Shown: positions 1 through 32,000 of the stretch, in pieces
Position numbering within the stretch: the stretch's first letter is position 1
How the letters are laid out: each line of letters begins with the position of its first letter
Source: Nitrosomonas europaea
Lineage (GTDB): Bacteria; Pseudomonadota; Gammaproteobacteria; Burkholderiales; Nitrosomonadaceae
Direction: 5' to 3'
Assembly (NCBI RefSeq): GCF_900167395.1
Contig: NZ_FUWK01000026.1
Coordinates: 10,204 to 42,203 of the forward strand
Length of the DNA: 32,000 nucleotides
Notes under the pieces: model-generated
Told to the model about the DNA's origin: nothing
Database searches by the model: none
What the model saw: the letters and a program-made list of their open reading frames with translations, nothing else
Translations under genes and position numbers: made by a program

Positions 1-86
1 GGGAAGCACAAATGCTGAATGTCGCCCACCGCTACCAGCAGGTAACAAACTGGCACGAACTCACTCCGCCGGAAACCAGTAACTGA
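1..86 (+). CDS. gatA: Glu-tRNA(Gln)/Asp-tRNA(Asn) amidotransferase subunit A, 3' end (partial, enters from left edge)
   Basis: An open frame from the window edge ends at TGA 84-86. The tail EAQMLNVAHRYQQVTNWHELTPPETSN resembles GatA C-termini. It lies 55 nt upstream of gatB, matching the usual gatA-gatB order. Confidence 0.75.
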   Translation, partial: EAQMLNVAHRYQQVTNWHELTPPETSN

Positions 87-141
87 GATACGTCCCTGTT
101 TTCTAACAGCAAACGATTAAAAGCAAAAGGATTAGCTGATC

Positions 142-1578
142 ATGCAATGGGAAACTGTCATCGGCCTTGAGATACACGCACAGTTATCAACCCGATCCAA
201 AATTTTTTCCGGTGCATCGGTAGCATACGGCGCCGAGCCGAATTCACAAGCCTGTGCCGTGGATATCGCCCTTCCCGGAGTATTGCCGGTATTAAACCGG
301 CAAGCAATCGAATATGCCATCCGGTTTGGCCTGGCAATCGATGCAACTATCAACTCACCCTCTGTTTTCGCACGGAAAAACTACTTTTATCCCGATTTAC
401 CCAAAGGCTACCAGATCAGTCAGCTGGAACACCCGATCGTTGAAGGCGGACATGTCGCCATTCAGACAGGAGATCAGGAAAAAACCATACGCCTGACTCG
501 CGCCCATCTGGAAGAAGATGCCGGAAAATCGACGCACGAAGAATTTCACGGGATGACAGGGATCGACCTGAACCGTGCCGGAACAGGGCTGCTGGAAATC
601 GTCTCGGAACCGGATATGCGCAGTAGTGCCGAAGCCGTAGCATACGCAAAAGTGCTGCACTCACTGGTACGCTGGATCGGTATATGCGACGGCAATATGC
701 AGGAAGGATCATTCCGCTGTGATGCCAATGTTTCAGTACGGCCTGCGGGCTCGGAAGCACTCGGAACGCGCTGTGAAATAAAAAACCTCAATTCATTCCG
801 TTTTCTCGAACGAGCCATCGATTACGAAGTGGCAAGACAAATCGACATTCTGGAAAGCGGTGGCAGCATCACCCAGGAAACCCGCCTGTATGACGCGGAT
901 CGGGATGAAACCCGCACCATGCGCAGTAAAGAAGATGCGCATGATTACCGCTATTTCCCGGATCCAGATTTACTGCCAGTAATCATTCCCCAGGAATGGA
1001 TAGATCAGATCAGGGAAAAACTGCCGGAGTTGCCGAAGGACAAGCGTAATCGTTACATTCAGGATTTCGGCCTGCAGACCTATGATGCAAATATACTGAC
1101 TGCAGCACGTGAGCTCGCAGATTATTTTGAGCAAATGGTCAGCGTTCTTCCCGGGCAAAGCAAACTCTGCGCTAACTGGATCATGGGTGAAGTCAGCGCG
1201 AGGTTGAATAAGGAAGGACTCGAAATCGCCCGGAGCCCGATCAGCCCCGAACAACTGGCCGGATTGCTGCTACGCATTACTGACGGCACCATATCAGGAA
1301 AAATAGCCAAGGATGTGTTCGACAGCATGTGGCAAAGTAACGGTGACAGCGCAGACACAATCATCGATGCAAAAAACCTCAGACAGATCTCAGATGATAG
1401 TGAAATTGAGAAATGGGTTGATGATGTACTTGCCGCGAACCCACAACAGGTGGCCGATTACCGTGCCGGGAAAGAAAAAGCATTCAATTCCCTGGTTGGG
1501 CAGGTAATGAAAACTTCAAAAGGGAAGGCCAATCCCGCTCAGGTCAACTCAGTGCTCAAAAAACGCCTGACGGAATAA
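142..1578 (+). CDS. gatB: Asp-tRNA(Asn)/Glu-tRNA(Gln) amidotransferase subunit B
   Basis: 478-aa ORF. The N-terminus [13 protein letters not shown]...KIFSG, the motifs [18 protein letters not shown] and [11 protein letters not shown], and the C-terminal GatB/YqeY tail are all characteristic of GatB. Confidence 0.97.
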
Positions 1579-1764
1579 GGCTTAGACAAACCTGGAAAAA
1601 CATACGATTCAATTATAAAGAAACTCTGGAAAAGACTTTGGCTTGTACTTTTTAGCCCCTGCAATCCATTGCCAATCCAGACTTGACGATTCAGGCCTGA
1701 TGGCACTACAGAAGAACCCTGTAAACCGAGCCTGAATCCTCAGCAAGAAGTGTATTACCTGTAT

Positions 1765-1953
1765 TTATTTGGGTAAAGCATTGCACTTATCAATAAATGC
1801 CTGCCGTTCGGCTTCATTATTCTTGTAAAAATCCAATGCTCTTTCCATTCCTCTTCCTGCACAATTCTCTGCGCTTACTTCCGGAGGTCCGCTGCAACCG
1901 ATCAAAGCGGTACTAAGACCCAGAATACAAACGATGTAGTATTTAAAGTTCAT
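1765..1953 (-). CDS. small lipoprotein (62 aa), possibly TrbK/EexN-like entry-exclusion family
   Basis: Hydrophobic signal peptide with lipobox LIGC. The mature part carries ENC...RQAF.DKC, which recalls TrbK-type entry-exclusion lipoproteins (recognised from memory, not verified). No conjugation genes lie nearby. Confidence 0.55.
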   Translation of the reverse strand: MNFKYYIVCILGLSTALIGCSGPPEVSAENCAGRGMERALDFYKNNEAERQAFIDKCNALPK

Positions 1954-2163
1954 TAAAATTTCCTCTATAAAAATTCGCTAAAGCCAGACTGGTTTGTCTA
2001 CCTTTTGCGATCCTGAATCAGGTACTGAAATCCCAGCCACCTGAAACTGCCAGGCATTCACGGCCAACGGCCACTGGTAAAGCTATTCTACCTGACTTCC
2101 TGTAACTTGAGATTGTTTCAGATCTGCTCACGCTGAATGGAGTAAACGCAACAGCCATCGTAC

Positions 2164-2187
2164 AAACGGGGCCCGGAAGCCCCGTTT
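2164..2187 (-). terminator. GC-rich hairpin downstream of the Hsp20 gene
   Basis: AAACGGGGC / GCCCCGTTT arms with a 6-nt loop, 11 nt past the Hsp20 stop. On the minus strand it is followed by TTTGT, so the U-tract is weak. Confidence 0.45.
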
Positions 2188-2197
2188 GTCATCCATT

Positions 2198-2632
2198 TTA
2201 TTGTGCGGTGACACTGACTTTTTTGGGTTGAACTGCTTCCCGCTTGGGGATGGTGACAACCAGCACCCCATCTTTGGTAACAGCCGAGATCGCACCCAGG
2301 TCGGCAGTATCCGGCAGACTGAAGCGGCGGTAAAAAGAACCATGGGTTCGCTCAACCCGTTTATACCCTTCTTTCTCGGTTCTCGCTTCGGTCTGCTTTT
2401 CACCCTTGATCGTGAGCACTCCGTTTTCTGTCGTCACATCGATTGCTTCAGGTTTCACTCCGGGTAAGTCAGCATGCACAATAAACTTATCGCTTTCCTC
2501 CTTGATATCGACTGCCGGTGCCCATTCAGCAATTGCTGAAGCTCCCTCGGTCGCCATATCATCCCGAGCCCGCTCCAGTTCCCGTTGTAATTGTGTCAGT
2601 AATCCCCATGGTTCATATCGCGTAATTGCCAT
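2198..2632 (-). CDS. Hsp20/alpha-crystallin family small heat-shock protein (IbpA-like)
   Basis: Alpha-crystallin domain signatures: FIVHADLPGVKPEAIDV, GVLTIKGEK, FYRRFSLP, GVLVVTIPK. I place the start at ATG 2632 (MAITRYEPW...), which is preceded by GGAGG. The longest ORF extends to 2659. Confidence 0.93.
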   Translation of the reverse strand: MAITRYEPWGLLTQLQRELERARDDMATEGASAIAEWAPAVDIKEESDKFIVHADLPGVKPEAIDVTTENGVLTIKGEKQTEARTEKEGYKRVERTHGSFYRRFSLPDTADLGAISAVTKDGVLVVTIPKREAVQPKKVSVTAQ

Positions 2633-2783
2633 AATAGCCTCCACATAAATCACAAACATTTACAAAATAGGCTGTCACCCAACACAGTGTGACTCACCCG
2701 ACCAAAACACTCTGTCTGAATATTTTCAATCATTAAAAAATACCCGCTTCGATGATTGTTCACATTCTATGAATGCTGGCAGT

Positions 2784-2812
2784 AATATAAGCATGTCTTC
2801 GGTATTTTCAAG
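2784..2812 (-). promoter_or_regulatory. candidate promoter for the Hsp20 gene (CTTGAAA -35; TATATT -10)
   Basis: The minus strand reads CTTGAAA-N15/16-(C)TTATATT. The -35 matches the sigma-32 CTTGAAA core and is also acceptable for sigma-70. It would give a leader of about 145 nt. Confidence 0.4.
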
Positions 2813-2865
2813 TCGGACACCCGGTAAAAGATGAACAGTGCCGACCTCTCGGCCGATCCACCCCT

Positions 2866-5751
2866 TCAGACCCGGATCGAATCCGGTCTTCCCATAAACT
2901 GCATCAGCTGGGTGGTCGATAGCGGGCGGCTGAAATAATAGCCCTGTTGCAGATAGCAGTGATGTTTGCGCAAAAATTCCATGTGTTTCTCGGTTTCCAC
3001 ACCTTCTGCAATCACTCCCAGCCCGAGATTATCACCCAGCGCGATGATCGCCCGGGCAATTGCAAAATCAAACTTCTCATCACCGGGGTGGTCCTGTTCG
3101 ATGCCTTGGATGAAGGACTTATCGATTTTCAGAATATCCAGCGGCAACTCACGCAGCAGGCTCAGTGAAGAATAACCCGTACCAAAATCATCCAGAGCAA
3201 TGGCAACTCCCAATGCCTTCAAGCGCACCAGTGCTTCTGCTGCACGCGGTAAATCGCTGATAACGGCGCTCTCGGTAATTTCCAGCATCAGCCGCCCGGC
3301 CGGCAAACCGGTACGTTCCAGCACACCAGCCACCTTCTGCAGAAAATCCGGATGCAGCAACTGCCGTGAAGCCACATTGACGGAAATATCGACTGCCTGC
3401 CCTACCTTTGCCAGATCAGCAGCGATCCTGCAGGAAATCCACAACACCAGATCTCCCAGTTGTCCGATCAATCCGACTCGTTCGGCAAGCGGAATGAAAT
3501 CACCCGGAGACAACAATCCACGTGTGGGATGGGCCCAGCGTACCAATACTTCATTGTGGACAACTCGCTTTTGCTGAACATCGACAATGGGCTGGAACAG
3601 AACATGCAGAGCCTTATCCTGATTCTCGATCGCCAGCCGGAAATCCCTTTCGAATTCGAGCTGCTCACGCGTCCAGGCATTCATCTGCCCCGAAGCATAA
3701 AACTGGAAACCATTTCCTCCCTGCCGTTTGACACGCCGCATGGCAGAAACCGCTTCATCCAGAAAAATTTCACTCTTTTCATCCACCTGGTCAGGCTGGG
3801 AAGATATCCTGATACCAATGCTCGCCGAGATGAAAACCTCCTGTCCGTTGATCTCAAATCTACGATTGATGGTTTCCTGGACTTTCCTGGCAAACTGCAG
3901 TTCCTGGCCTTCCCGCACTGGCCTGTCCACCACCAGCATAAACTCATCCCCGCTCCAGCGGGCAATCAAATCTTCACTGCAAACCAGTTTAAGCAACCGG
4001 TCGGCGATCATTTTCAACAAAGCATCTCCGGAGTGATAACCGAAAGCATCGTTGATCTTACTGAAATTATCGACTGACACCAGACAGACAATCAGTGCCG
4101 CGCCATGCTGCCGAGCAGAAACAGCCAGTTCACCAAAACGGGAAAGCAGAAAATTCCGGCTGGGCAGCATCGTCAGTACATCGTAATTGGCCTGGCGGGC
4201 AATTTGCTGCTTCATCTCCAGCGTATCGGAAATATCCGAAATCGTTACCACGGCACCCGCCGGAATACGCCACCTGTCATACAGCGCCCGATGTGTCACG
4301 CGAATGGTACGCCTGTCCCCGGAAGGCAGCGTGAGGACACAATGCTGTATCCGGGAATCCGGACGTGTATCAGCAGATCCAGAGCCATTCACATCTCTAT
4401 CCTGTTTATCAGGAATCAGACACACCCCGATCAGCTGCTCCAGCGGCTTCCCGATCAGCTGTTCCGATCTCGCACCCAGAATTCGTTCACTCTCCTGATT
4501 GAGATAGAGAATGTTGCCCTTTGCATCGACTGTAATCACGCCCTCCTGCACTGAATCGAACACAGCCTGCAGACAGGATCCGGTGATGAATTGCGATTGT
4601 ATGAACTCATTGATACGTTGCCAACTCTGTAACGGATACACAGCCAGTGTCCCGATCAGGGCTACCCCCGGCGGCAGCCAGATATGAAATACACCGAGCA
4701 GCATCGTCACCAGTCCAATACCTGCTGCGAGTGACACCAGAAGCACGAGACTCCTGAATCGCCCCGGTACGATATTGACGACGAGCAATACCGCCAGCAC
4801 CCATAATACCGTCACCGCGATAGCAACCATTTCGGGAACAGGATAAATCGAACGCCCGTTACGCAGCATGTCAACCACACTGGCGTGCCACTCGACACCG
4901 CTCATATAGTTATGCCGGGTAAGTGAAACGGGTGTCAGAAAACCCTGCTGCAAACCAGTGGCCGTCATACCAACGATGATGATTTTTCCCCGCAAGTCAT
5001 CCAGCAGATCATCATCATTGAGTAATCTGGCATAAGAAATCCGGGGATAAGTACCCGGCGGCCCGGCGAAAGGCACCATGATTTCACGCGAACGCACCCA
5101 GCTATTCCCGGTATTCACGATTGTTTTATCTGCCTCGGGCATCCGGCTCAGCAGACGCATACGATTCGGCAGACTGCCTTTATCCGCCAGCGCCAGACCC
5201 AGCGCCGGAAATGCAGGAATATCGATACCGGCGTACAGAAAAGTCCTGCGTGCCACGCCGTCCCGATCCAGCTCGACATCCACGTGACCAAGCGTGGCAC
5301 GACGTTGTAACGATGCAAGCGGCTGGATGAGAGAGAATCTGTCACCGGAAGCATTCTGCGCCGGTGCAACCGGCAACACGACATTACCATGCGTAAAAAT
5401 TGCCGTCTTGAGACGCTTATCGGCTTCCGGATGATCAACATCGGGTTCAGACAACAACAAATCAAGTGCTACCACATTCGAGCCAATCTGACTCAGGCGA
5501 TCGATCAACCCGGCATGCAGCTCGCGCGACCAGGGCCATTTACCAATGGTTCGCAGGCTTTCTTCGTCGATTGCCACAATGACGATATCGCTATCCGGCT
5601 GAAAAGACTGACGACTGATGATTTCATCATAAACCAGCCAATCGAGACGCTGCAGCCAGCCCGACACCGACAGCAGCCCGACGACTACCAGCAACATTGC
5701 GGCACGAAGTTTAGAGGTACCGGTAATACTGCGTATACCCCACCCCGCCAT
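2866..5751 (-). CDS. CHASE2-TM-PAS-GGDEF(SGDEF variant)-EAL c-di-GMP signalling protein
   Basis: 961-aa ORF. It has an N-terminal TM segment plus a periplasmic CHASE2-like region, then a TM cluster and a PAS domain (VITVDAKGNILYLNQESERILG). The GGDEF domain carries RWSGDEF (codons at 3940-3954). The EAL domain carries EVLVR, DDFGTGYSSL, KIDKSF and EGVE. The start ATG overlaps the upstream stop (TAATG). Confidence 0.93.
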   Translation of the reverse strand: MAGWGIRSITGTSKLRAAMLLVVVGLLSVSGWLQRLDWLVYDEIISRQSFQPDSDIVIVAIDEESLRTIGKWPWSRELHAGLIDRLSQIGSNVVALDLLLSEPDVDHPEADKRLKTAIFTHGNVVLPVAPAQNASGDRFSLIQPLASLQRRATLGHVDVELDRDGVARRTFLYAGIDIPAFPALGLALADKGSLPNRMRLLSRMPEADKTIVNTGNSWVRSREIMVPFAGPPGTYPRISYARLLNDDDLLDDLRGKIIIVGMTATGLQQGFLTPVSLTRHNYMSGVEWHASVVDMLRNGRSIYPVPEMVAIAVTVLWVLAVLLVVNIVPGRFRSLVLLVSLAAGIGLVTMLLGVFHIWLPPGVALIGTLAVYPLQSWQRINEFIQSQFITGSCLQAVFDSVQEGVITVDAKGNILYLNQESERILGARSEQLIGKPLEQLIGVCLIPDKQDRDVNGSGSADTRPDSRIQHCVLTLPSGDRRTIRVTHRALYDRWRIPAGAVVTISDISDTLEMKQQIARQANYDVLTMLPSRNFLLSRFGELAVSARQHGAALIVCLVSVDNFSKINDAFGYHSGDALLKMIADRLLKLVCSEDLIARWSGDEFMLVVDRPVREGQELQFARKVQETINRRFEINGQEVFISASIGIRISSQPDQVDEKSEIFLDEAVSAMRRVKRQGGNGFQFYASGQMNAWTREQLEFERDFRLAIENQDKALHVLFQPIVDVQQKRVVHNEVLVRWAHPTRGLLSPGDFIPLAERVGLIGQLGDLVLWISCRIAADLAKVGQAVDISVNVASRQLLHPDFLQKVAGVLERTGLPAGRLMLEITESAVISDLPRAAEALVRLKALGVAIALDDFGTGYSSLSLLRELPLDILKIDKSFIQGIEQDHPGDEKFDFAIARAIIALGDNLGLGVIAEGVETEKHMEFLRKHHCYLQQGYYFSRPLSTTQLMQFMGRPDSIRV

Positions 5752-7373
5752 TACATAAACCCTAGAAACGGCAGAAAGAAAGGAAAACGATACGGAATCT
5801 CGAATGACTGGACTGGCCCGAATACCCCTTCTTCACCATCGGCTCTGATCGGTTTGATACGCAGGTAATAACGGCCACCACCAGAATTGGGGATGACGAC
5901 TCTCGGTTCACTGACCAGGACATCACTGATGATGTTATCGAATCCGGAATCACGCGCCATCTGGAACTGGAACTGTTCACCCGTCTCTCCTGCAGGCCAG
6001 GCAAATCTGATTTCTTCACGCTCGATCTCGACCGAATCCAGTTCCGGACCCGGTACCGGCACTTTGAAAGATACCGAATCACTGTAAGGCCCCACCCCAA
6101 TGATCTCGGATTCAGCAGCTATCCGCCACCAGTATTCGCCCGGTGTCAATGGTTCCGACAACATGAAATATCCTTCTGGAGAATCAGATTCATATTTTCT
6201 TGATTCTCTGAAATCAGCTGTACGATCTACTTCGATCAGATAACGTTTGATATCCGGCCGGGTAGCCCACTCAAAAACCGGTCGATTATCCCCGACTCTT
6301 GCACCCGATTGAGGTGCCATGATGAATGGCGGTTCCGGACGAGCATGTACCCTGATTTTCTTGACACCATCCTTGCCTTCCAGTCCCGACACATCCTGCC
6401 CGCGTACCCGCAGCCAGTAATCGCCATCGGCCAGTTCACGACCGCGCAGTGGCAGATTCATCGCGACCAGATCAGTCGAAATCTGCCTGAACTCAGGATC
6501 CAGGGCAATCTGCACCCGATACGAACGTGCACCTGCCAGAGGTTTCAGAGAAATGATCAGAGGTACCCTCTCGTACAAATCCGGTGTCGCGGAAAAATCC
6601 GGTCCGGGCAATAATTCAACCGGGCTGACGGGTGACTGGTCCGGCCGCGTAACCGTGCCATACCCCTCTCGTACCTGCACATTCCGTCCCTGTGCACTCA
6701 CCTCCAGCAGCCCCTCCAGAACTTCGCTGCGGGTAGTGCCATCCTGTTTATCCGCCCCTACACGAAAACGGGTACCCCGCACTGAACTCACGGCAGCAGG
6801 CGTCCGTATCCTGAATCGGGTGGCAGGCTCCGATCCATGCGGAGCGATATTTACCGTGCGGCCGGACTCCAGCTCGACTTCTGTCATCACCACCCCATCC
6901 TGCCCCAGTACCTCGGCCTGTTTCAGGCGGATTTTACTTTCACTTTCCACTCGCAGCCGGGATCGATCCCTGAATTCGAGTGTAACCTGGGAATCCGGCC
7001 CGGTACTGATTTCATCCCCGATTGCCACACGCAATTTTTCCGTAACCGGTAAAATCTCAGCACTGGCAGCACGTCTAAGGGTTGCCGTCCCGTAACAATC
7101 AACGATCTCAGCATCCCCCGGCCGGCGGGTCGCCCATTCGACCGGAATCCGGATTACCTTGCCTGGCGGAATATGATGCGGATCATGGATGCGGTTGAGC
7201 TGCTGCAGACGCGGCACATATTTCATGCTGACCAGATGACGTTCTGCCACGTTCCAGAGATTATCCCCTGAACGAATCGTGTATAGCCAATCCTCGGCTC
7301 TGACACCATCGGAACCTATCAGCAGGAAAAGCGCATACACCGGCAGCAACCAGTAAATCGTCTTATCACACAC
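5751..7373 (-). CDS. LysM + FecR domain periplasmic protein (partner of the CHASE2 protein)
   Basis: LysM motif: YTIRSGDNLWNVAE...IPPGKVIRIP. A FecR-like region follows (GDEISTGPDSQVTLEFRDRSRLRV). The longest ORF runs to ATG 7577, but its first 68 codons are AT-rich and non-protein-like. GTG 7373 would give a clean signal peptide (CDKTIYWLLPVYALFLLIGSDGVRA/ED). The start is therefore uncertain. Confidence 0.75.
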   Translation of the reverse strand: MCDKTIYWLLPVYALFLLIGSDGVRAEDWLYTIRSGDNLWNVAERHLVSMKYVPRLQQLNRIHDPHHIPPGKVIRIPVEWATRRPGDAEIVDCYGTATLRRAASAEILPVTEKLRVAIGDEISTGPDSQVTLEFRDRSRLRVESESKIRLKQAEVLGQDGVVMTEVELESGRTVNIAPHGSEPATRFRIRTPAAVSSVRGTRFRVGADKQDGTTRSEVLEGLLEVSAQGRNVQVREGYGTVTRPDQSPVSPVELLPGPDFSATPDLYERVPLIISLKPLAGARSYRVQIALDPEFRQISTDLVAMNLPLRGRELADGDYWLRVRGQDVSGLEGKDGVKKIRVHARPEPPFIMAPQSGARVGDNRPVFEWATRPDIKRYLIEVDRTADFRESRKYESDSPEGYFMLSEPLTPGEYWWRIAAESEIIGVGPYSDSVSFKVPVPGPELDSVEIEREEIRFAWPAGETGEQFQFQMARDSGFDNIISDVLVSEPRVVIPNSGGGRYYLRIKPIRADGEEGVFGPVQSFEIPYRFPFFLPFLGFM

Positions 7374-7655
7374 TTGGTAACTCGAACGGATTGATAGACC
7401 ATCATATTGAAAAAACAGACAAATACCATAATACCTGATACTGGAAAAGAAAATCTGATTATTCAAAATGAATATATGTTTCCACTGGATTGGAAAAAAT
7501 AAGCCCTTAATAAGCCCTTGCAGGGCCTGCAACAGTAATTTCGCAACGACAGAAAAATTGAGTGAAATCATACGCAACCAGATAAGGCCGGGTTATGATT
7601 GACACGGACTGTCCGTCGAGTCCGATATCGAAACCAGTTACATCAAGGTGATACC

Positions 7656-8684
7656 ATGATTTCAAATCCGGTCAATTCTGCAGTTATTGTGTCTGCCACC
7701 CCAACTGATGCAATTTCACAAACTCGGCCGGTCAGTGCAGTTACCCCGGTACCGGATGCCACACAATCGGATACACCTGCCTTTATTCTGGGCCAGAAAT
7801 ATAGGGCACAGATCGGTGAACGGCTGACGAACGGCCATTCCCTCGTCAATGTCGCCGGCAGATGGCTGCAAATGCGCATGCCCGCTTCGGCAAACCCTGG
7901 AAATATTCTGGAATTAACGTTGATCGAGCAGTCTCCCCGGCTGAAATTCTTGCTGCACAGCGGTACTCAAGGTGGCAATAACCCGACAACACTCAGTCCG
8001 GCCGGCAGACTCATCGCACAGTTGCTGAGCCAGCCTGCCCCACCTGCCATGAAAACTGCGAACGAAGCAGCCCCGCTGTTGCCGATACCACCCGCTACCG
8101 GTAGAGAAAGAATTCAGTTGCCCGCTCAACTGCAGCAAGCACTGTCAGCCAGCGGGTTATTCTACGAAGCTCATCTGGTGCAATGGCTCAGCGGCAACCG
8201 TTCGCTGCAACAACTCCGGCAGGAACCGCAAGGCAAACTGCCCGCACCGGCAACCGTATCCACAACGATTACTGATTCAGCCACGGCTTCACCAGTCGCA
8301 TCCCAGGCAGTGTCACTGATACAACAGCAACTGCATACCCTGGAAACCGGAACCATCCAGTGGCGGGGAGAAATCTGGCCAGGACAGACCATGGAATGGG
8401 ATATCACCGAATATCCGGATGATCAGGGGAAAGAACAGGCCGACAATGAAAAAACCGGGAAATCAGGTCGCTGGCAGACCCGGATTCACCTGCAACTGCC
8501 AAATCTGGGAAAAATCACTGCCACTATCATGATCGAACCACAGGGTATGCGAATCCGGCTGGATGCCGATTCCGATGAAATTACACGACAGCTCAGGAAA
8601 GAACAGATTACGCTGGCAAGCGCCATGCAAACGACCGGGCTGACGATTCGTGCGATGGACATTCAGCAACATGAAGCGACCTGA
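7656..8684 (+). CDS. FliK-like flagellar hook-length control domain protein (paralogue)
   Basis: The C-terminal region (GKITATIMIEPQGMRIRLDADSDEITRQLRKEQITLASAMQTTGLTI) resembles the Flg_hook/FliK C-terminal domain, and LFYEAHLVQW is typical of this paralogue. I place the start at ATG 7656 after AAGGTGA. The longest ORF starts at 7599. Confidence 0.65.
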   Translation: MISNPVNSAVIVSATPTDAISQTRPVSAVTPVPDATQSDTPAFILGQKYRAQIGERLTNGHSLVNVAGRWLQMRMPASANPGNILELTLIEQSPRLKFLLHSGTQGGNNPTTLSPAGRLIAQLLSQPAPPAMKTANEAAPLLPIPPATGRERIQLPAQLQQALSASGLFYEAHLVQWLSGNRSLQQLRQEPQGKLPAPATVSTTITDSATASPVASQAVSLIQQQLHTLETGTIQWRGEIWPGQTMEWDITEYPDDQGKEQADNEKTGKSGRWQTRIHLQLPNLGKITATIMIEPQGMRIRLDADSDEITRQLRKEQITLASAMQTTGLTIRAMDIQQHEAT

Positions 8685-9030
8685 GCCAACCGGGCAAGAG
8701 AATCAGGGCGAACCGACTGATTCACCCGCCCCACCAGAACATACTCCGATTCCCGGAGCAGTAGCACTCGCCTATCACAGCGGCATGACTGCTCCCCAGG
8801 TGGTTGCCAAGGGCCGGGGACTGATTGCTGAAGAAATCATTCGCCGCGCTCAGGAAGCCGGCGTGTATGTGCATGAATCGGCAGAACTGGTGGCACTGCT
8901 GATGCAGGTCGATCTGGATGATCACATTCCACCGGAACTGTATATCGCCGTAGCAGAGTTGCTGGCCTGGCTCTATCGGCTGGAAAACGATCTGGCGATG
9001 CCCGCCGACTCACCCGATCCTTCTCAGTGA
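8671..9030 (+). CDS. FlhB C-terminal-domain-only protein (FhlB/YlqH-like, EscU/YscU family)
   Basis: AVALAYHSGMTAPQVVAKGRGLIAEEIIRRAQEAGVYVHESAELVALL...IPPELYIAVAELLAWL matches the post-cleavage FlhB cytoplasmic subdomain. There is no TM region and no NPTH motif. It overlaps the stop of the upstream FliK-like gene. An alternative start is 8650. Confidence 0.8.
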   Translation: MKRPEPTGQENQGEPTDSPAPPEHTPIPGAVALAYHSGMTAPQVVAKGRGLIAEEIIRRAQEAGVYVHESAELVALLMQVDLDDHIPPELYIAVAELLAWLYRLENDLAMPADSPDPSQ

Positions 9031-9092
9031 CAGTGTTACCGGATCACACACTGCCATGCAGCTCGCGGCTAATAGTGCATGTATGGCTTGTA

Positions 9093-9124
9093 ATTCCATT
9101 CCCAAATCAAAAATGACACGAAGG
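9093..9124. repeat. 32-nt exact copy of the left arm of the intergenic element at 15950-16051
   Basis: ATTCCATTCCCAAATCAAAAATGACACGAAGG is identical to 15950-15981. It lies in the convergent gap between the FlhB-like gene and ycgR. Confidence 0.9.
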
Positions 9125-9172
9125 GCAGGAGTAATGATGACATCAGATTTTTTAATGTGATCTGTAACGATG

Positions 9173-9970
9173 TCAGAAGTGTGATTTCGTATCGAATTTT
9201 CTGGCCTGTTGTTCGAGCCAGATAATGTAACGTTGTATCAGCGTCCCTGATTTCTCAGACAAATTTACAAATTCACAACCGATGCGCGAGCAGGTGTTGC
9301 CATTGGAAAGAATGGCCATACTGATGCTCACGATCCGGACGGTAGTTTCAATCGTGTCGAATTCCGGTAATTCAATCCGGCAGTGCTCCAGCGTCATACC
9401 AGCTTCCAGCGGCGCATCGGTATCCGGCCGATCGATCAGCGCCATGCCACCGCGGCTGATATCCAGCAGATTGAGCGTAAGAAAAACTTCCTCATGTTGC
9501 CTCAATGGTGGAATGACGCAAGTTGCAGGGTTTGCCACGGGCGTTGCGATCCGATAAAAATTGCGCCGCTGCAGACGTTTCAGCGATGTCGGGAGATCTG
9601 CACTGAATGCATTGCGACCCTCAAACCGGATGTGCTGCAGGTTGTTGCAATCGAATTCGATCCTGATGCGGTTATGGCTGGTGACACAACGCAACATCCC
9701 GCTCTTGAGTGCCATTTGATTGAGTGTTTCATTGATCCCGTAATCCAGTACCAGTAACTTCTTTTGCAAATCGACAGCCAGAATGGATGAGAGAATCGCA
9801 GAGTGGCTGTTGCGGGCGAGATGCAGTGAAATCAGTGATTTTTCCTGCATGATTCCATTGAGGAAAAAACATACTTCAGTCAGAGAATGCACGATGTAGT
9901 CGGATTCATTCGTATCCCGCGATACGGATGAAGGCGCTGCCAATTCTGGATTTTTCCGAAGTATGGCCAT
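9173..9970 (-). CDS. ycgR: PilZ-domain flagellar brake protein YcgR
   Basis: 265 aa. It has an N-terminal YcgR/PilZN-like half and a C-terminal PilZ domain with c-di-GMP motifs RRNFYR (RRxxxR) and DISRGG (DxSxxG). Confidence 0.85.
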   Translation of the reverse strand: MAILRKNPELAAPSSVSRDTNESDYIVHSLTEVCFFLNGIMQEKSLISLHLARNSHSAILSSILAVDLQKKLLVLDYGINETLNQMALKSGMLRCVTSHNRIRIEFDCNNLQHIRFEGRNAFSADLPTSLKRLQRRNFYRIATPVANPATCVIPPLRQHEEVFLTLNLLDISRGGMALIDRPDTDAPLEAGMTLEHCRIELPEFDTIETTVRIVSISMAILSNGNTCSRIGCEFVNLSEKSGTLIQRYIIWLEQQARKFDTKSHF

Positions 9971-10001
9971 GATTTCCTCGCTATTTTTTATCGGCCCGAC
10001 G

Positions 10002-10331
10002 CTACACTTGCATGTTCATGATCTCCTGATACGCTGTTACCAGTCGGTTGCGTACCTGAATCATGGACTGAAAGGAAACATTCGCCTTCTGCAGAGAAAT
10101 CATGACATCGTGCAGTTCGACATCCTGATTGCCACCCACGAATTCCCGACTCAGCTGACTGGCAGTCTGCTGAACAGTATTGACCTGATCGACCGCAGAC
10201 TTGAGCAGTTGGCCGAAATCTGCCTGTGAAACCGTGGAAACGGTTGCAGAAGGTTTACTGCCACCCGCTGCCAGATCCGAAGTGGCCTTGAGCTGCGCCA
10301 GAATCTGATCCATGCCTGATGTAACGTTCAT
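10002..10331 (-). CDS. fliE: flagellar hook-basal body complex protein FliE
   Basis: 109 aa. The C-terminus [38 protein letters not shown] is the conserved FliE signature. Confidence 0.93.
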
Positions 10332-10489
10332 ATTTCTTTCTCCAGTATCTGGTTACTTCGGAAAACCTGCCGTACGGCTGAATCACTGTGGCGCATCTTC
10401 ACTCACCCCGCGCCTGTCATGTTGATATGCCTCGGAAAATTCGAACCGCCTGTAACGGTTTTTACCGAAATACTCATTTATAAAATCGA

Positions 10490-11803
10490 TCAACACCGGG
10501 CAAGCCGGTATTGCTGCAGTTTGTAACGCAAGGTGCGCTCGGAGATACCGAGTTTCTGCACCGCCAGCTTACGTGAGCCATTCACCGCCGCCAGCGTTTG
10601 CAGAATATGATCCCGTTCGAGTGATTTGATATCGCGTAGCGGTGAATCACCTTCCCTCTGTGCTTCTCCCCGGAAGGTATCTCTGGCAGAGGATCCCGGC
10701 AGATTCAGGTGTTCAGCCTCGATCGAACCCGTTGCCAGAATCATGGCACGCTGAATCACATTTTCCAGCTCCCGTACATTTCCCGGCCAGGTATACCGTT
10801 CCAGACTGCGTATGGCTGATTGCGCCAACACACAGCGCGGCTGGGCAGATCGATCCAGAATACGCTGCGCCAGCGGCACGATATCCTGCGGACGTTCACG
10901 CAGCGGCAAAATTTCCAGAGGAAAAACATTGAGGCGATAGTACAAATCTTCCCGAAAGCGGCCTTCCTGCACATACATCGGCATATCCCGATTGGAAGTC
11001 GCAATCAGGCGTATATCCAGCTTGACGGGTTTACTCCCGCCTATCCGCTCCACCTCACGTTCCTGCAGGATACGCAGCAGTTTCGCCTGAAGACCGAGCG
11101 GCATTTCCGAAATTTCATCCAACAGCAAAGTTCCCCCGTTGGCCCGCTCGAATTTTCCTGCCTGCGCCTGAGATGCCCCGGTAAACGATCCTTTTTCGTA
11201 TCCGAACAGCGTCGATTCCAGCAGATTTTCAGGGATGGCAGCACAATTGATGGCGACAAACGGTCGAGATGCACGCGGTGAATGGCGATGAATGAATCGG
11301 GCCAGTACTTCCTTGCCACTACCGCTCTCGCCCGTCAGCATCACCGTGGCGCTGGTTGCAGCCACCTTCTTCGCAAGAGACAACAATGTCAGGGTGCGAG
11401 GGTCTTCAGCAACGATTTCCGATTCATCCTCATCGCTGACGGTCAGCAGATAATGCCTGACATGCGCCAGCAGACTGTGCGGATCAAACGGCTTGAGCAG
11501 GTAATCACTGGCGCCGGAACGCATCGCAGCCACGGCCTTGTCCACTTCGCCATAAGCGGTCATCAATACGACCGGAATCCAGGGATGACTCCGCTTGATA
11601 GCCTGCAGCAATGTATAACCATCCATCGGGCGCATCTGCACATCACTGATGACCAGCCCTGCCGGATGAGTCCGCAGCAGATCGATCGCCTGCTCGCCAC
11701 TACTGGCAGCCAGGGTGGTGTATCCGTCCAGCTTGAGCGTTGCGCACAATGCCTCCAGCAGATCCGGATCATCTTCCACTATCAATACAGGCAAATTCCG
11801 CAT
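10490..11803 (-). CDS. fleR: sigma-54-dependent flagellar response regulator (FleR/FlrC type)
   Basis: REC domain (VLIVEDD...VISDVQMRPMDG). AAA+ sigma-54 activator domain (GESGSGKE, EKGSFTGA, ELFLDEI-like LLLDEISEM). C-terminal Fis-type HTH (AVQKLGISERTLRYKL). Confidence 0.9.
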   Translation of the reverse strand: MRNLPVLIVEDDPDLLEALCATLKLDGYTTLAASSGEQAIDLLRTHPAGLVISDVQMRPMDGYTLLQAIKRSHPWIPVVLMTAYGEVDKAVAAMRSGASDYLLKPFDPHSLLAHVRHYLLTVSDEDESEIVAEDPRTLTLLSLAKKVAATSATVMLTGESGSGKEVLARFIHRHSPRASRPFVAINCAAIPENLLESTLFGYEKGSFTGASQAQAGKFERANGGTLLLDEISEMPLGLQAKLLRILQEREVERIGGSKPVKLDIRLIATSNRDMPMYVQEGRFREDLYYRLNVFPLEILPLRERPQDIVPLAQRILDRSAQPRCVLAQSAIRSLERYTWPGNVRELENVIQRAMILATGSIEAEHLNLPGSSARDTFRGEAQREGDSPLRDIKSLERDHILQTLAAVNGSRKLAVQKLGISERTLRYKLQQYRLARC

Positions 11804-11816
11804 TTCTTATCTGTCC

Positions 11817-13082
11817 TCATTTTTCGGCTGTTTCAGCCTTACTCCGCAAATCAGGTACATTCTCAAACTCTTTTGCCGTTCTCGGCAGGCTGATCGTAAA
11901 CCGGGTACCGGTACCGGGTACCGAATCGATCCGGATTTCACCTCGCATCGACTGGATCAGATTATGCACGATCGCCAGCCCCAACCCGGTTCCCTCCGTT
12001 CGTGTCGTGAAGAACGGCTCAAACACCCGCTCACGCAGGGTGGGATCGATTCCCGGACCCTCGTCACTGACGATCAGCCTGGCTTCATCTTCCGTTGTTT
12101 CACAAGTCAGTGTGACGAGGCTGCCGACAGGAGAAACCTGCACGGCATTATCGAGCAGATTCGCCACGGCATTGCTCAGCGCCGCACGATCCACATTCAG
12201 ACTGACTCCCCTGCTGTTATCCTGAACAACAAACCGCAGATTACGCTGCTGCATCTGGGGTGCCATCACCCGCTGCATTTTGCGTAGCAGTACAGACAGT
12301 TTCACCCGCCCTGCCGGCACCGGTTCACCTTTCACGAACTGCAGCATGTTACGGATCAGATGCTCCAGATGGTGGAGCCGCTCAATCGCTTTAACGGCAA
12401 ATCTTTTTCTTTCCTGAGGATCGAGTGCTTCACCGCTCAAATGCCCGGCATACAGCAATGCAGTGGATAACGGCGTGCGCAGCTGGTGTGCCAGGCCGGC
12501 AGCCATTTCGCCCATTGCCGCAAGCCGCTGGTTACGGCGATTCTGTTCGCGCAGTGCATAGGCTTCTGTCATGTCGTGGAGCAGCAGAATGCACTCCCCG
12601 GTCATTTCCGAAACACTGCTCTCGATATACAGTCTGCGCGGACAGAATAGAGCGAGATCTTCCTTTCCCGCATGCCATTCACCGGCCACACCTGTCGGCT
12701 GTAAACGCTCCTGTACGATCTGCTGCCACGTCATCCCCAGTAATGGCTCTCCCAGTAAACGAATCGCTGCCGGATTGACCCGGCTGATACTGTTCTGGTG
12801 ATCCAGCACCACAACACCACCAGGCAGTGCCGTCAGCAATTGCCCGAGCTGCTGCGACAACGCTTCCTTGGCAGCCAGCTCGCGCTGCAGCTCTCCATTG
12901 GCCAGCGCCAGTTCTTCCGTCAGGCGGAAAACCTGCTGCTGCAATTCACGATAGATCCCGGAAAGCTGGCTGGATGCCTGACTGAATACGGCAAAGGCCT
13001 GCCGGAGCTGTTCATGATCGGCCACCGGTGTAACGCCTACCTCTGTTTTCATGGAGAAAATCTCCCGATTTCGACGCTGCAC
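11817..13082 (-). CDS. fleS: PAS sensor histidine kinase (FleS/FlrB type)
   Basis: Coiled coil plus PAS (GGVVVLDHQNSISRVNPAAIRLLG). H-box: AAGLAHQLRTPLS. HATPase_c N and G boxes: LLDNAVQ, DEGPGI, GTGLGLAIV. It sits 13 nt upstream of fleR. An alternative start is at 13052. Confidence 0.87.
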   Translation of the reverse strand: MQRRNREIFSMKTEVGVTPVADHEQLRQAFAVFSQASSQLSGIYRELQQQVFRLTEELALANGELQRELAAKEALSQQLGQLLTALPGGVVVLDHQNSISRVNPAAIRLLGEPLLGMTWQQIVQERLQPTGVAGEWHAGKEDLALFCPRRLYIESSVSEMTGECILLLHDMTEAYALREQNRRNQRLAAMGEMAAGLAHQLRTPLSTALLYAGHLSGEALDPQERKRFAVKAIERLHHLEHLIRNMLQFVKGEPVPAGRVKLSVLLRKMQRVMAPQMQQRNLRFVVQDNSRGVSLNVDRAALSNAVANLLDNAVQVSPVGSLVTLTCETTEDEARLIVSDEGPGIDPTLRERVFEPFFTTRTEGTGLGLAIVHNLIQSMRGEIRIDSVPGTGTRFTISLPRTAKEFENVPDLRSKAETAEK

Positions 13083-13283
13083 AGCTTAGCACCACGCACT
13101 ACGCTGATCATCGATGAAATAACACGAGCAAATGTTCTCTTTTCAGAGATTCAGGCCCAGAGAATATCCCGATAATGCCGGTATTCATCAAACCGCAACA
13201 CATATTCAAATGACAAACCAGAGCGGGCTCAGATATCCGTCAGGCTTCGTAAATCTCAAAGAACAAGGCAGGAGGTGATCGTT

Positions 13284-14930
13284 ATGGCAACCGTCCAGGA
13301 AGAAATCCAGGAAGAAAAAAAGACATTCAGTCAACTGGATAAAATCAAACAACTGCCCACCCAGAAGAAACTGGGTCTGATGGTGGCAGCCGCCGCCGTC
13401 ATTGCCCTGATCGCCGGTACATGGCTATGGAGCCAGTCGCCGGATTACCGGGTTCTTTATGCCAGCTTGTCGGATCAGGAAGGGGGAGCGATCATCGAGG
13501 CCCTGCAGAAGATGAATGTTCCGTACCAGTTCAGCGAAAGTGGCGGCTCGATTCTGATTCCGGCCAGTCAGGTGCATGAAGTCCGCCTGCGTCTGGCAGG
13601 GCAAGGGCTGCCCAAAGGCAATCTGTCCGGTTTCGAGATTCTGGAAAACCAGAAATTCGGCTCCAGCCAGTTCCTGGAACAAGTCAATTATCAGCGCGCC
13701 CTGGAAGGTGAACTCTCCCGTTCGATTCAATCCCTGTCAGCCGTTCAGGGGGCACGCGTGCACCTGGCGATTGCCAAGCCGAGCGTATTCACCCGGGAGC
13801 GTCCGCAACCAAGAGTTTCCGTGCTGCTGAACCTGCATCCCGGACGGATGCTGAGCACCGAACAGGTCAGCGCAATCGTTCATCTGATTTCCAGCAGTAT
13901 TCCCGATATGCCGGTCAAAAACGTTACCGTTGTCGATCAGCAAGGTAATCTGTTGAGTGGTCAGAAAGACAACCAGGCGGAAACCGGACTCGACCCCGGC
14001 CAGCTCAAGTATGTGCAGGATATGGAGCAGAATTTCGTCCGGCGCATCGAGGCCATTCTGACACCCATCACCGGTGAAGATAACGTACATGCACAAGTGA
14101 CCGCAGATGTCGATTTTTCCCGCATCGAACGTGCCGAAGAAATCTACAAACCCAACAACAATCCGGCAGAAGCAGCTGCAGTTCGCAGCCAGCAACAATC
14201 CGAGTCGGTTTCCATTTCCCAGCCGGAAGGAGGAGTACCGGGTGCGCTGTCGAATCGTCCTCCTGCTCCGGCCGAGGCACCGATAGAAGCCAAACAGAGT
14301 TCGGAAGCAGCTGCCAAGACGACTCCGACCGATACGCGTAGGGAATCAACGACCAACTATGAAGTGGATAAAACCATTTCACATACCCGCCAGGCAACAG
14401 GCCGCATCAACCGGCTTTCAGCGGCAGTGGTCATCAATTACCGGACGAAGCTGGATACTGAAGGCAATCCGGCCAATGAACCGCTTTCCGGTGAAGAGAT
14501 CGAGAAAATCACCGCCCTGGTGAAACAGACCATCGGTTTCGATGAAACACGCGGCGATACGCTGACGGTTACCAACAGCCAGTTCAACCTGAAGGGAGAT
14601 TCACTGGAAGAACTGCCACCCTGGAAAGATCCGGATACCGTCCTGCTTGCCAAAGACATTGGCAAGCAACTGCTGATCGCGGCAATCGTACTGTTCTTCC
14701 TGCAAAAGATCTTCCGACCGTTTCTCAGGAATTTGCTGCCTCCTCCACCACCGCCACCCGTTCCGGCATTAGCTGTCAAGAATGGATTGGAACACAGCGA
14801 AGCCGAGGTGAGTACTGTCAGGGTGGTGACGCTGGAAGAAAATCTGGAAAAAGCCAGATTACTGGCTGTCACTGAACCGGCTATCGTAGCCAACGTTGTA
14901 AAAGGATGGGTGTCAGGCAATGAGCGATGA
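13284..14930 (+). CDS. fliF: flagellar MS-ring protein FliF
   Basis: Typical FliF N-terminus with TM segment, YRVLYASLSDQEGGAIIEAL, and LPKG...GFEILE. I place the start at ATG 13284 after GGAGG; the track ORF begins at GTG 13275. It contains a run of 7 consecutive Pro codons at 14739-14759. Confidence 0.95.
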   Translation: MATVQEEIQEEKKTFSQLDKIKQLPTQKKLGLMVAAAAVIALIAGTWLWSQSPDYRVLYASLSDQEGGAIIEALQKMNVPYQFSESGGSILIPASQVHEVRLRLAGQGLPKGNLSGFEILENQKFGSSQFLEQVNYQRALEGELSRSIQSLSAVQGARVHLAIAKPSVFTRERPQPRVSVLLNLHPGRMLSTEQVSAIVHLISSSIPDMPVKNVTVVDQQGNLLSGQKDNQAETGLDPGQLKYVQDMEQNFVRRIEAILTPITGEDNVHAQVTADVDFSRIERAEEIYKPNNNPAEAAAVRSQQQSESVSISQPEGGVPGALSNRPPAPAEAPIEAKQSSEAAAKTTPTDTRRESTTNYEVDKTISHTRQATGRINRLSAAVVINYRTKLDTEGNPANEPLSGEEIEKITALVKQTIGFDETRGDTLTVTNSQFNLKGDSLEELPPWKDPDTVLLAKDIGKQLLIAAIVLFFLQKIFRPFLRNLLPPPPPPPVPALAVKNGLEHSEAEVSTVRVVTLEENLEKARLLAVTEPAIVANVVKGWVSGNER

Positions 14931-15915
14931 AGGGATTTTTAAAAGTGCAATTTTGTTGATGTCGCTGGGGGAAGAAGAAGCTTCCCGGGTGTTTCGCCAT
15001 CTCGGCCCCAAGGAAGTTCAGAAACTGAGTGAGGCCATGGCCGCCCTCAACGATATCAAGCAGGAAACCATCGAAAGCGTACTGGAAGAGTTTTGTCATC
15101 TTGCGAATGGCAAAACCTCACTGGGACAGGGAGCACTCGACTACCTGCGCACAGTGCTGACCAAAGCACTGGGAGAGGAAAAAGCAGCGGGGCTGATGGA
15201 TCGCATCAGCCAGGGAGATGACACCAGCGGGATAGAAAGCCTGAAATGGATGGATGCTGCTTCTGCTGCCGAACTGATCAAGAACGAGCATCCGCAGATC
15301 ATTGCCACTATCCTGGTGCATCTGGAACGCGATCAATCCAGCGCTATCCTGGCACTGTTTACCGAACGACTGAGAAATGATGTTCTGCTGCGTATCGCCA
15401 CACTGGACAGCGTTCAGCCGACGGCACTGCGCGAACTGAACGGTGTGCTGAGCAAATTGCTGTCGGGCACCGACAGCATCAAGAAGCCGCGCATGGGCGG
15501 TATTCGCACTACGGCAGAGATTCTGAATTTCATGCCGACCGCACTGGAAAGCAACATCATCGAGAATTTCAACCAGTATGACGAGGAAATTGCACAGAAA
15601 ATCATGGATGAAATGTTTGTCTTCGATGATCTGTTGCATGTCGATGACCAGGGCATCCAGCTTCTGCTGAGAGAAATCCAGTCCGATGCACTCATCACCG
15701 CACTCAAGGGTGCCAAGGAAGAATTACGCATCAAAATCTTCAAGAACATGTCACAACGTGCTGCCGAAACGCTACGTGAGGATCTCGAAAGCAAAGGGCC
15801 CGTTCGTGTTTCCGAGGTAGAAACCGAACAGAAGAAAATCCTCAAGACTTTGCGACAGCTTGCCGATGATGGTCGTATCGCACTGGGTGGAAAAGAAGGA
15901 GACGGTTTCATCTGA
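14920..15915 (+). CDS. fliG: flagellar motor switch protein FliG
   Basis: 331 aa with KSAILLMSLGEEEASRVFRHLGPKEVQKL, MFVFDDL, and the C-terminal torque-helix region. It overlaps the end of fliF by 11 nt. Confidence 0.96.
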   Translation: MSDEGIFKSAILLMSLGEEEASRVFRHLGPKEVQKLSEAMAALNDIKQETIESVLEEFCHLANGKTSLGQGALDYLRTVLTKALGEEKAAGLMDRISQGDDTSGIESLKWMDAASAAELIKNEHPQIIATILVHLERDQSSAILALFTERLRNDVLLRIATLDSVQPTALRELNGVLSKLLSGTDSIKKPRMGGIRTTAEILNFMPTALESNIIENFNQYDEEIAQKIMDEMFVFDDLLHVDDQGIQLLLREIQSDALITALKGAKEELRIKIFKNMSQRAAETLREDLESKGPVRVSEVETEQKKILKTLRQLADDGRIALGGKEGDGFI

Positions 15916-15949
15916 TCGGCGCTGTCCGATCTGGCCACCCGACCATATC

Positions 15950-16051
15950 ATTCCATTCCCAAATCAAAAATGACACGAAGGCGAGCCGCAGACAGTATAA
16001 ATAATACGGCCAGGCGAAGCCGACAAAGTTAGTTCTGATTTAGAAATGGAA
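15950..16051. repeat. ~100-nt intergenic element with imperfect 16-bp terminal inverted repeats (MITE/REP-like) in the fliG-fliH gap
   Basis: TTCCATTCCCAAATCA (15951-15966) versus the reverse complement of TGATTTAGAAATGGAA (16036-16051) gives 14/16 matches. The first 32 nt are repeated exactly at 9093-9124. Confidence 0.7.
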
Positions 16052-16112
16052 TCAAAGCCCGTAATCATCTTTCATCAGGCACCTCGTCAACTCGTATAAG
16101 GAAACAACGGAT

Positions 16113-16832
16113 ATGGAAGCAGCTTACGTCATTCCAAAGAAAGAACTCTCTTCCTGGCAGAAATGGGAATTTGGCTCGCTCGATCCGCTTAAATCCCGGC
16201 AGAAAACTGAATCTCCGGAAAAAACACCCCATACTGCCAGATCAGCAGATCAGCCTGAAAATCAGATAGCAGCCGGGGCAAAAACCACAGCACACGAAGC
16301 CATTGTTTTACCCACCGCCGAACAGATCGAGCAAATCTACCAGCAAGCCCGTGAAGAAGGCAAAACGGCGGGTTACCAGGAAGGCATGCAACAGGCAAAA
16401 CATGCCGCCCTGGTAGAAGTCAAGCATTTGCAATCGCTTACTGGTGCTCTGGAACAGGAATTGAAACAAATCGATCAGACCATGGCACAGGATTTGCTGA
16501 CACTCGCCATCGATCTGGCCAGAAAAATCACCAGCCATGCGCTGGAAATCAAACCTGAACTGATTCTTCCGGTCGTCGAGGAGGCATTGCGTCAACTGCC
16601 CGCTGTCTCGCAGTCGATCCGGCTGACCCTGCATCCCGATGATGCCGCGCGAATACGAGATCATCTGGAAAATCATCCGGCCCACCCCAAGTGGCATATA
16701 TATGAAGATACACAGATCGAGCCCGGTGGCTGCCGGATCGAATCCGGTGGCTGTGAAGTGGATGCAACGCTGGCTACCCGCTGGCAGCGTACTCTGGCTG
16801 TCCTCGGCCAGGAGCAGCCCTGGCTGGTATGA
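16113..16832 (+). CDS. fliH: flagellar assembly protein FliH
   Basis: 239 aa. It is Glu/Gln-rich with a coiled middle region and a C-terminal FliH domain ([17 protein letters not shown]...[14 protein letters not shown]). It sits between fliG and fliI, and its stop overlaps the fliI start (ATGA). Confidence 0.85.
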
Positions 16833-18265
16833 CAATACCAGACGGATACCACGACCACGTGGATACCACCGGATCAGTCCACACCCCACTCTGGCGTGAT
16901 TTCCTCCAGAACTGCCAGCGACTGATCGAGCCTGCGAATTCCTTTCTCGTCAGCGGTACGCTTACCCGTGTTGCCGGGCTAGTAATGGAAGCCGTTGGCC
17001 TCAAGCTGGCAGTAGGTACCAGCTGTATCGTTTTTCTCCCGAACGGAAACAGCGTCACGGCAGAAGTAGTTGGTTTCTCCGGAGAACGGCTTTTTCTGAT
17101 GCCCTCTGGCGATATTTATGGACTGACGCCCGGTGCAAAAGTCGTCCCTACCGAATATACCGGCGCAGTACCCCGCATCGGAACCCTGCAGCATCCGCGA
17201 CGCCGTGCGGCCGATCGGACAAAACATATCAGTGTCGGCCCGGAGCTGTTGGGGCGCGTTTTGAATGGATCCGGCGATCCACTCGATCGCTATGGCCCGC
17301 TCCATTGTGGGCATAGTGTGCCGCTTTACAGCCGTCCGTTCAATCCGCTGGAACGGGCACCGATCGAAAAAACACTGGATGTCGGTGTACGTGCGATCAA
17401 TACATTGCTGAGTGTGGGGCGTGGCCAGCGCATGGGATTGTTTGCCGGCAGCGGCGTGGGTAAAAGTGTCTTGCTCGGTATGATGGCACGTTATACCAGC
17501 GCAGATGTCATTGTTGTCGGCCTGATTGGCGAACGAGGCCGCGAAGTCCAGGAATTCATCGAACATATTCTCGGCCCGGAAGGACTGGCACGCTCGGTTG
17601 TCGTTGCCGCACCAGCCGATACTTCACCACTGATGCGTTTGCACGGCGCCGCCTATGCTACTGCCATTGCCGAATATTTCCGGGATGAAGGCAAGCATGT
17701 GCTGCTGATCATGGATTCCCTCACCCGCGTTGCCATGGCGCAGCGGGAGATTTCACTCGCCATTGGCGAACCGCCTGCCACCAAGGGCTACCCCCCCTCC
17801 GTATTCGCCCGCCTGCCCCAGCTGGTAGAGCGTGCGGGTAACGGCCGGCGGGGAAGCGGATCGATCACTGCCTTCTATACCGTGCTGACCGAGAATGATG
17901 ATCCCAATGATCCGATTGCCGATAATGCACGCGCCATTCTCGATGGCCATATCGTATTGTCACGGCGCCTGGCCGAGGCGGGTCACTATCCGGCAATCGA
18001 CATTGAGGCCTCGATCAGCCGCGTGATGGCCAGCCTGGTAACACGTGAACAGCTTGGTCAGGCGCAGCGCTTCAAGGCCCTGTACTCCCGTTATCAGCGC
18101 AGCCATGATCTGATCAGCGTGGGGGCATACGCAAGCGGCAGTGATCCGCAACTGGATCGGGCCATCGAGCTTTACCCGGTACTCGAATCATTTCTGCAGC
18201 AAGGCATGTTCGAGCAGGAAAGCTATATCGAAAGTATGGAAAAGCTTTCGGCGTTACAACTGTAA
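16829..18265 (+). CDS. fliI: flagellum-specific ATPase FliI
   Basis: Walker A GSGVGKS, Walker [11 protein letters not shown], and F1/T3SS-ATPase signatures ([18 protein letters not shown]). Confidence 0.97.
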
Positions 18266-18282
18266 AACAGTAAGCGCAAAAG

Positions 18283-18735
18283 ATGGCTACCCCCCATTCA
18301 CTCAAACTGCTGCTCGACCACGCCCGCAAACAAACGGACGATGCCGCCATCAATCTGGGCAAGCTGAATCTCAAGCAGCAGGAAGCTGAGAAAACCTTAC
18401 AGCTGTTAGTCGAATATCGCGAAAATTACCAGTCGCAATTCATGGAATCCGCCGGGAGCGGTATCAGTCCGGTTGAATGGCGAAATTTCAAGGCATTCAT
18501 CTGCAAGCTCGATACTGCCATTCAGTCACAGCAAAGACTCGTCACGATGACGCAACAGCATACGGAAGCAGGAAGCACGCAATATCACGCCCACCGTCAA
18601 AAGCTGAAATCCTATGACACCCTGTCGCAGCGCGCCGAGCTTCACCACCAGGCACGCTTACAGAAACAGGAACAGCGTCAGCTGGATGAACATACGGCGC
18701 ACAACTTCAGCAAACAGCAAAAGAACGCAGATTAG
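18283..18735 (+). CDS. fliJ: flagellar export chaperone/stalk protein FliJ
   Basis: 150-aa all-helical coiled-coil protein. LKLLLDHARKQTDDAA...LVEYRENY is typical of FliJ, and it lies between fliI and fliK. Confidence 0.85.
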   Translation: MATPHSLKLLLDHARKQTDDAAINLGKLNLKQQEAEKTLQLLVEYRENYQSQFMESAGSGISPVEWRNFKAFICKLDTAIQSQQRLVTMTQQHTEAGSTQYHAHRQKLKSYDTLSQRAELHHQARLQKQEQRQLDEHTAHNFSKQQKNAD

Positions 18736-18793
18736 TGGCATGAGAATTGCTTGATACTTGCCATACAACAACAAATCTTCTTCGAGGACTACC

Positions 18794-19939
18794 ATGCCGA
18801 ATCTGCCCGCCCTTCCAGATATGGGTCTGCCTGTCGTAACCAGCGACCTCACAGCAACCCTTTTACCGGGCGTTGCCAGCCCCATTGTTCCCGGACAGCC
18901 AATCGAACAGGCATTTAGCAGCATCCTGATCAGTATGATGAAAAGCGATCAGGCCATTGAAGACGACACCGAAAATCCGGCACCGGTATCAATCGATGCA
19001 CTCATAGCCGGCATGATAGCTGCGCCGGCCAATCCACCTCAGCTCGTTCCATCTCAGCCCGCACCGGATGCACTGGACACACCGAATGCACCGGACGCAC
19101 CGGCGGAAGAACTGTTATCCATGCTGGCGACAAGCATGATGCCGAATACCGGCCAGCCAGTGACGGATGAGCCTGTTACCTTCCCCGCAGGCGGACTGGC
19201 ATCTGCAACGCCGCCAAATCTGCCATCGGACTCTGGCCGACACGCTGCCGATCCACTCCAGACAACCAGCCAGGCTCACGCTGCTCCTCTCCCTGCTGAA
19301 CTCCCGGCCGGAAATATCAGTACAAGTACCCCGTTTCCCGCTCCTGTGAACAGCTTTAATCAGGCAATCGATGCGGCAAATTTTGCCGATAGCGGCAAAT
19401 CCTTGCCGCCTTCGATGACATCTGTCCCGGTAACACCTGTAGCCGCACATACCAGCAGCACGCCACTGACTGATATTGCTGCTGATACCACGGCGAATGA
19501 TGCGCCGGCTATTGCCGCAGAATTTGGCCAGCCGGACTGGCCGGAAGAATTCGGCCGTAAAATCACCTGGCTGGCGACACAGCGGATGCAAGCGGCAGAA
19601 CTGAAACTGCATCCAGCCCATCTCGGCCCGATAGAAATTTCACTGCAGTTATCCGATGATCAGCGGCTTACGGCACAATTCATTTCACACCACCCCGCAG
19701 TCCGTGAAGCCATCGAAGCCAATCTGCCAAGATTGCGTGAGATCATGGCAGAAAACGGAATTACGCTGGCTGATACCTCAGTCAGTGCAGATACACCCGG
19801 GCAGCAGGCAGAAAACAGACAAGGCAGTCCCTTCCGCCGCCCGGCAGCCGGTGATCACTCCACCTACGATTCCACCAGTCCGCAGACACCAGCCTTACAG
19901 GCAACCAGACGTTCCAGCCTCATCGATACGTTCGCCTGA
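18794..19939 (+). CDS. fliK: flagellar hook-length control protein FliK
   Basis: Pro/Ala-rich N-terminal ruler region. C-terminal Flg_hook domain: AAELKLHPAHLGPIEISLQLSDDQRLTAQFISHHPAVREAIEANLPRLREIMAENGITL. I prefer ATG 18794 after GAGGA; the longest ORF starts at 18758. Confidence 0.85.
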   Translation: MPNLPALPDMGLPVVTSDLTATLLPGVASPIVPGQPIEQAFSSILISMMKSDQAIEDDTENPAPVSIDALIAGMIAAPANPPQLVPSQPAPDALDTPNAPDAPAEELLSMLATSMMPNTGQPVTDEPVTFPAGGLASATPPNLPSDSGRHAADPLQTTSQAHAAPLPAELPAGNISTSTPFPAPVNSFNQAIDAANFADSGKSLPPSMTSVPVTPVAAHTSSTPLTDIAADTTANDAPAIAAEFGQPDWPEEFGRKITWLATQRMQAAELKLHPAHLGPIEISLQLSDDQRLTAQFISHHPAVREAIEANLPRLREIMAENGITLADTSVSADTPGQQAENRQGSPFRRPAAGDHSTYDSTSPQTPALQATRRSSLIDTFA

Positions 19940-20073
19940 CAAGCTTACCGCTTCTGCTTCACACTCACTCCCTCATGCCCGGCATCGGCAAGGGCCATCT
20001 GCTTCATTGATAAGCCCGACAGGTAAAATCCAGGTCCCTTGCCAGAATCAAAAAGTCTTCTTCAGAAATTCCC

Positions 20074-20101
20074 TAAATGTAACAAGACGCTATGCCGTAA
20101 A
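20074..20101 (+). promoter_or_regulatory. candidate FliA (sigma-28) class-III-type promoter
   Basis: TAAATGTA-N12-GCCGTAAA compared with the consensus TAAAGTTT-N11-GCCGATAA. It lies about 120 nt upstream of the repeat-protein start codon. Confidence 0.45.
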
Positions 20102-20219
20102 GAGAAATAACGCCATAAAGGCTAGCGTAATGCCCGTAATACTGAGCATATTTTAGATCTAATGCCCTTATCCGCATTGATACCGAATAGGGACCCAACA
20201 AGTTTTGGAGAAAATAATT

Positions 20220-22241
20220 ATGTCGATTATCAGCAGCCTGACCCCAACCCAAATCTCTGCGTTGACAACGACGCAGATAAAAGATCTCACCACAGGAGAT
20301 ATGAAAGCGCTTTCTGACAAGCAGATCAACGCGATGACATCCACTCAGATCGCGGCCATTGAAACGCAAGATCTGGTCATCCTGAGCGGCAAGCAGATCG
20401 GGGCTTTTAATCCAAACCAATTTACCTACGGTTTGACCACCACACAAATCCAGGCGATTAATAAGGCGCAGGCCACCGGGCTTACCGCTGCCCAACTAAA
20501 AGACATGAATAGCGGCGATCTCTCCAGCCTGAGTGCAGACGCACTGGGCGCATTGTCCGCCAAGCAAATTCAGGGATTGAATTCCACTAACATCGAATCA
20601 CTTACAACAGCTCAGGCAGCCGTACTCAGCTACCAACAAATAGCAGCTATTAGCATAGATGCCGTCAAGGGATTTGAAACCGAGGATCTGGCTCAAATTA
20701 GCACCGCTGCCATCAAAGGTTTGACTGCTGCACAACTCGGTGCCCTGAACAGTGAGCAATTCAGCTCTCTGGATTCCAGCCAGGTGCAAGCCCTTTCCGC
20801 CAAACAAATCCAGGCGCTGGGCACGGATGTAATCAAGAATTTAACAACCAGCGACATGAAGGAGTTCTCTGCCACCCAGGTCGCTGCCCTGAGTAGCGCA
20901 CAACTGAAAGAACTCTCCAGCGGCCAACTTTCAGCCCGAAGTACAGACGCACTGGGTGCATTGTCTGCCAAGCAGATTCAGGGGCTGGATGCAACCAACT
21001 TATCCACCGACACTATCAGTGCACTGACCGCCAAACAAATCGCAGCACTGACCACAACTCAATTGAGTGGAATGAACAGCAGCCAGATCGGAGCTATCTC
21101 AACGAGTGGCATCGCCAGCCTGACCGCCGCACAAATCAAGGGATTGAGCAGTGCAAACGTGGAAGCGCTAACCTCAGATCAGGCTAAAATCCTGTCTGCC
21201 AAACAGCTTGCAGGCCTTGGCACAGATGCCGTCAAGGGATTTGAAACCGCAGATCTGGCTAAAATTGATGCCGCCGCCATCAAAGGTTTGACTGCCGCGC
21301 AACTCGGCGCACTGGGCAGTGCACAATTCAACTCTCTGGATTCCAGCCAGGTGCAAGCCCTTTCTGCCAAACAAATCCAGGCGCTGGGCACGGATGTAAT
21401 CAAGAATTTAACAACCAGCGACATGAAGGAGTTCTCTGCCACCCAGGTCGCAACGCTGACCACAGCTCAGTTAAACGCTATGGATAGCGACCAGATCGGC
21501 GCTATCTCAACGAGTGGCATCGCCAGCCTGACCGCCGCACAAATCAAGGGATTGAGCAGTGCAAACGTGGAAGCGCTAACCTCAGATCAGGCTAAAATCC
21601 TGTCTGCCAAACAGCTTGCAGGCCTTGGCACAGACGCCGTCAAGGGATTTGAAACCGGTGATCTGGCTCAAATTAGCACCGCCGCCATCAAGGGTTTGAC
21701 TGCCGCGCAACTCGGCGCGCTGGGCAGTGCACAATTCAACTCTCTGGATTCCAGCCAGGTGCAAGCCCTTTCTGCCAAACAAATCCAGTCACTGGGCACG
21801 GATGTAATCAAGAATTTAACAACCAGCGACATGAAGGAGTTCTCTGCCACCCAGGTCGCAACGCTGACCACAGCTCAGTTAAACGCTATGGATAGCGACC
21901 AGATCGGCGCTATCTCAACGAGTGGCATCGCCAGCCTGACCGCAGCACAAATCAAGGGATTGAGCAGCGCAAGCGTGGAGGCGCTAACCTCAGATCAGGC
22001 TGCAGCCCTGTCCGCCAAACAGCTTGCAGGCCTTAGCACAGATGCCGTCAAGGGATTTGAAACCGGTGACCTGGCTCAAATTAGCACCGCTGCCATCAAA
22101 GGTCTGACTATAGGTCAAATCAAAGAATTAAGTACTGATCAAGTAACAGCACTGACATCAGATCAGGTACAAGCCCTTTCTGCCAAACAGATTCAGGCCT
22201 TCACCACGGATCAGATTCAACACCTGAATTTTGGCAGCTAA
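20220..22241 (+). CDS. octad-repeat protein (673 aa), uncharacterised; no signal peptide
   Basis: ATG 20220 is preceded by GGAG; the track ORF begins at TTG 20205. Almost the whole protein parses as 8-aa units (LTPTQISA LTTTQIKD LTTGDMKA LSDKQINA ...). It has no Cys and no Trp. A strong terminator follows. Confidence 0.85.
   Translation: MSIISSLTPTQISALTTTQIKDLTTGDMKALSDKQINAMTSTQIAAIETQDLVILSGKQIGAFNPNQFTYGLTTTQIQAINKAQATGLTAAQLKDMNSGDLSSLSADALGALSAKQIQGLNSTNIESLTTAQAAVLSYQQIAAISIDAVKGFETEDLAQISTAAIKGLTAAQLGALNSEQFSSLDSSQVQALSAKQIQALGTDVIKNLTTSDMKEFSATQVAALSSAQLKELSSGQLSARSTDALGALSAKQIQGLDATNLSTDTISALTAKQIAALTTTQLSGMNSSQIGAISTSGIASLTAAQIKGLSSANVEALTSDQAKILSAKQLAGLGTDAVKGFETADLAKIDAAAIKGLTAAQLGALGSAQFNSLDSSQVQALSAKQIQALGTDVIKNLTTSDMKEFSATQVATLTTAQLNAMDSDQIGAISTSGIASLTAAQIKGLSSANVEALTSDQAKILSAKQLAGLGTDAVKGFETGDLAQISTAAIKGLTAAQLGALGSAQFNSLDSSQVQALSAKQIQSLGTDVIKNLTTSDMKEFSATQVATLTTAQLNAMDSDQIGAISTSGIASLTAAQIKGLSSASVEALTSDQAAALSAKQLAGLSTDAVKGFETGDLAQISTAAIKGLTIGQIKELSTDQVTALTSDQVQALSAKQIQAFTTDQIQHLNFGS
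20505..22110 (+). repeat. 408-bp (136-aa, 17-octad) tandem coding super-repeats
   Basis: Units start at 20505 (divergent), 21072, 21480 and 21888 (partial). The 21072 and 21480 units are near-identical at nucleotide level. The 408-nt spacing is also visible in the duplicated antisense ORFs of the track (21174 and 21582). Confidence 0.9.
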
Positions 22242-22280
22242 ACTGTCGATAGCTACTAATTAACAGCAGATATTTACTAA

Positions 22281-22318
22281 CCACGATATTGGAGCTGATC
22301 CGATATCGTGGTTTTTTT
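22281..22318 (+). terminator. rho-independent terminator of the repeat-protein gene
   Basis: CCACGATAT...ATATCGTGG stem followed by TTTTTTT. Confidence 0.85.
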
Positions 22319-22458
22319 ATTGGCAGTACAAGCAGCAATAGAACAGGCGTCCGGAACATCCCGGAAATATATCCATTTCTGTCACCAGATTCAGCGGAGT
22401 CATGTAGCTTTTAGGATGTCAGAAACTAATGTACTATTTCTTACATAGAGAGATATCC

Positions 22459-23055
22459 ATGAACACACTGCCCGAGACCATCCTGCAACAAGCACGATCT
22501 CTCCAAGAGGGAGGTATTCTGTCGCCCAGGGAATTCCTGCACCTGGGAAGCCGGTCGGCGGTAGATCAGGCATTTTCCAGACTGGCCAAGGCCGGTAGAC
22601 TACTGCGCGTGGCGCGTGGCACCTACGCCATCCCGGTTTCCAGCCGGTTCGGCTCACGCGCTCCCGCTCCCGAGAAAGTCATCAGGGCGCTGGCCGAACA
22701 AAGCGGTGAAATCGTCGTACCACATGGCGCCAGCGCGGCCAATGTCCTGGGCCTGACGCAGCAGGTACCCATCCGCGAGGTCTATCTGACCTCCGGACGC
22801 ACCCGAAAGCTGAAGCTCGGCCGCTCGGAAGTGCTCATCAAGCACGCCCCGCGCTGGATGCTGGCGCTGGGTACACGACCAGCCGGCGCGGCCGTGCGCG
22901 CACTGGCCTGGATTGGACCCACACACGCTGGCAAGTCGCTGGCATCGCTGCGCCGTATTCTTCCTCTCCCCGAATGGCAAGCGTTGATCTCAGCGCGAGC
23001 AACGCTGCCCGGCTGGATGGCACAAGCCATCGGCGAGGAAGCCGCGCGTGGCTGA
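22459..23055 (+). CDS. abiEi: AbiEi-family type IV toxin-antitoxin system antitoxin (transcriptional regulator)
   Basis: N-terminal wHTH-like region with GILSPREFLHLGSRSAVDQAFSRLAKAGRLLRVARGTYA, typical of AbiEi_4/DUF6088 antitoxins. It overlaps the downstream AbiEii gene by 8 nt. I prefer the start at ATG 22459; the longest ORF starts at 22429. Confidence 0.8.
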   Translation: MNTLPETILQQARSLQEGGILSPREFLHLGSRSAVDQAFSRLAKAGRLLRVARGTYAIPVSSRFGSRAPAPEKVIRALAEQSGEIVVPHGASAANVLGLTQQVPIREVYLTSGRTRKLKLGRSEVLIKHAPRWMLALGTRPAGAAVRALAWIGPTHAGKSLASLRRILPLPEWQALISARATLPGWMAQAIGEEAARG

Positions 23056-24070
23056 ATATTTCTTTGACCTGAACAAAAGAGATCAACGCGAAGCGCTGGA
23101 ATACGGGCGGGCCGAAACCGGCCGCCCCATTCACCTGCTTGAAAAGGATATATGGGTAGTGTGGGCGCTGCGCGCCCTGTTCGTATCACCGTTGTCGGCC
23201 GACTTGACATTCAAGGGTGGCACATCACTGTCGAAGGTTTACAAGCTCATCGACCGCTTCTCCGAAGATATCGACCTGACCTGCGACATCCGCAAGCTGA
23301 TCCCGGACCTGGTCGGCAAAGGCGACGAACTGCCGGCCAGCCGCAGCCAGGCTGGCAAGTGGACGCAGACCGTGCGGCATCGGCTGCCAGACTGGATCAT
23401 GCAGAACGTGCAGCCAGTGGTTCAAGCGGCCCTGGTCCGCGAGCAACTGAACGCCCGATTGGAACTCGGCGGCTCAGACAACGACAAGCTGTTCCTGCAC
23501 TACCCCGCTCTGGCGCAAGGCACGGGATACGTAGCGCCTGTCGTCACACTGGAGTTCGGCGGCCGCGCCACTGGCGAGCCGCACCAGGTATTCCCGATTA
23601 CTTGCGACATCGCCGCACATCTGGCTGACGTGTCGTTCCCCATCGCGTCACCGCTGGTCATGAGCGTCGCGCGTACCTTTTGGGAGAAGGCCACTGCTGC
23701 ACATGTGTTCTGCGCACAAGGCCGCATTCGCAGCGAACGCTACGCACGGCATTGGCACGACCTGGCCGCGATCGCACGCAGCCCGCATTTCGCAGCCGTA
23801 ATTGCGGATCGTACGGTGGCAATCGCTGTTGCCCGCCACAAGTCATACTTCTTCATCGAGAAAGATGCAGATGGCCAAGCCATCGACTACATAGCCGCGA
23901 CCACAGGGCATCTGAAAATCGTCCCCGAGGGCGAGGCCAAAGCCGCACTCGCCAGGGACTATGCGGCCATGCTGGCCGATGAAGTGATGGTGGGCAATGC
24001 CTTATCCTTCGATGCATTGTTAAAGGCATGTGCCGACCTCGAAGCCAGGGTGAACAGGGCTGCCTTGTAG
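23048..24070 (+). CDS. abiEii: AbiEii/AbiGii-family nucleotidyltransferase toxin
   Basis: FKGGTSLSKVYKLIDRFSEDIDL is the hallmark NTase motif of AbiEii. The GTG start overlaps the antitoxin stop (GTGGCTGA). The segment is GC-rich. Confidence 0.88.
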   Translation: MAEYFFDLNKRDQREALEYGRAETGRPIHLLEKDIWVVWALRALFVSPLSADLTFKGGTSLSKVYKLIDRFSEDIDLTCDIRKLIPDLVGKGDELPASRSQAGKWTQTVRHRLPDWIMQNVQPVVQAALVREQLNARLELGGSDNDKLFLHYPALAQGTGYVAPVVTLEFGGRATGEPHQVFPITCDIAAHLADVSFPIASPLVMSVARTFWEKATAAHVFCAQGRIRSERYARHWHDLAAIARSPHFAAVIADRTVAIAVARHKSYFFIEKDADGQAIDYIAATTGHLKIVPEGEAKAALARDYAAMLADEVMVGNALSFDALLKACADLEARVNRAAL

Positions 24071-24106
24071 CGACAACAGGATCAACAAGGACTGCCTGGG
24101 AGAGCT

Positions 24107-24181
24107 ACGCGTGTTTCACGATTGCAGATAGAGAACTTCCGCGGCATCAGGAAAGCGGAGCTTCATTTTTCGGGCCATTGA
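24107..24181 (+). pseudogene. 5' stub of an AAA/OLD-RecF-like ATPase gene (truncated before Walker A)
   Basis: The frame reads (T)RVSRLQIENFRGIRKAELHFSGH*. This is the classic N-terminal strand of AAA_15/OLD/SMC-like ATPases (MR.S.L.IENFR.I). ACG sits where ATG is expected. The stub ends at TGA 24179-24181, exactly at the palindrome and the GC-content drop. Confidence 0.4.
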
Positions 24182-24199
24182 ATCGCCCCGGGGCGATTC
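24180..24199. repeat. perfect 20-nt palindrome at the right junction of the GC-rich island
   Basis: GAATCGCCCCGGGGCGATTC is self-complementary over all 20 nt. Confidence 0.9.
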
Positions 24200-24311
24200 A
24201 GAAGTGCTCACAAATAACCTGAAATTATCGGGTTAATCAGCACTTTTGCGGGATCACCCAGCTGATAGATTGCAGAGCATAACTGTTACTGCTTTTTATC
24301 AGGAGCCAAAC

Positions 24312-27300
24312 GTGCCAACCCATTCCCTATCTGATTACACCAGCTGGATCGAACGCACCTGGCAGGGCCAGGTTTCCTTTACCGAGCTGGTCACTTACGC
24401 TGAAACGTTAAATTCACATCCCGCGCTGTGCGCTGCACTCTACCGCACCTGGCTGCAGCGTAATACAGGCGTTTTCAACAGCGTTGCCTGGTTCAATCTC
24501 GGCGTTATTCTTTTTGCTGAAAATAACCTGATTGATTCGATTGAAGCTTTCCAGAAGGCACTGGCGCTTAGCCCGGCTTTCCCCCAGGCCCGTATCAATC
24601 TCGGACTGGCGCTTGAACGCCAGGGCAATGCAGAAGCCGCCATTGAACAATGGCAGGCAGTTGTTGAGAACGCCATCACGCCGGAAGCTGATCAAAATAC
24701 CGGGCCAAACCAGGCAGATCAGATAAAAAACCTGACCATGGCGCTCAACAACATCGGGCGCCTGCAGGAAACCCGGCGGCAATATCAGGCAGCCACTCAG
24801 GCGCTGGAAAAAAGCCTGCAGCTTGACCCTGATCAGCCGGATGCCATCCACCACCTGATTTTTCAGCGCCAGAAACAATGCCAGTGGCCGGTTTACGCAC
24901 CAGTGGGCAAGGTCACAGAAGCGGTATTGCATGAACACACCTCGGCGCTTGCCATGCTGAATATCTCGGATGCCCCGGAAGCCCAGCTTACCGCTGCCCT
25001 GAACTACAGCCGCCGCAAGATTCCGGCTGATCTGCCTCGGCTATCCCCTGCCAATGGTTACCGCCACGACAAGATTCGAGTTGCCTATTGCTCCAGCGAT
25101 TTTTGTACTCACCCGGTTGCCATGCTCACGGTTGAACTGTTTGAGCACCACGACAAAAACCGCTTTGAAACCTATGCTTTCTGCTGGTCGCCGGACGATG
25201 GTTCAACCTTGCGCCAGCGTATTCTTTCTGCCGTGGATCATTACATTCCCGTGCACGGCAAAAGTGATGACGAAGTTGCCCAACTCATCCGCCAGCACGA
25301 GATTGATATTCTCATCGATCTGCAAGGCCAGACTAGCGGCGCTAAAACCCGCATGCTGGCCATGCGCCCGGCACCTATGCAAATCACCTATCTGGGCCTG
25401 CCGGCCACTACGGGTTTGCCGGGAATTGATTATGTCATCGCCGACCGCTACCTGATTCCCGAAGAATATGCCCGCTTCTACAGCGAAAAACCGCTCTATA
25501 TGCCGGATGTCTATCAGGTTAGCGACCGCAAGCGCGAACACAGCCCCGCCCCCACCCGCAAGGATTGCGGCCTGCCCGCGCGCAAGTTTGTGTTCTGTTC
25601 CTTCAACAACAACCACAAATACACACTGGAAGTGTTTACCACCTGGATGAACATTCTGCGCCGCGTTCCCAACAGCGTGCTGTGGCTGCTGGCGGACAAC
25701 CCCTGGGCCAGGGAAAACCTGCAAAAACAGGCCAAAGCACAGGGCATTGACCCGAAACGACTGGTATTTGCCGAACGCACCATGCCAGCCGATTATCTGG
25801 CGCGCTATTTGGTTGCTGACCTGTTCCTCGACACTTTCCCCTTCAATGCCGGCACCACCGCTAATGATGCGTTATGGATGGGCCTGCCGGTGCTGACCAT
25901 GAGTGGACGTTCCTTCGCTTCCCGCATGGCAGGTGCACTGCTGACTGCCGCCGATCTACCTGAACTCATCACTCATGATCTGCAAACTTATGAAGATAAA
26001 GCGGTAGCCCTGGCTGCAGATGCCAAAGCGCGCAAAACCATGCGCCAGAAACTGGCGCTGGCCAAAGAAAGCGGCCCGCTGTTCGATTCGCTGCGCTTTA
26101 CCCGTAATCTGGAACAGCAATACATCGCGCTCGTCAGTGAACTGCAAAACCCGTCTCAGCACATCAATATCAGCGCACAACCTGAACCGACAAAATTGGG
26201 AGAGCCGGCACAGCCCAACCCAATCATCGCTACTGTTCAGGAGGCAGAAGCACTGCAAGCCAGGGGAGATACACAAGGCGCTATCCAGCTCTACCGCCAG
26301 TGGCTTGAGCACGCCCATTCAGGAGATGAATGGATAGCCCAGTTCAATCTGGGTGTACTGCTGAGAGACGGGGGAGATATCACAGGTGCACAACAAGCCT
26401 TTCAGGCTGTGTTGAAGCAAAAACCGGATTTCGTACAGGCAAGAGCGGCGTTAGGGAAATTACCGGCGCCGGTGACAACCGAGAGCCAGAAACACGGGGC
26501 AATCATTGGCCCACTACAAACCAACTCTCCAATTAGTACAAAGAGCAAGGAGCAGATAACGCAGATTTTTTCAGAAACGCCTAAGATCAAGTTGCTGGTC
26601 GAGGGGTGGAGAGGAATAAACCATTCGTTTGCCTTGGTAAATCAATACCATCTGTACGAGTGGATGCGATCCAGTCAATTACATATTTATCATCGCGATA
26701 TGCCCTTGCTCTTCTCGCATTGGGAAACGAACAAGAACAGGGGTAATACAGGGCTTCCGGGAACATACAGCCAGCGACTAGCACAAGTTCAGCACTGGAG
26801 TGGTCAGACCTATGATGCATGTTTCCGTATCTATTCACCGGTCACATTGGCGCCGGATGACAAACATCCAGTTTCTACATTCCTCGTAACAGAGCTCGGA
26901 TTGGATGAAACGCAAATTGCTCATTTCAGACCCAATCTCAAGGCCTATTTCAATATGGGAGGAAACATTGTCACTCCATCTCATTGGTCAAAAGAAAGAA
27001 TTATTGAAGCTGGCATACCAGCTGAGCATATCCATCTTATTTCCCACGGTGTAGCCTCAAATATCTTCCATCCAATGCATTCAGATGAACGTGCCATTCA
27101 TCGCCAACGCTTGGGATTTGATCGTGAGGCAGTTATTTTCCTCAATGTAGCTGCTCCGATATGGAACAAGGGACTGGATCTCTTGATTCAGGCTTTTGTC
27201 CAGTGTTTCCATCAGAATCCTCATACCAGGCTGCTCATCAAAGATCAGCAGGCTGTTTATGGTATCAGCACCAAGGATACAGTTTTACGCGAGATAACAC

Positions 27301-27815
27301 TGCTGGGTGAAAGCAAAAATGAATCCTTGCTGAATGCCATCCGAGTTATTCCGGATCTGAATCTGCTCCAACTCAGAGAGTTATATTGTATCGCCGACTA
27401 CTATGTTTCGCCGTACCGTGCCGAAGGTTTCAATCTGCCTGTTATTGAAGCTCTTGTGTGCGGCACGCCAGTCATTGTTACAGAAGGCGGCGCCACACAA
27501 GATTTTTGCAGCGAAAAAAATGCCTTGTTCATTGAGGCTGTGCCTTACAGAAATGTCAAAATCAACGACAGGCACGTTAATGCTTATCAGGCCCCCATTC
27601 TGGACTCACTAATTACTCATCTAAATGTATGCGCACAGGATAAGCCTTTCTCCGAAAGCCAACGTCTGCAGAATGCGGCATCTATTGCCAAGAATTTTAC
27701 CTGGGCAAAAGCGGCTGACACGATTTCCCGATTGTTCACGCAATCAAATGATTGCAATACCAGCACATCTCAAATAACTGGAGCCTTACATGAAGAACCC
27801 CAATACTGTAATTAG
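24312..27815 (+). CDS. fusion glycosyltransferase: TPR - GT41 (O-GlcNAc-transferase/SPINDLY-like) - TPR - GT4 (Glycos_transf_1)
   Basis: GTG 24312 follows AGGAG; the track ORF starts at TTG 24246. TPRs are in the N-terminal ~200 aa. The GT41-like core carries KIRVAYCSSDF, ILIDLQGQT, ITYLGLPATTG, FCSFNNNHK, DTFPFNAGTTANDALWMGLPVLT. A second TPR block lies around aa 690-750. The C-terminal GT4 domain has the E-x7-E region (AEGFNLPVIEALVCGTPVI). Confidence 0.88.
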   Translation: MPTHSLSDYTSWIERTWQGQVSFTELVTYAETLNSHPALCAALYRTWLQRNTGVFNSVAWFNLGVILFAENNLIDSIEAFQKALALSPAFPQARINLGLALERQGNAEAAIEQWQAVVENAITPEADQNTGPNQADQIKNLTMALNNIGRLQETRRQYQAATQALEKSLQLDPDQPDAIHHLIFQRQKQCQWPVYAPVGKVTEAVLHEHTSALAMLNISDAPEAQLTAALNYSRRKIPADLPRLSPANGYRHDKIRVAYCSSDFCTHPVAMLTVELFEHHDKNRFETYAFCWSPDDGSTLRQRILSAVDHYIPVHGKSDDEVAQLIRQHEIDILIDLQGQTSGAKTRMLAMRPAPMQITYLGLPATTGLPGIDYVIADRYLIPEEYARFYSEKPLYMPDVYQVSDRKREHSPAPTRKDCGLPARKFVFCSFNNNHKYTLEVFTTWMNILRRVPNSVLWLLADNPWARENLQKQAKAQGIDPKRLVFAERTMPADYLARYLVADLFLDTFPFNAGTTANDALWMGLPVLTMSGRSFASRMAGALLTAADLPELITHDLQTYEDKAVALAADAKARKTMRQKLALAKESGPLFDSLRFTRNLEQQYIALVSELQNPSQHINISAQPEPTKLGEPAQPNPIIATVQEAEALQARGDTQGAIQLYRQWLEHAHSGDEWIAQFNLGVLLRDGGDITGAQQAFQAVLKQKPDFVQARAALGKLPAPVTTESQKHGAIIGPLQTNSPISTKSKEQITQIFSETPKIKLLVEGWRGINHSFALVNQYHLYEWMRSSQLHIYHRDMPLLFSHWETNKNRGNTGLPGTYSQRLAQVQHWSGQTYDACFRIYSPVTLAPDDKHPVSTFLVTELGLDETQIAHFRPNLKAYFNMGGNIVTPSHWSKERIIEAGIPAEHIHLISHGVASNIFHPMHSDERAIHRQRLGFDREAVIFLNVAAPIWNKGLDLLIQAFVQCFHQNPHTRLLIKDQQAVYGISTKDTVLREITLLGESKNESLLNAIRVIPDLNLLQLRELYCIADYYVSPYRAEGFNLPVIEALVCGTPVIVTEGGATQDFCSEKNALFIEAVPYRNVKINDRHVNAYQAPILDSLITHLNVCAQDKPFSESQRLQNAASIAKNFTWAKAADTISRLFTQSNDCNTSTSQITGALHEEPQYCN

Positions 27816-28539
27816 CTCTGACTACGGTCCAATCATTATTAACCTGAACGACAATGCAATTGGACGGCAAATCAGCCAATATGGATACTGGGCAACAGAT
27901 GACATCAATATCATCAATACCTTAGTTAATGTTCAGTTAGATAAATTTGGCCAAATCATGTTCTACGATGTAGGTGCGAATATCGGCACGCATTCACTAG
28001 CAATTGCCAAAACTCATCCCGATACAGTTGCTATTCGGGCATTCGAAGCACAGCGGCAAGTATTCAATATGCTGTGCGGCACTATGGCAATCAACGGGCT
28101 TTCGAATGTCCATTGCCACCATAATGCCATTAGTGAAAAAATCGGAGATTTTATTGACATCCCCATACCAGACTATAACAGCGCCAACAACTTTGGAAGC
28201 TTAGAGCTAATCCCACCAAAAAACTCCGACAACCAAGGCATCATCCATAGCGGAAAAATGGAAAGTGTCAAAACATTATCAATTGATTCATTCAATGAAA
28301 AAGTTGATTTTATCAAAATGGATATTGAAGGGATGGAAGACAAGGCGCTCTTGGGAGCAATCAACACAATCGAACATCATCGGCCAATTCTCTTCCTCGA
28401 AATCCTGAAAACAGATGTTAATTTTGTTATGACCTTTCTGAGGGAAAGAGGTTATCTCGGATTTCAGAAATCATTTGATCTGATCGCCATACCGATTGAA
28501 TATCAACTACAAGTCAATGGCACAAATCGGGTTTTCTGA
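27790..28539 (+). CDS. FkbM-family SAM-dependent methyltransferase
   Basis: FYDVGANIGTHSLAIAK (SAM-binding G-loop) and DFIKMDIEGME are typical of FkbM. It overlaps the end of the glycosyltransferase gene by 26 nt. The segment is very AT-rich. Confidence 0.87.
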   Translation: MKNPNTVISSDYGPIIINLNDNAIGRQISQYGYWATDDINIINTLVNVQLDKFGQIMFYDVGANIGTHSLAIAKTHPDTVAIRAFEAQRQVFNMLCGTMAINGLSNVHCHHNAISEKIGDFIDIPIPDYNSANNFGSLELIPPKNSDNQGIIHSGKMESVKTLSIDSFNEKVDFIKMDIEGMEDKALLGAINTIEHHRPILFLEILKTDVNFVMTFLRERGYLGFQKSFDLIAIPIEYQLQVNGTNRVF

Positions 28540-28839
28540 AAATTATTTGTATCTGTTGCCACAGGCCATACTGAAAGTAAGAAATATAATTACAAAGTGG
28601 ATTAATCAGTTGCAATGACGGGAAATTTATTCTCATTTGTGCCACAACCACCAGCATTTTTATGAGACCACAGACTGTAGAGCCAACAGTAACCCACTAA
28701 ATACAACCCCTTTTCAAAGCTTAAATGGCAGCACTTACACCTTATTCTCCCTCGTATCTGTTTGATGATCGAGAGCTTGCATCCGAGTTGAATGACAAGC
28801 GCAGTTTTAAGCATCTAAACGATAAAAAGGGAGAAGGCT

Positions 28840-29853
28840 TTGTTTGACGTTAATTACGAAAAACAAGCTCAGGACTATTACAGCAAGGCCCCCATCATAA
28901 TTTTAGGTAGTGGTGCCTCGGCTACGCATGGAATGCCTGGCATGCGGGGGCTTGCGCAACATCTGACCGACAAAACCGATGTTTCAGGACTGTCTGATGC
29001 TGAGATGGAGCCTTGGAGGAGCTTTTGCCGGACACTCACAGATGGTGTGGATTTGGAATCGGCACTCCGCCAGGTAGCCGTATCTGAAGAGCTGACTTGC
29101 AGGATCATAAATTCCACTTGGTCACTTATCAACTCTGAAGATGCTGCAATCTTCAAGAATAGCTTGCAAAACAGCTCGATGTTCCCGCTGAGCCGTCTGC
29201 TTGAACACATGTTCAAAACAAGCCTAAAAAAAATAAATATTGTCACTACAAATTATGATCGCTTGGCAGAGTATGCATGCGACCAAAGCAGAATTCATCA
29301 CTACACTGGATTTACTCACGGATTTTTCCGCCAACTGGCCACGCCCGATGAATTAACCTGCTCACGCAGAGTGAATATTTGGAAAGTACATGGATCTCTC
29401 GACTGGTTTCAGTCGCCACTAGAAGACACCATCGCAATTTCAGGCGCACAAGAAATTCCTGAAAATTACAGCCCACAGATTGTGACACCTGGCACGCAAA
29501 AGTACCAAAAGACGCACCTTGAGCCATTTCGCTCCATCATAAATAACGCCGACATAGCTATTAATGAGGCGGGTTCATACTTGTGCATCGGGTATGGATT
29601 CAATGATGAGCATGTTCAGCCAAAACTTATGGCTAAATGCCAGCGACAGGGGGCGCCAGTCACCATTATCACATACGCACTTTCCGATTCGACTAAAAAA
29701 CTTATTCTTGGCGGCAAAGCACAAAATTATTTAGCGATAGAGCGTGGGGCGACAGATGGCCAGTCTGTTGTCTACTCTTCTCTGAGCAGTTCTTCGTTCA
29801 CAGTAGAGAAGAACATCTGGAGCCTTGAAGGCTACTTATCACTCATCATGTAG
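28840..29853 (+). CDS. SIR2-family (SIR2_2) NADase-type defence protein, partner of HerA
   Basis: IIILGSGAS (Rossmann G-loop), VTTNYDRL and WKVHGSLDWF (catalytic Asn/Asp and His contexts of SIR2_2). The apparent start is TTG, preceded by AAAGGGAGAAGG. The stop lies 9 nt before herA. Confidence 0.82.
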   Translation: MFDVNYEKQAQDYYSKAPIIILGSGASATHGMPGMRGLAQHLTDKTDVSGLSDAEMEPWRSFCRTLTDGVDLESALRQVAVSEELTCRIINSTWSLINSEDAAIFKNSLQNSSMFPLSRLLEHMFKTSLKKINIVTTNYDRLAEYACDQSRIHHYTGFTHGFFRQLATPDELTCSRRVNIWKVHGSLDWFQSPLEDTIAISGAQEIPENYSPQIVTPGTQKYQKTHLEPFRSIINNADIAINEAGSYLCIGYGFNDEHVQPKLMAKCQRQGAPVTIITYALSDSTKKLILGGKAQNYLAIERGATDGQSVVYSSLSSSSFTVEKNIWSLEGYLSLIM

Positions 29854-29862
29854 AGAGGGCAT

Positions 29863-31596
29863 ATGCCAATATTCAACTTTAGGGATGAAGAAGCGCTCGG
29901 GAAGGTTGCTTCCGTTGATACCACGAATGTAATTGTGGATGTGGAGAATGTCGCTCATCTAAAAAGGTTACAGGTTAATCATCTCGCCGTGCTTCAGAGC
30001 AGCAGGCCTGGGCAGCACCTCATTGGCCTTATTACGCAGGTGACTAGAAAGCGAGGCATCGAAAATATTTCCGATGATGGAATCGTCGACCAAAATTCAG
30101 AATTGAATCTGTGTCGCATTGCCTTAATTGGAACCATGCTAGATCGCGATGGCTCCAAGGAGAATGTTTTTCGTCGAACAATCGAAAGTGTTCCCGAAAT
30201 AGATGCCAACTGCTTTTCGCTCGAAGGCGAGAACCTCACTGGATTTATGCGCACGCTCTCCAGCGTTTCAGCGGAAGGAAATGCCTTGACGCTAGGGAAG
30301 TACACGTTGGATGAGAATGCAGTAGCCTACCTTAATGGTAATAAATTTTTCCAGCGCCATGCCTTTATCGGAGGAAGTACAGGTTCTGGAAAGTCTTGGA
30401 CAACTGCCAAAATTATTGAGCAAATGTCAGGGCTTTCTACAGCGAATGCCATTGTCTTTGACCTTCATGGCGAATACTCTCCATTGACAGGGCCAGGCAT
30501 TCAGCACTTCAAGGTTGCAGGGCCGGCAGATGTTGAAGCCAAACGCACCATCTCTGATGATGTGCTTTATCTTCCTTATTGGCTGCTTTCTTATGAGGCG
30601 CTAGTTTCCATGTTTGTGGATCGTAGCGATCAGAATGCCCCTAACCAAGCTATGATAATAGCTCGCGAGATCAATCAAGCGAAAAGAAAGTACCTTGAGG
30701 ACAATGGGCAGCAGGCGTTACTAAAGCACTTTACTGTTGATAGCCCAGTTCCATTCGATCTCGATTTCCTTATGGAGCGATTGAATTCGATTAACGTCGA
30801 GATGGTTCCCGGCGCTAAAGCTGGAACCGAAAAGCAAGGCGATTTCTTCGGAAAGCTCGCGCGCATGATTTCCAGGCTTGAGAACAAAATTTCCGATAGG
30901 CGTCTCGGATTTATGTTCAACGGTGGCGGAGACATTCTTGACTTCGCTTGGCTTGAGAAGTTTGCCAATGCTGCTCTCGGAAGCACGGGCGAGAACGGCA
31001 AGGCAGGTATCAAGATCATCAACTTCTCTGAGGTTCCCTCGGACGTTCTTCCCCTGATAGTCTCCCTTGTTGCACGAGTCACATTTTCGGTGCAGCAGTG
31101 GACTCCATCAGAGCTTCGCCATCCCATTGCGCTTCTCTGTGATGAAGCTCACCTCTATATGCCCCAGCGCAACATGGCAGATTCCGCAGACGATATTTCA
31201 TTGGATATATTCGAGCGCATCGCGAAAGAAGGACGAAAATATGGCGTCAGCTTGGTTGTAATCAGTCAGCGTCCATCCGAAGTAAACAAAACGCTGCTTA
31301 GCCAGTGCAGCAATTTTGTATCTATGCGTCTGACTAATGCCGAAGATCAAGGCGTTATCAAACGCCTTCTCCCCGACAGCCTTGGCGGCTTCAGTGACAT
31401 CCTTCCCACACTCGATACTGGTGAGGCTTTGGTTGTCGGCGATGCCAGCTTATTGCCAAGTCGCATCAGAATCGACGAGCCACAGAACAAGCCGAATAGC
31501 GGAACTGTGAACTTCTGGGATGAATGGCAGAAGCCAGTCAAAGACAATCGGCTATTGATTGCCGTCGATAACTGGCGCAAGCAAAACATCCAATAG
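29863..31596 (+). CDS. herA: HerA-like (DUF87/FtsK-HerA superfamily) ATPase of a SIR2-HerA defence pair
   Basis: N-terminal HAS-barrel-like region (GKVASVDTTNVIVDV). Walker A GGSTGSGKS. Walker B LLCDEAHLYMP. The C-terminal signature is GVSLVVISQRPSEV...FVSMRLTN...GEALVVGDA. Confidence 0.9.
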   Translation: MPIFNFRDEEALGKVASVDTTNVIVDVENVAHLKRLQVNHLAVLQSSRPGQHLIGLITQVTRKRGIENISDDGIVDQNSELNLCRIALIGTMLDRDGSKENVFRRTIESVPEIDANCFSLEGENLTGFMRTLSSVSAEGNALTLGKYTLDENAVAYLNGNKFFQRHAFIGGSTGSGKSWTTAKIIEQMSGLSTANAIVFDLHGEYSPLTGPGIQHFKVAGPADVEAKRTISDDVLYLPYWLLSYEALVSMFVDRSDQNAPNQAMIIAREINQAKRKYLEDNGQQALLKHFTVDSPVPFDLDFLMERLNSINVEMVPGAKAGTEKQGDFFGKLARMISRLENKISDRRLGFMFNGGGDILDFAWLEKFANAALGSTGENGKAGIKIINFSEVPSDVLPLIVSLVARVTFSVQQWTPSELRHPIALLCDEAHLYMPQRNMADSADDISLDIFERIAKEGRKYGVSLVVISQRPSEVNKTLLSQCSNFVSMRLTNAEDQGVIKRLLPDSLGGFSDILPTLDTGEALVVGDASLLPSRIRIDEPQNKPNSGTVNFWDEWQKPVKDNRLLIAVDNWRKQNIQ

Positions 31597-31652
31597 CGAT
31601 CTATTTAAATAACCAAAAAACTTTACCATTGTTTTCTGAGTTGGCACTACTT

Positions 31653-32000
31653 TGACCTGCCCCATCAGAAGTGAATCGCCCCGGGTTTTGAGGAGGCTCC
31701 AACTTTTGAGAGAATGGAGCCATGAGCAATCAAACAAAGTTTTCCCCTGAAGTTCGTGAACGATCTGTTCGTCTGGTACAGGAACATCGAGGCGAATATC
31801 CATCGCTATGGGCGGCGGTTGAATCAATTGCACCCAAGATTGGCTGTGTGCCCTCCACGTTGCTGGAATGGGTTAAACGTAGCGAAATTAACAATGGCGC
31901 ACGCGAAGGTCTGACAAGCAGTGAACGTGATCGCCTCAAGGCGTTGGAGCGTGAGAACAGGGAACTGCGCCGAGCCAATGAGATATTGAAAACAGCCAGT
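31653..32000 (+). mobile_element. IS3-family insertion sequence, left end (partial; continues beyond window)
   Basis: A terminal repeat starting TGACCTGCCCC (IS3/IS407-group style TG... end) lies 68 nt upstream of an OrfA-type transposase gene. Confidence 0.7.
31721..32000 (+). CDS. IS3-family transposase OrfA (HTH + leucine zipper), partial at window edge
   Basis: This is my own translation; it is not in the track because no stop falls within the window. [93 protein letters not shown] is a textbook IS3 OrfA. Confidence 0.88.

Follow-up and report, generated by a model that had tools for sequence, protein, structure and literature searches.

An ALTTAQ repeat protein gene paired with an OGT-type GT41 glycosyltransferase gene in Nitrosomonas europaea and other Proteobacteria: a probable substrate and its enzyme

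In a stretch of 32,000 nucleotides of Nitrosomonas europaea (GCF_900167395.1, NZ_FUWK01000026.1:10204-42203; here called the window) the flagellar genes fliF-G-H-I-J-K, ending at 19939, are directly followed by a gene for a protein built of octads, an AbiE segment, a gene for a TPR-GT41-GT4 glycosyltransferase and one for an FkbM methyltransferase. The locus raises the question whether the repeat protein is the acceptor of the glycosyltransferase or just its neighbour. The initial annotation proposed a flagellar-regulon O-glycosylation module split by the AbiE genes, and all of the genes that it named are present where it placed them.

The repeat gene (20220-22241, plus strand) encodes 673 amino acids from an ATG at 20220, with GGAG 8 nt ahead of it; the ORF list starts at a TTG at 20205. 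The product matches ALTTAQ_rpt (Pfam PF20080; E 4e-117, 24 stretches), a family of unknown function of which it is a clear member consisting of repeats only. Unlike this protein, most of the PF20080 members found bear C-terminal domains (calpain, SPM, metalloproteases), and in the cases checked these adjoin type I secretion genes and lack a GT41. The frequent tie of ALTTAQ proteins to type I secretion genes was not anticipated in the initial annotation. A register-aware parse yields 83 octads of the form L-[ST]-[TSA]-x-Q-[ILV]-x-[AG], and residue identity is 0.24 at lag 8 versus about 0.07 at other lags. At the DNA level a 408-bp higher-order repeat occurs in 2.5 copies with 95% identity, and the gene falls 159 bp short of its counterpart in the reference genome AL954747.1. 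Repeat numbers lie between about 80 and over 500 octads, the protein of gamma proteobacterium HdN1 having 4563 residues. Conservation is seen in about 70 N-terminal residues and in the C-terminal ...TTDQIQHLNFGS; the N-terminus is kept across Nitrosomonas, Thauera, Rubrivivax, Acidovorax and Burkholderiaceae. No Sec signal was found in the repeat protein, and just six N-glycosylation sequons are present. An AlphaFold2 model of residues 1-264 (pLDDT 93, pTM 0.83) has one five-residue helix per octad, spanning positions 3-7, and the octads are predicted to stack as a long solenoid rod.

Serine or threonine at octad positions 2-4 had been noted in nearly all octads, with more than 100 potential sites; the parse bears this out with 130 residues in 80 of the 83 octads, and the whole protein contains 156 Ser and Thr (23%). 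The position-2 residue is conserved throughout the ALTTAQ family, including members without a nearby GT41, and because it forms the helix N-cap in the structure model its modelled role is structural. At position 3 all 44 GT41-linked proteins examined have a Ser/Thr fraction of 0.58-1.00, versus a median of 0.31 in 41 calpain-fused ALTTAQ proteins; as far as the sequences tell, this residue marks the GT41-linked clade. The compared sequences are not phylogenetically independent, and a trait of the clade could account for the signal. In the calpain-fused class GT41 was absent in three of three proteins whose context was checked. Of three blind predictions made from the position-3 signal one failed, P0013 combining high position-3 Ser/Thr with no GT41.

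The glycosyltransferase ORF extends from 24246 to 27815 (plus strand), with a probable real start at GTG 24312 judging from the orthologue P0122. In its conserved core (24312-26450) the GT41 domain stands between N-terminal TPRs and a second, short block of TPRs; behind the core, a GT4 domain of GT-B type (26451-27815; PF00534, PF13692) is fused in frame. The enzyme matches PF13844 (E 1.9e-79), human OGT (E 1.5e-86) and, over the full length of the latter, Xanthomonas XcOGT (2jlb; E 2e-83). The lysine of FNNNHKY aligns with that of FNQLYK in human OGT, GTT-x-x-D with HTTGMD and FCTHP with FGNHP. By these alignments the enzyme is an OGT-type GT41 with conserved lysine and nucleotide-binding motifs.

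Co-occurrence of the repeat gene and GT41 across genomes, set beforehand as the refutation test of the proposed module, turned out strongly positive. In 52 fetched loci of Beta- and Gammaproteobacteria a GT41 gene is immediately preceded by an ALTTAQ gene on the same strand; 14 of these are genomic (Nitrosomonas, Rubrivivax, Burkholderiaceae, Stutzerimonas, Geopseudomonas, Thauera, Acidovorax, Pseudomonas and gamma proteobacterium HdN1) and 38 come from 65 informative metagenomic loci. At GT41 identities of 59% or more to the window enzyme, no informative locus departs from this arrangement. Some more distant relatives (44-58% identity) have no adjacent ALTTAQ gene. In 22 such loci, mostly from Roseateles/Pelomonas, a type I secretion system comes after GT41, and in 15 metagenomic loci, L100 and L104 among them, no ALTTAQ gene was found within 7 kb of GT41. 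The pairing in dozens of bacteria suggests that the ALTTAQ protein is probably the dedicated substrate of GT41. A literature search found no publication on this pair.

The two genes are not joined in a simple operon. A hairpin with a 15-bp stem, found by terminator scan at 22279-22313 and annotated with its T-run as 22279-22322 (plus strand), follows the repeat gene as an intrinsic terminator or attenuator. Stable hairpins fill the spacer between ALTTAQ and GT41 genes in nine of ten relatives folded (L005, L006, L007, L009, L012, L015, L045, L047 and L048); the one relative without a hairpin, L017, has a spacer of just 5 nt. The repeat gene thus has its own terminator and is therefore not simply co-transcribed with the glycosyltransferase gene.

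Between terminator and glycosyltransferase lie AbiEi (22429-23055; PADLOC E 2e-64) and AbiEii (23048-24070; PADLOC E 3e-94), both also recognised by Pfam and on the plus strand, in a segment with a GC content of 0.61-0.63 versus about 0.50-0.55 in its flanks. The suggestion that this is a later, foreign insertion is confirmed by three loci (L053-L055) which are collinear with the window at 85-96% nucleotide identity. Here the terminator runs directly into the GT41 leader, window position ~22324-22326 being joined to ~24208-24222; since these collinear loci have an empty site, AbiE is a 1.9-kb insertion at about 22327-24208 (plus strand). The native leader of the GT41 gene (24209-24311, plus strand) is kept in the relatives without AbiE. 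The cassette occupies the identical site in L044, a second N. europaea strain, and in L052. It is 73-74% identical in nucleotides to cassettes of Ralstonia megaplasmids, and 146 plasmid records contain matches to it. AbiE is of the type IV toxin-antitoxin/abortive infection type.

Variation also sets in behind the GT41 core. The alignment of all relatives to the glycosyltransferase ends at about 26444-26454, and the second N. europaea strain has a different C-terminus in the part that holds the GT4 domain in the window; the section beyond the core would have been exchanged by recombination in N. europaea. The fusion of GT41 and GT4 recurs in L012 (60% identity), P0126/P0127/P0156 and L057. The FkbM-family SAM methyltransferase (27790-28539, plus strand; TIGR01444, 84.7 bits against a cut-off of 37.7; PF05050) shares its first 26 nt with the end of the glycosyltransferase gene and is 100% identical in L057. 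The downstream genes had been described as native in composition; they are present, but the GT4 half and FkbM are not native, with a GC content of 0.41-0.46 (0.44-0.46 in the GT4 segment), and the low-GC stretch runs on into SIR2-HerA. An FkbM accompanies GT41 in L005, L045, L049, L053 and L057, in the first four as other FkbM subtypes, and Methyltransf_11/23 proteins, separate or fused, do so in L006, L012, L016/17 and L048. Further recurrent neighbours are GT4, UDP-galactopyranose mutase, dTDP-sugar genes and DegT. Methyltransferases are thus repeated companions of GT41, as the module predicted, but FkbM is an interchangeable part and not a fixed one: the GT4 half and FkbM belong to a strain-variable cassette, and methyltransferases, extra glycosyltransferases and sugar-synthesis genes form a variable glycan cassette around GT41.

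Upstream of the repeat gene, the sigma-28 (FliA)-like motif reported for the locus is found again as TAAATGTA-N12-GCCGTAAA at 20074-20101 (plus strand), ending 118 nt before the ATG, a putative promoter. TAAA-N15/16-GCCGWWAA has this single match in the 32-kb window versus 0.03 expected by chance. Sigma-28-like motifs also precede the orthologues of Thauera (L045; TAAAGTTC-N11-GCCGATAT, near consensus) and Nitrosomonas (L005; TAAAGAAA-N11-ACCGCTAA), and the strict motif lies upstream of 4 of 12 ALTTAQ genes versus 0.05 expected from shuffles. About half of the genome-derived lineages have flagellar genes at a distance of up to 7-10 kb, as do 20 of 80 metagenomic loci. Membership in the flagellar regulon therefore stands in part, the motif being enriched and flagellar neighbours recurring, but many loci have no such neighbours.

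The reading that we favour, with fair but by no means full confidence, is a conserved substrate-enzyme cassette of an ALTTAQ protein, GT41 and variable tailoring enzymes, with a later AbiE insertion; acceptor, sugar, export route and regulation we infer. The ancestral order would be ALTTAQ gene, attenuating hairpin, gene of a cytoplasmic TPR/OGT-type GT41 and variable tailoring genes, and at least in this lineage the sigma-28-type promoter would bring the transcription of the ALTTAQ gene in line with that of the late flagellar genes. The TPR domain of GT41 would bind the ALTTAQ protein, and the enzyme would O-glycosylate repeat Ser/Thr in the cytoplasm, most plausibly at the position-3 hydroxyl. 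OGT-type enzymes bind extended peptides, which speaks against a folded solenoid as a good acceptor; modification would have to precede folding. GT4 may lengthen the glycan and FkbM may methylate it. The glycoprotein would exit independently of Sec: type I secretion is the probable route in some lineages, and the flagellar export apparatus could serve in those with flagellar clusters. In N. europaea the 1.9-kb AbiE toxin-antitoxin cassette has since gone in between terminator and GT41 leader. Against this proposal count, besides the structural role of position 2, the possible clade trait at position 3 and the distant GT41 genes with no ALTTAQ neighbour, the separation of repeat gene and glycosyltransferase gene in N. 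europaea by terminator and insertion, and the lack of type I secretion genes in the window.

A less probable but serious alternative is that GT41-GT4 and FkbM form a flagellin glycosylation island in which flagellin is the acceptor and the ALTTAQ protein a co-regulated late flagellar product or minor target. Flagellin is a live rival because fusions of SPINDLY-type GT41 with methyltransferases, together with FkbM, are common in enterobacterial flagellin islands as predicted flagellin modifiers (PMC4875605). The position of the window locus next to fliK with its sigma-28-like motif fits as well, and flagellin genes adjoin the ALTTAQ-GT41 pair in L012, L017, L045, L048 and L067/68 and more distant GT41 genes in L108, L118, L125 and L127-L131. 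Furthermore, related clusters exist without a nearby ALTTAQ gene: L100 and L113 have GT4-GT41 clusters with a separate GT4-like ORF, FkbM lying between in L100, and L104 combines FkbM and GT41 (FkbM of L100 and L104 is a close relative, 61% identical to that of the window). However, the enterobacterial assignment is itself a prediction, the 32-kb window contains no flagellin gene, and adjacency to ALTTAQ, found in all informative loci with at least 59% GT41 identity, is far tighter than adjacency to flagellin. The pair is also kept with no flagellar gene within 7-10 kb in L005, L007, L009, L015, L046, L047 and most metagenomic loci. In L049 a GT41 with an N-terminal C39-like domain, of the type seen on type I secretion ABC transporters in neighbouring loci, stands with FkbM, another glycosyltransferase, an ALTTAQ protein and a C39-ABC/HlyD pair, again without flagellar genes.

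It is improbable that the ALTTAQ protein is no substrate but a partner, scaffold or regulator of GT41 acting via the TPRs, or shares surface or flagellar biogenesis with it, its Ser/Thr being purely structural. The modelled helix capping box of position-2 Ser/Thr and position-5 Gln, present family-wide, fits this idea, as does an N-terminus of about 70 residues which is far better conserved than the remainder, like a docking or signal module. On the other hand the extra position-3 hydroxyl in 58-100% of the octads distinguishes the GT41-linked clade from the calpain-fused class, the nearby tailoring enzymes imply a real glycan product, and about 80 to more than 500 octads suit a structural product more than a regulator. 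Very improbable is a conflict-system glycosyltransferase module in which GT4 and FkbM would go with AbiE and SIR2-HerA, the neighbouring defence genes, and not with protein glycosylation. PF20706 'GT4 in conflict systems' is matched weakly, at an E value of 1.2e-5 that stays below the cut-off, and the low-GC segment continues into SIR2-HerA and moves jointly with it (97.3% nucleotide identity in L057). However, PADLOC matched neither the glycosyltransferase nor FkbM, the GT41-GT4 fusion occurs without defence genes in L012, and FkbM stands beside GT41 in unrelated contexts.

Among known systems, HMW1/HMW1C of Haemophilus influenzae, with related NGTs in Actinobacillus and Aggregatibacter, likewise has a cytoplasmic GT41 gene beside that of a large surface protein exported without Sec or by a special route, and HMW1C modifies the adjacently encoded HMW1 at many sites before export, as proposed for ALTTAQ and GT41. 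However, HMW1C is an N-glycosyltransferase acting on Asn-X-Ser/Thr and has no TPRs, whereas the window enzyme is OGT-type with TPRs and reaches only 26.8 bits with the NGT model (cut-off 1000) against E values of about 1e-84 to 1e-86 with human OGT/XcOGT; HMW1 also differs from the ALTTAQ protein in fold and export route. Flagellin islands share with the window locus the flagellar setting, a TPR-bearing glycosyltransferase and variable, horizontally exchanged methyltransferase/sugar cassettes, and with the proposal a cytoplasmic modification before Sec-independent export. A TPR-containing flagellin glycosyltransferase is FlmG of Caulobacter. Unlike in these islands, the invariant neighbour here is a non-flagellin protein, and the pair is also found well away from flagellar genes; in Enterobacteriaceae their GT41-methyltransferase and FkbM genes are assigned by prediction only (PMC4875605). 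The Ogt of Synechococcus elongatus is reported to act on pilin (bioRxiv 10.1101/2021.07.06.449578). XcOGT (XCC0866, Xanthomonas campestris) and the S. elongatus enzyme, bacterial OGT homologues with a solved structure or partly characterised, share TPR and GT41 architecture and catalytic motifs with the window enzyme, which in contrast continues, in one polypeptide, into a second TPR block and a GT4 domain. We know of no adjacent dedicated repeat substrate described for either.

Alike in logic only, not in family, are AIDA-I/Aah, TibA/TibC and the serine-rich repeat adhesins with GtfA/GtfB, where a dedicated glycosyltransferase gene also lies beside that of a highly repetitive secreted protein. 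Their repeat Ser/Thr are hyperglycosylated in the cytoplasm, which is only proposed here. The enzymes belong to other families (BAHT, the bacterial autotransporter heptosyltransferases, for Aah and TibC; GT4/GtfB for the serine-rich repeat adhesins), the folds are a beta-helix in AIDA-I/TibA and disordered in the serine-rich repeats, unlike the modelled ALTTAQ solenoid, and secretion differs as well (type V and accessory Sec, respectively). By this analogy the theme of a dedicated glycosyltransferase with its repeat substrate is already known from other systems, and the ALTTAQ protein would probably be such a substrate for GT41.

The flagellar block of the window, comprising fleS/fleR-like two-component genes, fliE and fliF-G-H-I-J-K, ends at 19939 and is followed at 20220-22241 by a gene for an octad-repeat protein of the ALTTAQ family (PF20080). 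Behind this gene lie a strong terminator (22279-22313), an AbiEi-AbiEii gene pair (22429-24070), a gene for a TPR-GT41-TPR-GT4 protein of 1167-1189 aa (ORF 24246-27815, with a GTG start at 24312 indicated by homology and by the orthologue P0122), a gene for an FkbM methyltransferase (27790-28539) and a SIR2-HerA defence pair (28840-31596). An ORF of 166 aa at 19656-20156 overlaps with the 3' end of fliK and with the repeat-gene promoter region; it matches no known family and probably does not represent a gene. Further upstream, at 7599-9970, a trio of genes encodes a second FliK-like (Flg_hook) protein, a small protein consisting of the FlhB C-terminal domain only and a YcgR-type PilZ brake; the same trio comes after fliT in a Thauera locus (L045). 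The minus strand at 2866-7577, upstream of this block, encodes a CHASE2-PAS-GGDEF-EAL signalling protein together with a FecR/LysM protein, and an EAL/GGDEF gene likewise precedes the flagellin gene in a Geopseudomonas locus (L017).

The repeat protein matches the PF20080 HMM of Pfam in 24 stretches (E 4.3e-117, 381.9 bits versus a cut-off of 26.4), and its residue identity peaks at lag 8 (0.24 versus about 0.07 at other lags). A register-aware parse yields 83 octads with the consensus L-[ST]-[TSA]-x-Q-[ILV]-x-[AG]. Ser or Thr is found at octad positions 2-4 in 80 of the 83, amounting to 130 residues, and Ser plus Thr make up 23 % of the protein, which bears out the initial annotation in its observation that almost every octad has Ser or Thr at these positions. 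An AlphaFold2 model of residues 1-264, based on a 44-sequence alignment (pLDDT 93, pTM 0.83), predicts one 5-residue helix per octad (positions 3-7), linked by positions 8, 1 and 2. In the model the Ser/Thr at position 2 stands directly before each helix and the Gln at position 5 three residues on, the classic N-cap/N3 capping-box arrangement. Since a Foldseek comparison of the model with the PDB gave weak matches only (mesothelin at the top, TM 0.34-0.36), the protein has no close solved fold. A Sec signal is absent from the repeat protein, and conservation from Nitrosomonas through to Thauera, Acidovorax and Rubrivivax is seen in its N-terminal ~70 residues.

Repeat number within the family varies by more than a factor of five; the protein of Gamma proteobacterium HdN1 (L046, 1-9901), encoded just upstream of a GT41 gene, has 4563 aa and octads throughout the part read. 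The repeat gene of the window itself contains a higher-order repeat of 408 bp in 2.5 copies with 95 % identity. Compared with AL954747.1 (L001, 5801-7996), the region 20205-22241 shows a 159-bp deletion at 21443/21444 and 14 mismatches, giving 678 aa in the window versus 731 aa, with both flanks identical; either the repeat length truly differs between stocks, or the assembly behind one of the records has collapsed here. Two further ALTTAQ matches concern other surroundings: the contig that encodes P0013 (L050) also has ubiquitin and Peptidase_C48 (SUMO protease-like) genes, and the annotation of P0105 gives the amoeba Planoprotostelium fungivorum as its source. Eukaryotic or eukaryote-associated genomes may therefore contain the repeat as well.

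The glycosyltransferase encoded downstream contains a GT41 domain (PF13844, E 1.9e-79) and several TPR families of Pfam. Over its N-terminal 620 residues it can be aligned with human OGT (E 1.5e-86), and XcOGT of Xanthomonas is matched over its whole length (E 2e-83, residues 80-613 versus 24-543). In the alignment with human OGT the catalytic and UDP-binding residues are kept, FNNNHKY corresponding to FNQLYK, NAGTTAND to NGHTTGMD and SSDFCTHP to SSDFGNHP; the window enzyme retains the FNQLYK-aligned Lys, the TT phosphate-binding motif and the His of the FxxHP motif. The Lys of FNNNHKY we take to be the equivalent of human OGT K842 (human numbering). With its N-terminal TPRs, catalytic domain and conserved residues, the enzyme is predicted from sequence to be a GT41 protein O-glycosyltransferase of the OGT/SPINDLY type, which would transfer a sugar to Ser/Thr of its acceptor. 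An N-glycosyltransferase of the HMW1C type was considered and rejected (NF049992, 26.8 bits versus a cut-off of 1000; 6 sequons only in the repeat protein). The adjacent methyltransferase belongs to the FkbM family (TIGR01444, 84.7 bits versus a cut-off of 37.7; PF05050, E 1.2e-14). A role of these genes in polysaccharide synthesis is not favoured, GT41 being protein-directed and the window ORFs of at least 140 aa showing no match to a polysaccharide polymerase, flippase or export family. GT4 and FkbM have no PADLOC match either, and the GT41-GT4 fusion recurs elsewhere, so that a defence role was likewise rejected.

Repeat gene and glycosyltransferase gene are separated in the window by the AbiE pair (PADLOC AbiEi E 2e-64, AbiEii E 3e-94; PF08843 E 1.7e-38). 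An AbiEi antitoxin gene followed, with an 8-nt overlap, by an AbiEii nucleotidyltransferase toxin gene is the arrangement of an AbiE type IV toxin-antitoxin/abortive infection system. The segment had been described as compositionally foreign and as a later insertion, and both descriptions hold: its GC content is 0.61-0.63, and relatives with an empty site exist. A 105-kb contig (L054), 87-95 % identical to the window at the nucleotide level and collinear with it over fliG to fliK, the repeat gene and the terminator, jumps from the equivalent of ~22324 straight to ~24222, in the leader of GT41; L053 and L055 do likewise. From these three empty sites the insert is delimited to ~22327-24208. The empty-site alignment revealed no target-site duplication. 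The heptamer TTTTTAT at 22316 and 24291 was rejected as a candidate, since the alignment puts the right junction at ~24208 and shows no evident duplication there. The same insert is found in a second N. europaea strain, and related cassettes with 73-74 % nucleotide identity occur on Ralstonia megaplasmids and many plasmids. The insertion illustrates neatly how a defence cassette can settle in the spacer between two cistrons.

Exact look-up of five ALTTAQ orthologues in a protein collection returned none. A homologue search there also missed the true orthologues, and these were therefore located through the GT41 gene. Genomes, one per species, were scanned with the window glycosyltransferase as query and then searched for ALTTAQ by tblastn and phmmer. 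In every locus with a GT41 at least 48 % identical and with upstream DNA present, an ALTTAQ gene lies immediately upstream on the same strand (L005-L010, L012, L015-L017; Nitrosomonas, Rubrivivax, Burkholderiaceae, Stutzerimonas and Geopseudomonas). Look-up of further GT41 homologues added four paired loci. The pair is situated between two flagellin genes in Thauera butanivorans, between fliT and fliE in an Acidovorax genome and among housekeeping genes in Pseudomonas sp. LPB0260; in HdN1 it is followed by dTDP-sugar genes. A metagenome scan contributed 80 additional GT41 loci, with ALTTAQ directly upstream on the same strand in 38, upstream with AbiE in between in one, elsewhere within 7 kb in 11 and absent despite at least 1 kb of upstream DNA in 15; the remaining 15 loci were uninformative. 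All informative loci with a GT41 identity of at least 59 % have the direct pair. The adjacency that the initial annotation had proposed to look for in other genomes is thus present in the genomic and the metagenomic set, across loci which span two proteobacterial classes but are not phylogenetically independent. A functional link between the ALTTAQ gene and the GT41 gene is very likely.

Around 22 GT41 loci (L018-L039) phmmer detected no ALTTAQ protein, divergent ones included, within 10 kb. These loci come mostly from Roseateles, Pelomonas and related Burkholderiaceae, with one from an Azoarcus MAG. In the four sampled (L019, L021, L027, L039) the GT41 is 44-47 % identical and is followed by genes for an ABC transporter, HlyD and TolC; the transporter has an N-terminal extension of ~200 aa.

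The octads themselves differ between GT41-linked and other ALTTAQ proteins. Position 2 is Ser/Thr in 65-97 % of the octads of every protein examined, whereas position 3 sets the groups apart: all 44 GT41-linked proteins have Ser/Thr there in 58-100 % of their octads, versus a median fraction of 0.31 among 41 calpain-fused ones (Mann-Whitney p ~1e-10, kinship ignored). GT41 is absent in all three calpain-fused cases whose context was checked. Used as a blind forecast of GT41 linkage, position 3 was right for two of three proteins (P0024, linked; P0003, not linked) and wrong for P0013. In the correct positive (L049), genes for a C39-like-TPR-GT41 protein, another glycosyltransferase and FkbM are divergent from a gene for an ALTTAQ-SPM protein, which is followed by a C39-ABC transporter and an HlyD-type protein.

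Beyond GT41 the locus is variable. The downstream genes had been taken to be of native composition; for the GT4 half of the glycosyltransferase and for FkbM this is incorrect, given their GC content of 0.41-0.46. All relatives cease to align at ~26444-26454, within the glycosyltransferase gene and just past the second TPR block. This point is a recombination breakpoint, upstream of which the second N. europaea strain shows 92 % protein identity; past it, that strain has an unrelated C-terminus, a methyltransferase-GT2 fusion, a DegT aminotransferase and an acetyltransferase. In L057, from a different Nitrosomonas lineage, ALTTAQ is directly upstream, AbiE is absent and the N-terminal part of GT41 has only 80 % protein identity, and yet the locus is 97.3 % identical in nucleotides to 24741-31024 of the window (the rest of GT41, GT4, FkbM, SIR2 and HerA); the segment was therefore exchanged horizontally. 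Elsewhere GT41 is accompanied by FkbM (L005, L045, L049, L053), accompanied by or fused to Methyltransf_11 or Methyltransf_23 (L006, L012, L016/17, L048), or found with GT4 (L012), UDP-galactopyranose mutase (L007) or dTDP-sugar synthesis and C-methyltransferase genes (L046). A three-gene accessory set with 62-75 % identity is common to Nitrosomonas L005 and Thauera L045. That these GT4/FkbM/sugar cassettes can be swapped points to diversifying selection acting on the glycan, as in flagellin and O-antigens. The SIR2-HerA anti-phage pair follows directly after FkbM (PADLOC E 1e-141 and 5e-244), and past it L001 shows IS fragments, a group II intron reverse transcriptase and a ThsB-TIR gene. These genes and AbiE turn the end of the flagellar cluster into a small defence island.

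A sigma-28-like motif (type TAAA-N15-GCCGATAA) at 20074-20101 is the sole match in the window, with 0.03 expected. The strict motif also occurs upstream of four of 12 ALTTAQ genes versus 0.05 expected, the other eight having no strict match; the Thauera upstream region contains a near-consensus TAAAGTTC-N11-GCCGATAT. The sigma-28-like promoter noted initially is a candidate promoter, and the repeat gene may belong to the late flagellar regulon. Furthermore, a hairpin was found in the ALTTAQ-GT41 spacer of nine of ten relatives folded, consistent with large amounts of a structural product and little of the enzyme encoded after it.

With respect to export, the window contains no type I secretion genes (ABC transporter, membrane fusion or outer membrane protein), and its proteins show no HemolysinCabind match for RTX nonapeptide calcium-binding repeats; a C-terminal secretion signal is not recognisable from sequence alone. 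ALTTAQ genes stand beside type I secretion genes in Geopseudomonas (L017), Roseateles (L041), Buttiauxella (L043) and L049. The GT41 of L049 (5298-8924, minus strand) has an N-terminal Peptidase_C39-like domain (26.4 bits versus a cut-off of 22), a domain found in neighbouring loci on type I secretion ABC transporters; its presence here suggests that the enzyme recognises secretion cargo.

Flagellar genes are located within 7-10 kb in the window and in L044, L006, L012, L017, L045, L048, L053-55, L067/68, L076, L093 and L101; many other GT41/ALTTAQ loci have none within that distance. The frequent flagellin neighbourhood raises the main rival explanation, that flagellin is the acceptor of GT41, and GT41-methyltransferase and FkbM genes of enterobacterial flagellin glycosylation islands have been predicted to act on flagellin (PMC4875605). 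However, the adjacency to ALTTAQ is much tighter, and loci without flagellar context exist. Only some of the relatives (L012, L017, L045, L048) have GT41 or sugar genes beside a flagellin gene. The 32-kb window contains no flagellin gene, the neighbour expected in a flagellin glycosylation island. We regard flagellin as the less likely acceptor.

The evidence best supports a dedicated substrate-enzyme cassette, in which the ALTTAQ solenoid is O-glycosylated by the adjacent OGT-type GT41; that the ALTTAQ protein is the acceptor seems, on balance, probable. On this reading the pair is accompanied by the swappable tailoring cassette, and in N. europaea it is interrupted by AbiE. HMW1/HMW1C, AIDA-I/Aah and the serine-rich repeat adhesins follow the same logic, a glycosyltransferase being encoded beside a repetitive secreted substrate. 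Searches for ALTTAQ found no paper, and those on bacterial OGT/XcOGT, GT41 with type I secretion, N. europaea OGT and bacterial calpains gave nothing on the ALTTAQ-GT41 pair. The combination of an OGT-type GT41 and a short-helix solenoid with flagellar and type I secretion associations is not described in the literature searched. Bacterial OGT homologues such as XcOGT have been used as structural models for the human enzyme; the literature searched does not link such an OGT to an adjacent repeat-protein substrate.

More tentatively, the ALTTAQ rods of this clade could be the dedicated substrates that have long been sought for bacterial OGT-type GT41 enzymes in nature. As short-helix solenoids of 80 to more than 500 octads, they would be O-glycosylated once per repeat in the cytoplasm, the glycan would be methylated or extended by the swappable cassette, and the product, made together with the flagella, would leave independently of Sec through type I secretion or the flagellar apparatus. 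Beta- and Gammaproteobacteria would then possess a glycosylated fibre, at the surface or extracellular, of a class not seen before. The conserved pair and its highly repetitive candidate acceptor offer a directly testable, genetically tractable OGT-substrate system. If the acceptor reading is true, a Pfam repeat family lacking a function would gain one. A new type of glycoprotein would also be added to the flagellar and secretion repertoire of nitrifiers, denitrifiers (Thauera, Acidovorax) and pseudomonads.

Follow-up and report, generated by a model that had tools for sequence, protein, structure and literature searches.

In Gram-positive bacteria the serine-rich repeat proteins are encoded adjacent to their GtfA/B enzymes and receive multiple decorations before export. 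A similar arrangement is known in Haemophilus, where the large repetitive protein HMW1 is encoded next to the GT41 enzyme that decorates it, HMW1C (PMC3012730). In Caulobacter, FlmG sets the precedent for TPR-plus-GT-B enzymes, which bind flagellin via the TPR domain and glycosylate it in the cytoplasm (PMC7591256). The flagellin glycosylation islands of enterobacteria commonly contain GT41 and FkbM genes (PMC4875605). When the Xanthomonas OGT homologue XcOGT was described its native substrate was left unidentified (PMC2556091).

The present study concerns a gene for a 673-aa repeat protein in a 32-kb stretch of Nitrosomonas DNA, which is referred to here as the window (Table 1). The locus resembles the systems in which a TPR O-glycosyltransferase acts on flagellin (FlmG, the GT41 islands and Listeria GmaR), as a cytoplasmic TPR-plus-GT-B enzyme is encoded beside a signal-less, Cys-free protein with a putative sigma-28-class promoter, and sugar-biosynthesis and FkbM-type methyltransferase genes lie alongside. 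However, the neighbour here is predicted to be a pure repeat rod of highly variable length and has no Flagellin_N or Flagellin_C domain. With HMW1 and the serine-rich adhesins the locus shares a repetitive Ser/Thr- or Asn-x-Ser/Thr-rich protein adjoining a glycosyltransferase gene, but those adhesins have export partners of their own (TpsB; SecA2/Y2) and signal sequences, none of which was seen here, and HMW1C is an N-glycosyltransferase without TPRs whereas the enzyme here carries them. The enzyme also matches XcOGT, with the difference that a specific candidate substrate is encoded next door.

Table 1. Features of the window, with positions counted from its first nucleotide.
Feature	Position	Strand	Basis
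fliK (hook-length control protein), last of the upstream fliFGHIJK run	18758..19939	+	Pfam Flg_hook E 1.5e-23
Sigma-28 (FliA)-type promoter candidate, TAAATGTA-N12-GCCGTAAA	20074..20101	+	Motif match
5' leader with two small hairpins	20102..20219	+	Conservation, RNAalifold
CDS of the 673-aa ALTTAQ-repeat (octad) protein, ATG at 20220, stop at 22241, GGAG Shine-Dalgarno at 20207-20210	20220..22241	+	ORF call, Pfam, octad parse, AlphaFold2
N-terminal cap region, ending at FNPNQFTYG	20220..20432	+	Alignment of 18 orthologues of the GT41-linked subfamily
Super-repeat unit 1 (17 octads)	20505..20912	+	75% DNA identity to units 2 and 3
Extra 159-bp (53-aa) segment between units 1 and 2, containing LDATN	20913..21071	+	Octad parse, unit alignment
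Super-repeat unit 2	21072..21479	+	391/408 identical to unit 3; Tandem Repeats Finder
Super-repeat unit 3	21480..21887	+	Tandem Repeats Finder, unit alignment
Partial unit 4 running into the conserved C-terminal cap (...AFTTDQIQHLNFGS)	21888..22241	+	Unit alignment
Intrinsic terminator, 15-bp stem then T run	22279..22320	+	Kept in L014-L016 and L093 with compensatory stem changes
AbiEi/AbiEii toxin-antitoxin pair, between the repeat gene and the GT41 gene	22429..24070	+	Pfam DUF6088/AbiEi_4, AbiEii
TPR - GT41 (OGT-like) - TPR - GT4 glycosyltransferase, 1189 aa	24246..27815	+	Pfam Glyco_transf_41 E 1.9e-79, TPRs, Glycos_transf_1
FkbM-family methyltransferase	27790..28539	+	Pfam Methyltransf_21

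The octad array, its family and its predicted fold

The initial annotation had described a strict array of 8-residue units, and this architecture is borne out both by autocorrelation and by a parse of the sequence. Autocorrelation of L/I/M/V/F residues reaches 0.83, 0.82 and 0.81 at lags 8, 16 and 24, respectively, and is negative or about 0.27 at the remaining lags, and dynamic programming divides the protein into 84 units, all of them 8 residues long except two. These two, FNPNQFTYG (aa 63-71) and LDATN (aa 256-260), are exactly the phase breaks that had been pointed out. Position 1 of the octad is L/I/F/M, position 2 is Ser or Thr (58 of 81), position 3 is T/A/S, position 5 is Gln (50 of 81) and position 6 is I/L/V, and the octads carry the residue pattern of a helical screw, with S/T/D/N/G at position 2 and L/I/V/M/F at positions 1 and 6. 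A count agrees with the composition reported earlier (no Cys, no Trp, one Arg and one His). By hydropathy alone no signal peptide or transmembrane segment is apparent, as had been claimed (maximum Kyte-Doolittle mean over 19 residues, 1.03), nor is a Sec-type N-terminus, and residues 1-19 contain zero charged residues. The repeat is neither a heptad coiled coil nor a pentapeptide repeat, again in line with the annotation, as the period is strictly 8 and the structural model is all-helical without strands. A leucine-rich repeat was ruled out by the same period and strand-free model, the matches to such repeats in the PDB and Pfam being weak composition matches. Flagellin identity was rejected because Pfam gave no Flagellin_N or Flagellin_C match at E <= 10, and minus-strand ORFs of 66-94 aa within the array are echoes of the repeat and not genes.

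The repeat had not been recognised as a named family, and on this point the annotation was wrong or out of date. The protein belongs to Pfam PF20080, ALTTAQ_rpt (E 3.5e-117), scoring 382.2 bits against a gathering cut-off of 26.4 bits in 28 stretches over its whole length; five orthologues score 434-1544 bits. The PF20080 model has 38 positions, and its consensus A-L-T-T-A-Q corresponds to octad positions 8, 1, 2, 3, 4 and 5. Its function is undescribed in Pfam. A literature search for 'ALTTAQ' gave no paper, 'PF20080' matched only unrelated catalogue numbers, octad and octapeptide searches returned prion papers, and a search on Nitrosomonas fliK gave nothing relevant. Most of the PF20080 members that were found are multi-domain proteins in which calpain-like, matrixin, SelO, cadherin/Ig or FrpC-like self-processing domains follow the repeats; their 8-residue autocorrelation is 0.1-0.5 as compared to 0.65-0.87 in the repeats-only proteins linked to GT41. 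What is new is that the all-repeat protein is a member of an orthologous subfamily of 342-4563 aa with distinct conserved termini and a coupled GT41 gene. Cys is nearly absent, at 0-1 per orthologue among those of up to 1800 aa. The N-terminal cap has the consensus MSIISS..QI.ALTT.QI..LTT.D.KA....Q..A.T..QI.AIET.DLV.LS..QI.AF and is also present in Thauera, Magnetovirga and Pseudomonas genomes; its order-specific motifs DFKAM and AIETRDLVVLS are retained in orthologues of 342-1800 aa, and the C-terminal ending ...TTDQIQxLx[F/L/I/V] is common to the orthologues.

The 673-aa protein was not on record by exact-sequence look-up, and a genome-collection scan with it gave 82 pattern matches, none of them confirmed. 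A word-indexed search with the full protein returned relatives only at <=36% identity, mostly multi-domain, and one with a profile of the conserved N-terminus returned only fragments of <=140 aa. An exhaustive HMMER search gave 1621 representatives, with the subfamily N-terminus in none of the top 130, for which HMMER bias correction or fragmentary assemblies may be the cause.

The fold had been left open by the initial annotation, and AlphaFold2 now gives a confident array with one short helix per octad. The full-length model (pLDDT 89.3) has about 78 helices of about 5 residues for the 84 octads by DSSP, and the model of a 144-aa fragment (pLDDT 96.3) has 18 helices for 18 octads. The models thus predict an 8-mer alpha-helical screw. 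A 2025 preprint described this fold, on the basis of random and designed repeats, as 'structural dark matter'; it presents the designed screw HeliScrew4 with its crystal structure 9ZEM, cites 7QLR as the sole natural example in the PDB and says nothing of ALTTAQ proteins (bioRxiv 10.64898/2025.12.04.691947). HeliScrew4 is the sole solved look-alike of the octad protein, which matches the 9ZEM sequence at E 2.5e-10 as a single sequence and at 1.3e-35 as a profile. In 9ZEM, and by prediction in the octad protein, a unit of 8 residues (LTPEQIAA in 9ZEM) is one short helix, with a Ser/Thr/Asp/Asn N-cap and apolar residues in the core of a tight superhelix. The two differ at helix position N1, which is Pro in HeliScrew4 and Thr in the natural protein. 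As HeliScrew4 is a designed protein of 120 residues, the similarity is by convergence and not by descent. Neither 9ZEM nor 7QLR was among the results of the two Foldseek searches of the PDB (library to 8 April 2026). The fragment gave nothing at E <= 1e-3, the best released PDB match being mesothelin (TM 0.45), and the full-length model gave only generic alpha-solenoids (TM <=0.26).

In the predicted fold, each octad L-[T/S]-T-x-Q-[I/V/L]-x-A would form one 5-residue helix, N-capped by the Ser or Thr of position 2, with positions 1 and 6 buried. With one helix per octad, about 80 octads would stack as a long thin alpha-helical-screw rod having short conserved caps at both ends. If the prediction is right, the 8-mer alpha-helical screw occurs in natural proteins of hundreds to thousands of residues, which would offer natural targets to structural biologists and a length-tunable rod to protein engineers.

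The late flagellar setting and the probable GT41 partner

A link to the flagellar system had been suggested earlier and is now much stronger, with a putative sigma-28-like promoter and late flagellar synteny in several lineages. The pattern TAAA-N14-17-GCCGWWAA, which was written after seeing the site, has one match in the 32-kb window where 0.01 is expected by chance; the gap is 16 nt (consensus 15) and the -10 element agrees at 6 of 8 positions. The motif is identical or nearly so in PRO4 (L006), in loci L014-L016 and in N. europaea L093. Motifs of this type scoring at least 10 of 12 are found upstream of the repeat gene in 11 of 23 loci; the flagellin genes of these loci have one in 9 of 15 cases, and background 400-nt windows in 5%. 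As judged by motif, the repeat gene and flagellin genes are thus preceded by sigma-28-type promoters at about the same frequency. No sigma-70 site was found in a promoter scan of 19800-22600, and a sigma-54 site sought by eye in the spacer was rejected as its GG-GC spacing is wrong.

Most of the spacer that separates fliK from the repeat gene is shared by the window and PRO4 (82% mean column identity, in an alignment that includes the gene start), whereas FliK itself is just 39% identical between the two. RNAalifold gives the leader 21 pairs, 2 of them with compensatory changes, from just 5 sequences. Downstream, an Rfam search of 19800-22500 gave one sub-threshold '23S-methyl' match, which is the terminator hairpin. 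With a sigma-28 (FliA)-type promoter and a strong terminator, the repeat gene would form its own transcription unit. This promoter and terminator pattern and the synteny match a late and probably abundant product of the flagellar regulon.

The repeat gene directly follows fliFGHIJK in the window and in PRO4. Among 22 loci the commonest neighbour families are Flagellin_N/C, FliD, FliS, FliT, methyltransferases and sugar-nucleotide enzymes, and in Thauera the order is fliC - repeat gene - GT41 - ... - fliC - flaG - fliD - fliS - fliT. Seven other fliK loci have neither the repeat gene nor the GT41 gene in the flanks covered, which extend to at most 10 kb and, on the downstream side of fliK in L001, to just 0.7 kb.

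The enzyme encoded downstream is, from its sequence, a true OGT homologue, matching human OGT at E 3e-89 and Xanthomonas XcOGT at E 6e-84 (residues 80-613). The pairing of the two genes was missed by the initial annotation; in the window only the inserted AbiE pair intervenes. The window, L013 and L093 carry that pair, whereas L014-L016 lack it and have the repeat and GT41 genes 142-165 nt apart; it is an insertion and lies outside the repeat/GT41 module.

An ALTTAQ ORF was found beside the GT41 gene in 57 of 80 metagenome loci, or 57 of the 65 with usable flanks. As the loci were baited with the GT41 region alone, the latter fraction counts enzyme loci that have a repeat gene and not repeat genes that have a GT41 neighbour, and many of the 80 are related and thus not independent. 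The 8 evaluable GT41 loci without a repeat gene are sugar- or LPS-like clusters with no flagellin. At least four gene arrangements keep the repeat and GT41 genes close, and both were likewise found together in N. europaea, Thauera butanivorans, Pseudomonas sp. LPB0260, gammaproteobacterium HdN1 and Magnetovirga frankeli.

The proposed acceptor, its possible export and competing readings

The pairing with an OGT-like enzyme in late flagellar and flagellin-glycosylation loci makes the repeat protein the likely natural target of the enzyme. It is probably the O-glycosylation acceptor of the adjacent enzyme. The TPR domain of the enzyme would dock on the repeat protein and the GT41 domain would O-glycosylate the regularly spaced, exposed Thr or Ser at octad position 3 (perhaps also position 2), after which the neighbouring strain-variable glycosyl- and methyl-transferases could elaborate the sugar. 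Thr occupies position 3 in 62% of GT41-linked octads as compared to 26% in other ALTTAQ proteins, an enrichment that is partly confounded because the comparison set includes non-repeat domains. Ser/Thr richness alone is not indicative of glycosylation, since the Ser/Thr of position 2 is explained as a helix N-cap. N-glycosylation in the style of HMW1C was set aside, as the protein has just 6 N-x-S/T sequons and O-transferases are the nearest match to the enzyme.

The export route is the least certain step. With no Sec signal and no type I system nearby, the flagellar type III apparatus is the most plausible route, and the modified rod could then act outside the cell. The protein does have the features of a type III substrate (no Sec signal or transmembrane segment, few or no Cys), which are necessary but not specific, and composition alone cannot show flagellar type III export because the whole repeat has that composition. 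The N-terminal ~65 aa are conserved yet are predicted by AlphaFold2 to be helical from residue 3, so that there is no obviously disordered N-terminal export signal, which counts against export by this route. No dedicated export chaperone gene was conserved beside the repeat gene in the neighbour survey.

Taken jointly, a screw-rod of the late flagellar regulon with a dedicated GT41 partner, probably an O-glycosylation acceptor and plausibly exported by the flagellar type III system, is a reading which we hold at roughly even confidence. A more far-reaching version is unlikely as a whole. It states that the all-octad GT41-linked proteins are what proteobacterial OGT homologues natively and heavily O-glycosylate, are exported as late sigma-28 flagellar type III substrates, form a hitherto unrecognised extracellular glycoprotein rod or fibre on the flagellum or cell surface and are widespread natural helical screws.

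It could also be that flagellin is the real substrate of the GT41 enzyme and that the repeat protein is a cytoplasmic accessory, for example a scaffold or adaptor holding the enzyme or flagellin close to the export gate, or a factor that regulates glycosylation or late gene expression. TPR-GT enzymes of flagellar loci are known flagellin glycosyltransferases (FlmG and the glycosylation islands), many loci have flagellin genes within a few kb of the pair, and a protein without a recognisable secretion signal would suit a role inside the cell. However, a length range of 342-4563 aa together with rapid allele turnover would be unusual in an adaptor or regulator. The pair also persists without a nearby flagellin gene: it is intact in Pseudomonas sp. 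LPB0260 with no flagellar genes within 10 kb on each side, and in HdN1 and Magnetovirga the fetched flanks contain no flagellin gene. In Nitrosomonas, moreover, the glycosylation genes adjoin the repeat gene, with no flagellin gene beside them within the 32-kb window. We consider this reading, with flagellin as the true substrate, unlikely.

Very large repeat proteins that have few Cys, no signal sequence and a conserved C-terminus typically leave the cell by type I secretion. The repeat protein might be a surface fibre or adhesin secreted by a type I (ABC/MFP/TolC) system encoded elsewhere, in the manner of other ALTTAQ proteins, with the flagellar neighbourhood reflecting co-location in a variable surface-antigen island. 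A calpain-type ALTTAQ protein of Buttiauxella adjoins a complete ABC-C39/MFP/OEP system, and a profile built from homologues of the 673-aa protein picks up, in addition, the RTX-type FrpC self-processing module, located after the repeats in some homologues. On the other hand, neither RTX (PF00353 HemolysinCabind) nor any other non-repeat domain was found in the 673-aa protein or the five orthologues scanned, the 32-kb window has no ABC/MFP/OEP transporter genes, and OEP accounts for just 2 of 143 neighbour ORFs. The recurrence of putative sigma-28-type promoters and flagellar synteny across lineages also argues against type I export, which we regard as improbable.

If the reading of the repeat protein as a late flagellar acceptor of GT41 is true, beta- and gammaproteobacteria (among them Nitrosomonas, Thauera, Rhodocyclaceae, Acidovorax, Pseudomonas, HdN1 and Magnetovirga) would have a further conserved, unannotated component in their late flagellar and flagellin-glycosylation loci. 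Bacterial O-GlcNAc-transferase homologues would also gain a concrete candidate for their native substrate, a question left open when XcOGT was solved (PMC2556091).

Super-repeats and turnover of the array

The nesting of the octads in 408-bp super-repeats, as originally described, is recovered by Tandem Repeats Finder (period 408, 2.5 copies, 95% matches, 21083-22109). The near-identity noted for the middle two units also holds at the DNA level, at 95.8%. The unit at 21888 matches over its first ~215 nt, beyond which it diverges as it enters the C-terminal end.

The tandem array is not an assembly artefact. The same gene was found at the same place in a single-contig, chromosome-sized (2.89 Mb) record of N. 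europaea, CP157069.1, where it has a different repeat arrangement and encodes 726 aa from the MSIISS start. Non-functional runaway duplication or misassembly, which the near-identical 408-bp units and the contigs ending inside repeats (L006, L013, L017 and many others) might have suggested, is effectively refuted by the 673-aa frame open without a stop codon, by caps, candidate promoter, leader and terminator conserved across genera, by the presence of the gene in five chromosome-sized genome records (726-4563 aa) and by strong Pfam and AlphaFold support.

The repeat protein changes much faster than its surroundings. Between the window and N. europaea CP157069 it is 72% identical with indels, as compared to 92-100% for its neighbours (92% for FliK). 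At the same locus L014 carries a different N-terminal allele, and the repeat protein there is 41% identical as against 92% for FliK and 90% for GT41. Recombination between the near-identical 408-bp units could change the number and sequence of the repeats quickly. Hypervariable repeat number together with allele swapping makes this a likely surface-variation locus, and a predictable breakpoint in short-read assemblies.

One detail that the initial annotation did not spell out is the 53-aa segment between units 1 and 2 (20913-21071). In N. europaea CP157069 this segment is duplicated together with its super-repeat unit.

Architecture and predicted fold of the repeat protein

The gene directly after fliK encodes a 673-aa protein in which hydrophobic residues recur with a period of strictly 8 (autocorrelation 0.83 at lag 8 and 0.76 at lag 40). 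A dynamic-programming parse divided it into 84 units with the consensus L-[S/T]-[T/A/S]-x-Q-[I/L/V]-x-[A/G]. Two of these are not eight residues long, FNPNQFTYG (aa 63-71) and LDATN (aa 256-260), and they are exactly the two phase breaks noticed among the strict octads in the initial annotation. The composition (no Cys, no Trp, one Arg and one His) was confirmed by counting, and hydropathy likewise revealed neither a TM segment nor a Sec-type N-terminus. The nested 408-bp super-repeats were recovered by Tandem Repeats Finder (95% matches), and by direct comparison the middle two units, 2 and 3, described as almost identical, share 95.8% DNA identity. Unit 1 is 75% identical to both, and unit 4 matches for ~215 nt before its sequence diverges towards the C-terminal end.

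Features of the window that bear on the repeat gene and its neighbours
Feature	Position	Strand	Remarks
fleS/fleR-like two-component genes		minus	first in gene order
CHASE2-PAS-GGDEF-EAL (961 aa) and FecR-LysM (608 aa) proteins	2866-7577	minus	just upstream of flagellar genes
Second FliK-like gene	7599-8684
Small FlhB C-terminal-domain-like gene	8650-9030		Bac_export_2
ycgR	9173-9970	minus
Sigma-28-type motif	20074-20101		TAAATGTA-N12-GCCGTAAA; pattern match upstream of repeat gene
Leader of repeat gene	20102-20219
GGAG	20207-20210		9 nt upstream of ATG
Repeat-gene ORF	20220-22241	+	673 aa
Super-repeat units 1, 2, 3, 4	start at 20505, 21072, 21480, 21888
Extra segment between units 1 and 2	20913-21071		159 bp
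408-bp period	21083-22109
Rfam '23S-methyl' match	22222-22318		rejected
Terminator of repeat gene	22279-22313		15-bp stem
AbiEi/AbiEii pair	22429-24070		exactly between repeat gene and GT41; type IV toxin-antitoxin / abortive-infection
GT41 enzyme gene	24246-27815	+	1189 aa, TPR-GT41-TPR-GT4
SIR2-like protein and HerA-type helicase	28840-31596		just after glycosylation genes

Two earlier statements are outdated. The repeat had been taken for an unnamed family, but it is already catalogued in Pfam as ALTTAQ_rpt (PF20080), which the protein matches in 28 stretches at 382 bits against a cut-off of 26.4 bits; NCBIfam gave no match to the protein, and a literature search for the name ALTTAQ found no paper containing it. 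The fold had been called open, but it is one with a designed precedent. The full-length AlphaFold2 model (53 homologues, mean pLDDT 89.3) has ~78 helices of ~5 residues, one per octad, with lower confidence at both phase breaks and also at aa 470-480, a region without a phase break. A 144-aa fragment was modelled with 18 helices for 18 octads at a pLDDT of 96.3. Among solved proteins, real similarity in sequence was limited to 9ZEM (E 2.5e-10 for a single-sequence query, 1.3e-35 with a profile), the crystal structure of HeliScrew4, which a December 2025 preprint presents as a designed 8-mer 'alpha-helical screw'. Its design logic of N-cap Ser/Thr/Asp/Asn and an apolar core is common to the window protein, and the preprint, which gives 7QLR as the one natural example in the PDB, calls the alpha-helical screw structural dark matter. 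Because of these models and the similarity to 9ZEM, the fold is confidently predicted with a designed, crystal-verified analogue, and the protein is predicted to be a helical-screw rod. Foldseek against released PDB entries retrieved nothing convincing for the full-length model (TM 0.26 or less) and no match at E <= 1e-3 for the fragment, the best being mesothelin (TM 0.45).

Pairing with an OGT-like glycosyltransferase

The partner enzyme, a TPR-GT41-TPR-GT4 fusion, is a true homologue of O-GlcNAc transferase (human OGT, E 3e-89; the Xanthomonas homologue XcOGT, E 6e-84). When 80 metagenome loci were baited with the GT41 region only (their GT41 proteins being 52-94% identical to that of the window), an ALTTAQ ORF was present in 57, in one of them 9 kb away. 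Fifteen of the 23 loci without it were set aside as non-evaluable, their upstream flank being shorter than 1.3 kb. Of the 65 evaluable loci, 57 therefore have the pair and 8 lack it, these 8 being clusters of the sugar/LPS type with no flagellin. The repeat gene most commonly lies upstream of GT41 on the same strand with a gap of 7-334 nt, and convergent, divergent (at ~3.7 kb) and downstream same-strand arrangements also occur. One repeat-only homologue (P0005) is directly upstream of a TPR-GT41 gene 57% identical to the window enzyme, in a locus that also has fliK-like, flhB-like, ycgR and cheV genes. At the seven other fliK loci neither gene was found in the fetched flanks of up to 10 kb, the contig of the closest of these (L001) ending 0.7 kb past fliK.

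The pair was also found in five chromosome-sized records: N. europaea CP157069 (repeat protein of 726 aa, context as in the window), Thauera butanivorans (871 aa, fliC - repeat - GT41 - ... - FkbM - fliC - flaG - fliD - fliS - fliT), Pseudomonas sp. LPB0260 (1248 aa, no flagellar genes within 10 kb), gammaproteobacterium HdN1 (4563 aa, sugar-nucleotide genes next) and Magnetovirga frankeli (2818 aa, GT2 and FkbM genes next).

By Pfam, the GT41-linked proteins consist of repeats only, with an 8-residue autocorrelation of 0.65-0.87, compared with 0.1-0.5 in other ALTTAQ members. They contain no Cys or one, even at 1800 aa. Their N-terminus is order-specific (MSIISGM..QI.ALTT.QI..LTT.DFKAM.T.Q..ALT..Q..AIETRDLVVLS) and their common ending is ...TTDQIQxLx[F/L/I/V]; a second N-terminal type, MA.IGGIP...W..KEIK, stands at the equivalent locus in PRO4 and two others (L009, L014). 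Thr occupies octad position 3, the exposed helix N1, in 62% of 2198 GT41-linked octads against 26% in other ALTTAQ proteins, a comparison set diluted by non-repeat domains, and its enrichment there exceeds that at other consensus positions. We found no annotation or paper on this all-repeat, conserved-cap subfamily or its size range of 342-4563 aa, nor on its tight coupling to an OGT-like enzyme or its position in late flagellar and glycosylation loci.

Flagellar context, transcription and proposed export

The window gene order runs from the fleS/fleR-like genes through fliF-G-H-I-J-K to the repeat gene, AbiEi/AbiEii, the GT41 enzyme, an FkbM methyltransferase, SIR2 and HerA, and FliI, FliJ and FliK are 98%, 100% and 92% identical to those of CP157069.1. 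Among 143 ORFs flanking the pair in 22 loci, the leading Pfam families were Flagellin_C (8), Flagellin_N and Flagellin_IN (7 each), Methyltransf_23 (6), and FliD_N and FliD_C (5 each); FliS, FliT, sugar-nucleotide enzymes and GT2 are among those with 3 each. The FliK-like/FlhB-like/ycgR trio recurs beside the pair in L009 and after fliT in Thauera. The CHASE2-PAS-GGDEF-EAL and FecR-LysM proteins, with ycgR, may provide c-di-GMP input to motility.

The 280-nt spacer between fliK and the repeat gene is mostly conserved in 'Betaproteobacteria bacterium PRO4' (mean column identity 82%, start of the repeat gene included), whereas FliK is only 39% identical. The sigma-28-type pattern matches once in the whole window (chance expectation 0.01), and together with the terminator, which is maintained with compensatory changes in related loci, this indicates that the repeat gene is its own transcription unit. 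In 11 of 23 loci a motif of this type (>=10/12) precedes the repeat gene by 88-203 nt, some being textbook sites (TAAAGTTT-N11-TCCGATAA in L040), compared with 9 of 15 flagellin genes of these loci and 5% of background 400-nt windows; the enrichment is suggestive, not proof, as the pattern was drawn up after the window site was seen and several loci are mutually related. Expression of the gene could depend on FliA. The leader is unusually conserved. It has the potential to fold into two small hairpins with a single compensatory change apiece (n=5 sequences), one of them just 5' of the Shine-Dalgarno sequence with GGA motifs close by, and it may be a post-transcriptional control element. The '23S-methyl' match (29.8 bits, gathering score 50) falls on the terminator hairpin, a stem-loop that almost certainly resembles the motif by chance.

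In FlmG, a TPR domain binds flagellin and a GT domain modifies it in the cytoplasm (PMC7591256), and by analogy the TPR domain of the GT41 enzyme could dock on the repeat protein, whose exposed Thr/Ser would then be O-glycosylated. The repeat protein would thereafter be exported. Its regulon and locus favour a putative flagellar type III route, as do the missing Sec signal and the lack of a type I system nearby. That it is instead an accessory to flagellin glycosylation is unlikely. Other ALTTAQ proteins do use type I secretion, and a type I-secreted fibre co-located by chance with this locus is quite improbable. An artefactual ORF can practically be dismissed. For XcOGT the question of the native substrate was left unanswered (PMC2556091), and for bacterial OGT homologues the repeat protein is a direct candidate for that role.

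Strain variation and the wider family

Relative to CP157069, identity in the repeat protein is 72%, with indels, whereas its neighbours are 92-100% identical. Against L014 it is 41% identical, compared with 92% for FliK and 90% for GT41. In L017 identity falls from 100% (FkbM, SIR2) and 99.7% (HerA) to 87% in GT41 and 38% in the repeat-protein C-terminus, which suggests a recombination boundary inside the module. Genes downstream of GT41 are also strain-variable. In place of the GT4 fusion, CP157069 (L093 10001-15092) has a 1009-aa TPR-GT41 followed by a methyltransferase-GT2 protein, a DegT aminotransferase and a hexapeptide acetyltransferase, so that, judged from gene content, a glycan-building cassette is swapped between close strains. 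This variability resembles that of surface-antigen and flagellin-glycosylation islands (PMC4875605).

The AbiE pair is also present in CP157069 (99-100% identical) and L013. The close relatives L014-L016 carry fliI-J-K, the repeat gene and GT41 without it, the last two genes lying 142-165 nt apart, and the AbiE genes are therefore an insertion into the repeat-GT41 pair. The combination of a SIR2-like protein with a HerA-type helicase is known from anti-phage defence. Contigs assembled from short reads very often stop within the repeat gene (L006, L013, L017, L022-L024 and many other loci); that of PRO4 ends 600 nt into it, with the GT41 gene on a separate 1.6-kb contig (P0270). The gene is a systematic assembly breakpoint and will be under-represented in protein databases.

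HMMER, run exhaustively against 1.84 billion representatives, found 1621 proteins with E <= 1e-3, of which 130 reach E <= 1e-30; most are giant multi-domain proteins. In most relatives from an indexed search the repeats precede calpain-like, matrixin, SelO, cadherin/Ig or FrpC-type self-processing domains. In Buttiauxella gaviniae, whose genome has three calpain-domain ALTTAQ paralogues, one is divergent from a complete type I secretion system (ABC transporter with C39-like domain, membrane fusion protein and outer-membrane factor; region L098 2439-11483). ALTTAQ arrays therefore look like a general module of secreted proteins. At positions 461-615 the homologue profile A2 also matches the FrpC self-processing module of Neisseria (6SJW/6SJX, E 1.5e-20), which probably corresponds to PF26745, and some ALTTAQ proteins thus have a Ca-dependent 'clip-and-link' module following their repeats. 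An 810-aa ALTTAQ protein that is repeat-only but less regular shares its contig with ubiquitin and a Ulp1-like (Peptidase_C48) protease (L010/L011, region 510-10433), a eukaryote-like gene set that suggests an intracellular symbiont, pathogen or giant virus.

What the first reader, a model, noticed from the sequence alone, without database searches (positions are those of the whole stretch)
24312..27815. Single 1167-aa ORF fusing an OGT-like GT41 enzyme to a GT4 glycosyltransferase, with a composition break inside the ORF
Two complete glycosyltransferase catalytic modules, each preceded by a TPR block, sit in one reading frame. The first is GT41-like (about 25.1-26.1 kb) and the second GT4-like (about 26.6-27.7 kb).

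They are joined by a low-complexity linker, LPAPVTTESQKHGAIIGPLQTNSPISTKSKEQ. The downstream module begins KIKLLVEGWRGINHSFALVNQ, which reads like the N-terminus of a stand-alone enzyme.

Base composition falls visibly at about 26.45-26.6 kb. Counting sample 60-nt lines gives 32/60 G+C at 25381-25440 and 23/60 at 26941-27000. This suggests a fusion of segments with different histories.

GT41 enzymes glycosylate Ser/Thr of proteins and use their TPRs to bind the substrate. A second GT in cis would allow the glycan to be elongated by the same polypeptide.
Basis: partly seen in the sequence, partly recalled or inferred. Interest (0 to 1): 0.65.

Follow-up and report, generated by a model that had tools for sequence, protein, structure and literature searches.

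The report
Mosaic two-module protein glycosyltransferase gene
This is a real, intact gene of Nitrosomonas europaea that joins an OGT-like protein glycosyltransferase to a second sugar-adding enzyme. Its second half is a swappable cassette that differs between strains, and the enzyme most likely decorates a strange threonine-rich repeat protein encoded just upstream.

Summary

- **ORF.** 24312-27815 is one uninterrupted 1167-aa ORF: TPR block, GT41 catalytic domain, 2-TPR block, disordered linker, complete GT4 domain. Catalytic motifs are intact in both modules.
- **Composition break.** It is real: GC 0.553 falls to 0.450, with the change-point at 26501. It coincides with the end of homology to other N. 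europaea strains at 26450-26456.
- **Alleles.** Other strains carry different low-GC cassettes after the same 2-TPR joint: methyltransferase+GT2 (fused or separate), an unknown 294-aa domain, or nothing.
- **Mosaicism.** The N-terminal TPR block is also mosaic between strains.
- **Not unique.** 37 of 354 fetched relatives carry GT41 plus this GT4 subfamily, 36 in the same order.
- **Context.** 62 of 80 related genome loci encode an ALTTAQ octad-repeat protein near the GT41 gene, 41 immediately upstream. Here it lies at 20220-22241, separated by an inserted AbiE pair.
- **Best reading.** Cytoplasmic O-glycosylation of that repeat protein and/or flagellin, with GT41 priming, GT4 extending and the overlapping FkbM gene methylating.
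- **Rating.** New variant of a known kind; moderately interesting.

The parts
24312..27815 (+). Whole 1167-aa ORF: TPR1, GT41, TPR2, linker, GT4.
24321..24875 (+). TPR1 block (aa 4-188), the presumed acceptor-binding domain.
   Evidence: - Pfam TPR hits and AF2 helices.
- Asn of the NLG-type motifs conserved: N62 and N146 invariant, N96 in at least 90%.
- The region 24312-25060, which contains this block, is only 46-73% identical to the L005 allele.
24879..26147 (+). GT41 (OGT-like) GT-B catalytic domain, aa 190-612, without the metazoan intervening domain.
   Evidence: - PF13844 E=1.8e-79.
- hOGT E=7e-89 and XcOGT E=5e-84.
- Foldseek XcOGT target-normalised TM 0.88-0.90.
- H267, K436, T515/T516 and D519 align with hOGT H498, K842, T921/T922 and D925.
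26220..26456 (+). TPR2, a two-repeat block (aa 637-715). It is the conserved joint after which alleles diverge.
   Evidence: - Alignment A3: all alleles diverge directly after ...KPDFVQARAAL.
- Homology to L001 and L002 ends at 26450-26456.
26457..26585 (+). Low-complexity disordered linker (aa 716-758). The low-GC cassette starts here.
   Evidence: - pLDDT below 50 at aa 720-742 and 748-755.
- GC change-point at 26501.
- No SD-preceded in-frame start here.
26586..27740 (+). Complete GT4-type GT-B module, aa 759-1143.
   Evidence: - PF00534 and PF13692 above cut-off.
- E1038-x7-E1046 and the WNK953G motif conserved.
- PDB hits to PimB', WaaG and Alr3699.
- AF2 shows two Rossmann lobes.
- Stand-alone homologues at 41-46% identity.
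27790..28539 (+). FkbM-family methyltransferase gene. It overlaps the ORF end by 26 nt and is the likely glycan O-methylase.
   Evidence: - PF05050 and TIGR01444.
- GGAG SD before the ATG.
- GT41+GT4+FkbM occur in one protein in P0063.
- FkbM genes lie next to relatives.
20220..22241 (+). ALTTAQ-repeat protein, 673 aa. It consists of 75 repeat units, 66 of them exactly eight residues, L-[TS]-[TSA]-x-Q-[ILV]-x-[AG]. It is the candidate acceptor substrate.
   Evidence: - PF20080, 18 stretches; octad analysis.
- An ALTTAQ ORF lies within 10 kb of 62 of 80 GT41 loci and immediately upstream in 41.
- It is adjacent to three of four GT41-GT4 fusion loci examined beyond the 80-locus scan.

Best explanation
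The ORF encodes a cytoplasmic, bifunctional protein-glycosylation enzyme that sits at the border of a strain-variable glycan island.

**Shown**
- It is an intact mosaic gene with a conserved GT41 core.
- It is flanked by a diversifying N-terminal TPR block and, after a conserved two-TPR joint (TPR2), an exchangeable low-GC cassette.
- In this strain the cassette is a disordered linker plus a full GT4 enzyme, followed by an overlapping FkbM methyltransferase gene.
- Other N. europaea-type alleles carry different cassettes at the same joint: methyltransferase+GT2 (fused, or as a separate gene with its own TPR2), an unknown 294-aa domain, or nothing.

**Inferred mechanism**
1. TPR1 holds an extended acceptor polypeptide, OGT-style.
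2. GT41 puts the first sugar on Ser/Thr.
3. The tethered GT4 adds a second sugar to the primed sites.
4. FkbM O-methylates the glycan.

**Likely acceptor**
- The most likely acceptor is the 23% Ser/Thr ALTTAQ octad-repeat protein encoded upstream. It would be modified before export.
- Flagellin is a second possible acceptor, or an alternative one.

**Cassette exchange**
- Recombination at TPR2 changes the glycan between strains. This is comparable to O-antigen loci or flagellin glycosylation islands.
For: **Intact modules and motifs**
-.

**Mosaicism and breakpoint**
- Homology and identity profiles.
- GC change-point.
- Alternative cassettes in other strains are also low-GC, 0.41-0.49 against 0.54 for the GT41 part.

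**Allelic forms**
-.
- The TPR2 of L002 is chimeric between the two TPR2 copies of L001. This fits a fusion by recombination between them.

**Rosetta-stone links**
- 37 proteins carry GT41 plus this GT4 subfamily, 36 in the order GT41->GT4.
- P0063 joins GT41, GT4 and FkbM.
- Other fusions join GT41 to GT2, GT9, methyltransferase, sulfotransferase or radical-SAM domains.

**Acceptor**
- An ALTTAQ ORF lies immediately upstream on the same strand in 41 of 80 GT41 loci, and within 10 kb in 62 of 80.
- Shuffled-query controls reach at most 32 bits, against 100-486 bits for the real hits.
- ALTTAQ proteins lie adjacent to fusion-type GT41-GT4 genes in L006, L088, L091 and L092.
- A stand-alone GT4 of the same subfamily sits in an operon with an ALTTAQ giant.
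- In L005 the divergent segment covers both the ALTTAQ 3' end and TPR1.

**Cytoplasmic location**
- Neither protein has a long hydrophobic stretch: longest runs are 7 and 5 residues.
Against: - There are no biochemical data. Neither donor sugars nor the acceptor can be read from sequence.
- The co-divergence of TPR1 and ALTTAQ rests on one strain pair and could be mere linkage.
- 18 of 80 GT41 loci show no ALTTAQ gene, though several of these have short flanks.
- The gene lies in a flagellar cluster, and 13 of 80 related loci carry flagellar genes. Flagellin is therefore not excluded.
- The 727-742-aa alleles end right after TPR2. TPR2 therefore need not be an adaptor for a second enzyme.
- The ALTTAQ structure comes from a single-sequence AF2 model.
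Confidence: 0.55

Rival explanations
1. It is a classical flagellin glycosyltransferase. TPR1 binds flagellin, as in Caulobacter FlmG. GT41 and GT4 build a flagellin O-glycan, and the ALTTAQ protein is unrelated or only co-regulated.
For: - The gene lies downstream of fliF-G-H-I-J-K.
- The Burkholderiaceae GT41-GT4-methyltransferase relative sits beside two fliC genes, fliD, fliS and fliT.
- 13 of 80 related loci have flagellar genes within 10 kb. This is far above the roughly 2% I estimate for random placement.
- The FlmG TPR domain binds flagellins (PMC7591256).
- A stand-alone GT4 relative lies next to fliE.
Against: - There is no flagellin gene in the 32-kb window.
- ALTTAQ adjacency is much more frequent (41-62 of 80 loci) than flagellar adjacency (13 of 80), and it also occurs in non-flagellar, T1SS-linked loci.
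- Membership of characterised flagellin glycosyltransferases (FlmG, FlmQ) in this family could not be tested.
Confidence: 0.25
2. The fusion is an artefact or a decaying gene. Two genes were joined by a sequencing or assembly error, or by loss of a stop codon, and one half is inactive.
For: - There is a sharp composition break and a low-complexity linker exactly at the junction.
Against: - The identical 1167-aa ORF occurs on 14 contigs, and 1167-aa forms occur in further independent assemblies.
- The 69%-identical protein P0003 keeps the same architecture.
- 36 other GT41->GT4 fusions exist.
- Catalytic motifs are conserved in both halves.
- There is no usable internal start for a separate GT4.
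Confidence: 0.02
3. The enzyme works on a polysaccharide or lipid-linked glycan (LPS, EPS or capsule) rather than on a protein. TPRs would serve only for complex assembly.
For: - GT4 enzymes are mostly polysaccharide or glycolipid transferases. NCBIfam weak hits are to MshA, EPS, WaaG-like and LTA-anchor enzymes.
- Variable low-GC cassettes resemble O-antigen loci.
Against: - All characterised GT41 members known to me are protein glycosyltransferases. This rests on my knowledge of CAZy GT41, not on a test here.
- The active-site and TPR Asn features match OGT and XcOGT.
- No Wzx/Wzy, ABC-type polysaccharide exporter, undecaprenyl-phosphate-transferase or other polysaccharide-synthesis or export family was found among the ORFs scanned in this window.
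- The conserved partner is a Ser/Thr-rich repeat protein.
Confidence: 0.1
4. The low-GC block (GT4 half, FkbM, SIR2, HerA) is one anti-phage defence island, and the GT4 and FkbM parts belong to the defence function.
For: - The block is co-inherited: 97% identical overall to L005 across 24741-31024, and 99-100% within the ORF from 26262 on.
- SIR2 and HerA match PADLOC models strongly.
- There is a weak, sub-threshold PF20706 'GT4-conflict' hit: 25.0 bits against a cut-off of 26.
Against: - PADLOC finds nothing for the GT4 half or for FkbM.
- The same GT4 subfamily is fused to GT41, or linked to ALTTAQ genes, in many taxa without SIR2-HerA.
- FkbM is fused to GT41-GT4 in P0063.
Confidence: 0.05

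Closest known systems
XcOGT (Xanthomonas campestris XCC0866) and human OGT, CAZy GT41
   Same: - N-terminal TPR superhelix fused to a GT-B catalytic domain.
- 32-33% identity and target-normalised TM 0.88-0.90 to XcOGT.
- E=7e-89 to hOGT.
- Equivalents of H498, K842, T921/T922 and D925 are conserved.
- It lacks the metazoan intervening domain, like XcOGT.
   Different: - It carries a second TPR pair, a disordered linker and a complete GT4 enzyme at the C-terminus.
- It is mosaic between strains.
- Donor and acceptor are unknown.
Caulobacter FlmG flagellin O-glycosyltransferase (PMC7591256)
   Same: - Soluble enzyme with a TPR N-terminal domain that binds the acceptor and a GT-B C-terminal domain that transfers the sugar.
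- Encoded with flagellar genes.
- Acts in the cytoplasm before export.
   Different: - FlmG has one catalytic module and transfers pseudaminic acid to flagellin.
- Homology to the present protein was not tested.
- No flagellin gene lies next to the present gene.
Serine-rich-repeat adhesin glycosylation in Gram-positives (GtfA/GtfB priming, then Gtf3 and the two-domain dGT1). This entry rests on my own knowledge.
   Same: - A Ser/Thr-rich repeat protein is encoded next to dedicated cytoplasmic glycosyltransferases that prime and then elongate an O-glycan before dedicated export.
- The set of elongating enzymes varies between strains.
- Bifunctional two-GT polypeptides occur.
   Different: - The priming enzyme there is GT4 (GtfA), not GT41.
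- The substrate repeats are SxSx-type and disordered, not octad mini-helices.
- Export there uses SecA2/Y2.
- No sequence relationship was tested.
HMW1C/ApNGT with the HMW1 adhesin (GT41 N-glycosyltransferases; PMC3012730)
   Same: - A bacterial GT41 enzyme encoded next to the large secreted protein it glycosylates in the cytoplasm.
- It can add mono- or di-hexoses.
   Different: - Those enzymes lack canonical TPRs and modify Asn in NX(S/T) sequons.
- Here NCBIfam NGTferase scores 26.9 bits against a cut-off of 1000.
- The ALTTAQ protein has only 6 sequons but 156 Ser/Thr.
Synechococcus elongatus Ogt, required for pilin glycosylation (bioRxiv 10.1101/2021.07.06.449578)
   Same: A bacterial OGT homologue needed for glycosylation of a surface-appendage protein.
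   Different: - It is a single-module enzyme.
- Its acceptor is a pilin, not a repeat protein.
- No fused elongating enzyme is present.
Other alleles of the same N. europaea-type locus (CP157069 and metagenome contigs L002-L004)
   Same: - 92-97% DNA identity from fliF through TPR2.
- Same position after the ALTTAQ gene and the AbiE pair.
   Different: After TPR2 they carry other cassettes instead of GT4/FkbM/SIR2/HerA:
- NeC followed by a separate TPR2-methyltransferase-GT2 gene; or
- a direct methyltransferase-GT2 fusion followed by DegT and an acetyltransferase.

Membership tests
CAZy GT41 / OGT-like protein glycosyltransferases | Match to the family profile above the curated threshold. | tested here: met
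   PF13844 scores 267.9 bits against a cut-off of 25, in two stretches that flank the position of the OGT intervening domain.
CAZy GT41 / OGT-like protein glycosyltransferases | TPR superhelix joined to a GT-B fold, as in solved OGTs. | tested here: met
   AF2 model with pLDDT 85.6. Foldseek to XcOGT 2jlb/2vsy/2xgs gives target-normalised TM 0.88-0.90 and rmsd 2.5-3.4 A.
CAZy GT41 / OGT-like protein glycosyltransferases | UDP-sugar binding and catalytic residues: hOGT H498, K842, T921/T922, D925. | tested here: met
   - H267, K436, T515/T516 and D519 align to these residues.
- H267, K436 and D519 are invariant in both family alignments. T516 is invariant in A1 and at least 90% in A2. T515 is at least 90% conserved in A1 only.
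- The equivalents of hOGT Q839, H901 and H920 differ (N433, Y, G514).
CAZy GT41 / OGT-like protein glycosyltransferases | Transfers a sugar to Ser/Thr of a protein. | not testable with these tools
   This needs biochemistry or glycoproteomics.
CAZy GT4 (retaining GT-B, 'glycosyl transferases group 1') | C-terminal Rossmann domain profile above threshold. | tested here: met
   PF00534 scores 56.2 bits (cut-off 26.4) and PF13692 scores 58.7 bits (cut-off 27).
CAZy GT4 (retaining GT-B, 'glycosyl transferases group 1') | E-x7-E motif and phosphate-binding Lys. | tested here: met
   E1038-GFNLPVI-E1046 and K953 in WNKG are at least 90% conserved in 32 fusion proteins.
CAZy GT4 (retaining GT-B, 'glycosyl transferases group 1') | Complete N-terminal Rossmann (acceptor) domain. 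| tested here: inconclusive
   - PF13439 scores only 19.1 bits against a cut-off of 28.5.
- The AF2 model shows a beta/alpha domain at 759-910, mostly at pLDDT 82-92 with one dip to about 65 near residues 801-810.
- Full-length alignment to stand-alone GT4 enzymes starts at their residues 1-16.
HMW1C-like N-glycosyltransferases (GT41 NGT) | Match to the NGT equivalog model. | tested here: not met
   NF049992 scores 26.9 bits against a cut-off of 1000, over the C-terminal 90 residues only.
Flagellin glycosyltransferases of flagellin glycosylation islands (FlmG, FlmQ, Maf, Fgt) | Encoded next to flagellin genes. | tested here: not met
   - No flagellin gene lies in the 32-kb window. The gene follows fliF-K, the ALTTAQ gene and AbiE.
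- Some relatives are next to fliC.
Flagellin glycosyltransferases of flagellin glycosylation islands (FlmG, FlmQ, Maf, Fgt) | Sequence homology to a characterised flagellin glycosyltransferase. | not tested
- The FlmQ paper is not held.
- A search from a Paraburkholderia homologue gave no B. cenocepacia hit among the best 120.
SIR2-HerA anti-phage system | Component matches a defence-system model. | tested here: not met
   PADLOC gives no hit for either GT half or for FkbM. The neighbouring SIR2 (E=1e-141) and HerA (E=5e-244) do match.

The most novel reading that the evidence does not exclude
ALTTAQ octad-repeat proteins range from 673 aa here to more than 6000 aa elsewhere. They are predicted solenoids of about 80 five-residue helices and have no solved counterpart.

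They may be the dedicated acceptors of a widespread, undescribed GT41-based cytoplasmic O-glycosylation system in Gram-negative bacteria. The system would be linked to flagellar or type I secretion loci.

Its glycan would be diversified between strains by recombination at a TPR joint, which swaps or fuses elongating and modifying enzymes. The present GT41-GT4 fusion is one such allele. The system would be a Gram-negative counterpart of serine-rich-repeat adhesin glycosylation.
Probability: 0.4. Interest if true: 0.7.

Novelty: new variant of a known kind. Interest (0 to 1): 0.55.

Why it matters
- **Substrates of bacterial OGT homologues are mostly unknown.** As far as I know, XcOGT, the best-studied bacterial OGT homologue, still has no known acceptor. 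A conserved gene pair, repeat protein then TPR-GT41, found in most of 80 genomes gives a concrete and testable acceptor candidate.
- **The allele series is a natural experiment in modular glycosyltransferase engineering.** Within one species, the same priming enzyme is joined at one joint to GT4, to methyltransferase-GT2, to an unknown domain, or to nothing.
- **It could explain strain-level surface or flagellar variation in a model nitrifier.** This bears on recognition by phages and grazers.
- **The acceptor candidate may be a new fold class.** This rests on a single-sequence structure prediction only.

Tried and rejected
**Literature**
- 'ALTTAQ' gave 0 papers. 'PF20080' gave only unrelated papers.
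- 'GT41' with 'GT4' gave only metagenome CAZyme surveys. OGT, flagellar and Nitrosomonas terms gave nothing on this family.
- So I found no published description in the held library.

**FlmQ link**
- I tried to connect the family to B. cenocepacia FlmQ (BCAL0111). The JBC and J Bacteriol papers are not held.
- The third protein search, from a Paraburkholderia homologue, returned no B. cenocepacia protein among the best 120. The question is unresolved, and this was an expensive call with little return.

**Biased search**
- The C-terminal-half search listed almost only stand-alone GT4 enzymes and omitted P0001, which is 99.7% identical. The candidate stage seems to drop much longer proteins.
- I therefore re-derived the fused versus stand-alone picture with local BLAST.

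**Promoter scans**
- The sigma-54 consensus scan was no better than chance: 48 matches against 42 expected.
- The strict sigma-28 pattern scan was also at chance.
- A sigma-28-like site found by eye upstream of the ALTTAQ gene is present only in the two N. europaea loci, out of 27 ALTTAQ genes with complete starts.

**Fold search for the ALTTAQ model**
- Foldseek returned only generic alpha-solenoids: TM at most about 0.2 by query length and at most 0.36 by target length.

**Rejected readings**
- Assembly artefact, part of a defence island, and NGT-type N-glycosyltransferase. See the rival explanations and membership tests.

Full report
**1.

The frame is open from 24246 to 27815. The GTG at 24312 has an AGGAG Shine-Dalgarno sequence upstream and gives the 1167-aa product.

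The Pfam results are:

| Family | Score | Cut-off or position |
|---|---|---|
| Glyco_transf_41 | 267.9 bits, E=1.8e-79 | cut-off 25 |
| Glycos_transf_1 | 56.2 bits | cut-off 26.4 |
| Glyco_trans_1_4 | 58.7 bits | cut-off 27 |
| TPR families | various | aa about 42-183 and 644-730 |

An AlphaFold2 model built on 32 homologues has mean pLDDT 85.6. It resolves these parts:

| Part | Residues |
|---|---|
| TPR1 | 4-188 |
| GT41 GT-B domain | 190-612 |
| Disordered spacer | 615-635 |
| TPR2 (two repeats) | 637-715 |
| GT4 GT-B domain | 759-1143 |

1167-aa forms also occur in Nitrosomonas sp. H1_AOB3 and in JGI and Logan contigs.

No SD-preceded in-frame start codon precedes the GT4 domain. The GT4 module can therefore only be made as part of the fusion.

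**2. Both modules look catalytically competent**

*GT41 half*
- It matches human OGT (E=7e-89) and XcOGT (E=5e-84) by sequence.
- It matches XcOGT by fold, with target-normalised TM 0.88-0.90 at 32-33% identity.
- H267, K436, T515/T516 and D519 align with hOGT H498, K842, T921/T922 and D925.
- H267, K436 and D519 are invariant in both family alignments. T516 is invariant in A1 and at least 90% in A2. T515 is at least 90% conserved in A1 only.
- The Asn of the TPR 'NLG' motifs is conserved: N62 and N146 invariant, N96 in at least 90% of sequences. These sit where OGT has its substrate-binding asparagine ladder. That comparison rests on my own knowledge.

*GT4 half*
- It has E1038-x7-E1046 and the WNK953G motif, conserved in at least 90% of 32 fusion proteins.
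- It hits PimB', WaaG and Alr3699 in the PDB.
- It aligns end to end with stand-alone GT4 enzymes of about 385 aa, starting at their residues 1-16.

*Location*
- Neither this protein nor the ALTTAQ protein has a hydrophobic run longer than 7 residues. This fits cytoplasmic enzymes and substrate.

**3. The composition break is a recombination boundary**

- GC falls from 0.553 to 0.450, with a maximum-likelihood change-point at 26501. The likelihood ratio is 34.6, against at most 18.2 in 200 codon shuffles.
- GC3 falls from 0.606 to 0.459.
- Against another N. europaea genome (CP157069, locus L001), DNA identity is 95-97% from fliF to about 26134 and 92.7% at 26275-26452. It is nil from 26456 to the window end.
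- Identity to a third allele (L002-L004) ends at the same place, 26450.
- The protein alignment of five alleles shows them identical in register through '...KPDFVQARAAL' and unrelated afterwards.

What follows TPR2 differs by strain:

| Allele | After TPR2 |
|---|---|
| This window and L005 | Linker-GT4, FkbM, SIR2, HerA |
| CP157069 (L001) | Unknown 294-aa domain ('NeC'), then a separate gene for TPR2'-methyltransferase-GT2, then DegT aminotransferase and a hexapeptide acetyltransferase |
| L002-L004 | Methyltransferase-GT2 fused directly (1299 aa) |
| 727-742-aa forms in the same 90% cluster | Nothing |

- The TPR2 of L002 is chimeric. Its upstream part matches the GT41-linked copy, and its core and downstream part match the copy that heads the separate methyltransferase-GT2 gene of L001.
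- That pattern is what recombination between two direct TPR2 copies would produce. TPR2 therefore appears to act as the joint that toggles fused and unfused states.
- The alternative cassettes are also low-GC, 0.41-0.49. The GC drop is thus a property of the variable island, not of this allele alone.

A second mosaic boundary lies inside the gene. Against L005, which shares the GT4 cassette, identity varies along the ORF:

| Window interval | DNA identity to L005 |
|---|---|
| 26262-27815 | 99-100% |
| 25062-26260 | 89-98% |
| 24312-25060 (TPR1 and the start of the GT41 domain) | 46-73% |

- In L005 the ALTTAQ gene fragment directly upstream is likewise divergent.
- At least three segments of the ORF therefore have different histories.

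**4. The fusion architecture is common**

- Their linkers are 3-71 aa. Only the three Nitrosomonas proteins have the 125-148-aa insert, which is TPR2 plus the linker (alignment).
- A Burkholderiaceae MAG protein is 75% identical in GT41 and 60% identical in GT4, joined directly and followed by a methyltransferase domain.
- Other relatives fuse GT41 to GT2, GT9, methyltransferases, sulfotransferase, radical SAM or FkbM. P0063 joins GT41, GT4 and FkbM.
- Here the FkbM gene overlaps the ORF end by 26 nt and has its own SD.
- Together these are Rosetta-stone arguments that GT41, GT4 and FkbM act in one pathway.

**5. What it probably acts on**

*The conserved neighbour*
- The window is a flagellar region: fleS/R, fliF-G-H-I-J-K.
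- fliK is followed by a 673-aa ALTTAQ-repeat protein (PF20080, 18 stretches). Next comes an AbiEi/AbiEii pair of GC 0.60-0.63, and then the ORF.
- In other Nitrosomonas loci the AbiE pair is absent, and the ALTTAQ gene ends 58-91 bp before the GT41 gene.

*Scan of related genomes*
- I scanned one genome per species and kept the 80 best GT41 loci.
- A tblastn search found an ALTTAQ-type ORF within 10 kb in 62 of them. It is immediately upstream on the same strand, within 1.2 kb and mostly within 200 bp, in 41.
- Twenty shuffled queries reached at most 32 bits, against 100-486 bits for 60 loci.
- The pair occurs in Beta- and Gammaproteobacteria, Geobacteraceae, Acidobacteriota and others.
- The repeat proteins reach 4563 aa in HdN1 and 6078 aa in L088.

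*Further links*
- Three of four GT41-GT4 fusion loci examined beyond this scan have an adjacent ALTTAQ gene. The fourth has type I secretion genes. The Burkholderiaceae fusion locus (L006) also has one.
- A stand-alone GT4 of the same subfamily sits in an operon with an ALTTAQ giant and a T1SS ABC/MFP pair.

*The protein itself*
- It consists of 75 repeat units, 66 of them exactly eight residues, L-[TS]-[TSA]-x-Q-[ILV]-x-[AG]. It is 23% Ser/Thr and has only 6 N-x-S/T sequons.
- A conserved, Ser/Thr-rich neighbour of an OGT-like enzyme is the obvious acceptor candidate. This is inference.

*Flagellin remains possible*
- 13 of 80 loci carry flagellar genes.
- The Burkholderiaceae relative lies beside two fliC genes.
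- FlmG gives a mechanistic precedent for TPR-mediated flagellin recognition (PMC7591256).

**6. Comparison with what is known**

- By membership, the N-terminal two-thirds is a GT41/OGT-like enzyme and the C-terminal third a GT4 enzyme.
- It is not an HMW1C-type NGT.
- It is not part of the neighbouring SIR2-HerA defence pair.
- By mode of action, the nearest analogues are:
  - FlmG-type flagellin glycosylation;
  - the GtfA/B-plus-elongating-GT systems of Gram-positive serine-rich-repeat adhesins (my own knowledge);
  - HMW1C/HMW1 (PMC3012730).
- I found no paper on ALTTAQ proteins or on GT41-GT4 fusions in the held library.

**7. Verdict**

- The gene is an annotated but uncharacterised member of a widespread fusion class, so the fusion alone is only mildly novel.
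- Two things raise the interest. One is the allele series at the TPR2 joint within a single species. The other is the strong, apparently undescribed linkage to ALTTAQ-repeat proteins.
- Function and acceptor remain inferred.

Noticed in passing
window 20220-22241 (+): The ALTTAQ protein is an almost perfect 8-residue repeat. A single-sequence AF2 model (pLDDT 84.9) predicts about 80 five-residue helices with period 8. Foldseek finds no close solved counterpart, only generic alpha-solenoids (TM at most about 0.2 by query length). It may be a new solenoid type.
   Followed up: partly
window 21083-22109: There is a 408-nt tandem repeat (17 octads), 2.5 copies at 95% identity, inside the ALTTAQ gene. 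The orthologue in strain CP157069 is 699 aa, so copy number probably varies.
   Followed up: no
window 20074-20101 and 22279-22313: - A sigma-28-like motif, TAAA-N16-GCCGTAAA, lies about 120 nt upstream of the ALTTAQ start. Only 7 such motifs occur in 2.9 Mb of fetched DNA, and it is present only in the two N. europaea loci.
- A strong terminator-like hairpin (15-bp stem plus a T-run) lies right after the ALTTAQ stop.
- Together they suggest a separate, flagellin-like late transcription unit.
   Followed up: partly
window 22429-24070 (+): An AbiEi/AbiEii toxin-antitoxin/abortive-infection pair with GC 0.60-0.63 is inserted between the ALTTAQ gene and the GT41 gene. It is present in the N. europaea-type loci L001-L004 and absent in L005, L007, L009 and L023.
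   Followed up: partly
window 28840-31596 (+): A SIR2 (E=1e-141) plus HerA (E=5e-244) anti-phage pair lies in the same low-GC block as the GT4 half and FkbM. The block is co-inherited with them in L005.
   Followed up: partly
L001 12146-13030, also near or in the GT41 genes of L019, L027, L038, L061, L085: 'NeC' is a 294-aa C-terminal domain with no Pfam, NCBIfam or other annotation. It recurs fused to or next to GT41 genes in several genera and may be an undescribed glycan-modifying module.
   Followed up: partly
L088 13096-13842, L089 11083-11922, L092 5033-7681: DUF5672 proteins recur directly downstream of GT41-GT4 or GT4 genes in ALTTAQ loci. They are another candidate pathway component of unknown function.
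   Followed up: no
L089 4302-7822, L090 6378-9902, and the P0122 contig: Type I secretion genes (ABC transporter, HlyD/AprE-type adaptor, TolC-like OEP) sit beside ALTTAQ, GT4 or GT41-GT4 genes in some taxa. This hints that large ALTTAQ proteins are T1SS cargo there.
   Followed up: no
window 7599-8684 (+), 9173-9970 (-): A second FliK-like (Flg_hook domain) gene and a YcgR-type PilZ brake lie upstream of the fleS/fleR pair, in addition to the canonical fliK at 18758-19939.
   Followed up: no
(tool behaviour): The search with the 454-aa C-terminal half did not return P0001-P0003 or P0010, which are 60-99.7% identical in that region. Much longer proteins seem to be dropped, so that list over-represents stand-alone enzymes.
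   Followed up: yes
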